The position numbers and the translations under genes are program-made. The notes under the pieces are model-generated. The model was not told where the DNA came from, made no database searches, and was given only the letters and a program-made list of their open reading frames with translations. A stretch of 64,000 nt of DNA from Candidatus Nomurabacteria bacterium. GTDB taxonomy: Bacteria > Patescibacteriota > Minisyncoccia > Phycocordibacterales > UBA9973. How positions within the stretch are numbered: position 1 is the stretch's first letter; every line of letters starts with the position of its first letter. Location: the NCBI GenBank assembly GCA_023267275.1, contig JAHFNO010000005.1, positions 9,462 to 73,461 of the forward strand. The letters run 5' to 3'. Positions 1 to 64,000 of this stretch are shown here, piece by piece.

Positions 1-258
1 TTTACAAACGCAATTGAAAAAATACTTATTGAAAAATTTAAAAATGAAACAATAAAGTATCTCGAGCGTTATCAAGCAAGTACAACTGCTAGTATTATAC
101 AAGAAAAATTAACAAGAATGCTTTCTTTTGGAATAAATGAAACAAATGCTCTACAATCAATTTCCGATCTGAAAGATAAATCTGGTAAATATATTAAAAA
201 TTTTTTAAAGAAAGCGGATTCTATTAAAAATATTGATATAATTAAGCGGGTAGAGTAA
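1..258 (+). CDS. 3' end of a Lys-rich hypothetical protein; gene starts upstream of the window
   Basis: Open frame from nt 1 to TAA at 256-258. Lys/Ile/Glu-rich translation typical of this genome's proteins. No recognisable domain. Confidence 0.4.
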   Translation, partial: FTNAIEKILIEKFKNETIKYLERYQASTTASIIQEKLTRMLSFGINETNALQSISDLKDKSGKYIKNFLKKADSIKNIDIIKRVE

Positions 259-559
259 CGCTGATTTCGTGTGAATGGAACTGACAAGGCTTGCCTACTT
301 TGTGTTCAATTGTTCTTGAGTTATTCTAGTTTAAATACTAGAGTGGTTTTACCTAAGTTTTAAACAGGACAGAATCACAATTTTAGAAATGATTTGTGCT
401 TAAGCGCTTGTAAAAATGGCACAGTATTTAGAATTAAAGTTAGTGAATAAGAATTTAAAGTAATATGCGGGTTCGATTCTTGGAGGGGTGCTCGATTTCG
501 AAAGGCCAAAAACCTTACAAAATATGAGACCTCCGCATCGACCTTGGTTGTGGTCACGA

Positions 560-700
560 ATCACTAAGTCTACTCGGGTTATTACACCCTGTGCGGACAA
601 AGTGTTCGCGACCCCACCTCGCCTGTCGCAGGGCGACATGGCTGTGGTCGGCACAAGTACAAAGAAAGACTGAAGCAGTTCAGTCTTTCTCGTCTTGTGC
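560..700. repeat. Structured element A plus nested hairpin, paralogous to element B at 845-980, next to tRNA-Arg
   Basis: About 75% identity to 845-935 with compensatory stem changes (cgggttattacaccc vs cggctgagtacagcc). Followed by the long nested palindrome ggcacaag...agactgaagcagttcagtct...cttgtgcc. Confidence 0.4.
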
Positions 701-769
701 CCTTGCTAGGAATCGAACCTAGAATAGCGGCTTAGAAGTCCGCAGTTATATCCATTTAACTACAAGGGC
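698..769 (-). tRNA. tRNA-Arg (anticodon TCT)
   Basis: Reverse complement folds as a cloverleaf: acceptor GCCCTTG/CAAGGGC, D-stem GTTA/TAAC, anticodon loop CTTCTAA (identical to E. coli argU), T-arm CTAGG-TTCGATT-CCTAG. CCA not encoded. One A:G mismatch at the base of the anticodon stem. Confidence 0.85.
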
Positions 770-844
770 AAAAAAATAAGGGGAACATGTGTAGCATACA
801 AAAATAGCTGGCGAAACGCCAGCTATTTTTGTATGGGCCACAAG

Positions 845-980
845 TCACTAAGTCTACTCGGCTGAGTACAGCCTGTGTGGACTAAGTGCTCTGCGACCCC
901 ACCTCGTGGTCGCAGAGCGACATCACTACGGTTCACAAAAACGAGGAAAACTGCATAAATGCAGTTTTCCTAAATTCACG
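845..980. repeat. Structured element B plus nested hairpin, paralog of A, next to tRNA-Val
   Basis: Shares cactaagtctactcgg...gcgaccccacctcg...gtcgcag.gcgacat with element A. Followed by cacaaaaacg-ggaaaactgcataaatgcagttttcc-cgtttttgtg; the T-run on the minus strand fits an intrinsic terminator for the minus-strand tRNA-Val. Confidence 0.4.
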
Positions 981-986
981 TTTTTG

Positions 987-1059
987 TGCGCGATGCAGGG
1001 CTCGAACCTGCGACCATCCGTGTGTAAAACGGGCGCTCTACCAACTGAGCTAATCGCGC
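987..1059 (-). tRNA. tRNA-Val (anticodon TAC)
   Basis: Reverse complement GCGCGATTAGCTCAGTTGGTAGAGCGCCCGTTTTACACACGGATGGTCGCAGGTTCGAGCCCTGCATCGCGCA. Acceptor GCGCGAT/ATCGCGC, D-arm GCTC..GAGC, anticodon loop TTTACAC, T-arm GCAGG-TTCGAGC-CCTGC. Confidence 0.85.
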
Positions 1060-1145
1060 GTTCATTATTTATACACTAATAGCCTTGCTATATCAAGTTA
1101 ATATTATACTGGTTAATATACCATATTATATGGTATATTCTACTT

Positions 1146-1817
1146 ATGAATTTGGCTGGAAAAGAAAAAGCAAGAATCTTGCGTAAACAGGGAAAGTCCA
1201 TTAATCAAATTGTCGCCGAGTCAGGGCTTTCAAAAGCAAGTGTAAGTGTTTGGGTTCGTGATATTGTTCTCACAAAATCACAAAAAAATAAAATTACTGA
1301 ACGAGGAAGGAGTATGGAATCCATTGAAAAAAGACGCTTAAGTCGTCTTGCAAACGAATATAAAAAAACTAGATCGGTGATGGATAGTGCGAAGAAAGAC
1401 ATTTCAAGCATTTCATTGCACGAGCTTAAAATTATCGGATCAATGCTGTACCTTGGTGAAGGAGGAAAAACAAGAAAAGGCATGGTTCGTTTGGCAAATA
1501 GCGACCCACTCATTATTCAAATGACAATGCGATTTTTTCGAGAAGTTTGTCTTGTCCCTGAAAATAAATTTTATGGACATATTCATACCTTTGATAATGC
1601 TGATGTTGAAAAAACTGAAAAGTATTGGTCAAAGATAACAAAAATTCCTCGAAAGCAATTTTATAAAACGTATGTAAAGCAAAGTACTGCGAGCTTGCAT
1701 AAGCGTAAAACATTGCCATACGGAACTTGCGAGATAGGTGTTTGTGACACAAAACTTTTCCTTACGATTATGGGCTGGATTGAAAAAATAAAAGAGTTAA
1801 CAACAAATGTTCAATAA
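1146..1817 (+). CDS. HTH DNA-binding protein, possibly homing-endonuclease-like (weak LAGLIDADG-like segment)
   Basis: N-terminal resolvase/Hin-type HTH (GKSINQIVAESGLSKASVSVWVRD). Internal IIGSMLYLGEGGK loosely resembles a LAGLIDADG motif. Lies beside the tRNA cluster; likely -10 tatggtatat upstream. Confidence 0.5.
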   Translation: MNLAGKEKARILRKQGKSINQIVAESGLSKASVSVWVRDIVLTKSQKNKITERGRSMESIEKRRLSRLANEYKKTRSVMDSAKKDISSISLHELKIIGSMLYLGEGGKTRKGMVRLANSDPLIIQMTMRFFREVCLVPENKFYGHIHTFDNADVEKTEKYWSKITKIPRKQFYKTYVKQSTASLHKRKTLPYGTCEIGVCDTKLFLTIMGWIEKIKELTTNVQ

Positions 1818-2082
1818 TGCAAAAGACCGCCAATGGCGGTCTTTTGCATTCATTAACTTTTTGCTTCTTCCTTGCGAGCATTCATTTCTTCATTATATTC
1901 TTCTTCGCTCATACTTGCATATGTGCCATCTGGCATTTTTTGCAATGAACGAGGGTTACCTTTTGCATCAACAAGCTCGTTGCTTCCTCCTTGTGGTGTT
2001 ATCGGGGAACGGTTCGGGTTAGTTTCCATGGTCTATTGACAAATTAGATAATAATTGCTATTATACACGCAAATAGACCTAT

Positions 2083-2583
2083 ATGTCAATAGACGAAAAT
2101 GTTATTGTTTTGCAAGGAGATTTTAACGCTCCTATGGTTAAGTTCTTTAAAGAAGCACTGCGAAGGCAACCCAAAAATGAGAGTATTGTATGCAGAATCG
2201 ATTCTCTTGGTGGTAATGGTCATTCGATGAATTTCATGAGTGGTCACATGGCAGTTATGACAAAATATCATAAAAGCCGTTTTATATCACAAATTGTTGT
2301 AGCCGAATCAGCAGCACTGATTTTTGCAGTCAATATGCATGAACGACATGTTACAAAATCAAGTGTTGGCTCCATACATTTGCCTGTGAGAAACATGAAT
2401 GTGATTGTAGGCGCACACGAGCCTAACCTCGAGATAAAAAACAAAAGTGTGATTGATCATTTTGTATCAAGAACGAAGCTTACCGCGAAGGAAGTAATTT
2501 CCCTTGAGGGAAAGTTTTTGTCTGCTGAAGAAATGCTTTATTATGGAATTGCAACTAAATTAGTTGAAAGTTTCCAAATCTAA
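2083..2583 (+). CDS. ClpP-like (S14 family) serine peptidase homolog, short and divergent
   Basis: IDSLGGN (ClpP INSPGG-like), Ser in VAESAALIF, His in SIHLPV, C-terminal LSAEEMLYYGIATKLVE like the ClpP tail. Only 166 aa. Confidence 0.55.
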   Translation: MSIDENVIVLQGDFNAPMVKFFKEALRRQPKNESIVCRIDSLGGNGHSMNFMSGHMAVMTKYHKSRFISQIVVAESAALIFAVNMHERHVTKSSVGSIHLPVRNMNVIVGAHEPNLEIKNKSVIDHFVSRTKLTAKEVISLEGKFLSAEEMLYYGIATKLVESFQI

Positions 2584-2655
2584 TTAACTCACCGTTTGCG
2601 CTATAAGCGTACGCGGTGTTTATTTTTTTATACACAATACGCTATACTCACCATA

Positions 2656-3495
2656 ATGATTAATATTCCCATTCTCTACGAAGACGACAATTGTCTTTTT
2701 ATAAATAAGCCGGCGGGGCTTTCTGTGCATGCAGATGGAAAGTCGGATCAATATACTCTTGCCGACTGGATTTTGGAAAAATACCCAACGCTTCTTGCGG
2801 TGGGTGAGCCAATTAAAATGCAGGTACGTGGAGAAGAAATCAGTATTCCAAAACCAGGCATTGTGCATCGTCTCGACAAAGATACTTCCGGCGTCATGCT
2901 TCTTGCAAAAACACATGAGGCGTACGAATTTTTTAAAAAACAATTTCAAGCTCACGAGATTGCAAAAATATACCACTGTTTCGTGTATGGATGGATCAAG
3001 GAAGACCAACAAACAATAGATAGTCCAATCGGACGCGATGCGGGAAATATTCGTCGTTGGGTCGTGGGCAATCTCGCGCGCGGAATGATGCGTGATGCAG
3101 TGACGCACATTCAGGTGCTCAAACGGTTTGGCGCTCCGATGCAGGGGAGCAAGCGAGTTGTTGTAGCCGAGGCTCCTATCGGCGGGAGTACTGAAAAAGG
3201 TACATATTCTTTTGTAGAAGCTCGTCCTCGAACTGGTCGTACACACCAGATTCGTGTGCATTTGCGTTCGATAAACCACCCAATCGTAAGTGACTCACTC
3301 TATGCTCAAAAGCGCGAACCAGCCCTCGGATTTACTCGCCAAGCGCTCCATGCGCGAGAGCTTCGCCTCGCATTACCAAACGGCGAAACAAAGACAGTCG
3401 TTGCTCCATACCCTGAAGATTTCAAAAGAGCACTAGAACAAGAGAACATTGGATCACTAGAACATAAAAACAATAAACAAGAAAACAAAGGATAA
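2656..3495 (+). CDS. RluA-family pseudouridine synthase
   Basis: HRLDKDTSGVMLLAKT catalytic motif; family-typical PAGL.VH and ARP.TGRTHQIRVH segments. Internal Met at MINIPILYEDD taken as start; the listed ORF begins at 2596. Confidence 0.85.
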   Translation: MINIPILYEDDNCLFINKPAGLSVHADGKSDQYTLADWILEKYPTLLAVGEPIKMQVRGEEISIPKPGIVHRLDKDTSGVMLLAKTHEAYEFFKKQFQAHEIAKIYHCFVYGWIKEDQQTIDSPIGRDAGNIRRWVVGNLARGMMRDAVTHIQVLKRFGAPMQGSKRVVVAEAPIGGSTEKGTYSFVEARPRTGRTHQIRVHLRSINHPIVSDSLYAQKREPALGFTRQALHARELRLALPNGETKTVVAPYPEDFKRALEQENIGSLEHKNNKQENKG

Positions 3496-3649
3496 AAGCA
3501 TGATCGTATGTCTTTGTTTTTGGACTTATTGTTATGGTGATTTTTGTTCTTGTGTTTTTATGTCTTCTATGGTAATGTACCTCAGTATTTATGGAATTGC
3601 GGATTCGAGCTTTCTATAACCTATAACCTAACCCCTAGAACCTATTTAT

Positions 3650-4057
3650 ATGGCATTAACCCTTACACCAGTAAAAAAAGAAGATCGCGCAGCAATTGAT
3701 TTCGCATCAGGCGATACTGTGCGCGTCTGGGTGAAGATTCCTGAAAAAGGAAAGTTTCGCCTCCAGGCATTTGAAGGTCTCGTTCTCGCTCGCAAACACG
3801 GTGCTGAAATCGGTGCAACATTTACTGTCCGCAAGATTGCCAGTGGTGTGGGAGTAGAACGTATTTTCCCATTGTTTTCACCAATGATTGATTCTATTGA
3901 AGTCATCAAAAAATCAGGAGCACGCCGAAGCAAGCTCTATTACGTTCGCGAAAAAGCAGTTCGTGATATCCGTAAGAAAATGAAAAGTGTTCGCGTGATT
4001 GCAGATGCAACTCCAGACGAAGTAGAAGAAGTCGCAGAAGAAAAAGTAGAAGCATAA
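3650..4057 (+). CDS. rplS: 50S ribosomal protein L19
   Basis: [10 protein letters not shown]...RLQAFEGLV...[27 protein letters not shown]...RRSKLYYVR matches L19 throughout. Confidence 0.9.
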
Positions 4058-4143
4058 TACAAAACAAAATCCCTCGCTCGAGGGATTTTGTTTTGAGAAT
4101 AATTGGTAGACGCTATACCCTAGAGGTATGGTATAATCTACAC

Positions 4144-4818
4144 ATGGGGAAGAGAGGACCAAAGCCAAAACGAATTATAAGCGAGAAATGGAATGCCAAT
4201 TTGGCGTATGCAATTGGTTTAATTGCCACAGATGGTTGCTTGTCAAAGGATAATCTCTTGATTGATTTAACCTCCAAAGATAGAGAGCAGTTATTAAATT
4301 TTTCCCAATGCCTTGGAATAAAATTTACGATAGGCAGTAAGTTGAATGGTCATGGAGGTAAAAATTTAAGAATTCAATTTAAAAACAGAATTTTTTACGA
4401 TTTTCTTTTGTCTATTGGTTTAACTCCAAAAAAATCACTAACTATGGGCAAATTGGCAATACCAAAAAAATACTTTTTTGATTTTTTGAGAGGATGTTTT
4501 GATGGGGATGGTAGTTTCTACTCATATTGGGATCCACGTTGGCGTTCCAGTCACATGTTTTACATAGAGTTTGTCTCTGCGAGTTTAGATCATTTGTTGT
4601 GGCTTCAAGAAGAAATACAAAAAGAAGTTGAAGTTAAGGGGCATATCACTGGGAGAAAAAAGAAAGCATTTTTTCAGTTAAAATACGCAAAGAAAGAAGC
4701 ACTGGCAATTATTAAAAAAATGTACTATAATCGTCGAGTCATTTGCCTTTCTCGAAAGAAGATAAAAATTGAGAAAGCGCTTGTGGTAGAGAAGAAGCAA
4801 CAGAAAAAGTATATATAG
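4144..4818 (+). CDS. LAGLIDADG homing endonuclease, two motifs
   Basis: LAYAIGLIATDGCLS and FLRGCFDGDGSF are canonical LAGLIDADG motifs 1 and 2. A tatggtataat -10 precedes the ATG at 4144. Sits directly upstream of tRNA-Leu. Confidence 0.85.
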   Translation: MGKRGPKPKRIISEKWNANLAYAIGLIATDGCLSKDNLLIDLTSKDREQLLNFSQCLGIKFTIGSKLNGHGGKNLRIQFKNRIFYDFLLSIGLTPKKSLTMGKLAIPKKYFFDFLRGCFDGDGSFYSYWDPRWRSSHMFYIEFVSASLDHLLWLQEEIQKEVEVKGHITGRKKKAFFQLKYAKKEALAIIKKMYYNRRVICLSRKKIKIEKALVVEKKQQKKYI

Positions 4819-4900
4819 GCGCGAGTGGCGTAATTGGTAAACGCGCCATCTTGAGGTGGTGGTGCCGCAAGGCGTGGAGGTTCAAGTCCTCTCTCGCGCA
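4819..4900 (+). tRNA. tRNA-Leu (anticodon GAG), class II with long variable arm
   Basis: GCGCGAG/CTCGCGC acceptor, D-stem GCGT/ACGC, anticodon arm CCATC-TTGAGGT-GGTGG, variable arm TGCCGCAAGGCGT, T-arm GGAGG-TTCAAGT-CCTCT. CCA not encoded. Confidence 0.9.
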
Positions 4901-4912
4901 CAAAAAACAAAT

Positions 4913-4946
4913 GAGGCGAACCCATGTGGTTCGCCGATTTTGTTTT
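4913..4946 (+). terminator. Intrinsic terminator after tRNA-Leu
   Basis: aggcgaacc-catgtgg-ttcgcc followed by gattttgtttt. Confidence 0.6.
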
Positions 4947-5184
4947 GTAGTGAGGGAGAGGGCTTGAAAGTCGCAGGTGCGAAGCCGGTCTGAAAGACCG
5001 TTACCGAGGCGGGGTCGAGAAATTTTGATTGTAATCAAGCAGAATATTCGTGATCAAGTTCTCTCTCACAGACAGAAAAAGACCCTTACATTGTAAAGGT
5101 ATTTTTCTATATAACTTTTAGGTTTGAATCTGTTGTGTTTCTTGCAGACTCATTCTTATGAGTATTTTTGCCTAGACAACAAGA

Positions 5185-6051
5185 TTGTGCATACTGTATA
5201 CTTTTTTCATGAGCCTAGAATGGTCTAAAAGTCCCGCCCGAAATGAGGCCGTTGATATCCAAAAGCAAGCCAAGAAAACCAGAGAAGAAATTTATTACGA
5301 CAATGAGCAAGTCCGGAGCGAATCTTTTATTGAAAATCACGATGATAGTGATAATTTTGAATGGCAGAAGGATGGAGATATCTCAAGGGATCAAACGGAG
5401 CGTTTTGTAACAAATGCTGAAAACATAACAGAAAAATCAATTATTGAAAAAGCCCTCCAAGCCTTGATCAAACAGAAAGAGGAACGTCAACGCATTATAG
5501 AAAAATACCCAGAAGCGTATAAGGAATTTCCTCATTATCATACTATTTCTTCGGAAATCTCAAGATTAAGTAATGCGATTAACGCTTTACAAAGAGAAAG
5601 AAGCGAGGTTACAGCTATCGAGAAAGTGCTTAATGGTAAAGAATCATGGTGGGTTGATGACTCAACAGAAAAATATGTTAAAGAAAAATTTCATGAAAAT
5701 GAGCTTTGGCAAGTCGCATTAAAGAAGGCTCGTAGTAGAGACGAGTGGATCGAGCGTATTTCCTCTGGTCGTATTAGTGGAGTATTTGAGAAAATTCTAA
5801 TGAAGGTCGTAGCAAAACAAATCTTGAAACCAAGATACGATGAGTTAGTTGAAAAAATGGAAGATTACAATGAGAAAATAATTACTTTAGAAGAAGAAAA
5901 GAAAAAATATTTAGTACGAATGAAAGCCCTAGAAGACTTTCTGTATAGTTCGGAATGGGGTGAGTTCTCTAAATTGGAGGATCTTGAGAAAGAAATAAAC
6001 AAGAATATAAGAATTGTTAAAACAATTTCCCAGCGCCATACCTTTAATTAA
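5185..6051 (+). CDS. Hypothetical coiled-coil protein, upstream partner of the PARP-like gene
   Basis: Charged, heptad-rich sequence with no recognisable domain. 23-bp gap to the next gene on the same strand. Start may be the internal Met at MSLEWSK. Confidence 0.55.
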   Translation: MCILYTFFMSLEWSKSPARNEAVDIQKQAKKTREEIYYDNEQVRSESFIENHDDSDNFEWQKDGDISRDQTERFVTNAENITEKSIIEKALQALIKQKEERQRIIEKYPEAYKEFPHYHTISSEISRLSNAINALQRERSEVTAIEKVLNGKESWWVDDSTEKYVKEKFHENELWQVALKKARSRDEWIERISSGRISGVFEKILMKVVAKQILKPRYDELVEKMEDYNEKIITLEEEKKKYLVRMKALEDFLYSSEWGEFSKLEDLEKEINKNIRIVKTISQRHTFN

Positions 6052-6074
6052 TAGATAAGTATTATACTGACTTT

Positions 6075-6665
6075 ATGAGTACTGAGGGATTCCCAACATT
6101 TTCTGCGATGCCATCCTCTTCCGAGGAAGAGTCCAATTTTCTTGAAAAGAATATGGCAAGTTTGCAAAAGATTTTTGATATCAATCCTGAGCTTGCTGAA
6201 ATTGGTTCCTTGGATCAATATGCTGCCTATGTCGAGAAAATTTTTCCGAATAGTTTAGTAAAAAATATTGTTTGGCATGGAAGCAAGAAACATTTCAATG
6301 AATTCAAAAGAAAGATATTTAATTTTTTTGGATTAAAACTAAGTCATGGTTTATATTTTGGTGAAAAATATGAACACTCAGAAGTTTTTGCTGGAGAGAA
6401 AGGGAAACTTTTCCCTGCAAAAATTAGTATCGAAAGACCCAATAAGCCAATTATGAAAGTTACAGGTATACCTTTCAATACAAATAAAGGAAATGGTTAT
6501 ATTGGTAAAGATTTTATTGATCGAAATGTAGGGCTTGTTGATGAATATGTGGTATTTGACCCATATCAAATACATATACTTGGCGATAGTAAAGATGCTA
6601 GGGCCTTTAAAGAGTGGACTCTCGGTAATAAAGAGAAATCGTCCTTATTTGAATCCCCTCAGTGA
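6075..6665 (+). CDS. Minimal PARP-like (H-Y-E class) ADP-ribosyltransferase catalytic domain
   Basis: IVWHGSKKHF (PARP1 LLWHGSR), SHGLYFGE (PARP1 GKGIYFAD), VDEYVVFDPYQI (PARP1 YNEYIVYDIAQV, catalytic Glu). Confidence 0.6.
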   Translation: MSTEGFPTFSAMPSSSEEESNFLEKNMASLQKIFDINPELAEIGSLDQYAAYVEKIFPNSLVKNIVWHGSKKHFNEFKRKIFNFFGLKLSHGLYFGEKYEHSEVFAGEKGKLFPAKISIERPNKPIMKVTGIPFNTNKGNGYIGKDFIDRNVGLVDEYVVFDPYQIHILGDSKDARAFKEWTLGNKEKSSLFESPQ

Positions 6666-6717
6666 TTACTGAAAGATTTTTTTCTCTATTCCCATCCAAA
6701 AATACGCAAGGTATACT

Positions 6718-7158
6718 ATGTGTATGAAAAGAACAATCATAACAATTATTGTGCTCGCGGTTACTGTGTTTGTGATGTATCGTGTTTTTTTAAATACTAA
6801 AAATAATGCAACGCCAATTGCGCCGGTTGTTCCTGTATCGCAAACCGAGCAAGCAACAACAGTTCCCGCACAAACTCCTTCGGTAAAAACAGTACAGATT
6901 GAAATAAAAAATTTTGCATTTGCTCCAAAGTCACAAACTATTCAAGTTGGCACTACGGTAACGTGGGTCAATCGCGATAGCGCTCCGCATACGATCGTGT
7001 CTGACACTGGCAACGTTTTGCATTCACCAATGATTGCAAGCGGGGAAACATTTAGTCATACATTTACCGCTACCGACCTTGCAAGCAGTTCAACCACTCT
7101 CAACTATCACTGCAGTATTCATCCAATGATGAAAGGAACTTTGAATTTGATTCAGTAG
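6718..7158 (+). CDS. Membrane-anchored cupredoxin (plastocyanin/amicyanin-like blue copper protein)
   Basis: N-terminal TM helix; type-1 Cu ligands present: His in SAPHT and C-x2-H-x2-M in [11 protein letters not shown]. Confidence 0.75.
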
Positions 7159-7168
7159 TAATTACACT

Positions 7169-7525
7169 ATGAACGAACTCACTCCAGAAGAAAAGCGAGT
7201 CATTATCGACAAGGGAACAGAAGCTCCGTTTACCGGAGAGTATGTAAACAACAAGGCAACAGGCGTATATGTGTGTCGCCAGTGTGGTGCGCCGTTGTAT
7301 AATTCAAAAGACAAATTTGAATCCAATTGTGGCTGGCCAAGTTTTGATGATGAAATTCCTGGAGCGATTCATAAAAGTCTCGATGCAGATGGTATGCGAA
7401 CAGAAATTACTTGCGCAAAATGCGGAGCACACCTCGGTCATGTATTTGTTGGTGAACATTTTACCGATAAAAATATTCGTCACTGTGTGAATTCTATTTC
7501 AATGCGGTTTGTTCCAGGAAAATAA
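7169..7525 (+). CDS. msrB: Peptide-methionine (R)-S-oxide reductase MsrB
   Basis: [43 protein letters not shown]: full MsrB/SelR signature including the Zn-binding CxxC pairs. Confidence 0.9.
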
Positions 7526-7537
7526 GTATTTTGACAA

Positions 7538-7559
7538 GTATACCCCCGAGGGGGTATAC
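7538..7559. promoter_or_regulatory. CsoR-type operator palindrome overlapping a sigma70-like promoter
   Basis: Perfect palindrome GTATACCCCC-GA-GGGGGTATAC, matching the GC-rich TACCC..GGGTA CsoR operator architecture. Sits between TTGACA (7531-7536) and a TATACT -10, just upstream of csoR. Confidence 0.6.
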
Positions 7560-7567
7560 TTTTTTAT

Positions 7568-7831
7568 ATGCATACCGACAAAACAAAACTCATTCGTCGA
7601 CTCAAGATCATTGAAGGGCAAGTGCGTGGACTCCAAGAGCTCATCGAAAAAGATACCTATTGTATTGATGTTATTACGCAAACCTCGGCAATCAAGCAAG
7701 GACTTTCAAACGTTGAAGATCTATTGCTCGAAGGACACCTTGGACATTGTTTGGTAAATCAAATCAAAAAAGGGCAGACGGAGAAGGCTACAAAAGAAAT
7801 TTTAAAAGTCTATGGTCTAAAAAGGAAGTAG
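7568..7831 (+). CDS. csoR: CsoR/RcnR-family copper-sensing repressor
   Basis: RLKIIEGQVRGLQELIEKDTYCIDVITQ...LLLEGHLGHC carries the conserved Cys/His/Cys metal ligands of CsoR. Upstream of copA. Confidence 0.85.
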   Translation: MHTDKTKLIRRLKIIEGQVRGLQELIEKDTYCIDVITQTSAIKQGLSNVEDLLLEGHLGHCLVNQIKKGQTEKATKEILKVYGLKRK

Positions 7832-7864
7832 AAAGCTCAAAGCCTAAAGCTGAAAGTAAAATTT

Positions 7865-10159
7865 ATGCAAAATACAAATACATTTAAAGTTCGCGGGATG
7901 CATTGTGCCTCATGTGCTGCGACTATTGAAAAAACATTTAAAAAAACTGACGGTGTTTCTTTGGCAGAGGCAAATTATGGCACCGAGTCCGTCAAAGTAG
8001 ATTTTGATGCATCAAAAACTTCTCCCGAAGCACTGTCTCAAAAAATCCAACCATTCGGATATGAGCTCATTATTCCAACCGCAGAAGAAATGCATATGTC
8101 GCAGAGTGAGCACGCGACGCATCTGGGACTCAATCAATCAAAGACAGAAAAATTGCAGGAACTTACCAGTTTGAAAATAAAAGTACTCACCGCTATTCCA
8201 CTCGCGATTGTGAGTCTCGTTTTCATGACTTGGGACATTCTCGCAGGATATGTACTCGTTCCCCAAATGAGTACAATGGTAAAAGAAATTTTTCAAATTC
8301 TTCTTCCGCTTTTTGCTACATACATGCTGTTCTACGTAGGGAAGCCATATCTTCTGGGCTTGTACCGATTTTTCCGCTATGGCAATGCAAACATGGATAC
8401 ACTGGTCGGGCTTGGTACTGGAGTGGCGTTTGTATATAGTCTCGCAACCATTTTCTTTCGCAGTGCGCTCGCTCGATACATAAATGTGGATGCAACATAT
8501 TTTGACATCACGATCATCGTCATTACATTTATTACGCTCGGAAAATATCTTGAGACTCGTTCAAAATTGAAAACTGGCGATGCAATTGAAAAACTCCTCA
8601 ACCTTTCTGCGAAGACAGCACTTGTTGCGCGTGATGGTACAGAAATGGAAATTCCAACGAGTGAGGTTGTGGTCGGCGATGTGCTTGTAGTAAAGCCGTC
8701 GGGAAAAATTCCTGTAGATGGCGTGCTTGTCGACGGTCATTCGTATGTTGATGAATCGATGATTACTGGCGAGCCAATGCCTCGCGAAAAAAATACGGGA
8801 GATTCTGTTGTTGCTGGCACAATAAATACGAGTGGTACATTTACGTTTCGCGCAACAAAAGTTGGGTCCGAAACAATGCTCGCACATATCATCAAGATGG
8901 TGGAAGATGCGCAGGGGAGCCGTGCTCCTATTCAGGCACTTGCCGACAAAATTTCTGCAGTGTTTGTGCCCGTCGTACTTGTGCTCGCGTTCCTTACGCT
9001 TGGATTGTGGATTGCTATTGGCACATCGCATCTTGGTTTTTCAAAAGCACTCGCCGATGGACTCACTTCATTTGTCGGTATTCTCGTGATTGCTTGTCCG
9101 TGTGCACTCGGTCTTGCAACACCGACGGCTATCATCGTTGGCGTCGGCAAAGGTGCAAAGGAGGGTATTCTCATCAAAGATGCGGCAACGCTGGAAAAAT
9201 TGCACACGGTGAATGTGGTTGTCTTGGACAAGACTGGTACGGTGACTCATGGCAAACCAGAACTGAGTACACTCAATAATGTTTCGAGCGAGAGTGATGA
9301 AAGAATTATACAATTGCTTGCCACACTCGAATCTCGATCGGAGCATCCGATTGCACGAGCGATTCTTACGCATGCGAAGGAAAAAAATATTTCGGTTCTC
9401 TCAATGAACAATTTTGATGCATTGAAAGGGAAAGGGGTGGGTGCTGAAATTGATGGTGTGCATTATTTTGCCGGCAGTGCTCGACTCGTCGAAGAATTCA
9501 ATATCAATTTTGATACACACTCGTTTGCCTCTCAATTGAGTGAAGGTAAGACACCGGTATTTCTTACAACAAAATCTGCAGTTCTTGCTGTAGTGTTTGT
9601 CTCTGATGCCATAAAGTCTGGAGTACAAGATGCAGTTACGCAATTACACAAGCTTGGTATTCGCGTCGTAATGCTTACCGGCGACACACAAAAAACTGCC
9701 GAATATATTGCACGCTCTGCCGGAATCGATGAGGTTGTGGCCGAAGTTTTGCCGGAAGACAAACTCGCAACGATTGTTGATTTGCAGAAAAAAGGCAATA
9801 CAGTGGCGATGGTAGGAGATGGCGTCAACGATGCACCGGCGCTCGCGCAAGCTGATGTGGGTATTGCGATGGCGACGGGTACTGATGTTGCTATCGAAAG
9901 TGCCGGCATTACTTTGCTTCACGGAGATATTTCAAAACTCGTAAAAGCTATTCGGCTTTCAAAACTCACGATGCGTGGCATCAAACAAAATTTGTTTTGG
10001 GCGTTTGTATATAATATAGTTGGCATTCCACTCGCAGCCGGATTGTTCTATCCGTTGTTTGGTTGGTTGCTCTCTCCGATATTTGCTGGACTTGCGATGG
10101 GACTCTCTAGTGTTTCCGTTGTCGGGAATTCACTGCGATTAAAAACTAAGAAACTCTAA
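7865..10159 (+). CDS. copA: Copper-translocating P1B-type ATPase
   Basis: N-terminal [36 protein letters not shown], eight predicted TM segments. Confidence 0.95.
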
Positions 10160-10220
10160 GGGAACACTTACGTCGATGTAATTCGACGCAAGGGAACACT
10201 TATGCAAAGCTAAAAATTGT

Positions 10221-10844
10221 ATGGAACAGAAAAAAACACAAAAAACATTTTTACTTGTCGTTGTTTGTATCATCGTCGTAGTACTCGTTGTGTTTCTTGG
10301 AAAAACGAATAGCACACCACAAGCTCCGGTATCAGAAAATACAACACTCGGTATACAGGTGACGGCAGCGCCATGGATTGCGGAAATAGCGCATTTGAAA
10401 GAGCGACTCGCGTCTATTGGATTGCCAGCTCTTCCGGAAGAGGGAACTACGCTCCATATACATCAACATCTCGATATTTTTGTGCACGGAAAACCAGTTG
10501 CCGTATCGCCTGGAATTGGAATCAATGAGCAAGATCGTTTTATTGCACCGATTCATACACACGATGCATCAAATGTTATTCACGTTGAATCACCAACAGT
10601 ACAAGATTTTACTCTCGGACAGTTCTTCGACATTTGGGGTGTGCAATTTACAGCGAATGCGATTGGCGGATATACGAGTGATGCAACAAATACGCTCACT
10701 GTGTTTGTAAATGGAAAAGAATTTGCTGGTGACCCAAGAACACTTATTCTTGCTCCGCACCAAGAAATTGTCGTGACATTTGGAACAAAAGCTGAAATTC
10801 CAAATCCTGTGCCATCGTCGTATACATTTTCAGATGGAGAATAA
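10221..10844 (+). CDS. Membrane-anchored His-rich hypothetical protein within the copper cluster
   Basis: Signal-anchor helix, then HIHQHLDIFVHG...IHTHDASNVIHVESP histidine clusters. No known domain. Confidence 0.5.
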   Translation: MEQKKTQKTFLLVVVCIIVVVLVVFLGKTNSTPQAPVSENTTLGIQVTAAPWIAEIAHLKERLASIGLPALPEEGTTLHIHQHLDIFVHGKPVAVSPGIGINEQDRFIAPIHTHDASNVIHVESPTVQDFTLGQFFDIWGVQFTANAIGGYTSDATNTLTVFVNGKEFAGDPRTLILAPHQEIVVTFGTKAEIPNPVPSSYTFSDGE

Positions 10845-10853
10845 TATATTTAT

Positions 10854-11882
10854 ATGAACACACAAAAAACATATACATTTCATGTGCACGGCATGCATTG
10901 CAACTCATGTGTACTCCTTACGGAGAGTGAACTCGCCGAGCTTCCATACATCACGAGTGCAAAGAGTAGTTTACAGAATCGCACGGTTGTTGTTGAAGGA
11001 GACTTTGGTGAGCAAACTGCCGAAGAAATCGCACAAACACTCACGAATGTATTGCAGCCACACGGATATACACTTTCGATTGAAGCAGAACAAAAAGAAA
11101 AAAATCTTTCTGAATTTATGGTCGCAGTTCCGATCGCGATTGGTTTTGCCGCACTCTTTTTGTTGCTCCAAAAATCAGGTATTGTGCACCTGAGTGGATT
11201 TGGAGAGGTGACGTACGGCACGGCATTTGTCATTGGTATCATCGCTTCGCTTTCTTCGTGTATGGCAGTGGTGGGAGGACTCGTACTTTCAATGTCGGCA
11301 ACATTCGCAAAAGAAAGTAGTACTGCTCGTCCACAGATTCTTTTCCATATTGGACGAATCGTTTCGTTTTTTGTACTTGGTGGAGTCGTTGGTCTTTTGG
11401 GAAAAGCATTTGCACTCTCGGCAACAGTGACATTTATACTTGGGCTCATTGTTGGTTTGGTAATGCTTATTCTCGGAATCAATTTGCTCGATGTTTTTCA
11501 TTGGTCAAAACGTTTGCAACCAGGGATGCCAAAAATTCTTTCCAAGCATGCGTTTAACGTTTCAAAAATAAATGGAGCTGTGACACCACTCCTTGTTGGG
11601 GTCGCCACCTTTTTCCTGCCATGTGGATTTACACAATCGATGCAAATTTACACACTTTCAACGGGAAGTTTTTTGAAAGGAGGACTTACCATGCTTGCAT
11701 TCGCACTAGGTACATTTCCTGTGCTCGCCGCACTTTCATTTGGTTCATCGAATATTGCAAAAAGTGCAAAGTCGGGCATATTTTTTAAATCCGCAGGACT
11801 CGTTGTGATTCTTTTTGCAGTATTTAATATTATCAATGCACTAGCAGTGGCAGGAATTATTCCACCAGTATTTAATTTTTAA
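10854..11882 (+). CDS. HMA-domain fused to a DsbD/CcdA/TauE-like transmembrane domain
   Basis: N-terminal GMHCNSC heavy-metal-associated motif; polytopic membrane domain with paired cysteines (SSCMAV, FLPCGF). Confidence 0.65.
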   Translation: MNTQKTYTFHVHGMHCNSCVLLTESELAELPYITSAKSSLQNRTVVVEGDFGEQTAEEIAQTLTNVLQPHGYTLSIEAEQKEKNLSEFMVAVPIAIGFAALFLLLQKSGIVHLSGFGEVTYGTAFVIGIIASLSSCMAVVGGLVLSMSATFAKESSTARPQILFHIGRIVSFFVLGGVVGLLGKAFALSATVTFILGLIVGLVMLILGINLLDVFHWSKRLQPGMPKILSKHAFNVSKINGAVTPLLVGVATFFLPCGFTQSMQIYTLSTGSFLKGGLTMLAFALGTFPVLAALSFGSSNIAKSAKSGIFFKSAGLVVILFAVFNIINALAVAGIIPPVFNF

Positions 11883-11900
11883 TATACGCTACACAAATGG

Positions 11901-11990
11901 CTCATTTCTTCGTTGCCTCACTCGTTTGTTCCCGCGGAGTAGGATTACTACACCTTAGTCACAAGCCTCATTCGCGCCTCGAACTGCATC
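11901..11990 (+). repeat. Copy 1 of a ~90-nt dispersed intergenic element
   Basis: Core ...ctcgtttgttcccgcggagtaggattactacaccttagtcacaagcctcattcgcgcctcgaactgcat, embedded between the 18-bp inverted repeat atatacgctacacaaatgg / ccatttgtgtagcgtata. Copies also at 34412-34503 (inverted) and 42075-42170. Confidence 0.65.
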
Positions 11991-12016
11991 CATTTGTGTA
12001 GCGTATAATAACTTTT

Positions 12017-12406
12017 ATGAAAAAATCAGTATTCATTATTATTTGTAGTCTCGCCGGGATACTCGTACTGTCACTCTTTTTTGTTTCGCCGAAAAAAGTA
12101 CCGGAGATGAGTGTCGATGGTTCAAATGTGTATATGGAAAATGGCGTTCAGATTGTGGCAATTAAAGCTGGTGGGGGATATTCTCCGCAAGTGAGTGTGG
12201 CGAAGGCAGGTATTCCGACAAAAATCCGGTTTGCCACGAGTGGTTCATTTGATTGTTCTTCGTCGGTTCGGATTCCAAGTCTTCATATCTCTCAAATTCT
12301 TCCTCAAAAAGGGAAAGCTGATATCGATATTGGTACACCAAGTGCCGGACCACTCCAGGGAATGTGTGGAATGGGAATGTATCCGTTTAGTGTCACGTTT
12401 CAGTAA
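12017..12406 (+). CDS. Secreted Cys/Met-rich protein, possible copper-binding
   Basis: Signal peptide; C-terminal GMCGMGMY and FDCSSS. Next to the copper genes. No confident domain assignment. Confidence 0.4.
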   Translation: MKKSVFIIICSLAGILVLSLFFVSPKKVPEMSVDGSNVYMENGVQIVAIKAGGGYSPQVSVAKAGIPTKIRFATSGSFDCSSSVRIPSLHISQILPQKGKADIDIGTPSAGPLQGMCGMGMYPFSVTFQ

Positions 12407-12414
12407 CGGCTGGT

Positions 12415-12771
12415 TTGCAGTATACTATTCAAATGCAAAAATTACAGAACAAGCGATGTATTCCGTGTGAGCAAAAGAAGGGGACAGCGCCTCTTTCAAA
12501 AGAAGCTATCGATCAGTTATTTGTTGAGCTTACCGGATGGGAAATCGCAAAGAATTACAAATCAATCGTGAAAGATTTGGTTTTTACAAATTTTGATAAG
12601 GCGATGGATTTTGTAAATGTAGTTGCCGACCTCGCCGAATTTGAAGGACACCACCCCGATATTGATATTCGTTACAATAAAGTAAAGCTTGTACTCTCGA
12701 CACATTCCATAGGTGGTCTTTCAGAAAATGATTTTATTCTTGCAGCAAAAATCGACCGAATTTTTTTGTAA
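12415..12771 (+). CDS. Pterin-4a-carbinolamine dehydratase (PCD/DCoH)
   Basis: LTGWEI...FTNFDKAMDFVNVVADLAEFEGHHPDIDIRYNKVKLVLSTHSIGGLSENDFILAAKID matches the PCD family, including the HHPD motif. Confidence 0.8.
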   Translation: MQYTIQMQKLQNKRCIPCEQKKGTAPLSKEAIDQLFVELTGWEIAKNYKSIVKDLVFTNFDKAMDFVNVVADLAEFEGHHPDIDIRYNKVKLVLSTHSIGGLSENDFILAAKIDRIFL

Positions 12772-12782
12772 AAAATTCGGTC

Positions 12783-12807
12783 GATCCCAAACTTGATTTG
12801 GGATCCA
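12783..12807. repeat. REP-like hairpin, member of the GGATC..GATCC family
   Basis: ggatcccaaa-cttga-tttgggatcc after the PCD stop. Related to the hairpins at 25.8, 45.5, 47.4, 54.5 and 61.3 kb. Confidence 0.5.
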
Positions 12808-12833
12808 GGTTAATAATAATTGAATTATAATTT

Positions 12834-13280
12834 ATGAACTCATTTCTTCTTCATATTTTTATCGCGTGTATTGGTGTGGTTGGTTTTTCGATTGCCACAT
12901 ATATATCCCTCTGTAAAAAGAAAAAAAAGCCGCTCGTGTGTCCACTCCGTACCAGTTGCAATTTTGTGACCACGAGTGACTATTCAAAATTTCTCGGTAT
13001 TCATGTTGAGTATCTCGGTATGGCGTATTACGCATTTGTCACTCTACTCCATTTACTTCTCGCATTCTCACCATACTACGTGAGTGATATGGTCTTTTGG
13101 TTTGGATTGCTTGTCTCAATCGGAGCCTTTCTTTTTTCAGTGTATCTCACAAGTGTGCAGGCGTTTGTCCTCAAACAATGGTGTACCTGGTGTATTTTTT
13201 CAGCAACCCTGTGTGTGATTATCGTCCTTGCCACATATTATTCTTGGGTGACTATTGTTCCACTACCGCTTACTTTATAA
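12834..13280 (+). CDS. VKOR-family thiol oxidoreductase
   Basis: Four or five TM helices with CTWC (CxxC) and a loop Cys pair (CPLRTSC). Size and topology fit the VKOR family. Confidence 0.7.
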   Translation: MNSFLLHIFIACIGVVGFSIATYISLCKKKKKPLVCPLRTSCNFVTTSDYSKFLGIHVEYLGMAYYAFVTLLHLLLAFSPYYVSDMVFWFGLLVSIGAFLFSVYLTSVQAFVLKQWCTWCIFSATLCVIIVLATYYSWVTIVPLPLTL

Positions 13281-13431
13281 GAGAAAAATTCGCTTTTTCA
13301 GCGTTTTTTTGATATAACATATGGGCTTTCTTGTCCACACAGGAAGCAAGGGTATTGGTGTCTAGATGATTTCTGAATTAATCATAAACCATCTTGTTTA
13401 CATAGGTCTTTTTCTTTGATAAAATTGAAGC

Positions 13432-13926
13432 ATGCCAATAGTTGCATGCAAAATTTGTTCAAAAGAATTTTATGCAAAACCATTCTTTTTACGGAATGGG
13501 CATGCAAAGTATTGCTCTGATAAATGTATGCGTCTTGCAAGCAGGACTGGCAAAGTTGTAAATTGTCATGCCTGTCAAAAAGAAGTATATAAAACGAAGA
13601 AGGCATTGCGTATTTCAAAAAGCAAGACATATTTTTGTACAAAGTCTTGCCAAACAAAATGGCGCAATTCAGTTTTTGTTGGTTCGAAGCATGCAAATTG
13701 GAAAGATGGAAGTGCGTCGTATCGAAGTGTAATGCTAAAAAATAAAATCCCTCAAGTCTGTCGTTTATGCATGACTGCGGATTTACGAGTATTGGCAGTA
13801 CATCATATTGATCGAAATAGAAAAAACAGCTCGTTGTCAAACTTGGCTTGGCTGTGCCACAATTGTCATTTCTTGTTACATCATTACAAAGATGTAGAAA
13901 AGAAATTTATGGAGGCATTAGTGTAG
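13432..13926 (+). CDS. HNH homing endonuclease with N-terminal zinc-finger repeats
   Basis: Multiple CxxC pairs; HHIDRNRKNSSLSNLAWLCHNCH is an H-N-H motif. Confidence 0.8.
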   Translation: MPIVACKICSKEFYAKPFFLRNGHAKYCSDKCMRLASRTGKVVNCHACQKEVYKTKKALRISKSKTYFCTKSCQTKWRNSVFVGSKHANWKDGSASYRSVMLKNKIPQVCRLCMTADLRVLAVHHIDRNRKNSSLSNLAWLCHNCHFLLHHYKDVEKKFMEALV

Positions 13927-14014
13927 GAGTAACACAACAGTTTGTGGAACTGTTATCGTGGGTGCAAAGCCCACATGCCTCCCCAAAAGTATAAATATAT
14001 ACATAATTAATTAT

Positions 14015-14425
14015 ATGAAAATCTTATTTGTTTGCCGTGGAAATGTTGGAAGGAGTCAGATGGCCGAAGCACTCTTTAAGAAATACATTAAAGGTGATTA
14101 TTCAATTTCATCTGCGGGAACAAAGTTAAGTGGGGAAGAATGCCCTCTTGTTGATTTACCTTTAGCTGAGAATGTGATTGATGTCATCAAAGAAGAAGGT
14201 ATTGATGTCTCTCAAAATTATAGAAATCAACTGACGGAAGAAATATTCAACAAGGCGGACAAGGTAGTTCTTGTTGTGGATGATGCTGACCCATTACCTG
14301 ATTATGTAATTGGAAGGGATAAAGTCATTCGTTGGTCTGTTCCAGACCCAAAAGGGACTACTCTTGAAAGACATCGCGAGATTTTGAATCAAATCAAAAA
14401 ATTGATATTATTTACCACTTTCTAA
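14015..14425 (+). CDS. Low-molecular-weight protein-tyrosine phosphatase / ArsC-type arsenate reductase family
   Basis: ILFVCRGNVGRSQMAEAL is the CX5R P-loop of the LMW-PTP/ArsC family. Start taken at MKILFVC. Confidence 0.8.
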   Translation: MKILFVCRGNVGRSQMAEALFKKYIKGDYSISSAGTKLSGEECPLVDLPLAENVIDVIKEEGIDVSQNYRNQLTEEIFNKADKVVLVVDDADPLPDYVIGRDKVIRWSVPDPKGTTLERHREILNQIKKLILFTTF

Positions 14426-14458
14426 TATTAATGCAAGAATTCTGATATATTTCTTAGT

Positions 14459-14758
14459 ATGGAATCATCAAAAATAGAATCATACGTTGCGTTTCCTATC
14501 CAAGAAACGGCCAAGGCGCTTGCTGCTCAGGTCGGTTTGGAAAGCGCTCCAAATCTTAAATCCGTTATTGAGGAAATCAGTGATGCGTTTGCTGTAGCAA
14601 TTGCGACAACAGACAAGCAAAAAATACAAGTATCTTTACGGATACTGAAAATGCACGAAGATTATCTCGGAGAAAAATATCGCGATACGCCCGATGATGT
14701 GCGTTATATCAAAACCGTCAATAAGGCAATTGAGTATCTCGAATCACAGATCCAATAG
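14459..14758 (+). CDS. Hypothetical protein
   Basis: 99-aa ORF with coding-like composition and no recognisable domain. Confidence 0.45.
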   Translation: MESSKIESYVAFPIQETAKALAAQVGLESAPNLKSVIEEISDAFAVAIATTDKQKIQVSLRILKMHEDYLGEKYRDTPDDVRYIKTVNKAIEYLESQIQ

Positions 14759-14812
14759 TATTTTATATACGTGGGTGTATAATTGATTCATTACAAATTA
14801 AATCTCCCTTTT

Positions 14813-17398
14813 ATGAATCAAATGAAAAAAGTGTTTTGCTTGCTCGGAGTCGTTCTTTCACTTTTTATTATCGTCGCAATTCCAAACAGAGCTTCGGCTG
14901 CGACGTGGACAGCGAATACCACATTCGGTACTCATTTTTGGTCTCTTGGCGGAATTACTGCATCTGCCGATGGAATGAAGCTGGCTCTTATCGATAAGGC
15001 TGGTACACATACAAACGGTTATATTTATACATCTACCGACGGGGGAATAACATGGACACTGCGTACCTCCGCAGGTTTTCATTCTTGGGAATCCATTGCC
15101 ATGTCTGCTGATGGAATGAAAATTATTGCTGCCGATCTTGGTGGATATCTTTATACATCAACTGATAGTGGGGCAACTTGGATAGCACGCACTACACCTG
15201 GAATGCATAATTGGACGGCGGTTGCGTCATCCGCCGATGGAATGAAACTTGTTGCGGGTGTTTCAGGAGGCATGAGTTATCCAACTGAATCTAATGCCAT
15301 ATACACATCAACTGACGGCGGGGCAACCTGGGTTTTACGAATCACTTCAACGACAGCTCCAAGCAATTATCACTGGAGATCGATTGCGTCTTCTGCTGAC
15401 GGAGTAAAACTGATAGCTGCAGTGCAGGATGGTGGGTATTTGTATACATCAACTGACAGCGGTGCAACATGGACAGCGCGTACATCTGCGGGGATAGATA
15501 ATTGGATAACAGTATCTTCTTCTGCCAATGGAACCAGACTTATTGCAGGATCTGACGAGAATGGTACGAATCGTTTACTTACATCAGCTGACGGTGGAGT
15601 AACATGGACACCTCATGCTTCAGTTACTTCTCATGCGGTTACAGCCTCATCCGCCGATGGAATGAAGCTTTTCTCTGCCGGGAGTGCTTATCTTGCTCAA
15701 AATATTTTTACATCAGTAGACGGTGGTTCTACTTGGACCGCTGAAACAGCCGGAGGCAGTCGTAACTGGTGGGGTCTTGCAATATCAAGCGATGCAACAA
15801 GAATTGTTGGAACTGATATTGGTGGGTACTTATATACTGGAGTGACGACAGTAGCAACTTTAGTACCCGTTGTTGCTACAATCTCGGTATCAGATATTAA
15901 CGCAACCAGCGCGGTATTTCATGGAAATATTGTCTCAACAGGATCATCGACAGCATTTACAGTTACGGATATTGGATTCGATTTTGTAAATGAAATAACA
16001 AATGTCACTCAAAATATTGGTGCAGGCAGTCCCTCAGGTCCATTTCCGGTAGGTTCTTATTCTTTCATGGCAAACCCAATTAGTTGTGGTACCCCGTATC
16101 ATTTTCGTGCAACTGCTACAAATTCTATCGGTACTGGATATGGTTCATACATTAGCTTTACCACACTGCCATGTCCTACAGGTACGATCGTTCCTCCTAC
16201 AGTTACCACGGTTTCCGCAACTGCAGTAACCGCAAATAGTGTAATGCTCAACGGTTTAATCACTTCGCTCGGAGGAACAGCTACATCAGCAACAGTTTCA
16301 AGTGTCGGATTTGATTATGGATTCGGTGGTCTTGTTGGAACTCATTCCGTTACGACAGGATCGTTTGGACTCGGTGCATTTAGTACGTCCATTACTGGAC
16401 TTGGTTGTGGTGTTCCATACACTTTCCATGCAAATGCAACAAATTCTGCCGGCACCGGACAAGGCGTAGATATGACATTCACGACGTTGCCATGTCCTCC
16501 GACTACTTATGGTTCAACAATAGTTGTTACGGTTACAGCTGATCCTCAAACCACACGTGCAACACTTACTGGTAATCTGATTCGAATTCCAGGACCAAAT
16601 AGTTCAACGGTTGTTGGATTTGTATACGGACCAACCTTGGCATATGGAAACATTGTAGCCGCTGGTCCTGCAACAAAAACAACAGGAGTGTATACAAAAT
16701 ATATTATTGGTCTTATACCCAATACGCTCTATCACTACAAAGCATATGCTTCGAACTCATATGGAACAGTCTATGGTGAAGACATGACATTTACTACGAC
16801 TGATGGCCTGGCACCACTTGCGACTGCATCATACGGACAAACAAATTCTGCAGTAACCGCAGTGCAGATGATACTCATTGCAAAAGGATATTTAAGAACA
16901 ACTGCGACTGGATATTTCGGCGGAGCAACAATGAGCGCAATCAAAGCTTTTCAAAAGGCGAATGGTCTTGCGACTACGGGAGGTCTTGGAAAATTGACAC
17001 TCGCACTACTCACTGACATTCGTGATCGAGAGGGTATTGCCACGACGGCCCCAGCTTCTGCAAGTGTTGTTACACCAGCATCATCAAGTCTTGCGCGAGT
17101 TCCAGCAACTGTTTCTACGATAAGTTCTGGTTTGATAACAAAAACAGGAGCAACACTCAATGGTCACCTCGATACGCTTGGTAGCGCGTCAACTGCAACT
17201 GTTGGATTCAGTTATGGAAACACGACTGCATATGGCACAAACACAACTCTTGTTTCTGAAATGACGAGTCCTGCTGGATTCTCATCCCATGTAAATCTTT
17301 CCTGTGGTACGAGTTATCATTTCCGTTCATTTGCACAAACTACCGCTAGTACCGTATATGGATCTGATATGATATTTACCACTCCTTTGTGTAATTAA
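14813..17398 (+). CDS. Secreted BNR-repeat surface protein with Ig/fibronectin-like repeats and a peptidoglycan-binding domain
   Basis: Signal peptide; about nine Y.STDGG.TWT BNR (Asp-box) repeats. Repeated FTTLPCP modules. PG_binding_1-like QMILIAKGYL...YFGGATMSAIKAFQKANGL. Confidence 0.7.
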   Translation: MNQMKKVFCLLGVVLSLFIIVAIPNRASAATWTANTTFGTHFWSLGGITASADGMKLALIDKAGTHTNGYIYTSTDGGITWTLRTSAGFHSWESIAMSADGMKIIAADLGGYLYTSTDSGATWIARTTPGMHNWTAVASSADGMKLVAGVSGGMSYPTESNAIYTSTDGGATWVLRITSTTAPSNYHWRSIASSADGVKLIAAVQDGGYLYTSTDSGATWTARTSAGIDNWITVSSSANGTRLIAGSDENGTNRLLTSADGGVTWTPHASVTSHAVTASSADGMKLFSAGSAYLAQNIFTSVDGGSTWTAETAGGSRNWWGLAISSDATRIVGTDIGGYLYTGVTTVATLVPVVATISVSDINATSAVFHGNIVSTGSSTAFTVTDIGFDFVNEITNVTQNIGAGSPSGPFPVGSYSFMANPISCGTPYHFRATATNSIGTGYGSYISFTTLPCPTGTIVPPTVTTVSATAVTANSVMLNGLITSLGGTATSATVSSVGFDYGFGGLVGTHSVTTGSFGLGAFSTSITGLGCGVPYTFHANATNSAGTGQGVDMTFTTLPCPPTTYGSTIVVTVTADPQTTRATLTGNLIRIPGPNSSTVVGFVYGPTLAYGNIVAAGPATKTTGVYTKYIIGLIPNTLYHYKAYASNSYGTVYGEDMTFTTTDGLAPLATASYGQTNSAVTAVQMILIAKGYLRTTATGYFGGATMSAIKAFQKANGLATTGGLGKLTLALLTDIRDREGIATTAPASASVVTPASSSLARVPATVSTISSGLITKTGATLNGHLDTLGSASTATVGFSYGNTTAYGTNTTLVSEMTSPAGFSSHVNLSCGTSYHFRSFAQTTASTVYGSDMIFTTPLCN

Positions 17399-17413
17399 AT
17401 TACATAATTAGTT

Positions 17414-17929
17414 ATGGTAAATAAAAATAAATCTACCGGTTTTACACTTATTGAACTGCTCGTGGTAATTGCCATTATTGGTATTCTTGCTGTGATTGTG
17501 CTTGCGTCACTTGGAGTTGCGCGTACACGATCTGTTGATGCGAAAATTAAAAGCCAGCTTTCGAGCATGCGTTCAGAGGCACAGTTGTACAACGGAGTAG
17601 GGAATGCAGTGATTCTTTCAGATGGAGCACCGTGTCCAATTCCTGGAGGAGGCTTTGATGCTACGGGAACAATTTTTGACACCGCAAACAACGGTATTGG
17701 AAAATTGTATCCGTTACAAAATGAAACAACACCTGATACGCAATGTGTTGCCACCGCAGGCACACCTGCCTCATCTCAATCAAAATGGGCAGTGGCATGG
17801 CCACTCTCTAATGGTTGGTTTTGTGTAGACAGTGCAAACATCGCACGAAATACGAACACCTCTGGCAATGTGTATGATGGAGCGACGACGGGATTATCTC
17901 CTGCAATCACTACCGATCAGTGCAATTAA
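17414..17929 (+). CDS. Type IV pilin / pseudopilin
   Basis: Prepilin leader and methylation motif KSTGFTLIELLVVIAIIGILA. Confidence 0.85.
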   Translation: MVNKNKSTGFTLIELLVVIAIIGILAVIVLASLGVARTRSVDAKIKSQLSSMRSEAQLYNGVGNAVILSDGAPCPIPGGGFDATGTIFDTANNGIGKLYPLQNETTPDTQCVATAGTPASSQSKWAVAWPLSNGWFCVDSANIARNTNTSGNVYDGATTGLSPAITTDQCN

Positions 17930-17972
17930 ATGTAATTTACGTATTTGATGGAGGGTGGTATAATCCTGGCAT

Positions 17973-18623
17973 ATGGTATTTAATCCTGAAGATCATAATG
18001 AAGAAAAGGAATTTCTCGGTAAAAATAAAAAATCGATGAAATTTGTGCGCGGTGAAAATGCAGTAGATACAAGGCTTGAGCAGGCAATTGATACTGATAC
18101 ATTGCATGAGTTTATTTCTCCAGAAAATGGTGGCGCACAGTTTGAAGAAGGCAAGCAGACTAAGGATGATTACGAGGCAAAAAAGAAACAGTTTGAGGAG
18201 CGAGAGGTCTTGGTAAAAAGGGAAATCGAAAAACAGTATGCGAAGTATTTCCATGAAAACGATGAAAAAGAAAAACCTGAGGCGGTCGCTGAAGAAGATA
18301 CAAATGAGACTACACTCCCCGGACGTGAATCGATAGCCTCTCGGTATAGAGGAGTGAGTCGGAATAAAGTTCTTTTTAGAACAAGAGAAAGACATTCTCG
18401 ACCCAATGGTACAAAAAGTAATAATAACGGTAAAGATAATTTTAAAACTCTACCTGCTTCATTGAAGATAAAATCTTGGAAGGATAAAATTAGAAACTTT
18501 TTTCATTTTCAAGGTCCACATACAGATATAGATCCTTGGGAGGTACACGAAGACCAGTTAGAGGAGCAAGACAAACAAAGAGAAAAAAATATTGAAACAC
18601 TTATGAAAGGTTTCAAAGAATAA
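17973..18623 (+). CDS. Hypothetical acidic/charged protein
   Basis: 216-aa Lys/Glu-rich ORF followed by the terminator aataatccc-aacctc-gggattatttttttt at 18636-18665. Confidence 0.5.
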   Translation: MVFNPEDHNEEKEFLGKNKKSMKFVRGENAVDTRLEQAIDTDTLHEFISPENGGAQFEEGKQTKDDYEAKKKQFEEREVLVKREIEKQYAKYFHENDEKEKPEAVAEEDTNETTLPGRESIASRYRGVSRNKVLFRTRERHSRPNGTKSNNNGKDNFKTLPASLKIKSWKDKIRNFFHFQGPHTDIDPWEVHEDQLEEQDKQREKNIETLMKGFKE

Positions 18624-19110
18624 TAGTGCTAAAAAATAATCCCAACCTCGGGATTATTTTTTTTGTCATATATAAAAATATTTTTTAAATTTCGTTCTCC
18701 ATTTTTCCGCTTCTTTTTTTGAACGCATAAGCGTAATTTTTGTTGGGTCATTTCAGTATTTAGAATCGATTGTCGCAATCAAACACTCGTATGACACAGA
18801 TGCTAGTTTTAAAGAAGCGATTCGCTCTACAACACGAAATGTTTTGCTTCATGCTGGCAAGACAGAAATTACTGATGAATTGATTGATTACGGTGTGCTT
18901 TTTCTCTTACAAGAGCTTGCCTTTATTGCATATGCACCGAGTATTCTCAAAAAAGAAAAAATAGCATACGTATATCATCAAACAATGGATGTACTCAAAA
19001 AAACGCTGAGCGGTATGTATTCATTTCTAGCCAATCCTAATGTCGGATTTGTTACTGTGCAGTAAAAAATTAAAAACTCCCTCATGTGAGGGAGTTTTAT
19101 AATATAAGTA

Positions 19111-19683
19111 CTATCTCTTTCTTCGCATCAATATCACTGCAACCAAGATTACGTTGAGTACAGTGAGGGTGATGGGGAAGAGCCAGGTTTCGAGCGTATA
19201 GGATTCGAGTGCGAAGAATGCGATGAAAAATTTTAGTCCGTTTAATGCGAACGTGACCACGGTTTCTTGTTTTGGATGGAGGTACGCGTTGTGAAGGGTT
19301 GGAATAAATCCGATCGCGTATGTTGTACAGGTCAGCACGATTGCGAGGATTGGATTGTCGGTGCGAAGCCACAGGAAGAGCGTGATGAACGCGCCGGCGA
19401 GTGGAAGCCAGTCATACAGTGTGAAGTGTTCGTCGCATTTGAAAAATGAAACGAGTGCAATCGTAAAACACATGACTGCAGTAAAACCGGTAATCCAAAC
19501 TCCTGATCCACCATGCGCACCACTTTGCACGGAAAATGCGATTGCTGAAAGTACACCCCAGATAAACCAAGAAATTGTTCGAGGAATTGTTCCTCGTTTG
19601 AATATGTTGAAGAAATAATCAGAATAACTGATTACTGCAATACCTATCGGTATGATTCCAAGAATTTCTTTGTACTCGTGCAT
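19111..19683 (-). CDS. Polytopic membrane protein, hypothetical
   Basis: Five or six hydrophobic helices. Bidirectional terminator aaactccctcacatgagggagttt at 19066-19095. Confidence 0.6.
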   Translation of the reverse strand: MHEYKEILGIIPIGIAVISYSDYFFNIFKRGTIPRTISWFIWGVLSAIAFSVQSGAHGGSGVWITGFTAVMCFTIALVSFFKCDEHFTLYDWLPLAGAFITLFLWLRTDNPILAIVLTCTTYAIGFIPTLHNAYLHPKQETVVTFALNGLKFFIAFFALESYTLETWLFPITLTVLNVILVAVILMRRKR

Positions 19684-19814
19684 CCCGTTAGAGATAGGAA
19701 ATTAAAAAATTTCCGTCATGGATTAAACTGATAATTGTATTTTTTATAGATATTTTTACCGTAAAAATTATTCCAGATAGAAACAGGACCGTCTCTAACG
19801 GGATGTATGAGTGA

Positions 19815-20378
19815 CTACGCAACAATATCTTTTCTACCAAATAATTTTCCCCCATGCCATGGAGTGCCGAGGGCGGGAAGTACGAAGAAATCAAATCCAA
19901 CATAGCCCGCAATTTTCCAGGCGAGGATAATTCCAATGCTGAGGGTAAAGAGAATCGGATTTACACTGACAGTGCCCGCAAGAAGGTAGTTGAGATTCAT
20001 AAAGAGTCCAAAGAATGCGGCGATACCAGTGAGAAGTCCAATGATGAGGGCTACACCGACGAGCAATTCACCCCATGCAACGAGATGTGACCAAAAAGCT
20101 GCGTGAGGAAGTACGACGTTTTGTAAAAAAGCTCCATACCAACCAGAAACATCTGGGTGTGCACCATTTATTTTTTGTAATGCACCTTGTACGAAGCCTG
20201 AAACTGCGGGGCCAGCGTTTGGACCAACCCAAACAGGGTTGTGAATCTTCTCCCAACCTGCCATAAGCCATTCGTATCCGACATACACGCGTACAATGAG
20301 CCAGAACCACGCCATTTTTGTATTAGAGAATAAAAATTTTGATACAGGAGACTCTTCGATGATGATATTTTTTGACAT
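19815..20378 (-). CDS. DoxX-family membrane protein
   Basis: RVYVGYEWLMAGWEK and overall DoxX topology. Confidence 0.75.
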   Translation of the reverse strand: MSKNIIIEESPVSKFLFSNTKMAWFWLIVRVYVGYEWLMAGWEKIHNPVWVGPNAGPAVSGFVQGALQKINGAHPDVSGWYGAFLQNVVLPHAAFWSHLVAWGELLVGVALIIGLLTGIAAFFGLFMNLNYLLAGTVSVNPILFTLSIGIILAWKIAGYVGFDFFVLPALGTPWHGGKLFGRKDIVA

Positions 20379-20779
20379 AGAGATAATAAATTAAGAATTA
20401 GGAATTTTTACACAAAACACCCGAATGATGAACCATATTTATTAAAAATAATTACATTTTGACCTTTACAAAAAAATATATTACCAGTGGAATGCTTCGT
20501 ATGAGTATTGCAGTGTAATGCTCTAAAATTACTCAACGAAAAACAAGAGAAAAAATGAGTTATCCACTATTGCTGGTGGTTCGACGGGGGATGTATACTG
20601 TGCAAACAGTTTGAGATTTGTTCATCGATTGGAAGTATACACCCGTGCCGTTTTTTGTGCCAGATTTCTTTCTTGTTTGCGTGAGAAGTTCATTTTCGCT
20701 TATTTGTATAATCACCAATAAGCGTTTTTATCGCCCGTATCCCTATCGAATTCTATTATTAGGTCAGCTGTATAATTGT

Positions 20780-21316
20780 ATGAGAAAAAAGAATTGGTTT
20801 GCATATACCCTTGGGCTTGCACTGTGCTTTTTTGTTCGTCTGATTCCGTTCCGTGCCCCCAATGTAGAACCAATTCTCGCCGCACAAATGCCATTTTCTC
20901 GCGTCTACGGCGCATTCTCTGGCTTTCTCTTCGGTTTTGCGAGTATCGTCTTGTTTGATTTTGTCACACAGCGCGTAGGAATCTGGACACTCATTACAGC
21001 ATTTACATACGGATTTTTGGGTCTTGGTGCAAATCTCTATTTTAAAAACAAAGAAAACAGTGCTCGCTCATACGTCACCTTCGCTATCTTCGCCACACTT
21101 TTCTATGACGCAATTACCGGACTCACTGTGGGACCACTCTTTTTTCATGAATCATTCATGATTGCGCTTGTCGGACAGATACCATTTACTGCACTCCATC
21201 TTTTAGGAAATATTTCCTTCGCATACTTTATTAGTCCGAGTTTGTATCGAGTGCTCACCAGTGAAAGAGAAACAACACGTGCAATTATTAGTAACCCTCT
21301 TATCAAACTTTCATAA
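20780..21316 (+). CDS. Small six-TM membrane protein, possibly an ECF S-component / BtuM-like vitamin transporter
   Basis: About 178 aa with six predicted helices and S-component-like size. Located 6 bp upstream of AdoCbl-dependent nrdJ. Function assigned from context only. Confidence 0.45.
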   Translation: MRKKNWFAYTLGLALCFFVRLIPFRAPNVEPILAAQMPFSRVYGAFSGFLFGFASIVLFDFVTQRVGIWTLITAFTYGFLGLGANLYFKNKENSARSYVTFAIFATLFYDAITGLTVGPLFFHESFMIALVGQIPFTALHLLGNISFAYFISPSLYRVLTSERETTRAIISNPLIKLS

Positions 21317-21321
21317 TATTT

Positions 21322-23649
21322 ATGGCAAAGAAAACAATCAAAAAAGCAAAAGCTTCGGTCGCAAAGAAAAGTGCAAAAGCAGTAAAAGCTTCTAAGGATG
21401 CAAAGATTACTTTGATTCAGAAGCGTGATGGAAACGTAGTTCCATTTTCTATTGAACGAATCGAGCGTGCCGTATTGAAAGCGTTTGGTGCCACAAACGA
21501 AGGAGGGGAGAAGGAAGCAAAAAGTGTTGCTGATAAAGTGGTGCATATCCTTGCGCATCACAAAGAAGAAGCAGGCAAAGGATATGTTCCACACGTTGAA
21601 CGTGTACAAGACTTTGTTGAACAGGCATTGATCGCTCTTTCATTTCCTGTTACTGCCAAGGCATACATTCTCTACCGTGAAGAACGCGCTCAGAAACGAA
21701 AGGCAGGCGTGTTTGTACCTGAAAAAGTAAAGGAGCTCGTAGCACAAAGTAAAAAATATTTCCGCAATCCTTTGGCCGAGCTCGTGTACTATCGTTCGTA
21801 TTCCAATTGGATGAGCGAGGAAGGCCGCCGCGAAACTTGGATTGAAACAGTCGACCGCTACATTTCATTTATGAAAGAAAATCTCGGTTCAAAACTTTCA
21901 AATGCCGAATATGCAGAAGTACGTGAAGCCATCCTCAATCATGAAGCACTTCCATCAATGCGTCTTTTGCAGTTTTCCGGAAAAGCAGCGCATCGTACAA
22001 ATGTGTGTGCATACAACTGTTCATTTATTGCTCCGCAATCATTCCAGGATTTTGCTGAAATTATGTACATCTCCATGTGTGGAACTGGTGTGGGTTGGTC
22101 TGTAGAAAGTCGCAATATTCAAGCGCTTCCTCAGGTACAAATGCAAACAGGCAAAAAACTCCCAACGCATATCGTGGTGGATAGTAAGGAAGGTTGGGCA
22201 GATGCATTCTCTCTTGGAATGAAAACATGGTACGAAGGAAACAATATTGATTTCAATTTCTCGTTGCTTCGTCCAGCCGGTGCTCGTTTGAAAACAATGG
22301 GAGGAAAGAGTTCTGGTCCTGCACCACTTCAAGCACTCCTCGAGTTTACTCGTGAACGTATTCTTCGTCGACAAGGACGTCACCTTACAAACCTCGATGC
22401 GCATGACATCATCTGTAAAATCGGAGACTGTGTTGTGGCTGGAGGAGTTCGTCGTAGCGCGATGATTTCACTTTCTGATCTTGATGATGAAGCAATTCGT
22501 GATTCAAAGAAAGGACAATTTTATCTCAACGAAGGTCAGCGTTCTCTCGCAAACAATTCTGCTGTGTATGAAGCAAAGCCAAGCACGGAAGAATTTTTGG
22601 ATGAATGGGTTTCTCTCGTGAAGTCCGGTTCCGGTGAGCGTGGAATCTTCAATCGTGGCGGTCTTGCAAAGACATTGCCAAAGCGCCGCCTCGATCAATT
22701 CAAAGGTGGTATCTATCCAGCATGGGGAACAAATCCATGTGGAGAAATTATTTTGCAGTCAAAACAATTTTGTAATCTTTCCGAAGTAGTGGCTCGCGCA
22801 GAAGACACAGAAGAGACACTCATGAAGAAGATTCGCATCGCAACAATTCTTGGAACATATCAATCTACACTTACATTCTTCCCATATCTTTCAAAAGAAT
22901 GGAAAAAGAATTGTGACAAGGAGCGATTGCTCGGAGTTTCGATCACTGGTCAGTGGGATAGTAGTACGGCGCGAAAGGCTGATGTTCTTGTTCGACTCAA
23001 GAATGAGGCGATTAAGGTCAACAAAAAGTACGCAGAAAAATTTGGTATCACACAATCTACCTGTATTACTTGTGTGAAGCCTTCAGGAACTGCATCACAG
23101 ACCGTGGATTGTTCAAGTGGAATGCACCCTCGTCATGCTCCATACTATATCCGTCGTATTCGTATTTCTGCGACAGACGCACTCTTCAAAATGCTTCGCG
23201 ACCAAGGTGTGCCGTATTATCCAGAAGTTGGACAGACAATGGAAAATGCATCAACCTTTGTTCTTGAATTTCCCGTAAAAGCTCCAGATGGTGCTATCTG
23301 TAAAGATGACGTCGATGCTATCACTCAACTCGAACACTGGAAGGTAGTAAAAGAAAATTATACTGAACACAATCCTTCTGTAACCGTTTCTGTAGGAGAA
23401 GATGAGTGGATCAAGGTGGGCAACTGGGTATATGAAAACTGGGACATCGTTGGTGGACTTTCATTCTTGCCTCGCAGTAATCACGTGTATCGACTCGCTC
23501 CATATGAAGCCATTACAAAAGAAAAATACGAAGAACTTTTGAAACAAGTAAGTCACATCGATTTCTCAAAGATTGTCACGTACGAGAAAGATGATGAGAC
23601 TGAAATTAAGAAGGAACTTGCTTGTGTTGCTGGTGTGTGTGAAGTGTAA
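21322..23649 (+). CDS. nrdJ: Class II (adenosylcobalamin-dependent) ribonucleotide reductase with N-terminal ATP-cone
   Basis: ATP-cone ITLIQKRDGNVVPFSIERIERAV; WGTNPCGEIILQS active-site motif; overall class II RNR architecture. Confidence 0.9.
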   Translation: MAKKTIKKAKASVAKKSAKAVKASKDAKITLIQKRDGNVVPFSIERIERAVLKAFGATNEGGEKEAKSVADKVVHILAHHKEEAGKGYVPHVERVQDFVEQALIALSFPVTAKAYILYREERAQKRKAGVFVPEKVKELVAQSKKYFRNPLAELVYYRSYSNWMSEEGRRETWIETVDRYISFMKENLGSKLSNAEYAEVREAILNHEALPSMRLLQFSGKAAHRTNVCAYNCSFIAPQSFQDFAEIMYISMCGTGVGWSVESRNIQALPQVQMQTGKKLPTHIVVDSKEGWADAFSLGMKTWYEGNNIDFNFSLLRPAGARLKTMGGKSSGPAPLQALLEFTRERILRRQGRHLTNLDAHDIICKIGDCVVAGGVRRSAMISLSDLDDEAIRDSKKGQFYLNEGQRSLANNSAVYEAKPSTEEFLDEWVSLVKSGSGERGIFNRGGLAKTLPKRRLDQFKGGIYPAWGTNPCGEIILQSKQFCNLSEVVARAEDTEETLMKKIRIATILGTYQSTLTFFPYLSKEWKKNCDKERLLGVSITGQWDSSTARKADVLVRLKNEAIKVNKKYAEKFGITQSTCITCVKPSGTASQTVDCSSGMHPRHAPYYIRRIRISATDALFKMLRDQGVPYYPEVGQTMENASTFVLEFPVKAPDGAICKDDVDAITQLEHWKVVKENYTEHNPSVTVSVGEDEWIKVGNWVYENWDIVGGLSFLPRSNHVYRLAPYEAITKEKYEELLKQVSHIDFSKIVTYEKDDETEIKKELACVAGVCEV

Positions 23650-23800
23650 AAAAGTTGAAAGTTTATAAAGTTCATAAAGTTGAAAGTCATACAAATGGAG
23701 ACACTCAAAGTTTGCATTCTTCTCCCTCTTTACCAAGGGGGAGATTAAGAGGGGGTGCATTTTCTTTATACTTTCAACTTTATACTTTATACTTATTCAT

Positions 23801-24358
23801 ATGCTCTACACTCGAAAAGGCGATAGTGGTACTACAAAAACATTTGGTTGCGATCAACGAGTTTCAAAAAGCTCGGCTATTGCTGAGGCACTCGGCTCGC
23901 TCGATGAAATCAATTCATTCCTTGGACTTTTGAAACTCAAAGCTGGCAGTGCTGTGTGGTCATTGCCAAACCAAGAACTTGCTGTGGCGGAAACTGTCAA
24001 TCGTATTCAACAAGATTTGTTTATCGTGCAGGCCGAACTCGCCGGTGCAGAAAAAACGATTGCTGAAGACAAGGTTAAATGGCTTGAATCCATTATTGAT
24101 GGAATAGAAAAGACACTGCCTCCTATCACCACATTCTTCGTCTCTGGTGGTACAGAACTCGCCGCACTTTCCGATGTTTGTCGCACAATTGTACGCCGTG
24201 CAGAACGCCGTGTGGTGGCCGTACAAGAGGAGGGAACTCGACCAGTGGGTGAATTTACTCGCGCCTACCTCAATCGTCTCTCAAGTGTATTTTACGCCTT
24301 TGCCCGCGAGGCAAATCATGTGACAGGTATAGTCGAAGAATCACCAAAGTATCAATAA
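23801..24358 (+). CDS. PduO-type ATP:cob(I)alamin adenosyltransferase
   Basis: MLYTRKGDSGTT...SAIAEALGSLDEINSFLG matches the PduO/MMAB N-terminal signature MKIYTRTGDKGETSL...EAYGTVDELNS. Confidence 0.85.
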   Translation: MLYTRKGDSGTTKTFGCDQRVSKSSAIAEALGSLDEINSFLGLLKLKAGSAVWSLPNQELAVAETVNRIQQDLFIVQAELAGAEKTIAEDKVKWLESIIDGIEKTLPPITTFFVSGGTELAALSDVCRTIVRRAERRVVAVQEEGTRPVGEFTRAYLNRLSSVFYAFAREANHVTGIVEESPKYQ

Positions 24359-24367
24359 AATTTTTAG

Positions 24368-25003
24368 GTGATGAAAAAAATCTATTTTGTCCGACATGGT
24401 GAGAGTGAGGGAAATGCAGGTCTTATACAACAAGACCGCTCTTCTCCGTTGACTAAAAAAGGCAAGGAGCAAGTTACTTCAGTTGCTCAACGTTTTATAA
24501 AACTTCCAATAGAAATCGTTTTAAGTAGTTCAATGATTCGAGCAAAAGAAACGGCAGAAATTATTTCCGGCACAACAAATGTGTCAATTGAATTCTCTGA
24601 TTTGTTTGCGGAACGTAGAAAGCCATCAATTATGTATGGAAAACGTAAAGACAATCCAGCTTCAGTAGAAGCATACAAAGATGTTGTTATAAATTTTCAT
24701 CTACCCGGATTTCGTCATTCTGATGAAGAAAATTTTGATGATTTAAAAAAACGTGCCCTTAGTGCACTAGCGTATTTATCAAATCGACCTGAAGAACACA
24801 TCGTTGTTGTTACACACGCTTATTTTTTGCGTATACTCATTGCCTGTGTTTTGTTTGGAGATACCCTGACTGGAGAAGAGTGTTCTCGATGTACTCAAAT
24901 TTTTTATGCTGAAAATACAGGGGTTACTATTATTAGTTATGATGCAGAAAAAGAGAATCCTTGGCGAATTTGGGTTTGGAACGACCATGCGCACCTAGAT
25001 TAA
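24368..25003 (+). CDS. Histidine phosphatase (PGAM) family protein; alpha-ribazole phosphatase (CobC)-like role plausible from context
   Basis: YFVRHGESEGN (RHG motif), SSSMIRAKETAEII, VVVTHAYFL. Confidence 0.75.
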   Translation: MMKKIYFVRHGESEGNAGLIQQDRSSPLTKKGKEQVTSVAQRFIKLPIEIVLSSSMIRAKETAEIISGTTNVSIEFSDLFAERRKPSIMYGKRKDNPASVEAYKDVVINFHLPGFRHSDEENFDDLKKRALSALAYLSNRPEEHIVVVTHAYFLRILIACVLFGDTLTGEECSRCTQIFYAENTGVTIISYDAEKENPWRIWVWNDHAHLD

Positions 25004-25064
25004 TGAGTTTTTTATCCCCACTTGCATGATTTTAAGAGAGGTGTACACTGCGAGAGTAGTTAAT

Positions 25065-25240
25065 AAAAAAATAGTTTGTGATTGGGGAAGTGAGGTTTGA
25101 ATCCTCCACAGTGCCGCTACGGTGATACCAAGACTCTCTTGGGAAGTCCGAATGCCAATCATAAATAGTGTGTCCCGAGCAGGAAATGTAGCGCGTGTTA
25201 AGCGCTCGTCTCTACAAAGTCCCTCGGAAGGGATTTTTTT
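25065..25240 (+). ncRNA. Cobalamin riboswitch with intrinsic-terminator expression platform
   Basis: tGGGGAAGTGAGGTTTGAATCCTCC...ACGGTGATAC...GGGAAGTCCGAATGCCAATC parallels the T. tengcongensis AdoCbl aptamer (GUGGGAAAGUGACGUGAAAUUCGUCC...ACGGUUAUACUCCGAAUGCCACC). Ends in the tccct-cgga-aggga hairpin plus T7 at 25220-25240, ~80 bp upstream of the DUF4430 gene. Confidence 0.75.
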
Positions 25241-25263
25241 GTTGTACAAATCTCGGTTTCTCC

Positions 25264-25305
25264 AATATCCGTTTTCACAAGTGGCCACTTGTGAAAACGG
25301 ATATT
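25264..25305. promoter_or_regulatory. Perfect 42-bp palindrome between riboswitch terminator and DUF4430 start
   Basis: aatatccgttttcacaagtgg/ccacttgtgaaaacggatatt with 21-bp arms and no mismatch. Contains TCACA-N10-TGTGA. No flanking T-run, so not a classic terminator. Confidence 0.4.
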
Positions 25306-25321
25306 AGAAAGAAGAAAAAAT

Positions 25322-25837
25322 ATGCATAAAAAATACACAATTTTCTCAGTTATTATTTTTGTTGCGATTCTCGCAGGCTTTTTTGCTATGACAAAAAAGC
25401 CTGCGCAAACACCAGCAGTTACTCCATCTACTCCTCCTGTATCTGTTGTACAAAATATCGGAGCGACAAAAAAAGAAACTCCCGCAACGCCTCCTTCAAC
25501 ACAAATCACAGAGAAAGATTCTGTTGCGAAGCCAACTCTTTCAGTAAGTCCTGACACCACTACAATCAAGCTTATTGTTGGAGACGCAACAACATCTCTT
25601 TCGGCTCCAACAAACAGCTCTTTGTATCAGATGCTCAAGATTGCTCAAATGCAAGGACAAATTACATTTTCTGGAAAACAATATTCAGGACTTGGATTTT
25701 TTGTGACTGCAATCGGTGGTTTGCAAAGCGGGGGAGGAAAGAATTTGTTGTATTACATTAATGGCAAAGAGGCGTCGGTCGGCGTGTCTACCTATATTCC
25801 GCAAAACGGCGACGTTGTGGAGTGGAAATTAGAATAA
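25322..25837 (+). CDS. DUF4430 (transcobalamin-like beta-domain) lipoprotein/surface protein, putative cobalamin binder
   Basis: Signal-anchor then YQMLKIAQ...GLGFFVTAIGGL...LLYYINGKEASVGVSTYIPQNGDVVEWKL matches the DUF4430 pattern. Directly downstream of the cobalamin riboswitch. Confidence 0.6.
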   Translation: MHKKYTIFSVIIFVAILAGFFAMTKKPAQTPAVTPSTPPVSVVQNIGATKKETPATPPSTQITEKDSVAKPTLSVSPDTTTIKLIVGDATTSLSAPTNSSLYQMLKIAQMQGQITFSGKQYSGLGFFVTAIGGLQSGGGKNLLYYINGKEASVGVSTYIPQNGDVVEWKLE

Positions 25838-25840
25838 AAA

Positions 25841-25921
25841 TTTGGTCATTCCCGGCCTGACCGGGAATCCAGGCTAAATGAATTCAACCCTGGATCCTGA
25901 AACAAGTTCAGGATGACCCTA
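25841..25921. repeat. Composite REP-like hairpin pair
   Basis: gtcattcccggcctgaccgggaatccaggc then ggatcctgaaacaagttcaggatgaccc. The same composite recurs at 54453-54535 (gtcattcccggctagaccgggaatccaggc ... ggatcctgaatcaagttcaggatgaccc). Confidence 0.65.
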
Positions 25922-25929
25922 AAAATTTT

Positions 25930-28149
25930 ATGAAAAATAAATATACAAAATTTGGAGTTGGTTTTTTGATTGCAATTGTTTTGTTTGGCGGTGCGATTGT
26001 TCGTGCAGATGATGTGACTCCACCAGCCGATACAACGCCTCCGGTCATAACACTTTTAGGTGATGCATCTGTGACACTTACTGTCGGTGGAACATTTACC
26101 GATGCCGGAGCAACAGCCACAGATGATGTTGATGGAGATATAACTTCACACATTGTTGAGACCGGAACAGTCGATGTAAACACACTAGCCACATATACGC
26201 TTACTTACAATGTGAGTGATACAGCGGGAAATCCTGCGACTCCAGTCACTCGCACTGTTGTGGTCAATCCGCTCCCAGCTCCAACTGAGACAGTCATTGT
26301 TCGCAATGGCGCAACTCTGATTTGGCAGGGAACTGTTCCGCTTGAAACTGCTGGAACAGAATCGATCAATGACAGCACTGGTACAGCTCACACCATAAAC
26401 ACTCGCAGTGTTCTTGCTGTGTTGCACGATGCTGAAACAACGAGCACTGCATTTTCTCTTTCCAATCTTACGTACTACGATTCATTCGGTGCATTTTATC
26501 TGAAATGTGTCACCCCAACAGGGGGAAGTGAGTTGTGTGACAATTGGCAATATGCTGTCGGAACATCTACTCCATGGACGAGTATCGACGCCACAGTTCT
26601 TTCTGGTGGAGAAACTATTGGTATTTATTTTGGCAGTCAGCATCAGGTAGAATTTGATGCAACAACGATTACTGCTGGAAATATATTGACTGCAACAGCT
26701 GAGTCGTACAATTATGCCGACAATACATGGAGTCCGCTTACTGGAGTATCAATCGGCATTACTACACCAAATCCGAGCGATTCTTGGAGTCCAATTGTTG
26801 TCTCAACAAATCCTGTTGGTACAGATGGAAAAGCAACAATCACGATTGCTGATGCTGGCACATACAACGCAGGAATTGCTGAGGATTATTATTTTCCTTC
26901 CTATACGATCACGGTAAATCCTGTCGTGACGAGTGGCGGAGGAAGCGGAGGTACACTTCCGCCGCCAACATTCAGTGTTGCGAATGCGATTGCGTATTTG
27001 CAAAGTATGCAAGCAAGCAACGGCTCTTTCGGTGGTTCAGATTTGTATACTGATTGGGCAGGAATTGCATATAGCGCGGGCGGTGTTGCCGGAAGCGCAC
27101 GCGATTCACTCATTGCATATCTCTCAACACACAATACGACAAGCTCGTTGCTCACCGACAATGAACGCCGATCGATGACACTCCTTGCTCTTGGACAAAA
27201 TCCATACGCATTTCATGGAACAAATTATATCGCTCCAATCGTTGCATCGTTTGATGGAACACAATTCGGCGATGCGTCATTGGTAAATGATGATATCTTT
27301 GCACTTATTCCACTTGCAAAAGCTGGATATTCTGCGAGTGATGAAATGATTACAAAGGATATTGCATTTATTATTTCAAAACAAAATGTAGATGGTTCGT
27401 GGGAAGGAAGTGCAGATCTCACTGCGGCTTCTGTGCAAGCACTTCAGCAATTTAGTGGAGTGACCGGAGTTGCGACGGCACTTACAAAGGAAAGTACGTA
27501 TTTACAAGACTCACAAAATGCAACGGGTGGATGGAATAATGTTTCCACTTCGAGTTGGGTAGGGCAGGCAATGAGTGCACTCGGTGCATCGTGGACAAAT
27601 AGCGGAAAGAGCATCAATGATTATTTTGCCGCACAACAAGTCTCAGATGGTGCCGTGCTTCCCGCAACTGAGACTGCACAAAATCGCATTTGGGCAACGA
27701 GTTATGCGATTCCGGCAGTGCTCGGTAAGCCATGGAGTGCAATCCTTTCATCAGTATCTCGCCCAGATACGGGAGGTTCGAGCGGAACGGGTGGAGGAGG
27801 AAAATCTACTTCTGATACATCAACACAAAATACACAGAAAAAACAAACAACTGAAACAACAGAACATACCGATTTGCAAAAAGATGTCGTTGTTGGACTA
27901 CCTCAAGAAAATGAGCGAAATCAAAATATTCAAAAAAATAATCTCTTAAAAAAGAACGTAAAAACACTCGACACTCACTCAGTAAAAACAGAGCAAACTG
28001 CAACTCAGTTTCAAACAACAAATACACTAGGCGCGAGTGCGATTGGTAGTGGAGTCCATTTTTCTCTTGGCGGATCATTCAAAAAAGTGGCAACCGTTTT
28101 GGGTTCAGGTATTAAAAATGCATTCAAATTCATGTTTGGTATACTGTAA
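25930..28149 (+). CDS. Large secreted surface protein with DUF5011/Ig-like domain and a terpenoid-cyclase/prenyltransferase-like alpha/alpha-toroid repeat region
   Basis: Signal peptide; VITLLGDASVTLTVGGTFTDAGATATDDVDGDIT (DUF5011-like). Later YLQSMQASNGSFGG...WAGIAYSAGG...LIAYL repeats resemble an alpha6/alpha6 toroid. Immediately downstream of DUF4430 in the riboswitch-controlled unit. Confidence 0.6.
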   Translation: MKNKYTKFGVGFLIAIVLFGGAIVRADDVTPPADTTPPVITLLGDASVTLTVGGTFTDAGATATDDVDGDITSHIVETGTVDVNTLATYTLTYNVSDTAGNPATPVTRTVVVNPLPAPTETVIVRNGATLIWQGTVPLETAGTESINDSTGTAHTINTRSVLAVLHDAETTSTAFSLSNLTYYDSFGAFYLKCVTPTGGSELCDNWQYAVGTSTPWTSIDATVLSGGETIGIYFGSQHQVEFDATTITAGNILTATAESYNYADNTWSPLTGVSIGITTPNPSDSWSPIVVSTNPVGTDGKATITIADAGTYNAGIAEDYYFPSYTITVNPVVTSGGGSGGTLPPPTFSVANAIAYLQSMQASNGSFGGSDLYTDWAGIAYSAGGVAGSARDSLIAYLSTHNTTSSLLTDNERRSMTLLALGQNPYAFHGTNYIAPIVASFDGTQFGDASLVNDDIFALIPLAKAGYSASDEMITKDIAFIISKQNVDGSWEGSADLTAASVQALQQFSGVTGVATALTKESTYLQDSQNATGGWNNVSTSSWVGQAMSALGASWTNSGKSINDYFAAQQVSDGAVLPATETAQNRIWATSYAIPAVLGKPWSAILSSVSRPDTGGSSGTGGGGKSTSDTSTQNTQKKQTTETTEHTDLQKDVVVGLPQENERNQNIQKNNLLKKNVKTLDTHSVKTEQTATQFQTTNTLGASAIGSGVHFSLGGSFKKVATVLGSGIKNAFKFMFGIL

Positions 28150-28151
28150 GC

Positions 28152-28610
28152 ATGGAACAAAAACACAACCCTACACCTCTTGCTGAACTCAAAAAAATAC
28201 AGCGAGCAAGAAATGCCAATGTTCTCCACAAAGAACGCTTGAGCAAACTCGACCGTTTAGCTGTTTGGATCACCGACCATATCGGCACGATGGGCTTTTT
28301 TCTGACTATTTTTACCTGGACAGTGCTTTGGCTTGGTTGGAATATTTTTGCACCGAAGCCAATGCAATTTGATCCATTTCCTGCATTTGTACTCTGGCTC
28401 TTTATCTCAAATATGATTCAGATATTTTTGATGCCACTTCTTATGATTGGTCAGAATATTCAAGGACGTCATAGCGAGGCACGAGCTGATGCCGATTTTG
28501 AAACAGATAAAAAAGCGGAAATTGAAATCGAAACAATCTTGGCTCATTTGGAAAATCAAAACGAAGTCATGATGCAGATTCTTAAGCGATTGGATGAGAA
28601 AGGAAAGTGA
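28152..28610 (+). CDS. DUF1003-family membrane protein
   Basis: Two TM helices flanked by KLDRLAVWITDHIGT and a charged C-terminus, typical of DUF1003. Confidence 0.55.
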   Translation: MEQKHNPTPLAELKKIQRARNANVLHKERLSKLDRLAVWITDHIGTMGFFLTIFTWTVLWLGWNIFAPKPMQFDPFPAFVLWLFISNMIQIFLMPLLMIGQNIQGRHSEARADADFETDKKAEIEIETILAHLENQNEVMMQILKRLDEKGK

Positions 28611-28733
28611 ATGACTAATGACTAATGACTAAAAATTAACCCCTTTTTCTCTTGAGATTATTGATTTCATGAATTAATTAGACATTAGATATTAAGATTT
28701 AGAAATTGAATTCATAGTGCTATAATTAGCACT

Positions 28734-29720
28734 ATGAATTATGATCATCCACTCTCTTGGGCAGCGCTCGTACGCATTGTTATCGTAGGTATTATTGTCA
28801 TACTCGGCTGGAAGGCGCTTCCCGCGCTTCCTATTTTACTTGTCGCATTTGTTCTTGCGGCTTCATTCTATCCAATCGTAAAAAAGGTTGAAAAGAAGAC
28901 ACACATGCCGTTTATGTTGTGTATTTTTTTGATTCTTGTAATTCCACTCGTGCTCATACTCTTTTTTGGTTTTAGTTTTTTACCACAGCTCCTTTCTCAA
29001 TTGCCTGATTTGTTTGCAAATCTGCACGTAACACTTAGTCATCTTTCTTTTGGCCCGCAATCATTACGCAATTTTGATGTGATTGCATATTTGCAGTCAC
29101 ATTTTGACTATTCAACCACCACCATCAACATTGCCGTTTCCATTTTTTCAGTAGTAACAACAATCGTTCTTACTTTTTATGTTCTGTATGATTTTGAACG
29201 TTTGCTCGATCTCTTTTTACGAATCATTCCTTCAGGCGAGAAACAAAATGTAAAAGAATTGTTGCAGGAAATTTCAGTAGTTATCGGAAAATATATTCGT
29301 GGTAACGTACTTATTTCAATTATTTGCGCAGTCATTATCTTTTTAGGTCTAACGATTCTCCACGTTCCATTTGCATTACCACTTGCTATCTTTACCGGAA
29401 TTTTTGATTTGCTTCCACTTGTTGGTGCGACACTCGGAGCTATTCCAGCGCTTATTGTGGCACTTGGTATCTCGCCCATTACATTTGTATTCGTACTTAT
29501 TCTCTATGTTGCATATCAAGAAGTAGAAAAATCTATTATTTCTCCGCTTATCTACGATAAGGCGCTCAACTTGTTTCCTTCAATCAGTTTTATTGCCGTG
29601 CTCCTCGGAGGAAGCTTGTTCGGAATTCTTGGAGCTTTCCTTGCCTTGCCAATCGCAGCGAGTCTCCCAGCAGTAATGAATTATCGTCGAAAATACAAAG
29701 AACACACAGTGAACGCGTAA
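28734..29720 (+). CDS. AI-2E family (UPF0118/PerM-like) transporter
   Basis: Eight TM helices with family-typical distribution; LPLVGATLGAIPALIVALG and LALPIAA near the C-terminus. Confidence 0.75.
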   Translation: MNYDHPLSWAALVRIVIVGIIVILGWKALPALPILLVAFVLAASFYPIVKKVEKKTHMPFMLCIFLILVIPLVLILFFGFSFLPQLLSQLPDLFANLHVTLSHLSFGPQSLRNFDVIAYLQSHFDYSTTTINIAVSIFSVVTTIVLTFYVLYDFERLLDLFLRIIPSGEKQNVKELLQEISVVIGKYIRGNVLISIICAVIIFLGLTILHVPFALPLAIFTGIFDLLPLVGATLGAIPALIVALGISPITFVFVLILYVAYQEVEKSIISPLIYDKALNLFPSISFIAVLLGGSLFGILGAFLALPIAASLPAVMNYRRKYKEHTVNA

Positions 29721-29724
29721 GTAT

Positions 29725-30171
29725 ATGAGCTATGATTTTTTAGAAACCGCAGACGATGATGCAATGCAACAAGCCAAAAGAGATTTTGGAGATTTTGTTG
29801 TGGGGATAGAAAATCGCTTGGATCAAGCCGAAACATACGGCAAGGCAGGGGATATACGAATGCTCACTGTCTTGCTCGAGCTTCAGGATGTGCAAAGCGA
29901 CTTGGAAACACTTGCCAAAAATGCACACGAAGAAATGCCGTCAAAAAATTACCATATGGAGGTAACAAAAATAATTCGAACATACATTGCAGGTATTATT
30001 GAAAAAGAATATGAATCTCTACAAAAAAGTATTTCTGAAAAAAGTGAATCTCCACAAAATATCACGAGTCGAATAAATCAGCTACTCCATATCACTTCGT
30101 TTTATCAGGAGCTGTATCCCGAGCTCGAACTTGCACACTGGGGAGAAAAAGTACGGTCGTTGGTACAATAA
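29725..30171 (+). CDS. Hypothetical protein
   Basis: 148-aa acidic helical ORF, translationally coupled to the upstream gene. No domain recognised. Confidence 0.45.
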   Translation: MSYDFLETADDDAMQQAKRDFGDFVVGIENRLDQAETYGKAGDIRMLTVLLELQDVQSDLETLAKNAHEEMPSKNYHMEVTKIIRTYIAGIIEKEYESLQKSISEKSESPQNITSRINQLLHITSFYQELYPELELAHWGEKVRSLVQ

Positions 30172-30204
30172 AAATCATATTTATTAGTTATTAAAAATAA
30201 ATCT

Positions 30205-30960
30205 ATGGAAGAAATTATCGTAGTTACAGAAAAAGAATCACAGCCAGAGGTAAAAAAACAAACAAATATTACACTCGTTCAAGCAGTTCTCTTAAACGCG
30301 GTTATTATTGCTATCGCGATTATTGTTGGAGCATGCATTGTGCACGGTTCGTTTGATTCTTGGGGAAGTGGTTCGAAGACAAACACAGAACAAAAGGTAT
30401 TAGCTCCCGATATTACAAAAATAAATATGGCGGGTGCACCATTTATCGGCAATCCGAATGCAAAGGTGGCAATCGCATACTGGTCTGATTTTCAGTGTCC
30501 ATACTGCAAAAAATTTGAGACTATAGTATTTCCAACTATTTTGAAAAATTATGTGGCGACTGGAAAAGTTGCCGTAGTGTTCAAAGATTATTCTTTCCTC
30601 GGACCAGATTCAGAAACGGCAGCAGTATATGCTCGTGCAGTTTGGAATGTATATCCACAACAATATTTTGCATGGAGGACGGCAATGTTTGATGCACAAG
30701 ACAAAGAAAATGCCGATTTTGGCGACGAGACAAGTATCGTCAAACTCACTGAAACAATTTCCGGAATTGATACCGCAAAGGTGCAAGCCGACGTTGCTAA
30801 AAATAAAAATGCGTATATACAGTCAATTGATGCAGATAAGGCTGAGGCAGAAAAATTTGGTATTCAAGGCACTCCGTCATTTATCACTGGGACACAGCTT
30901 ATTCCTGGGTACAGTGAATTTGCTACATTTGCAAAAGCACTTGATGCACAATTGAAATAA
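30205..30960 (+). CDS. DsbA-family thiol:disulfide oxidoreductase, membrane-anchored
   Basis: TM anchor then AIAYWSDFQCPYCKKFE (CPYC thioredoxin-fold active site) and GTPSFI. Confidence 0.8.
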   Translation: MEEIIVVTEKESQPEVKKQTNITLVQAVLLNAVIIAIAIIVGACIVHGSFDSWGSGSKTNTEQKVLAPDITKINMAGAPFIGNPNAKVAIAYWSDFQCPYCKKFETIVFPTILKNYVATGKVAVVFKDYSFLGPDSETAAVYARAVWNVYPQQYFAWRTAMFDAQDKENADFGDETSIVKLTETISGIDTAKVQADVAKNKNAYIQSIDADKAEAEKFGIQGTPSFITGTQLIPGYSEFATFAKALDAQLK

Positions 30961-31038
30961 TACGTTGCAAAATAAGGATACTACACCCGGCGCACCTTCG
31001 GTGCGCCGGGTGTAGTTGTATTTTTTAGGAGTGATATA

Positions 31039-31284
31039 ATGATAAGTATGGAAAATATGGCACAAGAGCTTCCATTTGAGGAAGCGGCATTACAAAAAGA
31101 AATTCAAGCTATTCGTAAGGAAAATAAAATTCCAGATACGATAAAAGTTGAGAAAAAGGGAAATGTTTTTTATCTCACTTCATCACATGGAGAAGAAACA
31201 CTCGAGGAATGGATTGAAAGAATGAGTGTGTATGAAGACTCAGATGAAAACAAGAACGAAAAATATATGAAGGGGCAATATTAA
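31039..31284 (+). CDS. Hypothetical small acidic protein
   Basis: 81-aa ORF with no recognised domain. Confidence 0.4.
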   Translation: MISMENMAQELPFEEAALQKEIQAIRKENKIPDTIKVEKKGNVFYLTSSHGEETLEEWIERMSVYEDSDENKNEKYMKGQY

Positions 31285-31319
31285 TTGTGTGATTTATTAG
31301 CAGACGGTATACTAATTCT

Positions 31320-31493
31320 ATGAATACACTCAATCATACATATGCAACTGTGCTCGGAGCAATTAATACAATCGGTTATATTCCGTTTGCAGTAATGGTT
31401 ATTGTAAACATTGTATTGTATCGTTTGCATCCAGTACTTGGATTTCTTGGAACGTTGTTTTTGTTTGCTCTACTCACAGGACTTATTCACTAA
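31320..31493 (+). CDS. Possible 57-aa two-helix membrane peptide; below the ORF-track size cutoff
   Basis: ATG at 31320 gives MNTLNHTYATVLGAINTIGYIPFAVMVIVNIVLYRLHPVLGFLGTLFLFALLTGLIH, stop TAA at 31491-31493. Followed by the long hairpin terminator gaaacgccccgatttt...aaaatcggggcgtttc. Confidence 0.3.
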   Translation: MNTLNHTYATVLGAINTIGYIPFAVMVIVNIVLYRLHPVLGFLGTLFLFALLTGLIH

Positions 31494-31499
31494 TTTTTT

Positions 31500-31572
31500 T
31501 GAAACGCCCCGATTTTACTTGAACCCAGTAGGTGATTCTACTGAATCAAAATCGGGGCGTTTCTTTTTCTGT
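31500..31572 (+). terminator. Long-stem intrinsic terminator
   Basis: gaaacgccccgattttacttgaacccagtaggtgattctactgaatcaaaatcggggcgtttc followed by tttttc. Confidence 0.6.
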
Positions 31573-31595
31573 GTGAATACGGTAGGCTATAGCAT

Positions 31596-32462
31596 ATGAT
31601 TTCAATTTTGGAAAAAGAAACTGAATACGAACTTCTAGATTCCGGAGAGGGAATGAAGCTCGAACGATTTGGCGACTATGTTCTTGCACGTCCCGACCCA
31701 GAAGCATTATGGCCGAAAAAAATCACGGAAGAGGTGTGGGTAAAAGCTGATGCCACCTATACACGTCACGGTGCAAACGGCTCTTGGAAAACAACAAAAG
31801 AATTTCCAAAAAATTGGAATATTAATTTTGGAGGTTTGGTATTTGAATTGCGCCCCACATCATTTAAACATGTGGGAATTTTTCCTGAGCAGAAAATTCA
31901 CTGGAATTGGCTGAGTGAAAAGCTAACACCTAACACCAAACACCAAAAACCACGCATTTTGAATTTGTTTGCCTACACTGGTGGAGCAACTCTCTCTGCG
32001 GCAAAAACTGGAGCGGAAGTAACACACGTGGATTCTTCAAAAGTAGCTATTGAATGGGCGCGCAAAAATGCCGAACTTTCTGGTCTTGCCGATGCTCCGA
32101 TTCGCTGGATTGAAGATGATGTATTGAAATTTTTGCGACGCGAGGTAAAACGCGGCAATCGATATGAAGTGGTGATCATGGATCCTCCGGCATTCGGCCA
32201 TGGATCGGGGAGTGAACTTTGGAAAATCGAGAGAGATTTTTACGAATTATTTTCGTTGGTTCAACAAGTGCTTTCCGAAAATCCAATTGCAGTAATTGTA
32301 AATGGATATACTGCCGGTTATTCTCCTATCACGTTGCAGAATAATGTAAAAAAACTTACTGAAACATTTGGTGGCGAAACAGATTTGGGAGAGCTTGCAA
32401 TACCTGAGGAGGGAGGTGATCGACTGCTTCCTGCCGGTGTATTTGCTCGCTGGTGGAAATAG
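31596..32462 (+). CDS. Class I SAM-dependent methyltransferase, RlmI/RlmK-like rRNA methyltransferase
   Basis: FAYTGGATLSAA (SAM motif I), VIMDPPAFG (motif IV D/N-PP-F/Y). Confidence 0.7.
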   Translation: MISILEKETEYELLDSGEGMKLERFGDYVLARPDPEALWPKKITEEVWVKADATYTRHGANGSWKTTKEFPKNWNINFGGLVFELRPTSFKHVGIFPEQKIHWNWLSEKLTPNTKHQKPRILNLFAYTGGATLSAAKTGAEVTHVDSSKVAIEWARKNAELSGLADAPIRWIEDDVLKFLRREVKRGNRYEVVIMDPPAFGHGSGSELWKIERDFYELFSLVQQVLSENPIAVIVNGYTAGYSPITLQNNVKKLTETFGGETDLGELAIPEEGGDRLLPAGVFARWWK

Positions 32463-32612
32463 GAACTTCCCCTTCCTTTACCAAGGAATGCCCGTGGTGA
32501 TTGTGTTCAATCAGGAATGAGGGGTGGTGTATTTTTCTATCATACTTCTATTTCAATATGGTATTATTGAGAGGCAGAAGTCGTAATTTGTTAATTAATT
32601 AAAAATTTTCCT

Positions 32613-33116
32613 ATGAAAAAACATGAAATACTAATCAGTGTGATTGTTATTATTCTTTTTATTGCACTTGTCGTATATCTACAGCGTTCGCATCGTGCCA
32701 TTCCTCCCACATCTGAAACAGCATCAATTACCAATCAACAAACAAACGGAACTATGGCATCTGAAACAACAACAGCAAGCGGTCTCAAAATTACAGTACT
32801 CAAAGAAGGAAGTGGAGTGGCATCGGTGAACGGAGATACAGCTTACTTAAATTACACGGGTACTTTTACTGATGGTAAGGCATTTGATTCAAATGTTGAT
32901 CCAAAATTTGGACACACACAGCCACTTCCAGTAACCCTTGGTGCTCATTCGGTCATTCCTGGATGGGAAGAAGGGGTTCTTGGAATGAAGGTGGGAGAAA
33001 AGCGTCATCTCGTTATTCCCGCAAATCTTGCGTATGGAGCAAATGGATATGGTCCAATCCCGGGTGGAGCTACAATTGAGTTTGACGTCGAACTTGTTTC
33101 TATTAGTCACAAATAA
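32613..33116 (+). CDS. FKBP-type peptidyl-prolyl cis-trans isomerase
   Basis: YTGTFTDGKAFDSN...VIPGWEEGVLGMKVGEKRHLVIPANLAYG...ATIEFDVELV matches FKBP throughout. Confidence 0.85.
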   Translation: MKKHEILISVIVIILFIALVVYLQRSHRAIPPTSETASITNQQTNGTMASETTTASGLKITVLKEGSGVASVNGDTAYLNYTGTFTDGKAFDSNVDPKFGHTQPLPVTLGAHSVIPGWEEGVLGMKVGEKRHLVIPANLAYGANGYGPIPGGATIEFDVELVSISHK

Positions 33117-33437
33117 TCTCGTATACAAACAGATCGTTTATGACCAAAAAAATCGTTACAATTCTCGTTCTTTGTGTTGTTCTTGTTTGTATTGGCTTGG
33201 TGATTCACTCAATGCTAGTACCTTCATCAGAGCATGATAGTTCAAGAAATATCGGTGCAATTATCAATAATAAATAGGACTCACGTAAACAGCGCATTTC
33301 TGAATCAGTAGATTCACTCTTGGAGCTTGTTGAAAACCTCTTTTTGTACTCACCGTACTTCTAGTACGTTTCCGAGCAAAATAAGGTTTTCGCCTCGAAC
33401 TGCATCTGTTTACAAGAGTCCTACCAAATATTTACAT

Positions 33438-34235
33438 ATGAATACATTTTTTGATCAAAAAAACGCCACACGCATGGGCAAGGTTTTATTGTTTATTGGA
33501 ATTTTTGTCGCATTGTTTGCGATGATGAAAGTTCTCAATGAGATGAAGCAGTTTGATGGTGCTTCTATCGACCCGGCAAAAGTAAGTACGATTGATGTTA
33601 CAGGTACGGGAGAAGCATTCGCTATCCCAAATATTGCTACAGAAAGTTTTACCGTTGAGAAAAAAGCAGCGACAATAAAAGATGCACAAGGTGTAGTCAC
33701 TACAAAAATTGCTGACATTCTTTCATTCTTGAAATCTTCTGGTGTTGCTGAAAAAGATATTCAAACTACAAACTATAGTGCAAATCCAGAATATAGTTAC
33801 CCAACTCCATGTTATGGACAAGTATGTCCTGCAAATTCCAGTGCACCAAAATTGCTTGGATATACAGTGTCTGAAACAATCACGGTAAAAATTCGCAACG
33901 CAGATACTGTCGGTACTATCATTGATGGACTTGGATCTCGCGGAGTAACAAATCTCTCTGGTCCAACATTTACTGTCGACGATGTGAGTGCTGTAAATGC
34001 ACAAGCTCGCGCAAAGGCGATTGCAGATGCAAAAGTAAAGGCTACAGTACTTGCACATGATCTTGGTATTGAACTTGGACGAATTGTTCGCTTCTCAGAA
34101 AATACCGGCGGATCATATCCTATGATGTACACTGCAAAAGACATGGCAGTTGGCGCATCAGCACCAACAGCACAATTGCCAGCAGGGGAGAATAAGTACA
34201 CATCAAACGTTACAATTACGTTTGAGATACAATAG
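33438..34235 (+). CDS. SIMPL-domain (DUF541) secreted protein
   Basis: TM anchor then V.G.GEA.A.P..A...F.VE...AT...A...........I...L...GV....IQT..YS..P.Y... pattern characteristic of SIMPL/26-kDa periplasmic proteins. Confidence 0.7.
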   Translation: MNTFFDQKNATRMGKVLLFIGIFVALFAMMKVLNEMKQFDGASIDPAKVSTIDVTGTGEAFAIPNIATESFTVEKKAATIKDAQGVVTTKIADILSFLKSSGVAEKDIQTTNYSANPEYSYPTPCYGQVCPANSSAPKLLGYTVSETITVKIRNADTVGTIIDGLGSRGVTNLSGPTFTVDDVSAVNAQARAKAIADAKVKATVLAHDLGIELGRIVRFSENTGGSYPMMYTAKDMAVGASAPTAQLPAGENKYTSNVTITFEIQ

Positions 34236-34281
34236 ATAAACATACTAATATTCGAATGATACAAATCTACGAATAGCTACG

Positions 34282-34325
34282 AATAAGAGCGGCGAGGGTA
34301 ACCCCTCGCCGCTCTTTACTTTTGC
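34282..34325 (+). terminator. Intrinsic terminator
   Basis: agagcggcgagggg-taa-cccctcgccgctct followed by ttacttttg. Confidence 0.6.
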
Positions 34326-34411
34326 ACCCATCTGCGGTATTATCTACGTATCAGAAAGGCCCCCGCGGGCTTTTTAATTTAGCCATTTAATGAAGTAGAA
34401 TTTATATAAAT

Positions 34412-34503
34412 GAATGCAGTTCGAGGCGCGAGCGAGGCTTGTGACTAAGGTGTAGTAATCCTACTCCGCGGGAGCAAACGAGCGATGCAACAAAGAAATG
34501 CGT
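34412..34503 (-). repeat. Copy 2 of the ~90-nt dispersed element (inverted orientation)
   Basis: gaatgcagttcgaggcgcgagcgaggcttgtgactaaggtgtagtaatcctactccgcgggagcaaacgagcgatgcaacaaagaaatgcgtc is the reverse complement of copies 1 and 3. Flanked by ataaatga / tcatttat. Confidence 0.65.
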
Positions 34504-34527
34504 CATTTATGGAAATTATAAAATTAT

Positions 34528-34710
34528 ATGAGTATTACATCATACGTTAAAGAGACACGCGAAGAATTCAAGCATGTAAACTGGCCAAATCGTAAACAGG
34601 CCATTGTGTATACTATTTCCGTTATCGTTATATCTGTCGCCGTAGCATATCTCCTTGGAGCATTTGATAGTCTTTTCCAGTTTGGACTCGGTAAACTTTT
34701 GGGCTTTTAA
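34528..34710 (+). CDS. secE: Preprotein translocase subunit SecE
   Basis: 60 aa: ...VKETREEFKHVNWPNRKQAIVYTISVIVISVAVAYLLGAFDSLF, the SecE pattern, directly upstream of nusG (conserved secE-nusG synteny). Confidence 0.8.
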   Translation: MSITSYVKETREEFKHVNWPNRKQAIVYTISVIVISVAVAYLLGAFDSLFQFGLGKLLGF

Positions 34711-34913
34711 GAGAAATTAATGAACGAAGTGAGTATAATTTCCTTACCCTGTTAAATCTTTTGTTTACAAAAGAAAATTCACAGGACTGATTATTGGGTA
34801 ATGGAGTACATTCTGAAATTAGTAAATAGTATAGAAATATTTTTATTATCAAGTGAATTTTATTTAACAGGGTGGCGATTTTCAAAGTCGCTTCACTCCT
34901 AAGAAAATCAGCC

Positions 34914-35462
34914 ATGTCAAAACAAGAAATCACACCAGAACGCAGTTGGTACGCGATTCACACATATGCAGGATATGAGAACGCAGTGTTGCGAAATCTC
35001 AAACAGCGTATTGAGTCTCTTGGTATGCAAGACAAAATCTTCAATGTTGTTGTTCCTATGGAAAAGAAGATCAAGATCAAAGCAGGGAAGCGTGTTGAAT
35101 CTGAGGAACGAGTATATCCAGGATATGTTCTTGTTGATATGATCGTGACTGATGACTCTTGGTATGTTGTGCGCAACACTCCACGCGTAACTGGTTTCGT
35201 TGGTGCTGGTGTAAACCCAGTTCCACTCAACAAAGATGAAGTAGCTGCACTCTTTAAGACGATGGACAACACCGAAAGTGCAAAGCATACTATCGATCTT
35301 TCTGTGGGCGATCTTGTCACTATCGCCGATGGACCATTCAAGGAACTCGAAGGTAAGGTGAACGAAGTTGATCATGATCGAGGCAAAGTTCGCGTTCTCG
35401 TAGCAATGTTCGGCCGCGAAACTCCAGTGGAACTCGATTTCCTTCAAGTGAAGAAGATGTAA
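34914..35462 (+). CDS. nusG: Transcription termination/antitermination factor NusG
   Basis: WYAIHTYAGYENAV (NGN domain), PGYVLVDM, KOW motif VGDLVTIADGPFKELEGKV. Start taken at MSKQEIT. Confidence 0.9.
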   Translation: MSKQEITPERSWYAIHTYAGYENAVLRNLKQRIESLGMQDKIFNVVVPMEKKIKIKAGKRVESEERVYPGYVLVDMIVTDDSWYVVRNTPRVTGFVGAGVNPVPLNKDEVAALFKTMDNTESAKHTIDLSVGDLVTIADGPFKELEGKVNEVDHDRGKVRVLVAMFGRETPVELDFLQVKKM

Positions 35463-35503
35463 TTAGATAAGAAAAAAGGCTTCTCATTAGAGAAGCCTTT
35501 TTG

Positions 35504-35845
35504 TTACGATGCCAAATAAATCATACATATTGCAAATAGAATAAAAAAACTTCCTAATGCAATAATCAAACTACCCCCCAAAACGTTGGATTTGAATTTT
35601 TCTGCTGTTTTTTTTACGTAACCCCCTAAAACAAAGAAAAAAATGGCTCCGATAAGGATTATTCCCAACATCCAATGCCTCATGGACAAAACCTCTTCAG
35701 GCGTTGCTGTGAAAGGGATACCGCTTTTGGGTAATCTGCTATAGACCATACCTATCGGCAGAGGCATTGTCAGATACCCGTATATGTATACAACAAGTGA
35801 TATAACAAAACCTATCAATGTGTACTTGTTAAGTAGCTTTTTCAT
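35504..35845 (-). CDS. Small membrane protein, hypothetical
   Basis: 113 aa with three or four TM helices, on the strand opposite to nusG and rplK. Confidence 0.45.
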   Translation of the reverse strand: MKKLLNKYTLIGFVISLVVYIYGYLTMPLPIGMVYSRLPKSGIPFTATPEEVLSMRHWMLGIILIGAIFFFVLGGYVKKTAEKFKSNVLGGSLIIALGSFFILFAICMIYLAS

Positions 35846-36005
35846 AATCTAGTTATTTTATTTATATTATACACCTTTTATATTTATTTGTCAATATACA
35901 ACAAAAGCCTTGATTTAAAGACACATATCTGGTACAGTATTAAAACTGTTTTGGTTTTAGGCTTCTACTTAAACCTTACAGCTTACACCTTAAACCTTTA
36001 AAAAA

Positions 36006-36431
36006 ATGGCAAAGAAAATAACCAAAAAAGTAAAGGTGCAAATTCCCGCAGGGAAGGCGACACCAGCTCCACCACTTGGACCCGCACTCGGTCAGGCTGG
36101 AGTAAACATCGGAGATTTCGTAACAAAATTCAACGCAGCAACTTCTAAGATGATGGGTGACACCGTTGGTGTTATCATCACTGTCTACGAAGATCGCAGT
36201 TATGATTTTGTTATCAAAACTCCTCCAGTAGCCGGACTTCTCTTTAAAGCTGCAGGTATTTCGAAAGGATCAGGGAAGCCAAACACTTCAAAAGCTGGTT
36301 CAATCACAAAAGCTCAGCTCAAAGAAATTGCAGAAAAGAAACTCCCAGATCTCAATGCGAAAGACATTGAAGGTGCGATGAAAATCGTTGCCGGAAGTGC
36401 TCGACAAGCAGGAATTGAAATCAAAGGCTAG
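36006..36431 (+). CDS. rplK: 50S ribosomal protein L11
   Basis: [46 protein letters not shown]...[11 protein letters not shown] is unmistakable L11. Followed by the terminator aaaagccacc-atta-ggtggctttt. Confidence 0.95.
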
Positions 36432-36526
36432 GGTCTCAAAACGCAAATCTTGTATCTCGAATCTCAAACACAAAAGCCACCTAATGGTGGCTTTTGTGTT
36501 GGTAATAAAAAAGGACAACCAATCGG

Positions 36527-36850
36527 TCATCCTGGAAAAATGATGTGCACTGAGTTGTAAAAAGGATTTGGGCAAAGCTGTATAGTTGTTGAAGAAACAA
36601 ATTGATTTCTGACATCGAAGACTGGTATCTGAATAAAAAAATCATGCAGATATTCATTGAATTCAGTCTTAGAATTTAAGCTTCCAGTTTCTGTCCAATT
36701 TTCAGCAAAAAGCGATTCCGGTATACATGAAAGATTGCATTTGTGTTCGCTGTCATATCTTTCCGCAACAAGATTTCCTGCTTTTAATTCATCTATATCA
36801 TGCCACTCCAAAAGTAATTTTAGTACTTTGTTATCAGATGCTATTTTCAT
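36527..36850 (-). CDS. Hypothetical protein
   Basis: 107-aa ORF with an ATG start and no recognised domain. Confidence 0.35.
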   Translation of the reverse strand: MKIASDNKVLKLLLEWHDIDELKAGNLVAERYDSEHKCNLSCIPESLFAENWTETGSLNSKTEFNEYLHDFFIQIPVFDVRNQFVSSTTIQLCPNPFYNSVHIIFPG

Positions 36851-37213
36851 AAGAGGTATTTTTGCTTATTATGCGTTTTAACGAACAAAAGTCAATAAAT
36901 CTCTCGAAAGAGTGGTTTTTTGTTTGTTTCGGTGTAGTATGGAAATGAATATCTGGGTTACGCCATATCCTTGGTTCTCACAAGGGGAGTTAATTCTTGG
37001 GGATGCTGAAAGTTCCTTTTTTGTATCGGTTAAAACTCAAAAAGGTTTTTGTCTAAGGAGCCCGTTAGACGATTTTGTAAAAAAGACGCTTTTTAACTGT
37101 TCGCTTTTTTATTTAGGGTACTGAACTCTATTTCTTTTTAGCGTCACCGTGCTAAATTACAAAAGAAAAATGAGTGAAGCAGATATTTAACAGTCACAAT
37201 TTGTGACTGTTTT

Positions 37214-37750
37214 TTAAAATGAATTCTTCCACATCATTGATTCTTTTGGAAGCGCTTCTTGCTGGCTGTATTTTGCGTTTACTTTTTTGCTGTATACACG
37301 TTCCACTTCACCTTCTACTTTGTAGTAGATGAGTTGTCCTACTGGCATGCCGGCATAAATGCGAACGGGGATAGTGCATGAGAGTTCGAGTGTCCAGAAT
37401 CCGCAGAATCCAACGTCACCTTTTCCAGCAGTGGCATGAATATCGATACCAAGACGTCCGGTAGAAGATTTTCCTTCAAGAAAGGGAACATGCTTGTGTG
37501 TTTCTGTGTATTCGAGTGTTGAACCGAGGTAGAGCTGTCCTGGCTGAAGTACGTAGCCTTCTTCAGGGATTTCGAAGTGACGGATTTGGTTGTGCTTCTT
37601 TGCATCAATCATTCCATCGGTATATTGAGCGAGGTGTTTTGAGATATGCACGTCGTACGAATTGCCGCCCATATTTTTAGGGTCAAAAGGAGTAATAACG
37701 ATTTCGCTCTTTTCGATGCATTCGAGAATTTTTGTGTCAGATAAAATCAT
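37214..37750 (-). CDS. dcd: dCTP deaminase
   Basis: MILSD.KI...I....I.I.PFD......G.SYDV.I...F; SSTGRLGI, ATAGKGDVGFCGFWTLE; overall Dcd/dUTPase fold signature. Confidence 0.9.
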   Translation of the reverse strand: MILSDTKILECIEKSEIVITPFDPKNMGGNSYDVHISKHLAQYTDGMIDAKKHNQIRHFEIPEEGYVLQPGQLYLGSTLEYTETHKHVPFLEGKSSTGRLGIDIHATAGKGDVGFCGFWTLELSCTIPVRIYAGMPVGQLIYYKVEGEVERVYSKKVNAKYSQQEALPKESMMWKNSF

Positions 37751-37832
37751 ATAATTTGGTTGTGCTGAAAGTTTCGCATATTCAATGCGTTTGTCAATTT
37801 TTTTGATGGTGAAAAAGTAATTATATATTTTC

Positions 37833-37866
37833 CAAGCATTCTTGTCCGTACGGACAAGAATGCTTG
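37833..37866. repeat. 34-bp perfect palindrome, copy 1, flanking the wHTH/Cas2-like gene
   Basis: caagcattcttgtccg-tac-ggacaagaatgcttg. A near-identical copy at 38386-38419. Confidence 0.65.
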
Positions 37867-37885
37867 ATGAAATGTGTATTTCAAG

Positions 37886-38410
37886 CTAAACAGAAGTAAA
37901 AAATTTTACAGAATCCTTTATTCCAAGCTTTTGAATGCGACTGAGGCATTCTTTTGGGAGTGGTCCGGGTCCTTTCCAGAGACTTCGCTGGAGCATTGTA
38001 TAGCCAAAGATTTTTAATTGATTCCGTAACCATCTGCGTGCATGTCGTTTTGTTTCTGGAATATCAAATGAGACAATTATATTTTTTGGACTTTCTTTTG
38101 TAAAAGGTGAAGAAATATATTCAAGAGGTGAGTATGGTTTTTTGTAGATTTTTCCTTTTTCTGTCAGAAACCACCCTTTGTTATTTTGGTTAATTAATTG
38201 TTTCTTTTTTAATCTGCTTAATTCTGCATATACACTTCCAGTTTTATATCTTTTAATTCTTTTTTCTCGAAGTATTCTATGAAAAACTCGAGTACTTCGA
38301 GCGCTACTAAGAAATGCAATTATATAATCACCGAGAGTGTTTCCGTCTTCCATGTATATAGTATATATCTGTACATTCCTATTCTCAAGCAATTTTGTCC
38401 ATACGGACAA
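37886..38410 (-). CDS. wHTH plus Cas2-like (ferredoxin-fold) domain protein; PaaX-like regulator architecture
   Basis: N-terminal winged helix (RVFHRILREKRIKRYKTGSVYAELSRLKKKQLI...NKGWFLTEKGK). C-terminal IIVSFDIPETKRHARRWLRNQLKIFGYTMLQRSLWKGP parallels Cas2 (VSYDV..RRLRKV.K..GQRVQNSVFEC). Confidence 0.5.
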   Translation of the reverse strand: MSVWTKLLENRNVQIYTIYMEDGNTLGDYIIAFLSSARSTRVFHRILREKRIKRYKTGSVYAELSRLKKKQLINQNNKGWFLTEKGKIYKKPYSPLEYISSPFTKESPKNIIVSFDIPETKRHARRWLRNQLKIFGYTMLQRSLWKGPGPLPKECLSRIQKLGIKDSVKFFTSV

Positions 38411-38419
38411 GATTGCTTG
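38386..38419. repeat. 34-bp near-perfect palindrome, copy 2, overlapping the start codon of the wHTH/Cas2-like gene
   Basis: caagcaattttgtcc-atac-ggacaagattgcttg, one arm mismatch. Confidence 0.65.
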
Positions 38420-38445
38420 AAAGGTATTAATACAAGATATCTATA

Positions 38446-38862
38446 TTATCCACGAAAATGGTTAATCGCTTGTTGTGACATTTTGGCGATGGGCGAGGGG
38501 AGGTTTGCAAAAGTAAACCAACCAATCTCTGCGCATTTTTCCGGTTCTTGAATTGTTGGTGTGCCAGAAATTATTTTTAAATAAAAAATATTGGTCAGCC
38601 AGTGCTGTTTTTCTTGCGGAACAATATAATCGTATGAAGGAAGTTGTTTTACAATACTCGTTTCAATTCTGAGCTCTTCATGGATTTCTCGCACCACAGT
38701 AGTTTCAAGTGTCTCGCCAAAATCAACCTTGCCTCCGGGAAGAGCCCAAGCACCAGGCTCAGTGGAAACATGTGCTCCGCGCTTCATCATCAAAAATTCA
38801 TTCTTCTCGTTGAAGATGAATGCACCAACACCTACACCAATATAATCTATGCCTGGTTTCAT
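38446..38862 (-). CDS. NUDIX hydrolase (MutT-like)
   Basis: Nudix box GGKVDFGETLETTVVREIHEELRI. Confidence 0.8.
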   Translation of the reverse strand: MKPGIDYIGVGVGAFIFNEKNEFLMMKRGAHVSTEPGAWALPGGKVDFGETLETTVVREIHEELRIETSIVKQLPSYDYIVPQEKQHWLTNIFYLKIISGTPTIQEPEKCAEIGWFTFANLPSPIAKMSQQAINHFRG

Positions 38863-39371
38863 TTTGTATATGTAATAAACGAATACGCGTACTGATTTTT
38901 TTCATCAGCTACATGGTTTTCTTTTGATTTCTCTTTCCAGCTCGATTCTATTTCCGGGAAAAAAGTATCAGCGGGAAGTGTTGCGTGTACTTGAGTGATA
39001 TAGAGTTTGCTTGCTCGGGAAATACTTTCTTTGTAAAGTTCGCCACCACCAATAATAAAGACCTCTGTTTCTTCTTGTTTTTCTTCAAAATGTTTTCCCT
39101 GCTCAAGTGCGGCAAGACGAAGTGCTTCATCAAGTGAATGTACAATAGCAACGCCAGGAGTGAAGTAATTTTTGTCGCGCGTTATCACAATATTTTCTCG
39201 GTCGGGGAGTGGTTTGCCGATAGATTCAAATGTTTTACGCCCCATGATAACAGTGTGTCCGCGAGTGATATCACGAAAATGCTTCATGTCGGCTGGAAGT
39301 TGCCAAAGAAGTTGATTGTCTTTGCCGAGTTCATTTTTTTCACCAATAGCTGCGATGAGCGAGATAATCAT
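38859..39371 (-). CDS. folA: Dihydrofolate reductase
   Basis: MIISLIAAIGEKNELGKDNQLLWQLPADMKHFRDITRGHTVIMGRKTFESIG and GGGELY; adjacent to thyA. Confidence 0.85.
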   Translation of the reverse strand: MIISLIAAIGEKNELGKDNQLLWQLPADMKHFRDITRGHTVIMGRKTFESIGKPLPDRENIVITRDKNYFTPGVAIVHSLDEALRLAALEQGKHFEEKQEETEVFIIGGGELYKESISRASKLYITQVHATLPADTFFPEIESSWKEKSKENHVADEKNQYAYSFITYTK

Positions 39372-39440
39372 AGGTGTACTATAGCAAAATTGGTTAAATA
39401 AAAAATACTGCGACAACACAGAGTGTTGTCGCTTCGCTGT

Positions 39441-40406
39441 TTATACTGCGATAGGTGCCTTGATTGCAGGATGTGGATCATAGCCAATCAATTCAAAATC
39501 TTCAATAGTGAAATCCTCCACATTTTTCTTTTCCGGATTCATTTTGAGTGTTGGAAGTGGGCGAATTTCATTGCGTCGCGCGAGCTGTGTTTTTGCTTGC
39601 TCAAGATGATTGAGATATAAATGCACATCACCTCCGGTCCACACAAATTCTCCAACGGCGAGTCCACAAACTTGCGCGATGATGTGTACGAGGAGGGCAT
39701 ATGAGGCAATGTTGAATGGCACACCAAGAAATGTGTCGCAACTGCGCTGATACAACTGGCAGGAAAGTTTTCCATCGGCGACATAGAATTGGAAGAGACA
39801 GTGACATGGAGGAAGCCCTGCCTTTGCCATTTCTGCAATATCGCCCACGTTCCAAGCAGAGACAATCATTCGACGTGAGTCTGGCGTCTTTTTAATTTGC
39901 TCAATAACTTCGGCAAGTTGATCAATATGTCGTCCGCCTTCAGCTGGCCATGAACGCCATTGATATCCATAGATGGGTCCAAGGTTTCCATACTCTTTTG
40001 CAAACGCTTCATCTGTTTTTATTTTTTCAATAAATTCTGCGAGACCTTTTGACCATTCCTCGCTGTCACTTTTTGGTACAGGAATGTTGTTTCGTGTTAA
40101 ATATGCTTTGTATGGCCATTCATCCCAAATGTGTACGTTGTTGTCGGCAAGATATTTTAGATTTGTATCGCCACGAAGAAACCAAAGCAATTCATGGACG
40201 ATCGCTTTGAAGGGAACTTTCTTTGTAGTGAGAAGAGGAAAGCCGTCTTGTAAATTGAAACGCATTTGATAGCCCAGAACACTTTTTGTGCCGGTACCAG
40301 TACGATCGGTTTTTACATTTCCATTTTGTAATAAGTGCTCGAGCAGGTCGAGGTATGATTCGTCAACATGTTTTCCTAACATGTTATCAGTATACTCGTT
40401 TTGCAT
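39441..40406 (-). CDS. thyA: Thymidylate synthase ThyA
   Basis: [42 protein letters not shown]: the full ThyA signature including the active-site Cys. Confidence 0.95.
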
Positions 40407-40640
40407 AATTTTTAATATTAAATTGGTTAAGAATGATATTTCTGTTACAGATTACCTTTTAACAGAGCGTTTGCAAAGTAAAATGGGGATTTGACATATC
40501 ATTATAAAAGTGCTATTCTTATGGCATCATTCTCACTAAGGACTAAACGAAGTTCTATTTTAATTTTAAGGGAGTGACGATTGTGGAATTCGCCTAGACT
40601 ACTTTGTCGTTGGTTGATCCATGACACACAAGTAATCTAT

Positions 40641-42059
40641 ATGCACACAGGTCATTCTGCGCGTCCCCAGGGCGCGAAACCTGCCCGTACGGGTGGGCGC
40701 TCATTCGGTTCATCACCAGTATCACGTTCTGGCTCAGGCTTTCGTTATACCGGTCCATCACATTCTGCTCCTCGTCCTGCGAGTAGTGGTTCTTCTGCAA
40801 AGCCAGCATTTAAATCTGGTGGTTTTCGTGGACCCGCTCCAGTAGGAGGCTCACGTTTCGGTGGAGCAAAAAAGGGTAGTGGTTTCGGAGGAGGTCGTCG
40901 TAGTACAAGCTTTGCTCGCAATCGCTCTGGTGGTGGCGGTGGAGGCAATCGCTTCGCGCAACGCATCGACTTTGCCAAGTTTGTAAAAAAAGCAGAGAAA
41001 GTCGAAGAAAAGAAATATATTCCAAAGCATGCATTTGCTGATTTTCCATTTGGCGAACAGCTTCAAAAAAATATTGCAAAGAAAGGATTTATATATCCAA
41101 CACCAATTCAAGATCAATCAATCATGACTGTGCTCGAAGGTCGTGACTTCTTCGGACTTGCAAACACTGGTACTGGAAAAACAGGCGCCTTTATTCTTCC
41201 GCTCATCGATCGTGTGAGTCGTGATAAAACACAAAAGGTTCTTATCCTTGCTCCTACACGCGAACTCGCTCAGCAAATTCAAGAAGAGTTCCGTACACTC
41301 TCTGGTTGGTTGCAGATTTTCTCCGCATCAGTTGTGGGAGGAATGCCAGTACATCGCCAGATTTCTGAAATCAAACGCGGAGTACATTTTGTTATCGGAA
41401 CTCCAGGACGTGTTACAGATCTTATTAAACAGAAAGTACTTGATCTCTCAACATACAGCACTGTTGTACTCGATGAGGCAGACCGAATGCTTGATATGGG
41501 ATTCCGTGATGATATGACATTTATCTTGGGTAAATGTTCAGCCAAGCGCCAAACACTTTTCTTCTCCGCAACGCTTTCACCTGAAATCAAAAAGATGACA
41601 GAAATGTATTTGAAGAATCCACTCTTTGTTTCTGTGGTAACAGGAAACACATCAAAGAATGTTGACCAGGATGTTATTCGTGCAAACAAAGATGACAAAC
41701 TCGACAAGCTTCATGATGTGCTTATCAAGGAAGGTTCAAACAAAGTGCTCATCTTCCGCGAAACAAAGCGCAGTGTGGACCAGCTCGAAACTGAACTCAA
41801 AACTCGTGGATTTAAAGTAGGTGCGATTCATGGAGACAAGCGTAACCGTGAACGCATGCGCACACTTGATGCATTTAAAATGAATCAAATCAGTATTCTT
41901 ATTGCGACCGACGTAGCTGCTCGTGGACTCGACATTCCAAATGTTACTCACGTAATCAACTACGATATTCCAAATGATTACGATACATATGTGCACCGCA
42001 TCGGCCGAACAGGAAGAGCAGATAAGAAAGGTATAGCTTTGACATTCATTCCTGCGTAA
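40641..42059 (+). CDS. DEAD-box ATP-dependent RNA helicase with N-terminal Gly/Arg/Ser-rich low-complexity extension
   Basis: Q-motif PTPIQ, GTGKTGAF (motif I), DEAD, SAT, HRIGRTGR. About 130-aa RGG-like N-terminal region. Confidence 0.9.
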   Translation: MHTGHSARPQGAKPARTGGRSFGSSPVSRSGSGFRYTGPSHSAPRPASSGSSAKPAFKSGGFRGPAPVGGSRFGGAKKGSGFGGGRRSTSFARNRSGGGGGGNRFAQRIDFAKFVKKAEKVEEKKYIPKHAFADFPFGEQLQKNIAKKGFIYPTPIQDQSIMTVLEGRDFFGLANTGTGKTGAFILPLIDRVSRDKTQKVLILAPTRELAQQIQEEFRTLSGWLQIFSASVVGGMPVHRQISEIKRGVHFVIGTPGRVTDLIKQKVLDLSTYSTVVLDEADRMLDMGFRDDMTFILGKCSAKRQTLFFSATLSPEIKKMTEMYLKNPLFVSVVTGNTSKNVDQDVIRANKDDKLDKLHDVLIKEGSNKVLIFRETKRSVDQLETELKTRGFKVGAIHGDKRNRERMRTLDAFKMNQISILIATDVAARGLDIPNVTHVINYDIPNDYDTYVHRIGRTGRADKKGIALTFIPA

Positions 42060-42074
42060 TAAATCTTACATACG

Positions 42075-42170
42075 ACGCATTTCTTTGTTGTTTCGCTCGT
42101 TTGCTCCCGCGGAGTAGGATTACTACACCTTGGTCGCAAGCCTCGCTCGCGCCTCGAACTGCATTCGTCT
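42075..42170 (+). repeat. Copy 3 of the ~90-nt dispersed element
   Basis: gcatttctttgttgtttcgctcgtttgctcccgcggagtaggattactacaccttggtcgcaagcctcgctcgcgcctcgaactgcat. Flanked by the 15-bp direct repeat taataaatcttacat on both sides. Followed by the terminator caccccggcgccc-tttaca-gggcgccggggtg. Confidence 0.65.
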
Positions 42171-42315
42171 GTAAAATTTATTAATAAATCTTACATTTTG
42201 CAAAACACCCCGGCGCCCTTTACAGGGCGCCGGGGTGTTGCATTATATATCTTTCGGGTGTAATATCTAAACAAATTTTTTTCACAACATATATTCACTT
42301 CAAAAGCTTTGATTT

Positions 42316-42843
42316 ATGCAAAGAGTATTTCTTGTACTTACAGGTACATCAGTAAGAAGGATTGCAGCATTACTGAATCCAAAATTGAATGGGATAAAAT
42401 CCATCTTTTCTTCAGACGAAGACATTGCCAGGGAAGGCATAACCGCTAGTGCGACAGCGGATGGCATAATTGATTTTATGCATATAAAACCGTCAGAGTA
42501 TTTAACGACTGCTGATCTTTGTTCTGTCGAAAGCGCAGGAACACTTATTTTAACTTCAGCAACCCCAGAAAACTTTGTAGAAAACCTCATTATTGTTGTT
42601 AATGAAGATTGTCATAAGGCTTTACCTGGGTATCTTCAGGGAATAACAGGTTTTAAAAATCTAAGTGAAGAAAAATGTTTGAGTAATCATCCTGACCACA
42701 TCGTAATAATTGATTTTCACAAGAAAACGATCGACTACCTTGGCGCCGGGAAAAAAGTTGCAGAAAAAAATCCGACAGCCACAATCAACGGCGAAGTCAC
42801 AGCAAACGATATTGTGACAGAGCCGGTGCCGGCAACGTGTTAA
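42316..42843 (+). CDS. Hypothetical protein
   Basis: 175-aa ORF ending before the terminator aaagccgttcc-tatt-ggaacggctttttttatt at 42866-42896. Confidence 0.5.
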   Translation: MQRVFLVLTGTSVRRIAALLNPKLNGIKSIFSSDEDIAREGITASATADGIIDFMHIKPSEYLTTADLCSVESAGTLILTSATPENFVENLIIVVNEDCHKALPGYLQGITGFKNLSEEKCLSNHPDHIVIIDFHKKTIDYLGAGKKVAEKNPTATINGEVTANDIVTEPVPATC

Positions 42844-42923
42844 AAAGAGTGTGTTTTTATATATAAAAGCCGTTCCAATAGGAACGGCTTTTTTTATTAC
42901 CCGCTCGGTGCTAGAATCACGCT

Positions 42924-44225
42924 ATGAATACACATCTCGATAATAAAGTGTTTGATGCGATTGCCGGAGAGGCCAAGCGACAAGCGGAGGGTCTCGAGCT
43001 CATTCCTTCTGAAAATTATGTTTCAAAAAATGTGCTTCTTGCCAATGGTTCTATTCTCACCAATAAATATTCCGAAGGGTATCCAGGTCGTCGTTATTAC
43101 GGCGGGCAAGAATTTACTGACAAAATAGAAACACTCGCCATCGAACGCGTCTGCCAGCTTTTCAATTGTAAATTTGCCAATGTGCAACCACATTCAGGTG
43201 CGCCAGCAAACCTCGCGGTCTACTCAGCACTGCTTGAACCAGGCGATACTATTCTTGGAATGGATCTTTCTCACGGCGGACATCTTACGCACGGTCATCC
43301 AATGACACTCCCAGCAAAGATATACAAATTTGTTACCTACAAAATGAAAGATCCTGAAACAGGGGAGATCGATTATGACAATCTTCGCGCGATGGCACTC
43401 GAACACAAACCGAAAATAATTCTTGCGGGATTTTCTGCATACTCACGATCACTCGATTACAAAAAATTTGTAGAGATTGCAAAGGAAGTGGGTGCAATCA
43501 CTGTCGCCGATATGGCGCACATTGCTGGACTCATTGCGGGCAAAGCATTGCGCAATCCATTCGACGATGGTTTCGATGTGATTACGAGTACTACACACAA
43601 AACACTCCGTGGTCCGCGTGGAGGAATTATTCTTACACGCGAGAGTGAAGAGATTGCAAAGAAAATAGACAAGGCAATTTTCCCAGGAATTCAAGGTGGT
43701 CCACACATGCATACTATCGCAGCAAAAGCTGTGGCATTCGGTGAAGCCATGACACCTGCATATCAAGAATACTGTCAGCAAGTTTTGAAAAATGCGAAAG
43801 CAATGGAAGCAGTTTTTCATCGTGAAAAAATTCGCATGATTGGTGGCGGTACTGACAATCATCTTATTCTCGCCGATGTGTTTGGCTCACTTGGCGTGAC
43901 AGGCAAAGAAGCACAGACCGTGCTTGATGAAGTGGGAATTACACTCAACATGAATTCGATTGCAGGGGACACTCGTAAACCGCTTGATCCGTCAGGAATT
44001 CGTTTTGGCACACCAGCAATCACGACGCGTGGATTTAAGGAGGCAGATTGTGCTCGCGTTGCCGAATTGCTCATTGAAACTTTGCGCAATAAAGCTAATT
44101 CGCTGAAAGCGAACGCTCGACCCGACGAGGACGGGTTTAGAGATGACGAAGCAAAGAAAAAAATAATCAAAGCAGAAATTCAAGCACTCGCAGAACAATT
44201 TCCAATACCAGAGAGTTTTGTATAA
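42924..44225 (+). CDS. glyA: Serine hydroxymethyltransferase
   Basis: LIPSENY, GYPGRRYYGG, PLP-lysine motif TTHKTLRGPRGG. Confidence 0.95.
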   Translation: MNTHLDNKVFDAIAGEAKRQAEGLELIPSENYVSKNVLLANGSILTNKYSEGYPGRRYYGGQEFTDKIETLAIERVCQLFNCKFANVQPHSGAPANLAVYSALLEPGDTILGMDLSHGGHLTHGHPMTLPAKIYKFVTYKMKDPETGEIDYDNLRAMALEHKPKIILAGFSAYSRSLDYKKFVEIAKEVGAITVADMAHIAGLIAGKALRNPFDDGFDVITSTTHKTLRGPRGGIILTRESEEIAKKIDKAIFPGIQGGPHMHTIAAKAVAFGEAMTPAYQEYCQQVLKNAKAMEAVFHREKIRMIGGGTDNHLILADVFGSLGVTGKEAQTVLDEVGITLNMNSIAGDTRKPLDPSGIRFGTPAITTRGFKEADCARVAELLIETLRNKANSLKANARPDEDGFRDDEAKKKIIKAEIQALAEQFPIPESFV

Positions 44226-44240
44226 TTAATTTATAAAAAT

Positions 44241-44525
44241 ATGGAAAACCAAGAAAAAACATATCAGTCAAACCTAAAAGAAAAATATGCTTCGAAATTG
44301 GACTCAAATTCGTTTATTAGGGTAGGAGATTTTGCGAATCAGGAATTGGGGAGACAGGCAAAAAATATCGCGAGTTTGCTTGATGGAGAAGAAGGAATGT
44401 CTCCGGATTATAATTTTGGCGAAGGTTTGAGATATACGGGTAAGTCCGGCAACTATACTGATATGAAAATCCATATTGATGATCTTCCAGAATTTATTGC
44501 TCGGGTAAAAAAGCATTATTATTGA
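44241..44525 (+). CDS. Hypothetical protein
   Basis: 94-aa ORF translationally coupled to glyA. No domain recognised. Confidence 0.45.
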   Translation: MENQEKTYQSNLKEKYASKLDSNSFIRVGDFANQELGRQAKNIASLLDGEEGMSPDYNFGEGLRYTGKSGNYTDMKIHIDDLPEFIARVKKHYY

Positions 44526-44572
44526 GAATAAACTCTTGACATAGGTGATACACTTTTGATACACTCAAATAT

Positions 44573-44794
44573 ATGGCTACAATAAAAAAACGTATCAATA
44601 TAACACTTTCAGCAGATATGGAAACGGCTATTACCCAGATAGCCAAACGTGATCGAGTACCTGAGGCGACCAAAGCCGCTGAACTTATTGAAAAGGCACT
44701 GATGATTGAGGAAGATGTAATTTGGGATCGTCTCGCCGAAGCTCGGCTTAAAAATACAAAGAAATGGCTTACCCATAAGCAAGTATGGGGATAA
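44573..44794 (+). CDS. Type II antitoxin, ribbon-helix-helix (RelB/ParD-like)
   Basis: RINITLSADMETAITQIAKRD RHH N-terminus. 3-bp gap to the downstream RelE/ParE toxin. Confidence 0.6.
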   Translation: MATIKKRINITLSADMETAITQIAKRDRVPEATKAAELIEKALMIEEDVIWDRLAEARLKNTKKWLTHKQVWG

Positions 44795-44797
44795 TAT

Positions 44798-45067
44798 ATG
44801 TTTCGGATACAATATCATGACAAAATTCCGAATGATGTATCTCGACTCAGGACTATCGAGCGTAAAAGAGCGCAACGAGCTATTGAAGAAAAACTCATGA
44901 TTGATCCGGTTATGTTTAGTAAGCCTCTTTCGAGTTCACTTCGAGGTTTTCGAAGTCATAGGATTGGAGATCATAGAATTGTATTTTTGATACGAAAAAA
45001 AGAAATTTTTATCGTAATAATTGCACACCACTCTATTGTGTATTCGCTTGCTGAAAAAAGAATATAA
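44798..45067 (+). CDS. RelE/ParE-family type II toxin
   Basis: IGDHRIVFLIRKKEIFIVIIAHHSIVY matches the RelE/ParE C-terminal core (IGDYRIIY..D...V.I..IGHRK.IY). Confidence 0.7.
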   Translation: MFRIQYHDKIPNDVSRLRTIERKRAQRAIEEKLMIDPVMFSKPLSSSLRGFRSHRIGDHRIVFLIRKKEIFIVIIAHHSIVYSLAEKRI

Positions 45068-45070
45068 ACC

Positions 45071-45451
45071 ATGAAAATATTTTTCTCACACAGAATGTTA
45101 CGGAACGAACAATCTACTCACCTATATGAGGAGATTGTTTCGCTGCTTGCTGAATATGGCGAAGTGTTGACTGAAACAACGAATGAAGGAATTGAACTAG
45201 GATACATATATGAACGCGATACCGACTGGGTGCGTGAGGCAGATGTTGTGGTTGCTGAAGTAACTACTCCAAGCCTTGGGGTAGGGTACGAGATTGGGCT
45301 TGCCGAATCACTCGAAAAGCGCATTCTCTGCATTTATCGAGAACAGGAAGACCGACAGCTTTCGGCAATGATTGCAGGCAATCGACATCTTTCTATTGCT
45401 GAATACGAATCGGTGGACGATATCGAGGCAATATTCAAGGATTTCTTTTAA
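45071..45451 (+). CDS. Nucleoside 2-deoxyribosyltransferase-like (PF05014-like) protein
   Basis: ADVVVAEVTTPSLGVGYEIGLAESLEKRIL resembles the d.GTafEiGyA.a.gKPv core of the family. Confidence 0.5.
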   Translation: MKIFFSHRMLRNEQSTHLYEEIVSLLAEYGEVLTETTNEGIELGYIYERDTDWVREADVVVAEVTTPSLGVGYEIGLAESLEKRILCIYREQEDRQLSAMIAGNRHLSIAEYESVDDIEAIFKDFF

Positions 45452-45464
45452 TCCTTTTTCTTTT

Positions 45465-45580
45465 TTGGGTCATCCTGAATTTATTTCAGGATCTACTTTT
45501 TTGTATTAGTTTTTCGTGGATTCCGGATCATGCTCCAAGAGTCATTCTGCTGAATGAAGTTCGGAATGACAATACGGGGA
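45465..45580. repeat. REP-like hairpin cluster
   Basis: gggtcatcctgaa-tttat-ttcaggatc, then ggattccggatc and gtcattctgctgaatgaagttcggaatgac. Confidence 0.55.
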
Positions 45581-45601
45581 ATAACATGCTAAAGTGACAG
45601 A

Positions 45602-46297
45602 ATGAAATCAAAAGGAAAACTCATCGTTGTCGATGGTACCGACGGCTCAGGAAAGGCGACGCAGGTAGCTCTACTTGCAAGTCGCTTGAAAAAAGAAGGA
45701 CACACGGTAAAGACCGTGGATTTTCCTGAATACGAACGCAATTTTTTCGGCAAATTTATTGGCGAGTGTCTTACCGACGAGAAATATAATTTTAAAGATA
45801 CCCATCCAAAAATTATTTCCGCACTCTATGCCGCTGATCGATGGGAATCAAAACAAGAAATAAGTGATTGGCTTGAAAAAGGATATATCGTCATTGCCAA
45901 TCGATATGTTTCCGCAAATCAGATTCACCAAGGCGGAAAAGTTCATTCGGAAAAAGAACGAAAAGATTTTCTTTCTTGGCTCGACACAATGGAATATTCC
46001 GTATTCAAGATTCCTCGACCGAGTGTGGTGATATATCTCAGTCTTCCAATCTCAATTGTGAACAAACTCATCGCCGTACGCGATAGTAAACAAGACCGTG
46101 CATACAAAGGAAAGAAGAAAGATGTGCACGAGAGCGATCCGAAGCATCTCGAAGATGCACGCAAGAGTGCGCTCAAACTTGTGAAAGAATTGAACAACTT
46201 TGTACAGATAGATTGTGCTCCAAAGAAAGAAATGCTTTCGCGTGAAGAAATTCACGAACACGTTTATTCTGCAGTTAAGAAAATTGTAAAAAAATGA
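45602..46297 (+). CDS. tmk: Thymidylate kinase
   Basis: KLIVVDGTDGSGKATQ P-loop, DRY-like ANRYVSANQIHQ. Confidence 0.85.
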   Translation: MKSKGKLIVVDGTDGSGKATQVALLASRLKKEGHTVKTVDFPEYERNFFGKFIGECLTDEKYNFKDTHPKIISALYAADRWESKQEISDWLEKGYIVIANRYVSANQIHQGGKVHSEKERKDFLSWLDTMEYSVFKIPRPSVVIYLSLPISIVNKLIAVRDSKQDRAYKGKKKDVHESDPKHLEDARKSALKLVKELNNFVQIDCAPKKEMLSREEIHEHVYSAVKKIVKK

Positions 46298-46875
46298 TTG
46301 ATGTTGAAATCAAAGGTCCCGTTGCAAAAAAAGAATATGAAAAATTAAAAAAGACTCTCGAGACGGCGGGAGAGAATATTTTTATCGAGGAGCAAGTAAT
46401 TGTTTCGTACACTGACCGCGGATTCAACAATCGCGCTGTTCGTCTTGAACACAAGAATGACAAAGTAGTGCTATTTGTTGAGACAGGGAAGATTGGCGAG
46501 CGTAAAGAAATTGTTGTTCCACTCGCGCGAGAATCTTTTTCTGCCGGTATTGCCATGCTCGCCGAGCTTGGGTATAAGAAGGCGACGGTTTCAAACCAGG
46601 AAGTTTTTTCTGCTGAATACGGCGGAGCACTTTTTTCACTCTTCGATCCAGATGAAGAAACATTTTATTACGAAGCATCAATTTCTGCAGGAAGCCCCGA
46701 TCAGGTAAAAGAGGCAAAGAAAAAATTGGAAAAGCTCGCACGCAATTTTAAACTTCCTATGTGGAGCCCGCTCGACATGCTCGAATTCAATCGAAAATTA
46801 AGCGAAAAAATGAATTTCAAGTATGATTATGATGTGGATGGTGCAGAGTATTTTAGGAACAGATTTATGATATAA
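46294..46875 (+). CDS. CYTH-domain protein (CyaB/thiamine-triphosphatase-like), tentative
   Basis: MIDVEIKGPV start resembles the CYTH EIERKF N-terminus; alternating charged beta-strand pattern. Overlaps tmk stop by 4 nt. Confidence 0.45.
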   Translation: MIDVEIKGPVAKKEYEKLKKTLETAGENIFIEEQVIVSYTDRGFNNRAVRLEHKNDKVVLFVETGKIGERKEIVVPLARESFSAGIAMLAELGYKKATVSNQEVFSAEYGGALFSLFDPDEETFYYEASISAGSPDQVKEAKKKLEKLARNFKLPMWSPLDMLEFNRKLSEKMNFKYDYDVDGAEYFRNRFMI

Positions 46876-46946
46876 GATTTAAGAATCAAGAAAATATGTG
46901 TATAGCACTTTACGACAGCTGTCGTAAAGTGCTATACGAAAAATGC

Positions 46947-47369
46947 ATGAAAATCAAAGTTAAAAAATTGAAAGATGGTGCAAAATTGCCCAAGTATCAC
47001 ATGCCAGGGGATGTGGGTATGGATATGTATGCAATGGAGACCGTGACTATTCCACCGATGGGACACGTACGTTTGTGGCATGGCTTCGCACTTGAATTCG
47101 ATGCTGGTTTTGCGGCTATTGTGAAAGACAAATCAAGTATCTCGAAGGCAGGATTGCATACAATGGGAGGAGTTTTTGATGCCGGGTATCGAGGTGAATA
47201 CAATACACATCTCGTAAATCTGGGAAGCGAGCCATATACCGTAGAAGCTGGAGATAAGGTGGCTCAGCTTATTATCTACCCAGTCGTCATTGCAGATCTT
47301 GAAGAAACTGATACATTGAGTGAGTCGGAGCGAGGAGACAAAGGCTTCGGCTCGACAGGAAAGAAATAA
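46947..47369 (+). CDS. dut: dUTP diphosphatase
   Basis: GDVGMDMYA, GFALEF, GGVFDAGYRGE, ERGDKGFGSTG: the five dUTPase motifs. Confidence 0.9.
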   Translation: MKIKVKKLKDGAKLPKYHMPGDVGMDMYAMETVTIPPMGHVRLWHGFALEFDAGFAAIVKDKSSISKAGLHTMGGVFDAGYRGEYNTHLVNLGSEPYTVEAGDKVAQLIIYPVVIADLEETDTLSESERGDKGFGSTGKK

Positions 47370-47372
47370 CAT

Positions 47373-47445
47373 TTTGTGTCATCCTGAACTTGTTTCAGGA
47401 TCTAGTATCAAACTCGTGGATGCTGAAATAAATTCAGCATGACAC
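47373..47445. repeat. REP-like hairpin pair
   Basis: gtgtcatcctgaa-cttgt-ttcaggatc and gatgctgaa-ataaa-ttcagcatgacacaatac. Confidence 0.55.
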
Positions 47446-47467
47446 AATACGTAATACAAAAATATAA

Positions 47468-49183
47468 ATGAAATCGAAACTCGAAAAAATAATTAAAGAA
47501 TCACTCAAAAATCTTGGCATCGAAGCTGAGACTATTGTGCTTGAACATCCAGCTGAAATCGCCAATGGTGATTATTCTACGAGTGCTGCTTTGTCGCATG
47601 CGAAAGTGATGCAATCAAATCCTCGCGCGCTCGCAGAAAAGATTGTTGCTGAAATTGAAAAAAATAAGCCGGCCGAAATTGAAAAGATTGAAATCGCCGG
47701 ACCCGGATTTATCAACTTCTATCTTTCAAAAGATTTTTTTGCGTCACAAATACAAGCAATCGACTCAAACAACAATTGGGGAAGCAATGCATTATCTGCC
47801 GGCAAAAAAGTGATGGTGGAATACACCGACCCAAATCCATTCAAGCCATTTCATATTGGTCATTTGATGACAAATGCAATCGGCGAATCCGTTGCGCGTA
47901 TTTTTGAATACTCAGGCGCAGAAGTTGTTCGTGCAAACTATCAAGGTGATGTGGGTTTGCATGTGGCAAAGGCTATCTGGGCAATGCTCAAAAATGGAAA
48001 AGGGGATACAACTCTTTCTGTAGAGACACAGGCTGAATATATTGGAAAGTGTTATACCGAAGCATCGGAAGCATACGAAAATGACGAAAATGCAAAAGCA
48101 GAAATCGATGCAATCAATAAAAAAGTATATGAACGCAGTGATAGAGATATAAATGTCATCTATGATTGGGGTAGAGCAGTCACACTCGAAGCCTTTGAAA
48201 CTATTTATAAAACACTCGGTACTAAATTCAATCCAAACTGCTATTTCTTTGAGAGTGTCATGGCGCCAATTGGCAAAAAGATTGTTGAAGAAAATATTGG
48301 CAAAGTATTTACTGAATCCGACGGAGCGATTGTGTTTAAAGCTGAAGAGCTTGATCCGAAATTGCACACTCGCGTATTTATTACCAAGCAAGGATTGCCA
48401 ACATATGAGACTAAAGAGATTGGTCTTACGGTAACAAAGTTTACTCAGGAAAATCCTGATACTTCTATTGTGGTGACAGCTATTGAACAGGGTCCATACA
48501 TGGAAGTAGTACAAAAAGCACTTTCACTTATTCATCCCGAATACGAATCTCGAATGAAGCATGTCACCCACGGCATGATGCGTTTTGCTTCTGGAAAAAT
48601 GAGTTCACGAAAAGGTAATGTCATTACTGGTGAATCGCTTCTCTCTGATGCGTATGCTTTGGTATACGAAAGACTTGCCGAACGCGAACTCAACGACGAA
48701 CAAAAGAAAGTTATCGCACGAGAAATCGGCGTGGCTTCTATCAAGTATGCCATTTTGAAACAAGCACTCGGCGGAAATATTATTTACGATCAAGAAAAAT
48801 CAGTTTCGTTTGAAGGTGATTCCGGTCCATACTTGCAGTACACGGCAGTGCGAGCGCAGTCAGTACTTGAAAAAGCAAAAGCATTTGGACTTTCAACTTT
48901 CAACTTTACACTTTCGACTTCTTTCGAGACTACAGGTCTCGAAAGGTATTTGTACCGATTCCCAGAGGTTGTTGAACATGCACATGAAAAATTGGAACCA
49001 CATCATATTGCGCAATATCTTTTGGAACTTGCCTCGGCATTTAATTCTTTTTACACAATGGGAAAAATTGTTGATGGAAGCGACACAACTTCACCATACA
49101 AACTCGCCCTCACTGAAGCATTTGTAAAAACAATGAAAAATGGTTTGTATTTGCTTGGTATTGAAGTGCCAAACAAGATGTAA
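47468..49183 (+). CDS. argS: Arginine--tRNA ligase
   Basis: N-terminal add-1 domain, PFHIGHLMTNAIG (HIGH), GKMSSRKG (KMSKS-like), C-terminal DALR anticodon-binding region. Confidence 0.95.
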   Translation: MKSKLEKIIKESLKNLGIEAETIVLEHPAEIANGDYSTSAALSHAKVMQSNPRALAEKIVAEIEKNKPAEIEKIEIAGPGFINFYLSKDFFASQIQAIDSNNNWGSNALSAGKKVMVEYTDPNPFKPFHIGHLMTNAIGESVARIFEYSGAEVVRANYQGDVGLHVAKAIWAMLKNGKGDTTLSVETQAEYIGKCYTEASEAYENDENAKAEIDAINKKVYERSDRDINVIYDWGRAVTLEAFETIYKTLGTKFNPNCYFFESVMAPIGKKIVEENIGKVFTESDGAIVFKAEELDPKLHTRVFITKQGLPTYETKEIGLTVTKFTQENPDTSIVVTAIEQGPYMEVVQKALSLIHPEYESRMKHVTHGMMRFASGKMSSRKGNVITGESLLSDAYALVYERLAERELNDEQKKVIAREIGVASIKYAILKQALGGNIIYDQEKSVSFEGDSGPYLQYTAVRAQSVLEKAKAFGLSTFNFTLSTSFETTGLERYLYRFPEVVEHAHEKLEPHHIAQYLLELASAFNSFYTMGKIVDGSDTTSPYKLALTEAFVKTMKNGLYLLGIEVPNKM

Positions 49184-49679
49184 CCTAGCAAGGTTACTCT
49201 TGGAGTATAAATTTAGCAAAATCACCTACTGGGTAGCCATCTTGTAGGTTTTTGCTGTTTGGTTTTAGGTTTTAGGAAATACAAAAAACCGGCCTCCATG
49301 GAAGACCGGTTAATAAAATGAAAGGCAAATCACGCACAATGCCGCGGCGCTAATGTGCGATTGGTGATTTACACTTCCGCGCGTACGATACGATGTTTTT
49401 TGCGATAAAAGCAGCCGTTCGCTCCGCCTTTAAGGAATTAAAGCATCTTGCTTAACATATTAATCACTCTCGTTTGAAAGTCAATCCTTGATAAATAAAA
49501 AATGGGTAAATAAAAAACCGGCTCTTTTGGAACCGGTAAGATGCATAAGGTGGGAATAAAAAAGAAGAATTATGGAAACTTAAAAAATGGTTGCTGAGAG
49601 CATCTTTGGTACAAGGATATTCCTTAATTATTCATCCGTCAAACGCTTTACATAAAATGATAATTTAGTATTATAAACG

Positions 49680-50065
49680 CAGAAGCGATGAAGGGGCCCC
49701 GTCCGAGTAATCTGGGCAGGCATCACCCCTTCGCCCGCCTCACTTTGTGAGTCAGGCAAGCTTTGGGAAGAAATGTTTGACGATAACCTTAAACTTATCA
49801 GTCGGGCACGTAGAGCCCTGTAAATAAGGTGATTTGTATTTTTGAATTTTCTTCCCCTCCTTGACGAGGAGGGGATAAAGGGGAGGTGATTTGAATTCAT
49901 AGTCACCCCTCCTCAATCCTCCCCTCAATAAGGGGAGGAAGAATACAAATACAAACACGAAACAAGGTGGTACCACGATTTCTTGTATAAAAAAGAAACC
50001 CGTCCTTGCAACTATGACTTAACTTGTCGTAGTGCGAGGACGGGATTTTTAATTATTTCACTGGA
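49680..50065 (+). ncRNA. T-box riboswitch leader of ileS, apparent Ile (AUC) specifier
   Basis: AAACAAGGTGGTACCACG matches the T-box consensus AANNNGGGTGGNACCGCG. Followed by the terminator aaacccgtccttgc...gcgaggacggg + ttttt directly upstream of ileS. Candidate specifier ggcAUCAcc in a 5' stem; TTTACA-N17-TATTAT promoter near 49637. Confidence 0.6.
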
Positions 50066-50261
50066 GAATTTTTGATAATTATTTTATAAAACAAAATAAA
50101 TATCGGAGTTGTTAATACGCAAGCAAGCAAAAATTTATTGTTACCACTTATGTTGAGTGTGTTAACAAAAGGTGCAAGCCATTTAATTTCAATAAATACA
50201 AGTAATAATAAACTGAGTCGCATAAAAATAAGTTTTCTTCACATTATCATAAATAAAGTAT

Positions 50262-53200
50262 TTGTCAAATATGGAAAACACAGAACAAAAAAAATCAGCA
50301 TCGGCAGAACGTGAAGAAAAAGTTCTTTCTTTTTGGAAGGAGAACAATGTTTTCGAGGAATCGCTCAAGAAAGAATCACCGAAAGGCGAGTTCGTGTTTT
50401 TTGAAGGTCCGCCAACAGCAAACGGAAAACCCGGCATTCACCATCTTGAAGCGCGCGCATTCAAGGATGCAATTCCTCGTTACAAAACCATGCAGGGATT
50501 TCATGTTCGCCGAAAAGGGGGGTGGGATACACACGGACTTCCTGTGGAGCTTCAAGTAGAAAAAGCACTCGGACTCAATTCGAAAAAGGCGATTGAGGAA
50601 TATGGTATTGAAAAATTCAACGAACAGTGTAAAGAATCTGTCTGGCAATATCTTTCCGTTTGGGAAAAATTCACCGACCGTATCGGATATTGGGTGGATC
50701 AAAAAAATCCGTACGTAACCTATCACAACGATTATATTGAATCTGTTTGGAACGTACTCAAAAAAGTAAATGATCAAGGTCTTGTATACAAAGACTATCG
50801 CATTGTGCCGTGGTGCCCGCGTTGTGGAACTGCGCTTTCTTCACACGAGCTTGCTCAGGGATATCAGGACGACCGTGACTTGTCGGTCACGGCCAAGTTT
50901 AAAGTCATAAAGTCGAAAGTCGAAAGTCCGGAAAATACATACATTCTCGCTTGGACTACTACGCCGTGGACACTGCCGGGGAATGTCGCGCTTGCAGTGA
51001 ATAGCAGTATACAGTATGCGGTATACAGTATTCAGTATGAAAATGGAAACAAAGAAAATCTTATTCTTGCAAAAGATCTTGCTGAAAAAGTTCTTGTCGG
51101 ACAAAAATATGAAGTTGTAAAAGAAATATCGGGCGAAGAATTGGTTGGTATTGAATACGAGCCTTTGTATCCATTTCTTTCTAAACTCCTAGAGCCTAAT
51201 AAACTAGCGCCTGCATTTAAGGTATATGCTGCAGATTTTGTAACCACGACAGATGGAACCGGAGTAGTGCACACCGCTGTCATGTATGGAGCTGACGACT
51301 TCGAACTTGGTACAAAGCTCGGTCTTCCAAAAGTTCATACGGTCAATCCGGACGGAACATTCATGTCGAATATGGATTTTTTGTCGAACCGATTTGTAAA
51401 AGACGAAGATGTAGCTGTCGATATCATTAAAGACCTCGCGCATCGCGGACTTTTGTTTAAGAAAGAAAAATACGAACACTCATATCCTCATTGTTGGCGT
51501 TGTAAAACTCCGCTCATTTATTACGCGCGAGATTCTTGGTATATCCGCATGAGTGATGGAAAAATAAAGGAGCAACTCATCGAAGAAAACAAAAAAATAA
51601 ACTGGGAGCCAAATTATATTCGTGACGGTCGCTTTGGTGAATGGCTCAAAGACATCAAAGATTGGGCGATTTCCCGTGAGCGTTATTGGGGAACACCGCT
51701 ACCTATCTGGATGACGGAATCTGGGAAAATCGAAGTACTCGGTTCTCTCGCAGAAATTCGCGCAAAGACAAAAAAGTCTGGCAACACGTATTATGTTGTT
51801 CGACACGGACAAGCCGACCACAACCTCACCGGCATGGCGAGCTCAAGTCCCGATGAACCAGTACATCTCACTGAGCTCGGTAAACAACAAGTTGCAGCTC
51901 AAATTCCAAAGCTCAAAGAGTCTGGTGTTGATTTGATTATTTCTTCACCGTTTATTCGTACGCGCGAAACCGCAGAAATTCTTCGTGATGGAATCGACGG
52001 CGGTATTGAACTCATGTTTGATGAGCGTCTTCGTGAAATGGATATTGGTGTATACAACAAGGGAACATGGCAAAAATATCACGATGATTTTCCAAAGACC
52101 GTAGAAAATTTTGATAAAGCTCCAGAGGGTGGGGAATCGTATCAGACAGTCAAAAACTGGATGATGGATTTTATGCACGATGTGGAAATAAAATATCAAA
52201 ACAAAAAAATTCTTATTGTGACGCACGGTGGCCCCGCATGGCTTTTGATGGCTGGAATACAAGGACTTGATGCCGAACAATCGCTTGAAATGATTCGCGA
52301 TAAAAAAGATTTTCATTATTTCCAGAATGCCGAAGTGCGTGAAGTACCCTATGTTCCATTTCCTCACAACGAACGTTGGGAGCTCGATGTGCATCGTCCA
52401 TATATCGACCAGATACAGCTTGTATCAGAAACTGGCGAACCAATGACACGTGTGAAAGAAGTGATGGATGTCTGGTTTGATTCAGGTGCGATGCCGTTTG
52501 CACAAGATTATTATCCGTTTGAAAACAAGGCACTTGTTGATGGTGCTGGATATCCTGCCGACTTTATTTGTGAAGCTATCGACCAGACTCGAGGATGGTT
52601 TTATACACTGCACGCAGTGGGAGTGTTGATGGGGCGCGGCCTCGCATACAAAAATGTTATTTGTCTTGGACATATTCTCGACAAGGAAGGAAAGAAGATG
52701 AGTAAGTCACTCGGCAACATTGTCGATCCATGGGAGATGATTGAAAAATATGGTGTAGATACACTTCGTCTTTGGATGTATTCGGTCAATCAGCCAGGTG
52801 AATCAAAAAACTTTGACGAAAAAACAGTCGCTGAATTGCACAACAAAGTATTCAATCTTTTGTATAACGTTTTAGCTTTTTATGAATTGTATCGTGACAC
52901 AAATCTCGAATCTCAAATCTTGAATCACGAATCAAGTGGTACAGGATACAAGATACAAGATTCAAGCAACGTTCTCGATCAATGGATTGTTGCGCGACTC
53001 GGACAACTCACTGCAACAATGACGGAAAATCTTGATGCATATAAATTGCTTGAGCCAGTACGTGCACTTCGAGAATTCATCGACGACCTTTCGACATGGT
53101 ATGTACGCCGCAGTCGCGATCGAATGAAGGCTAATCCGCGAAACGCGGACGCCCGATCTAGCGAAGCTGGATTTAGGGATGGTGATGTTGAAGCAAAGCA

Positions 53201-53804
53201 GACACTGTATTTTGTATTGAAAACAATCGCAAAATTGATGGCACCATTTGCACCATTTGCTGCGGAAGATATCTGGCAGAAATTGAAGAGAGAGGGAGAT
53301 GAGGCAAGTGTGCATTATACAAAGTGGCCGCAGGAACAGGTTCTAGGTTCTAGTGGTAAGGTTCTAGAAGAAATGGAAGTGGTCAGAAAAATCGTTACTC
53401 TTGGTATGGAAGCGCGACAGAAAGCTAAAATCCCAGTACGACAACCACTCAACGAGTTGAAAGTTGAAAGTGGAAAGTTGAAAGAAGAATACATTCAAAT
53501 CTTGAAAGATGAATTGAATGTAAAGAGTATTTCCCAAACACCAAACACCAACCAGCAAGAAGCTAGTGTTGTACTCAACACTGAAATTACTCCCGAGCTT
53601 AAGCGCGAAGGAGAATACCGCGAGCTTGTTCGTGCTATTCAAGATATGCGCAAGAAACAAGGACTTACTCCAAGTGATGTAATCAGCCTTACTCTTCCAG
53701 AAAATACAAAGGAAACGATTGTTGGTTTTGAAGACGAATTGAAAAAAACAGTTCTTGCACAAACGATTGCTTTCAGTGGTGAAGAGATACTTGTACAGAA
53801 ATAA
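50262..53804 (+). CDS. ileS: Isoleucine--tRNA ligase carrying an internal histidine-phosphatase (PGAM-like) domain insertion
   Basis: HIGH-type PTANGKPGIHH, editing domain TTPWTLPGN, KMSKS; about 1180 aa. A ~200-aa insertion with YVVRHGQADHN...SSPFIRTRETAEIL...ILIVTHGG sits between WGTPLPIW and DVWFDSGAMP at ~51780-52330. Confidence 0.9.
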   Translation: MSNMENTEQKKSASAEREEKVLSFWKENNVFEESLKKESPKGEFVFFEGPPTANGKPGIHHLEARAFKDAIPRYKTMQGFHVRRKGGWDTHGLPVELQVEKALGLNSKKAIEEYGIEKFNEQCKESVWQYLSVWEKFTDRIGYWVDQKNPYVTYHNDYIESVWNVLKKVNDQGLVYKDYRIVPWCPRCGTALSSHELAQGYQDDRDLSVTAKFKVIKSKVESPENTYILAWTTTPWTLPGNVALAVNSSIQYAVYSIQYENGNKENLILAKDLAEKVLVGQKYEVVKEISGEELVGIEYEPLYPFLSKLLEPNKLAPAFKVYAADFVTTTDGTGVVHTAVMYGADDFELGTKLGLPKVHTVNPDGTFMSNMDFLSNRFVKDEDVAVDIIKDLAHRGLLFKKEKYEHSYPHCWRCKTPLIYYARDSWYIRMSDGKIKEQLIEENKKINWEPNYIRDGRFGEWLKDIKDWAISRERYWGTPLPIWMTESGKIEVLGSLAEIRAKTKKSGNTYYVVRHGQADHNLTGMASSSPDEPVHLTELGKQQVAAQIPKLKESGVDLIISSPFIRTRETAEILRDGIDGGIELMFDERLREMDIGVYNKGTWQKYHDDFPKTVENFDKAPEGGESYQTVKNWMMDFMHDVEIKYQNKKILIVTHGGPAWLLMAGIQGLDAEQSLEMIRDKKDFHYFQNAEVREVPYVPFPHNERWELDVHRPYIDQIQLVSETGEPMTRVKEVMDVWFDSGAMPFAQDYYPFENKALVDGAGYPADFICEAIDQTRGWFYTLHAVGVLMGRGLAYKNVICLGHILDKEGKKMSKSLGNIVDPWEMIEKYGVDTLRLWMYSVNQPGESKNFDEKTVAELHNKVFNLLYNVLAFYELYRDTNLESQILNHESSGTGYKIQDSSNVLDQWIVARLGQLTATMTENLDAYKLLEPVRALREFIDDLSTWYVRRSRDRMKANPRNADARSSEAGFRDGDVEAKQTLYFVLKTIAKLMAPFAPFAAEDIWQKLKREGDEASVHYTKWPQEQVLGSSGKVLEEMEVVRKIVTLGMEARQKAKIPVRQPLNELKVESGKLKEEYIQILKDELNVKSISQTPNTNQQEASVVLNTEITPELKREGEYRELVRAIQDMRKKQGLTPSDVISLTLPENTKETIVGFEDELKKTVLAQTIAFSGEEILVQK

Positions 53805-53806
53805 CT

Positions 53807-54430
53807 ATGGAAAAGAAAAAATTGGTTATCTTTGATTTTGATGGAGTACTCGTAAATACGACCGATCTCACTTTTGCTCTTCATAAAAAAGCCAATCCCG
53901 GTTTTACAAAAGAAATTTTTCAGTCATTTGAGGAAGGTAATTTTCATGAAAATTACTGGAAGGCAGTAGAGGAAGGAAGACATGTTCATCCAGAAAGATT
54001 TTTTGAAGATTATGGTGATGGAATCATTCATCTTTCAACACACGATGTAATCAATCATCTCATTACCGATCTTTTCCAAAAATATGAATTGATAGTATGT
54101 TCTTCAATGGAAAGCAGATATATCGACAAGAAGCTTACTAGTGAAAATATTCGAAATAATTTTTCTGAAATTCTCGGGATGGATGTACACCGTAGTAAAG
54201 TTGTAAAAATAAACAAAGCATTACATGAACGCGGTATTTTGCCTACCGATGCTATTTTTATTACTGATACCATTGGTGATATTCGTGAAGGGAGAGAATG
54301 CGGAGTATCGTCAATCGGAGTCACTTGGGGAATGCAAAACAGGACAAAGCTCGAAAGCGAGAATCCATTTGCTGTAGTAGACACCGTACAGGATTTAGAG
54401 CAGGCAATAGAACGATTCTTCCTACATTAA
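53807..54430 (+). CDS. HAD-superfamily hydrolase
   Basis: LVIFDFDGVLVNT (motif I DxDG), ITDTIGDIREGRECG (motif IV). Confidence 0.8.
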   Translation: MEKKKLVIFDFDGVLVNTTDLTFALHKKANPGFTKEIFQSFEEGNFHENYWKAVEEGRHVHPERFFEDYGDGIIHLSTHDVINHLITDLFQKYELIVCSSMESRYIDKKLTSENIRNNFSEILGMDVHRSKVVKINKALHERGILPTDAIFITDTIGDIREGRECGVSSIGVTWGMQNRTKLESENPFAVVDTVQDLEQAIERFFLH

Positions 54431-54452
54431 TTTCTCTCCCTCTTTTTTGTGT

Positions 54453-54535
54453 CATTCCCGGCTAGACCGGGAATCCAGGCTAATAAATATAATGAGAACA
54501 TGGATCCTGAATCAAGTTCAGGATGACCCAATACA
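54453..54535. repeat. Composite REP-like hairpin pair, second copy of the 25.85-kb composite
   Basis: gtcattcccggctagaccgggaatccaggc ... ggatcctgaatcaagttcaggatgacccaatac. Confidence 0.65.
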
Positions 54536-54611
54536 GAGTTACTTAAGGGGTGGTGCATTTCCTAGAACCTAGAAACTAGAACCTTTCCCTCACTTCCTTT
54601 ATAATGGATAT

Positions 54612-55193
54612 ATGTTTGATAAACATCAACGTATTCGTATAGGGCAGGAGATTATGCGTGACCATTTTGTGCAGATTGGTGACACCACCGAGATTTTTCT
54701 CGGTGCACTAAAAGGCTTTCGACGCGACCTCGCTCTTTCTTCAAAGGCAACATTCGGAAATATTCGCGGAGAATTTATTGAAACCGCCACGATTATTGCT
54801 GTGCCTCCGCTCTCCGACGGAATGAGTCTTTCCAACTTGAGTGCAATGCTCACACTCTGCACGCAGGCTTTTTTTGGGACAATCGCCATCGATATTCCGG
54901 AGACAATGACAGAAGAGGAAAAGAACTATTTTTTGGAAGAGCTTGATGTCACACATACAAATCTTATGGCTGTATCTGAAACTGCAACACAGTTGTATCA
55001 ATCTATAAAAGAAACTGGTTTTGATTTTGATGTATTCAACACTGAAAATATTGAAAACGAACACACGGAATGCAATATTTTGTTCAATCGTGACGCCCTC
55101 AATCTCGCAATGGAAACCGCGCGAGCGCTTGCCGAACGTGCGGTACGACTCGATATTGATTTAATGGAAAGCCGTGAATCACTAGAACAATAG
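54612..55193 (+). CDS. Hypothetical protein; stop codon lies inside the 8-bp tandem array
   Basis: 193-aa ORF with no recognised domain. Ends ...SLEQ with its TAG at 55191-55193 inside the repeat. Confidence 0.5.
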   Translation: MFDKHQRIRIGQEIMRDHFVQIGDTTEIFLGALKGFRRDLALSSKATFGNIRGEFIETATIIAVPPLSDGMSLSNLSAMLTLCTQAFFGTIAIDIPETMTEEEKNYFLEELDVTHTNLMAVSETATQLYQSIKETGFDFDVFNTENIENEHTECNILFNRDALNLAMETARALAERAVRLDIDLMESRESLEQ

Positions 55194-55322
55194 AACACTA
55201 GAACAATAGAACAATAGAACAATAGAACAATAGAACAATAGAACAATAGAACAATAGAACACTAGAACAATAGAACAATAGAACACTAGAACACTAGAAC
55301 AATAGAACACTAGAACAATAAA
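55181..55322. repeat. Tandem array of about 17 copies of the 8-bp unit (A/C)(A/C)TAGAAC
   Basis: actagaac aatagaac actagaac aatagaac x7 ... read directly from 55181 to ~55322. Lies between the hypothetical gene and the YdeN-like gene. Confidence 0.9.
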
Positions 55323-55334
55323 ACAAAAAAACAT

Positions 55335-55925
55335 ATGAATGACAAAAAAGTATTTATGGTGCACGGATTTCGAGGAGAGCCCAATGGAGGATGGCGTCCT
55401 TGGCTTATGGGTCAGCTCGCAAAAGCGGATGTGTATGCGTGTGCTCTTCCAATGCCAACACCAAGCGATCCAATCAAAGAAGAATGGATTAAAGAAATAC
55501 AGCACGCCATTCCAAACCCCAATGAAGATATTTTTCTCGTTGGACACAGTCTTGGAGTGCCTGCAATTTTAAACTATCTTGAGTCTTTACCAGAAGGGGC
55601 TAAGATTGGCGGAGCAGTGCTTGTTTCTGGACCAATCGAAAAAATTGATACTGAAAATCCTGATTCAAAATTGAGAAAAATCGATCATTTTTTTCACGAT
55701 TTCGATTTTAATAAAATTAAAAATTCTTGTTTACAATTTTCTGTTATTCACGGAGATAATGACCCGAAAGTTGTTTTTGAAAACCACGCGATACCTCTTT
55801 CAGAAAAACTTTCTTGTGAGCTGATTTCTATTCCGAACGGAGGTCATTTAAATGGTAATTCGGGATGGTACGAACTTCCTGAAGCATTTACTGCATTGAT
55901 GCATTTCCTAACACCTAACACCTAA
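55335..55925 (+). CDS. RBBP9/YdeN-family alpha/beta serine hydrolase
   Basis: VFMVHGFRGEP...WRPWL...LVGHSLG (nucleophile elbow), C-terminal His region. Confidence 0.7.
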   Translation: MNDKKVFMVHGFRGEPNGGWRPWLMGQLAKADVYACALPMPTPSDPIKEEWIKEIQHAIPNPNEDIFLVGHSLGVPAILNYLESLPEGAKIGGAVLVSGPIEKIDTENPDSKLRKIDHFFHDFDFNKIKNSCLQFSVIHGDNDPKVVFENHAIPLSEKLSCELISIPNGGHLNGNSGWYELPEAFTALMHFLTPNT

Positions 55926-55944
55926 AACCTAGCACCTGTATTCT

Positions 55945-56523
55945 ATGCATCACATTCATCACAGCGAAGCTTTTGTGCTTGGTTCTCGACCGAAAGGGGA
56001 GGATTCAAAAATACTTATTCTCTATACTCGTGAACTCGGGCTCATTTATGCGCATGCGCAAGGTATCCGAAAAATTTCTTCGAAGCTCCGTTTTGTATTG
56101 CAAGATTTTGCTCGCGTGCAAGTAGATCTGGTTCGCGGAAAAGAAATTTGGCGTCTCACGACGGCGTCGCCGATTGCCTCACACAAAGAAATTTCTCGTT
56201 CACCCAAAGCTGAGCGCATCGTTGCACATATCGCTTCGCTTCTTATTCGACTAGTCACAGGGGAGGAAGCCAACGAAGAAGTTTTTCGCGCAATCACTCG
56301 TGCGTATGATTTACTTGCCTCGTCAAATGACACGACAGATTATCGTGTCATCGAATTGCTTTCCGTAGCACGCATTCTTGTGGCGCTCGGCTATATTTCC
56401 CGTGATGTGCTTGGTGTTGAAGAGGAAGGTACTCACGAGGCACCAAAAGCATTTGCAGATATTGCGTACCAACATCGCCTTATTCGTGATATCAATCAGG
56501 CACTCTCGGCGAGTCAATTGTAG
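55945..56523 (+). CDS. recO: DNA repair protein RecO
   Basis: EAFVLGSRPKGEDSKILILYTRELGLIYAHAQGIRK.SSKLR matches the RecO N-terminal OB-fold signature. Confidence 0.7.
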   Translation: MHHIHHSEAFVLGSRPKGEDSKILILYTRELGLIYAHAQGIRKISSKLRFVLQDFARVQVDLVRGKEIWRLTTASPIASHKEISRSPKAERIVAHIASLLIRLVTGEEANEEVFRAITRAYDLLASSNDTTDYRVIELLSVARILVALGYISRDVLGVEEEGTHEAPKAFADIAYQHRLIRDINQALSASQL

Positions 56524-56605
56524 TTGAAGGTTTATAAAGTCCATAAAGTTTGTAAAGTGAACTCAAATCCAAATAAAGCCTTAACTTGTAAGGGTTTATT
56601 GAGCT

Positions 56606-56640
56606 ATTGACAAAATAGGCATATTGGTGATATAATATAA
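56606..56640 (+). promoter_or_regulatory. Strong sigma70-like promoter upstream of the DGR target gene
   Basis: TTGACA-N18-TATAAT (ttgacaaaataggcatattggtgatataat). Followed by nested inverted repeats gttagaaaaatca...tgatttttctaac. Confidence 0.5.
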
Positions 56641-56778
56641 AAAAAGTAAAAGACTTTGAAAAAAGTTAGAAAAATCAAAGGATTTGATTTTAAAAATTGA
56701 ATTTTTTGATTTTTCTAACCAATAAAACAAGTCCCCGTAAAATAGCTTAAATCATAGCGACGATAGCGAGGCAAAAAC

Positions 56779-57450
56779 ATGAAGCCAACAACACTAGGCC
56801 AAATCGGACAGTTGCTTATGATGATAAGCAACCTATTTGTAACAATGCTTACCGAAAAGAGCAAGAAAATTTCGGAAATTGATGGTGATAAAATTCAGTC
56901 TGCCATTGATATTTCTGATAAAGAAAATTTTCTTTCTGAGTTTATCAAATGGATCAATAATGAATGCAAACTAACCTATCAACTGGTCAACGGCTTCGTG
57001 TTTGGAAATGTATTCAAACATCGCGCTGAAACAGGCGACAAAAGGTTGTACTTCGGTGACAATTACAGAGACTGGTGCGTGATACCAAATCTGAAAAAAT
57101 TTATTTCTATCCGTGAACTTGGTAAACCGAACGAATACAGGTTGCCAAAGAACATGAAGGATAGCGAAATTCAAACAGTCACTGGTAATCCGGGCAATAT
57201 GGATTTTGAAGCATATTCTATTTTGAAATACATACTTATCTTTCAGCCTGAACTCGCCGAGCAATTCTTGGGCGGATATAAGTTGAGCAAAAAAGAATGG
57301 TATGTCATGCACGTAGAACTTCCGGATGGCCGTTTGGTCTCCGTGGACCTGGGCTGGGTTGGCGACGCGTGGGGCTTCGATGCGTTCTCGCTTGGCGGCC
57401 ACACGTGGTTTGAGGGCTACTTGTTCCTCTCTTTCGCTACTAGAAAGTAG
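56779..57450 (+). CDS. DGR target (variable) protein; VR encodes its C-terminal ~32 residues
   Basis: C-terminal DNA 57345-57441 is the adenine-mismatch partner of the TR at 57744-57850. Protein otherwise hypothetical. Confidence 0.7.
   Translation: MKPTTLGQIGQLLMMISNLFVTMLTEKSKKISEIDGDKIQSAIDISDKENFLSEFIKWINNECKLTYQLVNGFVFGNVFKHRAETGDKRLYFGDNYRDWCVIPNLKKFISIRELGKPNEYRLPKNMKDSEIQTVTGNPGNMDFEAYSILKYILIFQPELAEQFLGGYKLSKKEWYVMHVELPDGRLVSVDLGWVGDAWGFDAFSLGGHTWFEGYLFLSFATRK
57345..57441 (+). repeat. DGR variable region (VR)
   Basis: About 105-nt alignment to the TR with 19 mismatches, every one at a TR adenine (AAC->GGC, AAT->GTT/TTT, GAG->GCG, TAC->TTC, GAA->GCT and others). Identical 3' block ttgttcctctctttcg. 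Followed by the hairpin gctact-agaa-agtagc overlapping the stop codon. Confidence 0.85.
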
Positions 57451-57743
57451 CTTTGTTACTGTGTTAAATTATAGAACCTTTGATTCTTTGAATCTTAGGT
57501 TCTTTTTATATATACTCAAGCACGATACTACAAGATTTCTCGGAATCAAATCTTAGAAACGAGTATCAAGGATTTGTATAGTTTAGAATTGTGCTGGAAT
57601 ATTCTTGCATAAGTGCAACATGCAAATTCTCATACATATATTATTCATTAGGTGCGATACTCTCGCGTATTTTATATACGGTATACATATACAGGAATGA
57701 TGTAGTTCATCATCTGGTGGTACAGATGGGGTATCGCACAAGA

Positions 57744-57850
57744 GTGGTCTCCGTGAACCTGAACTGGAATGACGACGAGTGGAACTTCAATGCGTACTCG
57801 CTTGACGACAACACGTGGAATGAGGGCAACTTGTTCCTCTCTTTCGAAAC
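57744..57850 (+). repeat. DGR template repeat (TR)
   Basis: A-rich and AAC-codon-rich cognate of the VR. The ORF-track entry 57591-57872 merely spans it. Immediately followed by a strong hairpin terminator. Confidence 0.85.
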
Positions 57851-57867
57851 TGGAGATATTTTCAAAG

Positions 57868-57905
57868 CATGACCCGCGTTAGCGGGTCATGCTTTGTTTT
57901 TGCCT
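57868..57905. terminator. Bidirectional hairpin terminator after the TR
   Basis: gcatgacccgc-gtta-gcgggtcatgc followed by tttgttttt. Confidence 0.6.
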
Positions 57906-58280
57906 GTCAATTTTTTCATTCGTCTTATTTTTCCAACCACCAAGAATTCTACCCACTTCTTGAATTTTTTCGGATAGTTCGGCGTATGGTTTATCTTTGA
58001 TAAGCTTGTTTTCCCATGCGATTTGGAGAAAGTATTTCAGTAAATCATTTTTGTTTATTGCAGTCACAATGAGAGGACTTTTGTTTTCGAGAGTGGCATA
58101 ATATGCTTGATAGATGACTTCAAGCAAATCTAAAAAATGCGTTTCAATTCTCGCTCCGGTTGTGTATCGGGAAGTCCTTGGCATATGAGGAACGACAGTA
58201 TTCGTCCACAATGCGAATGCTTCCTTGGCTCTCATGACTACACTTGCATTATCGAGAGAGAGAGAGTAAGGTTGCATCAT
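57879..58280 (-). CDS. avd: Avd-like four-helix-bundle protein (23S rRNA IVS-protein family), DGR accessory variability determinant
   Basis: ARIETHFLDLLEVIYQAYYA...LLKYFLQIAWENKLI...YAELSEKIQEVGRILGGW matches the four-helix-bundle IVS/Avd family. Divergent from and abutting the RT gene. Confidence 0.65.
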   Translation of the reverse strand: MMQPYSLSLDNASVVMRAKEAFALWTNTVVPHMPRTSRYTTGARIETHFLDLLEVIYQAYYATLENKSPLIVTAINKNDLLKYFLQIAWENKLIKDKPYAELSEKIQEVGRILGGWKNKTNEKIDRQKQSMTR

Positions 58281-59309
58281 AATTTTGCCAGTATAACATC
58301 TCTTGAAAATATTTTGATTTCATGGAGAGAGTTTTTGTGTGGAAAAAAGAAACGTAAAGATGTGGGTATATTTGCGATGCGACTATCTGATAATCTTATA
58401 TCACTTTCGTTTGAGTTAAAAAATAAAACATATGTTCATCAAGGATATGTCGCATTTAGGATTAATGATCCCAAACCACGGGACATTCATAAGGCGAGTG
58501 TGCGTGATAGGCTTGTACACCATGCGATACATAGAATTTCATACCCATATTTTGACCAGAAATTCGATTTCAATTCTTTTTCTTGCAGAAAATGTAAGGG
58601 TACACACAAAGCACTGTATCGTTTTGAAAAATTCAGTAATATCGTCTCAAAAAACGACACTCGCACCTGTTGGGTATTGAAATGCGACATCAGAAAATTC
58701 TTTGCGAATATCGATCACACAATTTTGAAAGAAATTCTGGCAAAGCATATAGAAGACGTAGACATTCTTTGGTTGTTCGGAGTAGTGATTGATAGCTTCA
58801 ATACAAAATGCACCACCCCACCACTCCTCATTCAGCAGAATGACCCTGGGGGTAAAGTACAGGAGGGGAAAACACAAAGAAAAAAAGGATTGCCACTCGG
58901 CAATCTCACTTCGCAACTTCTTGTGAATATCTATATGAACGAATTTGACCAGTATATGAAGCGAGAATTGAAAGTGAAACATTACATCCGCTATGCTGAT
59001 GATTTTGTAATATTAAGTGAGGATAAAACATATTTAGAAAATTTACTACCACAAATTGCAGAATTTTTGGGAACAAAACTTAAACTCTCACTTCATCCTG
59101 ACAAAGTGTTTATCAAAACACTCGCATCCGGTGTAGATTTTCTCGGTTGGGTACATTTTCCGAATCATCGAGTTCTCCGTACTGCGACCAAACGGAGAAT
59201 GGTGAAGAATATACGGAAAAATACAAAACCAGAAACGCTTGCTTCATACAAGGGAATGCTGAGTCATGGGAATGGGTATAAACTCACGCAACAGATTGAA
59301 AGAATTTAA
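58137..59309 (+). CDS. DGR reverse transcriptase; 5' boundary uncertain
   Basis: RT motifs: LPLGNLTSQLLVNIY ([ILV]GxxxSQ, a DGR-RT signature), YADDFVIL (YxDD); N-terminal ITSLENILISWREFLCGKKKRKDV resembles the bRT N-terminus. The listed ORF start overlaps avd. True start probably an alternative TTG near 58272 or ATG at 58185. Confidence 0.85.
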   Translation: MRFNSRSGCVSGSPWHMRNDSIRPQCECFLGSHDYTCIIERERVRLHHNFASITSLENILISWREFLCGKKKRKDVGIFAMRLSDNLISLSFELKNKTYVHQGYVAFRINDPKPRDIHKASVRDRLVHHAIHRISYPYFDQKFDFNSFSCRKCKGTHKALYRFEKFSNIVSKNDTRTCWVLKCDIRKFFANIDHTILKEILAKHIEDVDILWLFGVVIDSFNTKCTTPPLLIQQNDPGGKVQEGKTQRKKGLPLGNLTSQLLVNIYMNEFDQYMKRELKVKHYIRYADDFVILSEDKTYLENLLPQIAEFLGTKLKLSLHPDKVFIKTLASGVDFLGWVHFPNHRVLRTATKRRMVKNIRKNTKPETLASYKGMLSHGNGYKLTQQIERI

Positions 59310-59350
59310 TTTTGTTCATTGATTTTATGTTCTCGTGATATTATGACTAT

Positions 59351-61279
59351 ATGGGAGATGAGCAAAACGAATGGAATGCCGTGCATAATTTAGATGAAGT
59401 AAACGACCGATTGTATCGGCGTGATTTGGCTGGGCGAGTGGTACCACGAGCCGATGTGTTACATCAAAAACCAGAGCCTACGCCACGTGATTGGAACGAA
59501 GATACTATGAAAAAAAGTAAATTAGGAAATATAAAAATACACCACTCATTCTTCCGCAAATTCTTTTTTGTTTCGCTCGGATTTGCCGGAGTTGCGATTT
59601 TGTTTGCTGTCATCATGTTTTTTACCGGAGGCAATACTGTTTCGAATGCAAACATTGATATCAATGTTTTGGGTAATTCATTTACCGCTGGGGGAGAGGA
59701 ACTTCCACTGCAGGTAGAAGTAGTAAACAAAAATGCGAGCGCGCTCGAACTCTCAGATCTTTTTGTGGAATACGACAAGGGTGGCGATGCAACAAGTGGA
59801 GCAAGTCATGTGCGTGATTTGAATTCACTGGGTACTATCGATGCGGGAAAAACCGCAACCAAAAGTTTTTTTGTGACACTCTATGGTGAACAAGGAAGTA
59901 CAAAAAATGTTGATTTCACTTTGCAATATCGTTTGCATGGATCAAATGCAATTTTCGTAAAGAAGACGAGCTTTGTGGTGACGATAAATTCTGCACCTGT
60001 ATCACTTTCAGTAGATGGCCCAAAAACAATCACACCAAATCAAATGCTCACTTTTACAGTGAAGACGGTTTCAAATAGTAAGAATACACTTTCTGGAATG
60101 TTGCTTCATGTCGACTATCCAACTGGATTCAATTTTCAAAAAGCAGTGCCTGACGCAAACGCATTCAACAATGTGTGGAATCTCGGCGACCTTGCTCCTG
60201 GTGCTGAACGCGATATTGTTATTACTGGTACGGTATACGGACAAGATGGGGAAGATCGTGCATTTCATGTTTACACTGGCGCAGTAAGTGCTGACGATGC
60301 GACAAAGATTGGCGTTACATACAATTCATTGTTGCAAACCGTTTCTCTCGTGAAGCCATTTCTTGCTACACATTTGTCGATCAATGGATCAACAATCGAC
60401 CCAACTCCTGTGGGAAGTGGTAGTAACATAACTGTGGCTGTGACATATGCAAACAATTTGCCGACTCGTGTGACCGATGCATCTATCACTGTGCAGCTTT
60501 CTGGAAATGCATTGAATGCAGATAGTATTACGGTGCCAAAAGGATTTTATGATTCTGCAAAAAATACTATAACGTGGAATAAAACAACCGATGCTGATTT
60601 GGCCTCGATTGAACCTTCGGATCAAGGTGTGCTCAATTTTACATTAAGGACATTGCCACTCTGGTCTGCAGGATCAACACTTTCAAAACCAACAATAAAA
60701 CTCTCAGCAAGTATTACTGGTAAACAACCAGATCAAGGAGGCACAACAAATACCGTGACTGATTTTGAGGAAAAGACAGCGATTGTCGATTCTGATCTTG
60801 GATTTACTGGCGGTGCTTCATATGCGGCTGGACCATTTTCAAACACTGGACCGATTCCTCCAAAAGCAAACCAACCAACAACATACACAATCACCTGGAC
60901 GGTAACCAATTCTGCAAATGCGCTTGCCGACGGTCTTGCAACGGCAACATTGCCTACATATGTGGATTGGGTAGGAACAATCAGCCCAGCAAGCGAATCA
61001 CTTCAATATGATGCAACGACGAGCACGATTCGCTGGAATTTTGGACAGGTTCCAGCAGGAGCGGGAATTTCTGGTGCTTCACGAAGTGTTTCTTTCCAGG
61101 TACGTCTCAATCCATCTACATCTCAAGCGGGAAGTGTTCCAAAACTTGTGCTTGATACGACGGTTTCTGCTCGTGATACCTTTACTGGCACAATATTGAA
61201 TCTCACACGTGGGGCAATCTCAACTCAGTTGCAGAATGATCCTGGTTTTCCAGCCAATGGACAGACTGTGACTAAGTGA
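59351..61279 (+). CDS. Large membrane-anchored beta-rich surface protein, hypothetical
   Basis: Single N-proximal TM helix, then ~560 aa of Thr/Ser/Asn/Gly-rich beta-repeat-like sequence. No VR-like match to the TR. Confidence 0.55.
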   Translation: MGDEQNEWNAVHNLDEVNDRLYRRDLAGRVVPRADVLHQKPEPTPRDWNEDTMKKSKLGNIKIHHSFFRKFFFVSLGFAGVAILFAVIMFFTGGNTVSNANIDINVLGNSFTAGGEELPLQVEVVNKNASALELSDLFVEYDKGGDATSGASHVRDLNSLGTIDAGKTATKSFFVTLYGEQGSTKNVDFTLQYRLHGSNAIFVKKTSFVVTINSAPVSLSVDGPKTITPNQMLTFTVKTVSNSKNTLSGMLLHVDYPTGFNFQKAVPDANAFNNVWNLGDLAPGAERDIVITGTVYGQDGEDRAFHVYTGAVSADDATKIGVTYNSLLQTVSLVKPFLATHLSINGSTIDPTPVGSGSNITVAVTYANNLPTRVTDASITVQLSGNALNADSITVPKGFYDSAKNTITWNKTTDADLASIEPSDQGVLNFTLRTLPLWSAGSTLSKPTIKLSASITGKQPDQGGTTNTVTDFEEKTAIVDSDLGFTGGASYAAGPFSNTGPIPPKANQPTTYTITWTVTNSANALADGLATATLPTYVDWVGTISPASESLQYDATTSTIRWNFGQVPAGAGISGASRSVSFQVRLNPSTSQAGSVPKLVLDTTVSARDTFTGTILNLTRGAISTQLQNDPGFPANGQTVTK

Positions 61280-61282
61280 CAT

Positions 61283-61315
61283 GTACTCATGTCATCCTGA
61301 ATTTATTTCAGGATC
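61283..61315. repeat. REP-like hairpin
   Basis: catgtcatcctgaa-tttat-ttcaggatccatg. Confidence 0.55.
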
Positions 61316-61359
61316 CATGATTTTGGTATAAATTCAAAAAATGGTAGGGTAATAGCAGT

Positions 61360-62757
61360 ATGGAAAATCAATCAGAAAATCTAACAGAAAAAGTGGTTAA
61401 TCTCGCAAAGCGACGAGGCTTTGTTTTTGCTGGCTCTGAAATATATGGTGGGTTTGCCGGCACGTACGATTGGGGTCCACTTGGAGTGGCATTGAAAAAT
61501 AATGTAATCAAAGCCTGGACAGATGCTATGCAGGATCATACGAATATTGTATTCCTTGATTCAAGTATTTTTACTTCTGGAAAAGTATGGGAAGCCTCTG
61601 GTCATGTTTCGGGATTTTCAGATCCGCTCGTTATTTGTAATTCCTGCCACGAAAAAGTCCGCGCAGATCATTTGCTTGAAGGTATCGGGGTTACCGCAGA
61701 TGAAAAATTGAGTGAAGAAGCTATCAATGCATTATTTGATGAAAATCGTTCCAAGCTGAAATGTCCTAAGTGCGGAGCAAATGATTTCGGTCAAGTGCGC
61801 GCAAAAAATCTTCTTGCTACTTCAAATCTCGGTATGTTTGAATCCGACGATGCACAGGTGTATCTTCGTGGAGAAACAGCCCAGGGAATATTCATTAATT
61901 ACAAAAATGTTCTTGATAGTGGTTTTAACAGTATTCCATTCGGTATAGCACAGATCGGAAAAGCTTTTCGCAATGAAATTAGTCCACGACAGTTTCTTTT
62001 TCGAAAGCGCGAATTTGAACAGATGGAAATGCAGTATTTTCTCAAGGAATCCGAAGCTATGGAAGCTTATGAGTCTTGGAAAAATGAGCGTCTGAATTAT
62101 TATTACAAACTCGGAATCAAAAAAGACAAATTGCGATTGAAACCGCATGAAAATCTTGTTTTTTATGCAAAGGCTGCATGCGACATTGAATACGAATATC
62201 CGTTTGGATGGGGCGAGCTTGAAGGCATTCATTATCGTGGCAATTACGATCTCTCACAGCATCAGAAATTTTCTGGCGTCGACATGTCATATTATGACGA
62301 GGAGACAAAAGAGCGATATATTCCGCATGTTATAGAAACGTCAGTTGGTGTTGATCGTACTGTTTTTATGGCACTTTGCGATGCATATACAGAAGACACT
62401 CTCGGGGAAAGTACTCGCATTGTTTTAAAATTGCCACCAAAACTTGCTCCAGTGATATGCGCAGTCTCGCCACTTTTAAAGAATAAGCCCGATCTTGTTG
62501 TAAAAGCGCAAGAAGTATTCCGAGTTCTCAAAAAAGAATTCGGTCGCGTAATGTGGGACGACAACGGCAACATTGGTAAGCGCTATCGCAGACAAGATGA
62601 GATTGGTACGCCATGGTGTATCGTAATCGACTTCGACACACTTGGTGAAGAACATCCTGAACTTAAAGATACAGTTACTGTTCGTAATCGCGATACGGGA
62701 AATCAAGAACGAGTAGCAATCACAGATTTGATTTCAAAAATCAAAGAAAATCTGTAA
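61360..62757 (+). CDS. glyQS: Glycine--tRNA ligase (alpha2 dimeric, archaeal/eukaryal-like type)
   Basis: RRGFVFAGSEIYGGFAGTYDWGPLG, class II motifs, C-terminal anticodon-binding domain. Confidence 0.95.
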   Translation: MENQSENLTEKVVNLAKRRGFVFAGSEIYGGFAGTYDWGPLGVALKNNVIKAWTDAMQDHTNIVFLDSSIFTSGKVWEASGHVSGFSDPLVICNSCHEKVRADHLLEGIGVTADEKLSEEAINALFDENRSKLKCPKCGANDFGQVRAKNLLATSNLGMFESDDAQVYLRGETAQGIFINYKNVLDSGFNSIPFGIAQIGKAFRNEISPRQFLFRKREFEQMEMQYFLKESEAMEAYESWKNERLNYYYKLGIKKDKLRLKPHENLVFYAKAACDIEYEYPFGWGELEGIHYRGNYDLSQHQKFSGVDMSYYDEETKERYIPHVIETSVGVDRTVFMALCDAYTEDTLGESTRIVLKLPPKLAPVICAVSPLLKNKPDLVVKAQEVFRVLKKEFGRVMWDDNGNIGKRYRRQDEIGTPWCIVIDFDTLGEEHPELKDTVTVRNRDTGNQERVAITDLISKIKENL

Positions 62758-62762
62758 ATTCT

Positions 62763-63008
62763 ATGAAAAATATCTTGATTGTTTTTCTAATATTACTTTC
62801 AGTTACACTTGGTTTTTTTACCTATAAATATAATCGGGAAGCGAGAAAATATTCTGTTTCAGAAAATAATTTTTTTAATCAAAGTTTGAAAAACGAAGAT
62901 AATAAAATTTGGCTTAGTTCTTGCTTAAACAAGCTTGATTCCGAAATTATTGCGTTTAATAATCACTCTTTGTCGCAACTTCAAACTAGTTTTGATTTGT
63001 GCAATTAA
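62763..63008 (+). CDS. Small membrane-anchored hypothetical protein
   Basis: 81 aa with an N-terminal TM helix. Confidence 0.4.
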   Translation: MKNILIVFLILLSVTLGFFTYKYNREARKYSVSENNFFNQSLKNEDNKIWLSSCLNKLDSEIIAFNNHSLSQLQTSFDLCN

Positions 63009-63023
63009 TCAACCTTAATTAGT

Positions 63024-64000
63024 ATGCAATACACAAAAACGAAACTTAAAAATGGACTTCGTGTGATTACCGTTCCGATGAAGGACAATCCAACGGTGAC
63101 CGTGCTGGTACTCGTGGAAACTGGTTCAAAATACGAAACAAAGGCCAAAAATGGTATATCTCACTTTCTTGAGCATATGTGCTTTAAAGGTACAGAAATG
63201 CGCCCTTCAGCCCATGCTATCTCTGCCGAGCTCGATGGCTTAGGCAGTCAGTCCAATGCGTTTACCGGACAGGAATATACTGGCTATTATGCGAAAAGTG
63301 ACGCGAAGCATTTCAAACAAATCTTTGATGTTGTTTCCGATATTTATCTCAACTCCACATTTCCAGAAGGAGAAATCGAAAAAGAAAAAGGCGTGATTGT
63401 AGAGGAAATCAATATGTATGAAGATATGCCACAACGCCACGTGCAGGATGTGTTTATGGAATTGCTCTACGGCAATCAACCTGCAGGATGGAATATTGCT
63501 GGTACACGAGAAAATGTTCGTGCGATGACTCGCAAAGATTTTGTCGAATACAAAAAGGCACACTACGTTCCAAAAGCTACAACAGTGATTGTTTCTGGAA
63601 AAGTAAAAGAGGCAGATGTGCAAAAAGAAATTGCACGTGTGTTCGGTGGACTGAAATCTGCAGCAAAATCTTCAAAAGTAATTACAAAAGATATTCAGAA
63701 AAAACCCGCAGTGCTTGTGTCTCACAAAAAATCTGATCAAACACACCTTGTGCTTGGTGTGCGCAGTTTCAATACACATGACAAACGAAATGCCGCGCTC
63801 ACAGTCCTAAGTACTGTTCTCGGTGGGGGAATGAGTTCACGACTTTTCATAAAGCTACGCGAAGAACTCGGTGTAGCATATTATGTTCGAGCAATGAATG
63901 ACACATATTCCGATCATGGAGTATTTCAAATTTCTGCAGGTGTCTCAAACGATCGTGTAAAAGAAGTTGTTCGCGAAATTCTTGCCGAATGTGCTCGATT
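63024..64000 (+). CDS. M16-family zinc peptidase (insulinase/pitrilysin-like), 5' portion; continues past window end
   Basis: ATG at 63024: MQYTKTKLKNGLRVITVPM...GISHFLEHMCFKGT contains the inverted zinc motif HxxEH. Open to nt 64000. Not in the ORF track because no stop lies in the window. Confidence 0.8.
   Translation, partial: MQYTKTKLKNGLRVITVPMKDNPTVTVLVLVETGSKYETKAKNGISHFLEHMCFKGTEMRPSAHAISAELDGLGSQSNAFTGQEYTGYYAKSDAKHFKQIFDVVSDIYLNSTFPEGEIEKEKGVIVEEINMYEDMPQRHVQDVFMELLYGNQPAGWNIAGTRENVRAMTRKDFVEYKKAHYVPKATTVIVSGKVKEADVQKEIARVFGGLKSAAKSSKVITKDIQKKPAVLVSHKKSDQTHLVLGVRSFNTHDKRNAALTVLSTVLGGGMSSRLFIKLREELGVAYYVRAMNDTYSDHGVFQISAGVSNDRVKEVVREILAECAR

Follow-up and report, generated by a model that had tools for sequence, protein, structure and literature searches.

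How does a bacterium of the Patescibacteria (CPR) obtain vitamin B12? Bacteria of this group have minimal genomes and take most of their cofactors from other cells. The literature that we searched gave no description of how they obtain B12, and nothing relevant on CPR together with cobalamin riboswitches. We analysed a stretch of 64,000 nucleotides from a Candidatus Nomurabacteria bacterium, called the window below. An initial annotation of the locus had listed a small membrane protein, a class II ribonucleotide reductase, an adenosyltransferase, a phosphatase, a cobalamin riboswitch and genes for a DUF4430 protein and a large toroid protein. All of these are present, with coordinates the same or nearly so (Table 1). 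We conclude that the locus, in this member of the Patescibacteria (CPR), probably serves to scavenge vitamin B12 and to put it to use, and that it is built of two adjacent units. The locus family was sampled in 75–80 species-level genomes. Neighbouring genes were surveyed over 10 kb on either side in 80 related loci, and the presence of the riboswitch was counted in the 72 related loci with upstream sequence. Among the 70 longer open reading frames of the window (about 57 of them annotated), no cob/cbi genes were found; cobS, cobT and cobU were not seen either.

Table 1. Features of the locus, in positions of the window.
Feature	Position	Strand	Basis or remark
S-component-fold membrane protein, 178 aa	20780..21316	+	Candidate cobalamin importer, substrate from context
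NrdJ, class II (adenosylcobalamin-dependent) ribonucleotide reductase, N-terminal ATP-cone	21322..23649	+	
PduO-type ATP:cob(I)alamin adenosyltransferase	23801..24358	+	PF01923, TIGR00636
Histidine phosphatase (His_Phos_1), peripheral passenger	24368..25003	+	PF00300
Cobalamin riboswitch aptamer, class-II-like core	25060..25165	+	Rfam match 25075-25165
Invariant motif TCCCGAGCAGGAA, between aptamer and terminator	25173..25185	+	Alignment of relatives
Intrinsic terminator, riboswitch expression platform	25216..25240	+	Terminator scan
Window-specific perfect palindrome, between terminator and start codon	25257..25312	+	
DUF4430/SLBB protein, 171 aa	25322..25837	+	PF14478
Surface protein with toroid, 739 aa	25930..28149	+	
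Ig-like domain of the large protein	26047-26265		Residues 40-112
Cryptic DUF4430/SLBB-like domain of the large protein	26281-26634		Residues ~118-235
Beta-sandwich of the large protein	26635-26934		Residues 236-335
Alpha/alpha toroid of the large protein	26974-27756		Residues 349-609

The cofactor has an evident consumer in the first unit. Judged by its sequence, the product of the second gene is a class II adenosylcobalamin ribonucleotide reductase, as had been proposed. Its top PDB match is 1L1L, the adenosylcobalamin ribonucleoside triphosphate reductase of L. leichmannii (E 1.9e-48). Pfam finds the ATP-cone, RNR_Alpha and RNR barrel domains in it, together with the B12-dependent RNR insertion domain (E 1.6e-4). 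The TIGR02505 (RTPR) model gives 298 bits, which is under its equivalog cut-off of 340. The PduO-type adenosyltransferase also held up, scoring 148.8 bits with TIGR00636 against a cut-off of 108.45 and 154 bits with PF01923 (E 5e-45). Such a gene belongs to the cluster in about 25–30 of the 80 loci. The phosphatase matches PF00300 (E 1e-30), but the suggestion that it is CobC-like had to be abandoned. The CobC model TIGR03162 gives 63.1 bits against 162.9, and the dPGM model scores as high or higher. Outside the window, two close relatives alone (L003 and L004) have this gene with the cluster. We rejected an alpha-ribazole phosphatase on the TIGR03162 score and this poor conservation across related loci.

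The entry of cobalamin into the cell was assigned less directly. The 178-aa protein has both the six-helix fold and the family match of an ECF S-component. It had been described as a BtuM/ECF-S-type transporter; the S-component fold is there, but the protein is not BtuM. FolT/RibU-type S-components are its closest structural neighbours, BtuM and CbrT rank lower, and there is no conserved BtuM-type cysteine. We found no homology to BtuM, and neither in sequence nor closely in structure is the protein a homolog of CbrT from L. delbrueckii (PDB 6FNP). Genes for an ECF module (EcfT, EcfA, EcfA') occur neither among the conserved neighbours of the 80 loci nor in those parts of the window that were annotated. 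The gene adjoins nrdJ, in either order, in 38–40 loci, usually with pduO. From this context, we infer that the membrane protein imports cobalamin. The alternative is that it imports riboflavin, folate or a nucleoside-related compound, and cobalamin enters otherwise. The matched Pfam family is named for RibU, and no riboswitch lies upstream of the membrane-protein gene; the structural ranking and the lack of the cysteine agree with such a substrate too. However, the protein reaches only 17 bits with the RibU equivalog model NF010182, whose cut-off is 99, and the S-component fold does not predict the substrate. The adjacency to nrdJ and a layout that mirrors the validated nrdJ-cbrS-cbrT-pduO logic also speak against it. 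We consider import of a substrate other than B12 less likely, and cobalamin is kept as the predicted substrate.

The second unit starts with an RNA element. In a scan of the whole window, the AdoCbl-II family RF01689 matched it with 37.0 bits (E 3.9e-5) against a gathering score of 36.5. The window's own score thus exceeds the Rfam threshold by 0.5 bit only, which is marginal when taken alone. A homologous element (~25060-25245 in the window) lies 5' of the DUF4430 gene in 58 of the 72 related loci. Gathering-level matches to cobalamin-clan families (RF01689, RF01482 or RF00174, 37–58.8 bits) were obtained in 11 of 14 tested loci. Compensatory, two-sided changes occur in 17 of the 28 base pairs tested, and none of 500 shuffles gave as high a count; in the outer helix of the aptamer all nine pairs show them. 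The share of paired cells is 83.8%, versus 28–50% for slid controls. The recurrence in relatives, the Rfam matches there and the covariation together make up for the marginal score in the window. This confirms that the element is a riboswitch of the cobalamin clan (CL00101), as the initial annotation had it. Control of the DUF4430 and toroid genes by the riboswitch, also proposed there, is supported as well. In 75 of 80 loci the DUF4430 gene stands immediately before the toroid gene. A peripheral P6-type hairpin is variable and is missing in 5 of the 31 aligned relatives.

The terminator found behind the aptamer is a 9-bp stem that is closed by a CGGA loop and followed by a T7 run. None of the 31 aligned sequences lacks it, and 5 of 8 pairs show compensatory changes. 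The 3' arm is rich in purines (GGAG) and in relatives is found 5–20 nt before the start codon; in most of them this GGAG would serve as the Shine-Dalgarno sequence. In the window, the 56-nt palindrome pushes the ATG to 86 nt from the terminator, and its extended arms (25236-25333) cover the ribosome-binding region and the ATG. Apparently, by separating the terminator from the start codon, the palindrome has disrupted the ancestral translation-switch coupling in this genome. Tested as a repeated element, it turned up nowhere else in the window, and the relatives lack it. Upstream of the terminator, CCGAGCAGG is invariant in 31 of 31 aligned sequences. The AGGA core of this motif resembles the terminator 3' arm. 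The 3' hairpin of RF01482 was considered as the source of the motif and does not account for it. An alternative pairing from RNAalifold (columns 89–93 with 97–101) was discarded; it conflicts with the Rfam structure and is built from invariant bases. As a hypothesis, the 13-nt motif is a candidate competitor strand for the terminator 5' arm.

The two units also belong together in other genomes. Immediately before the riboswitch-controlled genes, and on their strand, 40 of 80 related loci carry the S-component/NrdJ(/PduO) block. The riboswitch element was undetected in 10 of these 40, and in at least 6 of the 10 the gap to the upstream block is only 28–202 nt. Several related loci are thus likely to be single operons. 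These data support a functional link between the NrdJ/PduO/S-component block and the riboswitch-controlled genes, and the linkage to the binder genes that had been supposed is upheld.

What do the riboswitch-controlled genes encode? In the smaller protein, a membrane anchor at the N-terminus is followed by a Pro/Thr-rich linker and, at residues ~85-171, by a module that resembles the beta domain of transcobalamin. DUF4430 (PF14478) matches it with 45.5 bits against 23.8 (E 1.1e-11), and among PDB sequences it comes closest to residues 332-411 of bovine transcobalamin, in the beta domain (E 0.022). Its assignment to the transcobalamin beta-domain type was therefore correct. The large protein starts with a signal peptide and ends in a low-complexity stalk and a C-terminal tail. 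The alpha/alpha toroid expected in it is present, within the bounds of Table 1 and not at residues ~330-560. The two proteins had been interpreted as a split binder. It turned out that the large protein has a DUF4430/SLBB-type domain of its own, which makes two beta-type modules, and the pair is more than a plain split. In Pfam searches the window's large ORF itself matches neither DUF4430 nor PF01122, and BLASTP of the small protein against the middle of the large one gave nothing. DUF4430 matches are present in 9 of 60 members of the large-protein family, some above the gathering score; the orthologs P0073 (34.7 bits) and P0074 (25.4 bits) are among the nine. The positions of these matches correspond to residues ~160-234 of the window protein. 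In hhalign, the domain and the family of the DUF4430 gene align in register (E 0.004). When an HMM was built for the domain of the small-protein family, its matches to orthologs of the large protein were weak only; the link rests on the Pfam matches in orthologs and on hhalign. That P0073 is a natural fusion of the two proteins was considered and rejected, since its DUF4430 match maps to the large protein's own domain. With its own DUF4430 domain ahead of the toroid, the large protein looks like a complete, domain-permuted transcobalamin-like protein. The small protein looks like a second beta-type module beside it. The order in the large protein is beta-type domain, beta-sandwich, toroid, and the single-chain alpha-then-beta order of transcobalamin was not found. 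Its structure model has a pTM of 0.57, and the geometry between the domains is uncertain.

Both surface proteins are predicted to bind cobalamin. They could instead capture heme or corrinoid precursors (cobinamide), not complete cobalamin, and feed a tetrapyrrole importer. Haptocorrin-type binders are promiscuous and accept varied corrinoids. ECF-CbrT transports cobinamide as well (PMC5997447), and the lsa1839/1840 pair of transcobalamin homologs in L. sakei has been linked experimentally to heme uptake (bioRxiv 10.1101/864751). Against this stand the cobalamin-clan riboswitch over these genes, their position beside or fused to nrdJ/pduO operons, and the fact that no heme-related genes occur among the conserved neighbours of the related loci. 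We regard capture of heme or cobinamide as improbable and retain cobalamin as the expected ligand.

The toroid has other structural and sequence relatives as well. In Foldseek, the thioester domains of alpha-2-macroglobulin and C3 rank above transcobalamin, and the toroid sequence comes nearest to squalene-hopene and terpene cyclases. The family profile of the large protein retrieved only cyclases from PDB sequences and did not retrieve transcobalamin; therefore, we do not claim sequence-level membership of the transcobalamin alpha family. Cobalamin_bind (PF01122) matches 13 of 60 orthologs of the large protein at mapped positions. An alpha-2-macroglobulin-like thioester protein was rejected, as the toroid has neither a cysteine nor the CGEQ motif. 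It is very unlikely that the large protein is a surface enzyme or protective protein with a terpene-cyclase- or alpha-2-macroglobulin-like toroid, tied to the riboswitch via co-transcription only: besides lacking the thioester, its toroid has VNDD as the conserved acidic motif, where class II cyclases have DxDD, the conserved neighbours of the toroid gene include no genes of the isoprenoid pathway, and the protein is secreted and anchored; it both carries a DUF4430-like domain and is accompanied by the DUF4430 gene under a B12 riboswitch.

Computation established what the riboswitch is and that it is conserved, which folds and families the domains match, and how the genes are linked. In the mechanism that we propose for B12 scavenging, unit 1 (20780-25003) comprises the S-component-like membrane protein, NrdJ, PduO and the passenger phosphatase. 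The membrane protein would bring cobalamin in, PduO would turn it into adenosylcobalamin, and NrdJ would spend this cofactor on deoxyribonucleotide synthesis. Unit 2 (25060-28149) is headed by the cobalamin riboswitch in front of the DUF4430 and toroid genes. The riboswitch presumably works by OFF logic: when there is enough cobalamin in the cell, the terminator hairpin would abort transcription, and when B12 is scarce, the two extracytoplasmic proteins would be produced. The large surface protein may then capture corrinoid from the environment or a host, and the small membrane-tethered DUF4430 protein may receive it and relay it to the membrane importer. A more far-reaching version can be offered tentatively. 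The locus might be a lineage-wide, so far undescribed B12 piracy apparatus in Patescibacteria of the Paceibacteria/Nomurabacteria type, which combines a permuted transcobalamin analogue anchored at the surface, a beta-domain relay tethered to the membrane and a third family of S-component-like importer, distinct from CbrT and BtuM and possibly free of an ECF module. The riboswitch terminator would then double as a sequestor of the ribosome-binding site, and the 13-nt motif would be a new regulatory element.

Every type of part in the locus has precedents, and the lineage-wide Patescibacteria version is most likely new to description. The locus offers a concrete, conserved and testable route for B12 acquisition by CPR bacteria. 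In the literature searched, we found no bacterial transcobalamin-like protein biochemically characterised as a B12 binder, and a family that is linked to a riboswitch and has a confident model lends itself well to such work. The locus is relevant, too, to the proposed descent of animal B12 carriers from bacterial SLBB-plus-toroid proteins. If its substrate is confirmed, the S-component family would form a third cobalamin-specific branch. If the piracy version is true, the locus would provide a tractable prokaryotic model for the cooperation of transcobalamin's two domains, and a model for the host-derived B12 supply of ultra-small symbionts.

Known systems resemble different parts of the locus. 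The nrdJ-cbrS-cbrT-pduO cluster of L. delbrueckii, for which Rodionov 2009 is reportedly the source, likewise has a small S-component gene beside a class II ribonucleotide reductase and PduO. It belongs to a B12 auxotroph and has the logic of import, adenosylation and use in common with the window locus; transport of B12 by CbrT has been demonstrated (Santos et al. 2018, PMC5997447). BtuM of Thiobacillus denitrificans (Rempel et al. 2018, PMC6072759) is similar in its small S-component fold near B12-related genes, and in that it may work without a dedicated ECF module. With class-II-type cobalamin riboswitches (RF01689, clan CL00101), the element shares the conserved core, the helices and the position 5' of B12 acquisition genes. 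It differs from them in the invariant 13-nt motif added after the aptamer and, in most relatives here, in a terminator merged with the Shine-Dalgarno sequence.

The surface proteins have counterparts in the ECF operon lsa1836-1840 of L. sakei, where the beta-like Lsa1839 and the alpha-like Lsa1840 are transcobalamin homologs with a proposed role in heme uptake (bioRxiv 10.1101/864751). There too, separate genes for beta-type and toroid-type extracellular proteins stand beside an S-component. The L. sakei operon has its own EcfT and EcfA and is assigned to heme uptake, whereas the large protein of the window has its own beta-type domain and is under riboswitch control. The large protein has both of the domain types between which B12 lies in transcobalamin and intrinsic factor. 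Compared with mammalian transcobalamin, intrinsic factor and haptocorrin (2BB6, 2PMV, 4KKJ), the order is reversed, with beta before alpha, and the large protein adds a beta-sandwich between these domains, an Ig-like domain, a stalk and an anchor; it has no direct PF01122 match, and its B12 binding is a prediction. A further counterpart was described by Burroughs, Balaji, Iyer and Aravind (2007, PMC1796856), who predicted bacterial surface proteins with SLBB and alpha/alpha-toroid domains to be B12 binders. These are secreted or anchored SLBB-toroid fusions in either order, often with Ig-like domains, as in the window. That work was centred on Firmicutes and purely predictive, whereas the window family is Patescibacteria-wide. 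In addition, the window family has a beta-sandwich between SLBB and toroid, and it is paired with a stand-alone SLBB gene, a conserved riboswitch and an nrdJ operon.

The window has a G+C content of 40% with small, tightly packed genes, and the + strand ORFs that we found match the list of the initial annotation. The closest solved relative of the ribonucleotide reductase (NrdJ) is the AdoCbl enzyme of L. leichmannii (1L1L, E 2e-48). A gap of 318 nt separates the phosphatase ORF from the ORF of the small DUF4430 protein (171 aa). Metagenome contigs carry an identical large protein. The window's annotated ORFs, about 57 of 70, include no cob/cbi genes.

Features of the window and the matches on which their assignment is based
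Feature	Position	Strand	Basis or description
LAGLIDADG_3-like ORF	4144-4818	+	faint match, via L082 6280-6954
tRNA gene	4819-4900		
Copper-handling cluster	6718-12771	+	cupredoxins, CsoR-type metal repressor, P-type ATPase with HMA domain, HMA-DsbD_2 protein
ECF S-component family protein	20780-21316	+	PF07155, E 6e-10 (Pfam)
Ribonucleotide reductase with ATP-cone	21322-23649	+	best model TIGR02505, AdoCbl-dependent triphosphate reductase, 298 bits
PduO-type adenosyltransferase	23801-24358	+	TIGR00636, 148.8 bits, above cut-off
Branch-1 histidine phosphatase	24368-25003	+	Pfam/NCBIfam
AdoCbl-II riboswitch	25075-25165		RF01689
Invariant motif TCCCGAGCAGGAA	25173-25185		between aptamer and terminator
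Intrinsic terminator	25216-25240	+	9-bp stem, CGGA loop, T7 run
Perfect loopless palindrome	25257-25312 (extended arms 25236-25333)		core CCGTTTTCACAAGTGG/CCACTTGTGAAAACGG; between terminator and DUF4430-gene ATG
DUF4430 protein	25322-25837	+	E 1e-11
739-aa protein	25930-28149	+	bacterial Ig-like domain, weak squalene-cyclase-type repeat match (Pfam/NCBIfam)
DUF1003 membrane protein	28152-28610	+	
dCTP deaminase-like DCD	37214-37750	-	
Thymidylate synthase	39441-40406	-	
SHMT	42924-44225		
Thymidylate kinase	45602-46297		
Class I aminoacyl-tRNA synthetase, 1177 aa	50271-53804	+	tRNA-synt_1, Anticodon_1, DUF5915
Reverse transcriptase	58137-59309	+	RVT_1, E 3e-23
DUF11 surface-type protein, 642 aa	59351-61279	+	

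Using Rfam, we found a single riboswitch in the 64 kb, AdoCbl-II, scoring 37.0 bits, just above the gathering score of 36.5. Taken alone, without relatives, this match is borderline. Therefore, the riboswitch was checked against relatives. When the single sequence 25060-25245 was used as an nhmmer query, 58 of 72 related loci (those with 600 nt or more upstream) proved to have a homologous element, on the strand of the DUF4430 gene and shortly before it. An independent Rfam scan gave gathering-level matches to the cobalamin clan in 11 of the 14 loci scanned, up to 58.8 bits. In the alignment of 31 sequences (the window and 30 related loci), the aptamer core is near-invariant: GGGGAAG...GGTG.AAATCC...CACAGTGCCGCTACGGT...AAGTCCGA.T.CCAAT. 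Two-sided changes occur in all 9 pairs of the outer helix and in 17 of 28 pairs overall; the observed values were reached by none of 500 shuffles, and pairing was 83.8% compared to 28–50% in slid controls. The peripheral hairpin at the P6 position differs in length between sequences and is absent in five relatives, which fits a minimal class-II-type architecture. Thus, the Rfam match, the presence of the element in relatives and the helix covariation confirm the cobalamin riboswitch proposed in the initial annotation.

All aligned relatives keep the terminator, and compensatory changes are seen in 5 of 8 pairs. Its 3' arm is purine-rich (GGAG or AGGAG) and in most relatives lies 5–20 nt 5' of the start codon. 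Because of this position, the hairpin would sequester the Shine-Dalgarno sequence as well and so exert OFF control at both the transcriptional and the translational level. The motif TCCCGAGCAGGAA is invariant in all 31 aligned sequences. It stands 3' of the closing helix of the aptamer, its flanks and the adjacent hairpin vary freely, and the Rfam models leave it unaccounted for. It resembles the B12-box segment GTCCGA and, by its AGGA core, the 3' arm of the terminator; because of the latter likeness, we hypothesize that it is a candidate competitor for the terminator 5' arm. No inverted repeat in the window is longer than the palindrome, which occurs there once and in none of the related loci examined. 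It lengthens the terminator-to-ATG spacing to 86 nt in the window, and its extended 3' arm reaches over the ribosome-binding region and the start codon. At the same position, one related locus (L003) carries a different insertion of about 190 nt.

Gene context was surveyed in 80 species-level genomes, all of them Patescibacteria/CPR assemblies (labelled Nomurabacteria, Paceibacterota, Parcubacteria and the like). In 75 of them, the toroid gene is directly preceded by the DUF4430 gene. In 40, the genes for the S-component and NrdJ, in most cases joined by PduO, are directly upstream on the same strand, and no riboswitch element was detected in 10 of these 40. In at least six of these ten loci, the gap to the DUF4430 gene is merely 28–202 nt, and therefore the whole set of genes forms one operon. 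When all ORFs in the 80 loci were clustered without bias, no other frequent neighbours emerged, and EcfT/EcfA were absent. Only the window and two close relatives have the histidine phosphatase with the cluster. The score of this phosphatase is far below the CobC cut-off, so the designation "CobC-like" is not retained. The downstream DUF1003 and AI-2E transporter genes are not conserved neighbours in the 80 loci. Among related loci, the DUF1003 gene is a neighbour in L063 only, about 8 kb away; in the window it is probably co-transcribed with the toroid gene, since it begins 3 nt past the toroid-gene stop.

The membrane protein is an S-component of a distinct family, separate from CbrT and BtuM. 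Cobalamin is its putative substrate, which we infer only from the near-obligate adjacency of nrdJ/pduO. The same argument led to CbrT in the nrdJ-cbrS-cbrT-pduO cluster of L. delbrueckii, for which B12 transport was later shown experimentally (PMC5997447).

The small protein begins with a hydrophobic anchor, continues with a Pro/Thr-rich linker and ends in the DUF4430 domain. Among solved structures, it best matches the beta domain of bovine transcobalamin (residues 332–411, E 0.022), which, with the DUF4430 match, agrees with the likeness noted earlier. The large protein carries a signal peptide. Residues 115–615, modelled from a 60-sequence alignment (mean pLDDT 91.5; pTM 0.57, with uncertain inter-domain geometry), form three domains: a beta-grasp-like one, in which a beta-hairpin follows a helix; a beta-sandwich; and an alpha/alpha toroid at residues 349–609, the fold class that had been predicted. 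The transcobalamin-like SLBB clade is distinguished by helix-then-hairpin topology (PMC1796856). PF14478 matches 9 of 60 orthologs (P0073 with 34.7 bits and P0074 with 25.4, cut-off 23.8), and these matches map onto residues 160–234 of the window protein; hhalign places domain 1 in register with the small-protein family (E 0.004). By these comparisons, domain 1 is a predicted cryptic DUF4430 domain. The toroid contains no cysteine and therefore no thioester, and its conserved acidic motif is VNDD, in contrast to DxDD of class II cyclases. Cobalamin_bind (Pfam) matches the toroid in 13 of 60 orthologs, twice above the gathering score. A B12 binder cannot be identified from the toroid alone; the Cobalamin_bind matches, the cryptic DUF4430 and the genomic context tip the balance, and because of them the large protein looks like a complete transcobalamin-like protein with permuted domains, the beta-type one preceding the toroid, and not like the alpha half of a "split" binder. 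The system has two beta-type modules, the small protein and domain 1. At the C-terminus of most family members (P0002–P0053), a conserved L[TS]A[ST]A is followed by a hydrophobic helix and then a short, basic tail, the tripartite layout of sortase-/exosortase-type sorting signals, though with an unfamiliar motif; the window copy (27757-28149) has a degenerate, amphipathic tail instead.

Several other features were observed. Deoxynucleotide-metabolism genes lie near the NrdJ locus (37214-46297). The synthetase has a complete His_Phos_1 domain inserted at residues 508–672 (E 1.9e-34), an unusual fusion; this domain is 35% identical to the stand-alone phosphatase over 81 residues. The reverse transcriptase gene is directly upstream of the DUF11 gene, and the pair may be a diversity-generating or other retroelement. 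MsrB (SelR) is also encoded in the copper-handling region (+). The LAGLIDADG_3-like ORF stops one base before the tRNA gene, and on the same contig, shortly before the start of the window, there is a gene for a serine-type recombinase (L082 245-1189).

Cobalamin riboswitches in front of uptake genes are a classical arrangement. Bacterial surface proteins combining SLBB and toroid domains in either order were predicted in 2007 to bind B12 (PMC1796856). In L. sakei, a split beta/alpha pair adjoins an ECF transporter, and heme uptake was proposed (bioRxiv 10.1101/864751). We found nothing in the searchable literature on such a system in CPR bacteria. Since each type of part has a precedent, the B12 system described here is a lineage-specific variant built from known part types. 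The observations of the initial annotation stand, and its interpretation holds for the riboswitch and the fold class, not for the split binder and the CobC-like phosphatase. Particular to this system are its pair of beta-type modules, an S-component family that is neither CbrT nor BtuM and has no ECF module nearby, and a terminator that would double as a Shine-Dalgarno sequestor, together with the invariant extra motif.

Follow-up and report, generated by a model that had tools for sequence, protein, structure and literature searches.

Twin palindromes around a minimal PaaX-lineage gene of Patescibacteria as candidate operators of an autorepressor

In a 64-kb stretch of Patescibacteria DNA (the window, meaning the whole sequence analysed), a small gene lies between two closely similar palindromes. 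Do these sites belong to the gene, to its neighbours or to neither, and what could they be for? A first-pass annotation had offered two answers, an autoregulated repressor with twin operators or a small mobile cassette inserted between dcd and the NUDIX-folA-thyA genes. The features concerned, with the gene product here called mini-PaaX, are the following.

37214..37750, minus strand: dcd, dCTP deaminase (PF22769, E=6e-38), co-directional and downstream, candidate target of P1
37820..37848, minus strand: promoter-like site facing dcd; -35 CGGACA (37848-37843) within P1, spacer 17 nt, -10 TATAAT (37825-37820); 10/12 match, in a region where the total number of promoter-like matches is not above shuffle expectation
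37833..37866, no strand: P1, the 3' site, a perfect palindrome (17+17) and second candidate operator
37886..38353, minus strand: mini-PaaX gene, 155 aa (homologue alignment, deposited gene call, Pfam, AlphaFold model)
38360..38388, minus strand: promoter-like site of mini-PaaX; -35 TTGAGA (38388-38383), spacer 17 nt, -10 TATACT (38365-38360); 10/12 match
38386..38419, no strand: P2, the 5' site, a 15+4+15 quasi-palindrome and proposed autoregulatory operator
38446-38862, minus strand: NUDIX gene, upstream and co-directional
38859-39419, minus strand: folA, upstream and co-directional
39441-40406, minus strand: thyA, upstream and co-directional

P1 (CAAGCATTCTTGTCCGT|ACGGACAAGAATGCTTG, 17+17 nt) is self-complementary over 100% of its length. 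P2 (CAAGCAATTTTGTCC-ATAC-GGACAAGATTGCTTG) has arms of 15 nt with a single T/G mismatch and is built of outer blocks, CAAGCA/TGCTTG, and inner blocks, TTGTCC/GGACAA. The initial description of two perfect, near-identical 34-bp palindromes is thus right as to positions, to P1 and to similarity (89% identity over 35 nt), but P2 is near-perfect and not perfect. The two sites are 553 bp apart, start to start. P1 lies 19 nt 3' of the mini-PaaX stop codon (37886-37888), and 82 nt separate it from the dcd ATG (37750) downstream, in agreement with the earlier estimate of just past the stop and about 85 bp before dcd, while P2 is situated 26 nt 3' of the NUDIX stop codon. When further copies were sought with a degenerate 34-mer, P1 and P2 were the only sites in 64 kb, against none in 100 shuffles; the relaxed core TTGTCC-N4-GGACAA and the half-site gave no further matches above chance in the same window. 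A scan of a collection of contigs from other genomes with CAAGCANNNTTGTCCNNNNGGACAA returned five chance matches in unrelated taxa. In an Rfam search no family was found for P1 or P2, the matches in the window being tRNAs and one AdoCbl-II riboswitch only. Other dispersed hairpin repeats are present in the window, for example GTCATCCTGAA..TTCAGGATGAC, and P1 and P2 belong to none of those families.

The gene itself had been read as a 174-aa ORF with a start codon overlapped by P2. This ORF, beginning at TTG 38410, is a mechanical maximum only: homologue alignment, the deposited gene call (P0001, 155 aa) and promoter geometry all place the start at ATG 38353. The end of P2 is then 32 nt short of the start codon, and what P2 overlaps is not the start codon but the -35 element TTGAGA. 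The gap between the -10 element and the ATG is exactly 6 nt and a Shine-Dalgarno sequence is absent, which implies that the mini-PaaX mRNA is leaderless, as far as can be predicted from sequence.

Mini-PaaX consists of two domains, an N-terminal winged helix (about residues 7-68) and a C-terminal Cas2-like PaaX_M domain (about residues 92-153). PaaX_M (Pfam PF20803) is matched with E~1e-13 and 51.9 bits, against a cut-off of 24, over residues 93-154 of 155, and it was matched in all 17 family members tested. The N-terminal half gives weak winged-helix Pfam matches; for PF07848, the N-terminal PaaX winged helix, the window protein has no match at E<=0.01 and three of 17 relatives match weakly (best 0.0014). 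In the AlphaFold model (pLDDT 82) the winged helix is composed of three helices and a beta-hairpin. The best PDB match of this model is E. coli PaaX (8a39), followed by several Cas2 structures and Rv0674. The full-length match to 8a39 is weak (E=5e-3, TM 0.37), and Cas2 structures are the top domain-level matches for the C-terminal domain. Two Cas2 profiles, TIGR01573 of NCBIfam (28.6 bits, cut-off 24.5) and that of PADLOC (3e-7), match partially, over model positions 3-40. PDB sequence searches gave weak winged-helix matches only, PHROG one weak regulator match and PADLOC Cas2 profiles only. The family shares an invariant motif, FDIPE...R...R...Q-S-W, in which the Cas2-type Asp at the end of beta1 (in FDIPE) is invariant as well. 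No Pfam match to the PaaX_C domain was found, and the protein stops at residue 155, straight after PaaX_M. The winged helix with a Cas2-like fold in a PaaX-like layout, as first proposed, is supported by Pfam, the NCBIfam and PADLOC Cas2 profiles and the AlphaFold model with its PDB matches, with the reservation that the PaaX C-terminal domain is absent. We accordingly place mini-PaaX in the PaaX lineage, as a minimal form with two domains.

The arrangement of site, gene and site is not a peculiarity of this locus. In about 75 distinct homologous loci, with protein identities down to 33% and varied neighbourhoods, the gene is bracketed by two quasi-palindromes of about 34 bp, one over the promoter and the other abutting the stop codon. 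An HMM trained on 5' sites only and then used on both ends detects the 5' site in 71/75 distinct loci and the 3' site in 59/75. In most loci where the HMM missed a site, long palindromes peculiar to the lineage stand at both ends; homologues of 33-40% identity in unrelated contexts are among these. A strict palindrome scan gave twins in only about 7/76 loci, an artefact of interior arm mismatches and a frequent 1-nt arm asymmetry, and this count was corrected by reading the flanks and by the HMM scan. The unit is found around nearly every relative of the mini-PaaX gene in Patescibacteria (CPR). Elsewhere the motif is rare: the flanks of relatives, 303 kb in total, gave 7 extra HMM matches, and in three long loci scanned to +/-10 kb (3 x 20 kb), the promoter region of the nrdJ operon included, a third site was absent.

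Furthermore, the two sites of a locus vary together. The core differs by lineage (GACGGCCGTC, GTCCGGCCGGAC, ACACAGCTGT, GTCCGTACGGAC and others) and is usually common to both sites of one locus; site identity is 23.5/30 within a locus versus 19.1/30 between loci (Wilcoxon p=5e-11). The outer hexamers are CAAGCA/TGCTTG in the window and TTATCA/TGATAA in most relatives. A residue-to-core code in the recognition helix did not emerge as a clean correlation, core type largely following the protein tree. In several lineages the perfect arms reach 17-25 bp, which is longer than the contacts of one winged-helix dimer need; both points count against an operator function.

In most relatives the 5' site, TTATCA-N~21-TGATAA, lies over the extended -10 element. 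Most loci have this site centred 26 nt ahead of the ATG, with TGATAAT, its right arm, forming the extended -10; compared with most relatives, the 5' site of the window is displaced by about two helical turns, onto the -35. TAnnnT occurs at -12..-7 from the ATG in 56/76 loci, and in 54/76 it is combined with TG at -15/-14, versus 0.16% at random positions. Given this common register, and since SD-like motifs are present in just one of the 76 loci, the family mRNA seems to be leaderless, which would make this a whole family of CPR genes with leaderless, extended -10 promoters. The 5' site is placed between divergent genes in 23 loci. As the downstream neighbour is convergent in 62/70 loci, the 3' site is, family-wide, not a promoter operator for that neighbour.

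How does this compare with a regulator of known action? The operator bound by E. coli PaaX is TGATTC-N27-GAATCA, and the protein represses Px, the promoter of its own gene, through steric hindrance (PMC9493321). In both proteins an N-terminal winged helix is followed by the Cas2-like PaaX_M, and at the sequence level both systems have a widely spaced inverted repeat on the regulator's own promoter, here CAAGCA-N22-TGCTTG over the -35. It is therefore probable, on the strength of the conserved unit, the co-variation of the sites, the position of the 5' site over the promoter and this PaaX-like geometry, that P1 and P2 serve as cognate operators for the mini-PaaX encoded between them and that the protein is an autorepressor with twin operators. 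The repressor alternative of the first-pass annotation is in this way the favoured one, its DNA binding and repression being what we infer. With its winged helix binding DNA and its Cas2-like domain serving dimerisation, mini-PaaX would bind each site of about 34 bp as a dimer or a dimer of dimers, contacting the outer hexamers (CAAGCA/TGCTTG) and the inner palindromic core (TTGTCC..GGACAA). Protein bound at P2 would block RNA polymerase and so repress transcription of its own gene, which is how E. coli PaaX acts at Px. P1 would be a second operator belonging to the module itself and not to a given neighbour.

The differences from PaaX are also considerable. Mini-PaaX, at 155 aa, is half the size of PaaX (about 305-316 aa), whose C-terminal domain it lacks; no paa genes occur in the window or near its relatives, and a further palindromic core is conserved in its putative operator. 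A second candidate operator after the stop codon, a predicted leaderless mRNA and hosts among the Patescibacteria further set it apart from the E. coli and Pseudomonas PaaX regulators, whose operators are Pa, Pz and Px. The C-terminal helical domain of PaaX has been reported to bind phenylacetyl-CoA, and the loss of this ligand-binding domain in mini-PaaX speaks against the operator reading. So does the fact that a regulator whose only detectable sites flank itself has no obvious target; the promoter of the nrdJ operon, scanned within 10 kb, had no site.

A repressor gene between its own operators is well known from the lambda immunity region (OL - rexBA-cI - OR), where CI octamers mediate looping. 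In both cases operators, or candidate operators, stand on both sides of the gene, one of them over its promoter, and looping is plausible for mini-PaaX too. On the other hand, the protein families are unrelated, there is a single site per end instead of tripartite operators, the loop would measure about 0.55 kb instead of 2.4 kb, a phage context is lacking (no relatives on viral contigs), and the outward promoter is represented by the dcd-facing consensus match in the window only. Under the autorepressor reading P1 probably cooperates with P2 through a DNA loop of about 550 bp, acts as a roadblock insulating the gene from transcription at its 3' end, or does both; a looping or roadblock role is conjecture. 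Helical phasing of the site-to-site spacing, a sign of looping, was not significant (p about 0.14). As P1 overlaps the -35 of the dcd-facing promoter-like site, mini-PaaX may also co-regulate dcd within the thymidylate-synthesis cluster (thyA-folA-NUDIX, regulator, dcd).

The other initial proposal leads to a different view, in which the unit is a small cassette, or the descendant of one, that could be mobilised or excised, and the palindromes serve as recombination sites comparable to attC, dif or REP, perhaps acted on by the winged-helix/Cas2-like protein itself or by a recombinase in trans. The unit would lend itself to this, being compact and self-contained (about 560 bp), with similar quasi-palindromes that are directly oriented in most relatives and a 3' site that adjoins the stop codon irrespective of the neighbouring gene. 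Its contexts are many, and two paralogous modules were found in at least one MAG. Traces of recombination are seen as well. In four loci (L017, L036, L035, L018) a duplicated stretch of about 29 nt from the recG 3' end stands on either side of the module, and in six others (L007, L024, L027, L041, L064, L073) a second copy of the recG end stands beside the module with foreign genes between; that of L024 is identical at 29/29 positions. Such duplications also flank unrelated inserts, however, which points to recG as a hot spot and not to mobility of the module. Extra sites bound neighbouring genes in an array-like pattern in L016, L046 and L084, and in L016 and L104 the two sites are nearly identical beyond what binding needs, suggesting homogenisation. 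Finally, the mini-PaaX proteins of L027 and L022 are 91% identical but their RecG C-termini only 79%.

Against a cassette, no recombinase is linked to the module, dispersed copies of the motif are missing, and no relatives were found on viral contigs. The distances of mini-PaaX and RecG correlate (Mantel r=0.59, p=5e-4) and the recG-module-pduO-nrdJ synteny is kept across deep divergence, so that inheritance has been mostly vertical in the main clade, which goes with recG. The 5' site, moreover, has a clear promoter role. In the window there is neither a target duplication nor the recG-end motif, and the synteny comparison called for earlier places the closest relatives, too, directly after folA. 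Despite the recombination scars in relatives, a mobile cassette between dcd and NUDIX-folA-thyA thus finds no support at this locus, and we regard the cassette reading in general as unlikely. RAYT/REP elements and attC cassettes offer a further comparison: these share with mini-PaaX a small gene between two similar imperfect palindromes, with extra sites at neighbours in a few relatives, but the mini-PaaX unit has no HUH or tyrosine recombinase and no dispersed or arrayed copies, its inheritance is mostly vertical and its 5' site doubles as promoter. A search for REP/REPIN-like dispersed repeats was likewise negative, there being 2 copies in 64 kb, 7 extra in 303 kb of relatives' flanks and 0 in 3 x 20 kb.

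A bolder version, to which we give little credence, would have the winged-helix/Cas2-like protein, besides repressing, act enzymatically or architecturally on its own palindromes, for example by nicking or by synapsis through the Cas2-like dimer with its invariant Asp; the unit would then be a minimal element able to mobilise itself or to be excised, or else a selfish module that insulates itself. If true, this might account for the extra sites in array-like order and for the recG-end duplications found repeatedly in Parcubacteria, and it would represent a Cas1-independent role in DNA transactions for a protein of the Cas2 fold. The C-terminal domain resembles Cas2/VapD in its ferredoxin-like beta1-alpha1-beta2 signature, in which beta1 ends with the Asp of FDIPE, and in a strand of the form Q-x-S-x-W/F. 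Unlike Cas2, it is fused to a winged helix, no CRISPR-like repeat array was found in the window, and no cas1-like family occurs among the 14 largest of 111 neighbour clusters (76 loci).

It could also be imagined that the palindromes act as hairpins of RNA or single-stranded DNA, P2 as a terminator without U-tract or a processing site after thyA-folA-NUDIX and P1 at the 3' end of the mini-PaaX mRNA, to terminate or stabilise it; a common RNA-binding factor, possibly the Cas2-like domain, would then account for the similarity of the two. Both sites fold very stably on either strand (-22 to -27 kcal/mol, z -6.7 to -9.8). The 3' sites abut stop codons, at convergent junctions in 62/70 loci, and tend to more perfect palindromy than the 5' sites; relatives of Cas2/VapD include RNases (fold matches 3exc, 3ui3). 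Yet a U-tract is absent from P1 and P2, while canonical GC-stem/U-tract terminators exist elsewhere in the same window. Because the leaderless promoter lies downstream of or within the 5' site, this site is outside the gene's own transcript, and in the 23 loci where it stands between divergent genes nothing terminates. Most family sites are imperfect, with conservation of sequence blocks rather than of pairing. Among the arm mismatches T-T predominates and G-U is not in excess (3' sites: GT 13 versus AC 10), and this lack of a wobble bias argues for selection on duplex DNA rather than on an RNA hairpin. A hairpin function is accordingly judged improbable. A scan for intrinsic (Rho-independent) terminators calls neither P1 nor P2; their stems are A+T-rich, of 15-17 bp, with no T-run after. 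With the fold supported and terminator features lacking, the locus is clearly far from the picture of a protein without winged-helix/Cas2 fold among genome-wide terminators.

That the palindromes are sites of some other factor or generic dispersed repeats, next to the gene by chance, is highly unlikely: the window does contain other dispersed hairpin repeats, but P1 and P2 stand outside those families and have no further copies there, and in about 75 loci the pair of sites accompanies the gene and varies with it. B. subtilis RTP and E. coli Tus-TerB offer an analogy of another kind, these replication terminator proteins being encoded beside their own sites. Mini-PaaX shares with them the combination of a small winged-helix protein and adjacent sites of about 30 bp that also autoregulate its gene, or would do so here. 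Its locus is not at a terminus, though, since GC skew is positive throughout the window; a replication terminus or origin was rejected on the same ground, with no switch near 38 kb. A phage or defence origin was also rejected (a weak PHROG regulator match, PADLOC Cas2 profiles only, no relatives on viral contigs).

Returning to the autorepressor reading, the neighbourhoods hint at a wider physiological role. Neighbours in relatives include recG, pduO and nrdJ, and genes of deoxynucleotide metabolism recur in five arrangements, namely nrdJ-pduO, thyA-folA-dcd, a MazG-like gene with dCMP deaminase, a YfbR-like HD protein and NUDIX. Because ribonucleotide reductase and thymidylate-synthesis genes are found repeatedly beside it, a link of mini-PaaX to deoxynucleotide supply is possible.

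Gene regulation in Patescibacteria is almost uncharted, and mini-PaaX represents a very large family of small regulators, with 2,757 clusters at 50% identity (E<=1e-10). Since nearly every family gene carries two copies of its site, the presumed cognate sites can be read straight from the genome, which provides ready pairs of protein and operator, with natural specificity variants, for biochemistry. For the 3' site, looping, roadblock insulation at convergent junctions and recombination are the candidate purposes to be considered. The twin-site unit appears to be undescribed: no paper naming both PaaX and Cas2 was found in the literature collection searched, and the top-ranked CPR papers do not mention PaaX. 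In existing annotations, family members are labelled "hypothetical" or "PaaX", and some pipelines mislabel them as Cas2.

Around the two palindromes all genes are located on the minus strand, in the order thyA, folA, NUDIX, P2, a small ORF (mini-PaaX), P1 and dcd:

40406-39441, minus strand: thyA
39419-38859, minus strand: folA
38862-38446, minus strand: NUDIX gene
38386-38419: P2, the 5' palindrome, CAAGCAATTTTGTCC-ATAC-GGACAAGATTGCTTG, 15-nt arms with one T/G mismatch
38388-38383 (-35 TTGAGA, overlapping the P2 end) and 38365-38360 (-10 TATACT), 17-nt spacer, minus strand: mini-PaaX promoter-like site, consensus scan
38353-37886, minus strand: mini-PaaX gene, 155 aa
37833-37866: P1, the 3' palindrome, CAAGCATTCTTGTCCGT-ACGGACAAGAATGCTTG, perfect 17+17 palindrome
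37848-37843 (-35 CGGACA, inside P1) and 37825-37820 (perfect TATAAT), minus strand: dcd-facing promoter-like site, consensus scan
37750-37214, minus strand: dcd

Both palindromes are present where the first-pass annotation had placed them, but its description of them as perfect holds for P1 and not for P2. They are 89% identical and 553 bp apart. A degenerate 34-mer search of the 64 kb returns P1 and P2 as sole matches (none in 100 shuffles), and relaxed core and half-site scans of the window give no excess over chance.

The enclosed ORF had been read as 174 aa, with P2 overlapping its start codon. The TTG at 38410 is the mechanical maximum only: aligned homologues start at the equivalent of ATG 38353, in agreement with the deposited gene call P0001 (155 aa). 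From this start and the promoter position it follows that P2 overlaps the promoter, not the start codon. The -10 is separated from the ATG by exactly 6 nt and there is no Shine-Dalgarno sequence, so the predicted promoter has the geometry of a leaderless mRNA. Around mini-PaaX and dcd, consensus promoter matches do not exceed shuffle expectation; the two calls gain their weight only from position and, for mini-PaaX, also from conservation in relatives.

The PaaX-like layout of a winged helix followed by a Cas2-like fold was rightly recognized. Residues 93-154 match PaaX_M, the "PaaX protein central Cas2-like domain" (Pfam, E=8e-14), as do 17 out of 17 relatives tested, and Cas2 profiles match the beta1-alpha1-beta2 part (TIGR01573, 28.6 bits with a cut-off of 24.5; PADLOC Cas2, 3e-7). 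The invariant residues make up the Cas2-like signature FDIPE...R...R...Q-S-W, while the N-terminal half gives weak winged-helix matches (PadR, MarR, BlaI/MecI-like, Sso10a). In the AlphaFold model (mean pLDDT 82), an H-H-H-beta-hairpin precedes a beta-alpha-beta-beta-alpha-beta domain; its best PDB matches are PaaX of E. coli W (8a39, full length), then many Cas2 proteins, Rv0674 and VapD. The PaaX C-terminal domain is absent from the window protein, and any response to a ligand would therefore need a different working. The protein is best described as a "mini-PaaX".

The family is annotated as "hypothetical", "PaaX" or "Cas2". Against the NCBIfam cas2 "equivalog" model the window protein has a partial match above the trusted cut-off, and some members, including P0022 and P0118, carry the JGI label "CRISPR-associated endonuclease Cas2"; these Cas2 labels are likely a systematic mis-annotation. 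A profile search of 1.84 billion cluster representatives gave 2,757 matches at E<=1e-10; among the matches listed (150 of 2,757) most are 150-200 aa long, and the named sources are Candidatus Nomurabacteria, Paceibacterota/Parcubacteria and Woesebacteria. No viral contig was found to carry a relative. A literature search found no paper naming both PaaX and Cas2, and PaaX is unmentioned in the top-ranked papers listed on CPR/Patescibacteria.

The evidence that we consider decisive is comparative anatomy. Exact-protein look-ups and one metagenome scan (80 loci) yielded about 75 distinct genes with 33-62% identity to the window protein. In the closest relatives (L003, L004/5, L006 and L007-9) a long palindrome lies immediately 5' of the start and another at, or shortly past, the stop. 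A strict palindrome scan recovers such twins in only about 7 of 76 loci, an undercount, since the arms have mismatches in their interior and are asymmetric by 1 nt at many sites; read by their flanks, nearly all loci carry a quasi-palindrome of about 34 bp twice, with the consensus TTATCAC-TTTTn-nACGG|CCGTnAA-nTATGATAA. An HMM built from 5' sites alone detects the 5' site in 71 and, independently, the 3' site in 59 of 75 loci. Of the others, most are bracketed by lineage-specific palindromes (L003, L004, L006, L007, L081, L085, L042, L010, L011, L013, L091). So is L104, a second paralogue of one MAG in a quite different neighbourhood: it lies outside the recG context, with a CAP-domain gene on one side and, on the other, a small ORF and then a MerR-like gene, and its 3' site repeats the sequence of the 5' site through the -10, almost up to the start codon. 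L104 belongs to a pair of paralogous modules, P0038 and P0053 (V1484_00805, V1484_01605), on different contigs of that MAG.

The placement of the sites is rigid. The centre of the 5' site lies 26 nt upstream of the ATG in most loci, and that of the 3' site about 18-25 nt downstream of the stop; the window and L003 have both sites about two helical turns farther out (47-49 nt from the ATG, 36 and 50 from the stop). Away from the mini-PaaX gene the motif is nearly absent: there are 7 extra HMM matches in 303 kb of flanks and no further site within +/-10 kb in three long loci. The central core varies by lineage (GACGGCCGTC, GTCCGGCCGGAC, ACACAGCTGT, ACACACCTGTGT, ACGCAGCTGCG, ATCCGATAGGAT, and GTCCGTACGGAC in the window clade), the same variant usually occurring in both sites of a locus. 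The best 30-nt identity between 5' and 3' sites averages 23.5 within a locus, 19.1 between different loci and 15.7 against random windows (same-locus excess, Wilcoxon p=5e-11), as one would predict if the enclosed protein has to match both sites. Furthermore, the right arm of the 5' site provides TG at -15/-14 and TAnnnT at -12..-7 from the ATG in 54 of 76 loci (0.16% at random positions), and only 1 of 76 has an SD-like motif. The pattern is that of an extended -10 positioned for a leaderless transcript, and protein bound at the 5' site would occlude the promoter.

With conserved sites, co-variation and promoter overlap, the proposed autoregulated repressor with twin operators is the best-supported reading, and P1 and P2 are probably the cognate operators of mini-PaaX. 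At its own promoter Px, E. coli PaaX acts as a repressor by steric hindrance; its operator is a widely spaced inverted repeat, TGATTC-N27-GAATCA (PMC9493321). The outer hexamers, CAAGCA-N22-TGCTTG in the window and TTATCA-N~21-TGATAA in relatives, are arranged in a comparable way, so that a 34-bp site is unsurprising for the PaaX lineage. The family is best regarded as a PaaX-lineage putative autorepressor cut down to two domains. Its marks are a conserved operator-gene-operator module, a predicted leaderless promoter and an apparently obligatory 3' operator. One locus generalizes in this way to a very large, unstudied family of CPR regulators, whose candidate operators are readable straight from sequence.

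The 3' site is found at a fixed distance from the stop whatever lies downstream, and hence belongs to the module rather than to a neighbour's promoter. Among the 76 distinct homologous loci, the immediate downstream neighbour, from several unrelated families, is convergent in 62 of 70 cases, which places the 3' site family-wide at a convergent junction; the window is one of the few tandem cases, in which P1 coincides with the dcd promoter-like site. The 3' site may act cooperatively with the 5' site via a loop of about 550 bp, and it may serve as a protein roadblock that shields the small leaderless gene against transcription crossing its 3' end; the two roles would be compatible with each other. 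Looping, roadblock and the dcd details are held with less confidence than the cognate-operator function. In phage lambda, OL and OR flank cI, as the two sites flank mini-PaaX. The site-to-site spacing of 520-572 bp reveals no helical phasing, an uninformative result at such a distance.

The commonest neighbourhood consists of recG and mini-PaaX in tandem, facing a pduO-type adenosyltransferase and a class II ribonucleotide reductase with ATP-cone, with a YfbR-like HD 5'-deoxynucleotidase and FtsH farther along. The window clade has thymidylate-synthesis clusters: the gene lies between thyA-folA-NUDIX and dcd here, and in L003/L004 between folA and oppositely oriented MazG-like and dCMP deaminase genes. 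Other loci have a divergent dCMP deaminase, HD protein or NUDIX gene. All five arrangements include deoxynucleotide-metabolism genes, and this recurrence suggests a functional link; no additional operator occurs at the promoters of these neighbours (three long loci, +/-10 kb). More distant members adjoin unrelated genes, for example Suf/NifU and transporters.

A mobile cassette bounded by recombination sites had been offered as the alternative, a possible but weak and, in our estimate, quite improbable reading. Relatives do offer some evidence that recombination has occurred near the module. In L017, L036, L035 and L018 about 29 nt from the 3' end of recG, stop included, recur on its far side; in L007, L024 (29/29 identical), L027, L041, L064 and L073 a recG-end copy adjoins the module, and foreign genes or short inserts lie between the copies; and in L016, L046 and L084 neighbouring genes are bounded by extra sites. 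However, no recombinase is linked to the module, dispersed motif copies are absent, the window has neither a target duplication nor the recG-end motif, and the pairwise identities of mini-PaaX correlate with those of RecG (Mantel r=0.59, p=5e-4), with mini-PaaX evolving faster (mean identity 64% vs 82%).

In Parcubacteria the 3' end of recG seems to be an att-like hot spot for insertion in its own right. The duplicated tail, AAAAAGCCGGCGAGTTTCATTTTGAGTAA, encodes ...GEFHFE*, and foreign genes, short inserts or the module itself lie between copies (at -2462 and -112 from the mini-PaaX ATG in L007). L027 and L064 have a hairpin-bearing insert of about 70-84 nt sharing ATACCCCGTA between the recG stop and the 5' site; on its two sides lie the true end of recG and a second pseudo-end that is closer to the consensus. 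The mini-PaaX proteins of L027 and L022 are 91% identical, against only 79% for their RecG C-termini, a hint of local replacement through recombination. Extra operator-like copies lie 865 nt (L016) and 757 nt (L046) upstream, 1738 nt downstream (L084) and about 100 nt upstream (L013, L065); neighbours encoding a TauE-like membrane protein, a HAD-like phosphatase and a Pif1-like helicase are consequently also bracketed at both ends.

P1 and P2 are not canonical terminators: both lack a U-tract and a terminator scan calls neither, while the window has ordinary GC-stem/U-tract ones. With the predicted fold found as well, the outcome named beforehand as a refutation, common terminators beside a protein of another fold, did not materialize. 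The 5' site lies between divergently transcribed genes in 23 loci. P1 and P2 do fold very stably as RNA, but family sites are mostly imperfect palindromes with conserved sequence blocks, without G-U wobble excess among arm mismatches (GT 13 vs AC 10; T-T commonest), and Rfam has no family matching P1/P2. GC skew, positive throughout the window, rules out a replication terminus, and P1 and P2, with no further copy in the 64 kb, are not a dispersed repeat family. The actual dispersed hairpin repeats of the window, GTCATCCTGAAnnnnnTTCAGGATGAC and GTCATTCCCGGCnnGACCGGGAATCCAGGCTAA, are short, REP-like and unrelated to P1/P2 (45469, 47378, 61291, plus strand; 25891, 47417, 54501, opposite orientation; also 25845 and 54451).

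Elsewhere in the window, the following features probably form an ordinary-looking B12-uptake operon:

25075-25165, plus strand: AdoCbl-II (B12) riboswitch (Rfam, 37.0 bits, just over gathering 36.5)
25322-25837: DUF4430 protein, after the riboswitch
25930-28149: 739-aa surface Ig-like/prenyltransferase-like protein, next
28152-28610: DUF1003, last

About six diverged coding repeats of 126-150 nt at 14957-15736 (TACATCAACTGACGG..GCAACATGG and similar) suggest a repeat-domain surface protein. Finally, an 8-nt unit (CAATAGAA/CACTAGAA) is repeated in tandem about 20 times at 55172-55330, and a weaker patch lies at 3399-3499; the array at 55172-55330 stops shortly before an ATG near 55336 and could be a slippage-prone promoter or leader element.

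What the first reader, a model, noticed from the sequence alone, without database searches (positions are those of the whole stretch)
51775..52440. Isoleucyl-tRNA synthetase with an embedded histidine-phosphatase (PGAM-like) domain
Between the conserved IleS segments WGTPLPIW and DVWFDSGAMP the protein carries about 200 extra residues. They have the full branch-1 histidine phosphatase signature: RHG (YVVRHGQADHN), SSPFIRTRETAEIL, and the second catalytic His in ILIVTHGG. E. coli IleS has only ~55 aa at this position. An aaRS with an inserted phosphatase domain is unusual. It may act on a nucleotide, Ap4A-like or tRNA-linked phosphate. A second free-standing histidine phosphatase is encoded at 24368-25003.
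Basis: seen in the sequence. Interest (0 to 1): 0.65.

Follow-up and report, generated by a model that had tools for sequence, protein, structure and literature searches.

The report
Phosphatase domain nested inside isoleucyl-tRNA synthetase
In a large group of tiny, probably symbiotic bacteria (Patescibacteria/CPR), the enzyme that loads isoleucine onto tRNA carries a complete, apparently active phosphatase spliced into one of its surface loops. Related bacteria keep the same phosphatase as a separate gene directly in front of the synthetase gene, so the two probably work together, on a substrate that is still unknown.

Summary
ORF 50262-53804 is one continuous 1180-aa type-2 IleRS. A roughly 205-aa segment (aa 503-707) sits in the loop of the small Zn-knuckle element after WGTPLPIW. 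This segment is a complete branch-1 histidine phosphatase (Pfam PF00300, E 2e-34; AF2 pLDDT about 90).

It is not an artefact. At least 348 species-level Patescibacteria genomes have the nested domain. The four catalytic residues (R514, H515, R566, H655) show one substitution across 178 nested copies, and the proton donor E592 is Glu or Asp in all.

In related Patescibacteria whose IleRS lacks the insert, the orthologous roughly 190-aa phosphatase is a free gene that abuts ileS (50 of 53 loci), usually after argS. Trees of the IleRS core and of the domain indicate that nesting at the same loop arose or was lost more than once. Related domains are also fused to ValRS (four copies), ArgRS and TsaC.

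The substrate is unknown. My best guess (about 0.3) is a synthetase-partnered phosphohydrolase that removes a phosphorylated by-product of adenylate formation (PPi, then AMP). Rivals are tRNA-end repair and an unrelated metabolic phosphatase or mutase that is merely co-inherited.

I found no paper describing this, so I rate it a new variant of a known kind. The second phosphatase at 24368-25003 is a CobC-like gene in a B12 cluster and is unrelated.

The parts
50262..53804 (+). ileS: type-2 isoleucyl-tRNA synthetase with nested phosphatase, 1180 aa. TTG start at 50262; the database copy P0001 is 1177 aa, i.e. ATG at 50271.
   Evidence: TIGR00392 scores 896.8 bits (cut-off 621.4). Foldseek of the full AF2 model gives TM 0.78 to 8c8w and 0.88 to 1ile, normalised to target.
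50430..50444 (+). Class I signature motif in the non-canonical form P-G-I-H-H (GXHH instead of HXGH).
   Evidence: P57 H60 H61 invariant, G58 I59 at 90% or more. The motif is described as conferring mupirocin hyper-resistance in IleRS2 in PMC10485003.
51687..51767 (+). WGTPLPIW plus the first half of the small Zn-knuckle element (CP3 position). The CxxC pair has been lost here (MTESG). This part includes GSLAEIRA, the last IleRS residues before the insert.
   Evidence: Alignment with insert-less and insert-bearing relatives.
51768..52382 (+). Inserted segment, aa 503-707: short linker (KTKKSGN), histidine-phosphatase domain, linker (PFPHNERW).
   Evidence: delimitation. AF2 pLDDT is 82-96 through this stretch, including both junctions.
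51792..52286 (+). Pfam His_Phos_1 (PF00300) match, aa 511-675.
   Evidence: E 1.9e-34. Foldseek of the insert-only model gives TM 0.62-0.70 to GpgP, PspA, PhoE and CobC.
51801..51809 (+). R514-H515-G516: the RHG motif with the nucleophilic histidine.
   Evidence: R and H are present in 172 of 172 ungapped nested domains.
51957..51959 (+). R566, the second phosphate-binding arginine.
   Evidence: 178 of 178.
52035..52037 (+). E592, the putative proton donor.
   Evidence: 172 Glu and 6 Asp among 178.
52224..52226 (+). H655, the second catalytic histidine (THGG).
   Evidence: 176 of 177.
52383..52496 (+). Resumption of IleRS: ELDVHRPYID ... (CxC pair lost: SET) ... DVWFDSGAMP.
52695..52709 (+). 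KMSKS motif, intact.
   Evidence: K811-S816 invariant.
47468..49183 (+). argS, the conserved upstream neighbour of the phosphatase/ileS unit.
   Evidence: Translation. argS lies upstream in 47 of 59 insert-bearing loci and in 34 of 48 free-phosphatase loci.
49184..50261 (.). ORF-free gap at the place where sister lineages carry the free phosphatase gene. No remnant of that gene is detectable.
   Evidence: no ORF; tblastn of four free phosphatases: nothing.
55945..56523 (+). recO (N-terminal domain match), the conserved downstream neighbour.
   Evidence: recO lies downstream in 60 of 66 loci.

Best explanation
**What it is (shown)**
- It is the housekeeping type-2 IleRS of a Patescibacteria (Paceibacteria/Parcubacteria-type) bacterium.
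- A complete PhoE/CobC/PspA-like histidine phosphatase is nested in the loop of the small Zn-knuckle element that follows WGTPLPIW (the CP3 position of class Ia synthetases).
- The IleRS motifs (GXHH signature, editing-domain motifs, KMSKS) are intact.
- All four canonical phosphatase residues plus the proton-donor Glu are intact.

**Where it came from (shown, except direction)**
- The domain is the orthologue of a ~190-aa free-standing phosphatase.
- In related Patescibacteria this phosphatase is encoded immediately upstream of an insert-less ileS, often overlapping its start, and usually downstream of argS.
- The phosphatase and IleRS have diverged together.
- The nested state occurs in at least two separate IleRS lineages, at the same loop.

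**How it most likely works (inferred)**
- The phosphatase is a physical and functional partner of the synthetase. It is non-covalent in some lineages and covalent here.
- It acts as a phosphohydrolase through a phospho-His515 intermediate, on a terminal phosphoryl group generated or bound at the synthetase.
- The most likely substrate class is the phosphorylated by-product of adenylate formation. Pyrophosphate is the first choice, because it is the one product released by every fusion partner seen (IleRS, ValRS, ArgRS, TsaC). AMP is the second choice.
- Removing it locally would pull amino-acid activation and editing cycles forward.

**My confidences**
- Anatomy and orthology: above 0.95.
- Functional coupling to IleRS: about 0.65.
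- By-product (PPi or AMP) as substrate: about 0.3. The confidence value given for this explanation is this last, most specific figure.
For: **Architecture and integrity:**

**Active site under purifying selection**
- Across 178 nested copies down to ~30% identity: R514 172/172, H515 172/172, R566 178/178, E592 172 Glu + 6 Asp, H655 176/177.

**Clade-wide distribution**
- All 120 best homologues carry PF00300.
- At least 348 species genomes have it, named Nomurabacteria, Kaiserbacteria, Adlerbacteria, Taylorbacteria, Zambryskibacteria, Vogelbacteria, Paceibacterota and others.
- It is colinear in 80 of 80 loci.

**Orthologous free gene**
- The closest non-IleRS relatives are ~190-aa Patescibacteria proteins.
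- In 6 of 6 long contigs the order is argS-phosphatase-ileS(931-976 aa)-recO.
- In metagenome loci, ileS starts directly downstream in 50 of 53 cases and argS is upstream in 34 of 48. The distance is mostly -10 to +20 nt.
- Insert-bearing loci have no free copy within 6 kb.

**Co-divergence and recurrence**
- In the IleRS-core NJ tree (932 columns, 200 bootstraps), a second nested clade (G2) is monophyletic at 100%.
- G2 is sister to insert-less IleRS at 98%, inside a clade separate from the query type at 100%.
- The domain tree supports the same deep split at 86%.
- G2 domains are 45-64% identical to the free protein P0271 but only 28-38% identical to the query insert.

**Partner census among the 150 best 50%-cluster representatives**
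- 101 are IleRS, some with two copies.
- One is a ValRS with four copies, three of them after WGHRIPVWY, the homologous loop.
- One is ArgRS.
- Two are TsaC.
- One is a protein made only of two tandem phosphatase domains.
- The remaining 44 have no second domain. Most are ~190-aa free-standing proteins, and some are short fragments of nested IleRS.
- No partner outside the synthetases and TsaC was seen.
- TsaC fusions recur in 4-5 clusters.

**Rigid docking**
- Both linkers are short and confidently modelled, and whole-protein pTM is 0.79. This suggests a fixed, docked module rather than a floppy tether.
Against: - No substrate was tested, and none can be read from the sequence.
- The nearest characterised enzymes act on varied small phosphomonoesters at only 22-28% identity: phosphoserine, glucosyl-3-phosphoglycerate, alpha-ribazole phosphate, a riboflavin intermediate.
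- No NCBIfam equivalog cut-off is reached.
- I know of no branch-1 histidine phosphatase shown to be a pyrophosphatase, and I did not find one.
- The association is far tighter with IleRS than a general PPi or AMP scavenger would need.
- TsaC in Patescibacteria is fused to many different domains (Ogt-type DNA-binding, TruB, 2H phosphoesterase, NUDIX, GNAT). This weakens the TsaC link as functional evidence. ArgRS fusion is explained by adjacency alone.
- A precedent exists for a CobC-like histidine phosphatase fused to a nucleic-acid enzyme whose phenotypes are independent of the partner: mycobacterial RnhC (bioRxiv 10.1101/2022.11.09.515703).
- The query and its nearest relatives have Trp at position 633, where 175 of 178 copies have Arg.
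Confidence: 0.3

Rival explanations
1. **Unrelated metabolic enzyme that hitch-hikes.** The domain is a housekeeping small-molecule phosphatase or short dPGM-type mutase, for example the phosphoglycerate mutase reported missing in some Parcubacteria, or a phosphoserine phosphatase. Its gene happens to lie in the argS-ileS operon. Fusion and nesting only secure co-expression or stability, and there is no chemical link to aminoacylation.
For: - Structural and sequence neighbours are all small-metabolite enzymes.
- The domain hits the 194-position archaeal dPGM model NF038349 at 78 bits.
- Jaffe et al. [quoted passage not shown]
- The RnhC precedent shows functional independence of a fused histidine phosphatase.
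- Patescibacteria genes are often fused promiscuously, as the TsaC fusions show.
Against: - All equivalog cut-offs are missed by a wide margin: dPGM_arch 78 vs 225, PspA 57 vs 350, CobC 90 vs 163.
- Co-expression alone does not explain nesting inside an essential enzyme in two lineages at the same loop.
- It does not explain tandem copies at the homologous loop of ValRS.
- It does not explain second copies at another IleRS site.
- It does not explain 94% adjacency to ileS over wide divergence.
- 1:1 stoichiometry with a synthetase is odd for a glycolytic enzyme (inference).
Confidence: 0.25
2. **tRNA-end phosphatase.** The domain removes a 2'- or 3'-phosphate (or the terminal phosphate of a 3'-pyrophosphate) from the CCA end of tRNA. 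It thereby restores a chargeable end on the very enzyme that binds that end.
For: - The partners IleRS, ValRS and ArgRS all bind the tRNA 3' end in the domain that carries the insert.
- In other Patescibacteria, TsaC is fused to TruB and to 2H/CPDase-type phosphoesterases (PF13563, PF07823). These enzymes open 2',3'-cyclic phosphates to monoesters, which then need a monoesterase.
- The second-best NCBIfam hit is the RNase H/acid phosphatase family.
- From my own knowledge, not checked here: toxic RelA-SpoT homologues pyrophosphorylate tRNA CCA ends.
Against: - No histidine-phosphatase-superfamily enzyme acting on polynucleotide ends is known to me.
- A repair enzyme tied to one synthetase would serve only tRNA-Ile.
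- TsaC itself does not handle the tRNA 3' end.
- The second insertion site in two-copy IleRS lies next to the anticodon-binding domain, far from the acceptor end in sequence terms.
- The geometry could not be checked.
Confidence: 0.15
3. **Protein phosphatase or regulatory module.** The domain dephosphorylates the synthetase itself or a partner, in the manner of PGAM5, Sts-1 or SixA. It would protect or regulate the synthetase against inhibitory phosphorylation, for example by HipA-like kinases that target synthetases.
For: - Branch 1 contains protein phosphatases and a phosphohistidine phosphatase (family knowledge).
- There is a weak N-terminal match to SixA (33.9 bits).
- A cis-tethered arrangement and multiple copies would suit self-protection.
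Against: - The SixA match is below its cut-off (74.5) and covers only the RHG strand.
- The pair behaves as a conserved core gene pair in hundreds of species, unlike toxin-antitoxin-type systems.
- No kinase gene is seen in the conserved neighbourhood.
Confidence: 0.08
4. **Mainly structural module.** The domain works as a docking, oligomerisation or tRNA-affinity module, like the appended domains of eukaryotic synthetases. Catalysis would be irrelevant or vestigial.
For: - Multiple copies per protein in ValRS and in some IleRS.
- Histidine phosphatases commonly dimerise (family knowledge).
- The domain is rigidly packed in the model.
Against: Every catalytic residue is essentially invariant over deep divergence, including the proton donor, which is not needed for mere binding.
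Confidence: 0.07
5. **Artefact.** The insert results from an assembly chimera, frameshift or mis-joined contig.
For: None found.
Against: - The reading frame is continuous.
- There is no compositional break.
- The identical architecture appears in independent assemblies from NCBI, ENA, JGI and Logan and in 80 of 80 genome loci.
- The AF2 model is confident through both junctions.
Confidence: 0.01

Closest known systems
Small branch-1 histidine phosphatases: B. stearothermophilus PhoE (1ebb/1h2e), Hydrogenobacter PspA (4ij5), CobC (6nru/6e4b), mycobacterial GpgP Rv2419c (4pz9/6s2q), riboflavin-pathway HFP (9mmh)
   Same: - Same fold: Foldseek TM 0.62-0.70, E about 1e-13.
- Same catalytic set: RHG, second Arg, Glu, second His.
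- Same ~190-200 aa size, without the dPGM C-terminal tail.
   Different: - Only 22-28% identity, and below every NCBIfam equivalog cut-off.
- It forms its own Patescibacteria subfamily with an N-x-Y motif before RHG.
- It is always linked to ileS, as a neighbouring gene or as a nested domain. None of the known enzymes has that context.
Type-2 IleRS with the GXHH signature (Priestia megaterium IleRS2 and its GVHH mutant 8c8w; Thermus thermophilus 1ile)
   Same: - Best sequence and structure matches: E 8e-234, TM 0.78-0.88.
- Same domain order, same C-terminal DUF5915-type domains, and the GXHH motif described in PMC10485003.
   Different: - Those enzymes have about 18-20 residues where this one has about 215.
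- The four Zn-knuckle cysteines present in 8c8w and in many relatives are lost in the query.
NCBIfam NF040702 'isoleucine--tRNA ligase, N-acetyltransferase domain-containing' (ileS_w_GNAT)
   Same: It is another catalogued IleRS that carries an extra enzyme domain (model name seen).
   Different: - It carries a different domain (GNAT).
- Judging from the profile positions matched, the domain sits elsewhere in the protein.
- The query scores 342 against a cut-off of 1999, so it is not a member.
Mycobacterial RnhC / Rv2228c (NF005567, bifunctional RNase H / acid phosphatase)
   Same: - A CobC/PhoE-like histidine phosphatase is covalently joined to an enzyme of nucleic-acid metabolism.
- It is the second-best NCBIfam hit of the insert (82 bits).
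   Different: - It is an end-to-end fusion, not nested.
- The partner is RNase HI.
- The phosphatase phenotypes are independent of the partner.
- The score is far below the cut-off of 326.
CP1 editing domain of class Ia synthetases
   Same: It is a hydrolytic domain nested in a loop of the Rossmann-fold catalytic domain, which is a conceptual precedent for the architecture.
   Different: - Unrelated fold and chemistry: it hydrolyses aminoacyl esters, not phosphate esters.
- It is universal and ancient rather than clade-specific.

Membership tests
Histidine phosphatase superfamily, branch 1 (Pfam PF00300) | Profile match above the curated gathering score | tested here: met
   119.5 bits in the whole protein and 123.6 bits for the excised segment, against a cut-off of 21.7.
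Histidine phosphatase superfamily, branch 1 (Pfam PF00300) | RHG motif with the nucleophilic His, a second Arg, an acidic proton donor and a second His | tested here: met
   R514, H515, G516, R566, E592 and H655 are present. They are essentially invariant in 178 nested copies and in the free-standing family, where the donor is E or D.
Histidine phosphatase superfamily, branch 1 (Pfam PF00300) | Alpha/beta fold of the PGAM/PhoE type | tested here: met
   The insert-only AF2 model has pLDDT 88.3. Foldseek gives E about 1e-13 and TM 0.62-0.70 to PhoE, PspA, GpgP and CobC.
Histidine phosphatase superfamily, branch 1 (Pfam PF00300) | Phosphatase (or mutase) activity through a phospho-histidine intermediate | not testable with these tools
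   This needs an enzyme assay with an H515A control.
Cofactor-dependent phosphoglycerate mutase (dPGM; NF038349, TIGR01258 and others) | Score at or above the equivalog cut-off | tested here: not met
   dPGM_arch scores 78 against 225, pgm_1 scores 15.7 against 81.7, and GpmB scores 57 against 261.
Alpha-ribazole phosphatase CobC (TIGR03162 / NF011580) | Score at or above the equivalog cut-off; cobalamin gene context | tested here: not met
   89.6 against 162.9, and 54.8 against 250. The context is argS/ileS/recO. The window's cobalamin cluster has its own separate phosphatase at 24368-25003.
Phosphoserine phosphatase PspA (NF045917) | Score at or above the equivalog cut-off | tested here: not met
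   56.8 against 350, and 24% identity to 4ij5.
Isoleucyl-tRNA synthetase (TIGR00392) | Equivalog score at or above the cut-off | tested here: met
   896.8 against 621.4.
Isoleucyl-tRNA synthetase (TIGR00392) | Class I signature motifs (HIGH-type and KMSKS) and the editing-domain motifs | tested here: met
   - GIHH at aa 58-61, the documented IleRS2 variant of HXGH (PMC10485003).
- KMSKS at aa 812-816.
- WTTTPWT at aa 231-237, and GTGVVH at aa 332-337.
- All are invariant or nearly so in A1.
Isoleucyl-tRNA synthetase (TIGR00392) | Isoleucine-specific aminoacylation of tRNA-Ile | not testable with these tools
   Whether this is the only ileS in the genome could not be checked, because only 64 kb is available.
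Type-2 IleRS (IleRS2) | Closest to IleRS2 structures, type-2 C-terminal domains, no C-terminal Zn-binding domain of IleRS1 | tested here: met
   - 8c8w and 1ile match at E about 1e-231 to 1e-234, whereas IleRS1 (1ffy, 8c9f) matches at about 1e-96.
- PF19302 is present at the C-terminus.
- The GXHH motif is reported only in IleRS2.
Acquired mupirocin-resistance IleRS MupA / MupB (NF000257 / NF000258) | Score at or above the exception-model cut-off | tested here: not met
   751 and 750 against a cut-off of 1900.

The most novel reading that the evidence does not exclude
The phosphatase is an obligate catalytic partner of class Ia synthetases in Patescibacteria. It performs a step that other bacteria assign to a separate housekeeping enzyme or do not need at all. 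Two versions fit the evidence:
- (a) A synthetase-bound pyrophosphatase in organisms that otherwise conserve PPi.
- (b) A tRNA 3'-end phosphatase built into the charging enzyme. This would be the first example of tRNA-end repair integrated in an aminoacyl-tRNA synthetase.

Repeated, independent nesting at the same loop would then mark the docking site of a previously unknown synthetase-phosphatase complex.
Probability: 0.15. Interest if true: 0.85.

Novelty: new variant of a known kind. Interest (0 to 1): 0.6.

Why it matters
- Aminoacyl-tRNA synthetases are among the best-studied enzymes. New catalytic domains nested in their cores are rare and have historically revealed new steps of quality control, as the CP1 editing domain did.
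- Here a second, apparently active catalytic centre is conserved inside an essential synthetase in hundreds of species of a major, uncultivated bacterial radiation.
- The gene-pair and fusion pattern gives an unusually clean comparative argument that the two enzymes work together.
- If the partnership is catalytic, it points to a Patescibacteria-specific requirement in translation. Candidates are handling of PPi or AMP in cells with minimal nucleotide metabolism, or repair of tRNA ends.
- If it is not catalytic, it is a clear natural example of recurrent domain nesting at one permissive loop. That is useful for protein engineering of synthetases.
- It also flags a mis-annotation risk, because NCBI names many of these proteins only 'class I tRNA ligase family protein'.

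Tried and rejected
- **Recent duplication of the window's other phosphatase (24368-25003).** Rejected. It shares only 35% identity over 81 aa, and it sits between a PduO-type cobalamin adenosyltransferase and an AdoCbl riboswitch.
- **Pseudogene remnant of the free phosphatase in the 1078-nt argS-ileS gap.** tblastn found nothing. No Rfam family is there, including T-box (15.4 bits against 93).
- **Downstream HAD hydrolase (53807-54430) as a conserved partner.** Rejected. It is present in only 3 of 66 loci.
- **Literature.** Seven searches were run: IleRS or aaRS with histidine phosphatase, PGAM, His_Phos_1, CPR and Patescibacteria. I also read two IleRS survey papers and one CPR aaRS paper. 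None mentions the insertion.
- **Canonical pyrophosphatase.** This is uninformative. The loci are all ileS neighbourhoods, about two hits would be expected even if every genome had ppa, and the queries may be imperfect.
- **The search for related loci with the diverse alignment A2.** It failed for lack of a conserved stretch. It was redone with A3 and A4.
- **afdb50 fold search.** The library was not available.
- **Model coordinates.** They are not exposed, so inter-domain geometry could not be measured.
- **First bootstrap run.** It timed out and was redone with a faster distance measure.
- **TsaC-fusion context (L090).** Uninformative: a P-type ATPase fragment and a PD-(D/E)XK protein.


Full report
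**1. Observation**

The + strand carries one open frame from 50262 to 53804 (1180 aa).
- WGTPLPIW, aa 476-483
- RHG within YVVRHGQADHN, aa 511-521
- SSPFIRTRETAEIL, aa 561-574
- ILIVTHGG, aa 650-657
- DVWFDSGAMP, aa 736-745

Profile searches agree with the reading:
- Pfam finds tRNA-synt_1 in two stretches (E 1.5e-116), with His_Phos_1 between them (E 1.9e-34, aa 511-675). Anticodon_1 and DUF5915 follow at the C-terminus.
- NCBIfam's ileS equivalog scores 896.8 bits against a cut-off of 621.4, again in two pieces.
- GC content shows no break at the junctions.

**2. Delimiting the insertion**

The closest solved structures are type-2 IleRS: Priestia megaterium IleRS2 (8c8w, E 8e-234) and Thermus thermophilus IleRS (1ile).
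- In the alignment to 8c8w, query residues 492-707 face chain residues 466-485.
- Insert-less IleRS from other Patescibacteria read WGTPLPIWECxKC...IGSxxELxEKSxxxx|DLHRPYIDxxxxxCxCG. This is a CxxC...CxC zinc knuckle with an 8-10-residue loop.
- The query and its relatives carry ...GSLAEL(K/R)xKTKKSGN-[about 190 aa]-P(L/F)PHNExYELDLHRPYID at that loop.
- The inserted segment is therefore aa ~503-707 (nt 51768-52382).
- By the order of elements, this is the CP3 position of class Ia synthetases. The CP core/CP1/CP2/CP3 nomenclature is used in PMC11685878. I did not verify residue ranges.
- Several insert-bearing relatives keep all four cysteines. The query has lost them.

**3. Is the protein plausible as a whole?**

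- An AlphaFold2 model built on 93 homologues has mean pLDDT 85.4 and pTM 0.79.
- pLDDT is 82-96 throughout aa 481-720, including both junctions.
- The model superposes on IleRS2 structures: TM normalised to target is 0.78 for 8c8w, 0.88 for 1ile and 0.85 for yeast IleRS.
- The insert modelled alone has pLDDT 88.3.
- That model matches small histidine phosphatases at E about 1e-13, TM 0.62-0.70 and 22-28% identity. These are GpgP/Rv2419c, PspA, a riboflavin-pathway phosphatase, PhoE and CobC (sequence-level equivalent).
- IleRS motifs are intact: GIHH signature, WTTTPWT and GTGVVH of the editing domain, and KMSKS.

**4. Not an artefact, and not peculiar to this genome**

- All 120 best homologues (61-100% identity, from NCBI, ENA, JGI and Logan assemblies) carry the IleRS domains plus PF00300. 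Where named, they are Patescibacteria, Nomurabacteria or Paceibacterota MAGs.
- Names include Nomurabacteria, Kaiserbacteria, Adlerbacteria, Taylorbacteria, Zambryskibacteria, Vogelbacteria, Parcubacteria and Minisyncoccia.
- In all 80 loci fetched, the N-part, insert and C-part are colinear on one strand.

**5. Active site**

Conservation was measured in 178 nested copies, which fall to about 30% identity with the query:
- R514: 172 of 172
- H515: 172 of 172
- R566: 178 of 178
- E592: 172 Glu and 6 Asp
- H655: 176 of 177

Such conservation over this depth argues for retained catalysis. There is one oddity. The query and its nearest relatives have Trp633 where 175 of 178 copies have Arg. I could not assess what this does.

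**6. Origin: a free gene in front of ileS**

- A full scan of 1.84 billion cluster representatives with the insert gave 988 hits at E 1e-10 or better.
- Of the best 150, 101 are IleRS, complete or fragmentary. Most of the rest are ~190-aa free-standing proteins.
- A profile of those free-standing proteins retrieves only ~190-aa Patescibacteria proteins.
- Their context is strikingly constant. In six of six long contigs the order is (smpB, infC-rpmI-rplT) argS - phosphatase - ileS (931-976 aa, no insert) - recO.
- A metagenome scan returned 80 loci: 60 with a free phosphatase and 20 with the nested form.
- Among the 60 free loci, ileS begins directly downstream in 50 of 53 evaluable cases, mostly between a 10-nt overlap and a 20-nt gap. 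argS lies directly upstream in 34 of 48.
- Conversely, insert-bearing loci show argS upstream in 47 of 59 and recO downstream in 60 of 66. None has a free copy within 6 kb.
- In the window itself the corresponding place is an ORF-free 1078-nt gap (49184-50261) with no detectable remnant.

**7. More than one nesting event**

- The 20 nested IleRS found with the free-family patterns have the domain at the same loop: WGTPLPIWQCKKC...IGSxxDLxxQxFSxNKYY...GELDFHRPYIDEVKFxCPxC.
- In the 15 complete ones examined, those domains are 45-64% identical to the free protein P0271 and only 28-38% identical to the query's insert.
- I built neighbour-joining trees of the IleRS core (insert removed, 932 columns) and of the domain (187 columns).
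- In the core tree this second nested group (G2) is monophyletic at 100% bootstrap.
- It is sister to insert-less IleRS that have a free phosphatase (98%).
- Both lie in a clade separate from the query-type enzymes (100%).
- The domain tree recovers the same deep split at 86% and is unresolved inside it.
- One insert-less IleRS with a free phosphatase (L003) falls among nested ones on the query's side, without strong support.

The synthetase and the phosphatase have therefore diverged together. The free and nested states have interconverted at least twice, at one loop. Within the second clade, one insertion is more parsimonious than two fissions. However, the direction is not proven: these are NJ trees with midpoint rooting and no outgroup.

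**8. Other partners**

Pfam and NCBIfam scans of unusual representatives show the following:
- IleRS with two phosphatase domains (P0194, P0177). The second lies between the catalytic and anticodon-binding parts.
- A ValRS fragment with four domains (P0145). Three are in tandem right after WGHRIPVWY, the homologous loop, and one is in the CP2 region.
- An ArgRS with a C-terminal copy (P0164, argS equivalog 405 bits against 262).
- TsaC (threonylcarbamoyl-AMP synthase) with a C-terminal copy (P0154, P0247).

The TsaC fusion recurs in four to five clusters. But Patescibacteria TsaC is fused to many other domains too: Ogt-type DNA-binding, TruB, 2H phosphoesterase, NUDIX and GNAT. That link therefore carries limited weight. 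The ArgRS fusion is expected from adjacency alone.

**9. What it does**

*Shown:*
- It is a structurally complete phosphatase under strong purifying selection.
- It is genetically inseparable from ileS.
- It has been repeatedly built into class Ia synthetases.

*Inferred:* the two proteins form a functional, probably physical, unit (my estimate 0.65).

The substrate cannot be read from the sequence. Every NCBIfam equivalog cut-off is missed: CobC 90 against 163, dPGM_arch 78 against 225, PspA 57 against 350, SixA 34 against 74.5.

Enzymes of this class attack terminal phosphoryl groups through a phospho-histidine intermediate. That excludes Ap4A-type and acyl-adenylate substrates on chemical grounds (family knowledge).

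The hypotheses, with my estimates:
- **By-product removal (about 0.3).** The only product that all observed partners release themselves is pyrophosphate, and AMP is the next common denominator. I take local removal of this by-product as the most likely single mechanism.
- **Unrelated metabolic phosphatase or short mutase that is merely co-inherited (0.25).** Jaffe et al. note PGM is undetected in some Parcubacteria (PMC7304191). The mycobacterial RnhC phosphatase domain acts independently of its RNase H partner.
- **tRNA 3'-end phosphatase (0.15).**
- **Protein phosphatase (0.08).**
- **Mainly structural module (0.07).**

**10. Comparison with what is known**

- The domain is a member of the histidine phosphatase superfamily, branch 1. 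Profile, catalytic residues and fold were all tested and met.
- It is not a member of any characterised equivalog family.
- The host protein is a type-2 IleRS with the non-canonical GXHH signature, which Brkic et al. tied to mupirocin hyper-resistance (PMC10485003).
- Extra enzyme domains in IleRS are not unheard of. NCBIfam has a model for a GNAT-containing IleRS.
- Nested hydrolytic domains are the essence of class Ia editing.
- Seven literature searches and three relevant papers gave no description of a phosphatase-bearing synthetase. One of those papers is a 2026 survey that built a database of about 96,000 IleRS sequences.
- Database pipelines do record the Pfam hit, but the proteins are named only 'isoleucine--tRNA ligase' or 'class I tRNA ligase family protein'.

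**11. Verdict**

- The function is open, with a reasoned but weakly supported mechanism.
- Novelty: a new variant of a known kind.
- Interest: 0.6.

Noticed in passing
window 50430-50444: The IleRS has the non-canonical class I signature GXHH (P-G-I-H-H) instead of HXGH. It is invariant in the 93-sequence alignment. This variant is reported to give type-2 IleRS hyper-resistance to mupirocin (PMC10485003). Most, but not all, related Patescibacteria IleRS share it; L003 has the canonical HYGH.
   Followed up: partly
window 21322-25837: This is a cobalamin-related cluster:
- ATP-cone ribonucleotide reductase (21322-23649)
- PduO-type cobalamin adenosyltransferase (23801-24358)
- the free-standing histidine phosphatase named in the finding (24368-25003, probably CobC-like)
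- an AdoCbl-II riboswitch (25075-25165, 37 bits against a gathering score of 36.5)
- a DUF4430 protein (25322-25837)

The cluster explains the second phosphatase without any link to IleRS.
   Followed up: yes
window 49184-50261 (hairpins at 49829-49958): This is an unusually long (1078 nt) ORF-free spacer between argS and ileS. It contains a 130-nt element that folds into very stable G/C-rich hairpins built from GGGGAGG/CCUCCCC arms (-60.3 kcal/mol, z = -6.3 against shuffles). No Rfam family matches; there are only sub-threshold microRNA-like hits. Relatives mostly have much shorter spacers here (median about 500 nt, some only 3-50 nt).
   Followed up: partly
window 55183-55326: There is a tandem array of 18 copies of the 8-nt unit TAGAACAA (93% matches). 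It lies between an unannotated 193-aa ORF (54612-55193) and a serine-hydrolase gene (55335-55925). It causes the strong AT skew seen there.
   Followed up: no
window 58137-61279: A reverse transcriptase gene (RVT_1, E 3e-23; 58137-59309) lies immediately upstream of a large DUF11/CLIPPER-type repeat protein (59351-61279). This could be a diversity-generating retroelement or a group II intron-type RT. No template or variable repeats were searched for.
   Followed up: no
window 52158-52160 (aa 633): The query and its closest relatives (about 72% identity or more) have Trp in the helix after GGES (VKNWMMDF). At this position 175 of 178 nested phosphatase domains have Arg. The effect on activity is unknown.
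   Followed up: partly
proteins P0392-P0500 (relatives of the TsaC fusion, not in the window): Patescibacteria TsaC (threonylcarbamoyl-AMP synthase) is very often fused to other domains. The most common is the Ogt-type DNA_binding_1 domain (PF01035). Others are TruB, 2H/CPDase phosphoesterases, NUDIX, GNAT and a methylpurine glycosylase domain. This looks like a systematic replacement of the Sua5 C-terminal domain and deserves its own study.
   Followed up: no
window 53807-54430: A HAD-family hydrolase gene starts 3 nt after the ileS stop codon. It is a second phosphatase-type enzyme next to ileS. However, it is conserved at this position in only 3 of 66 related loci.
   Followed up: yes
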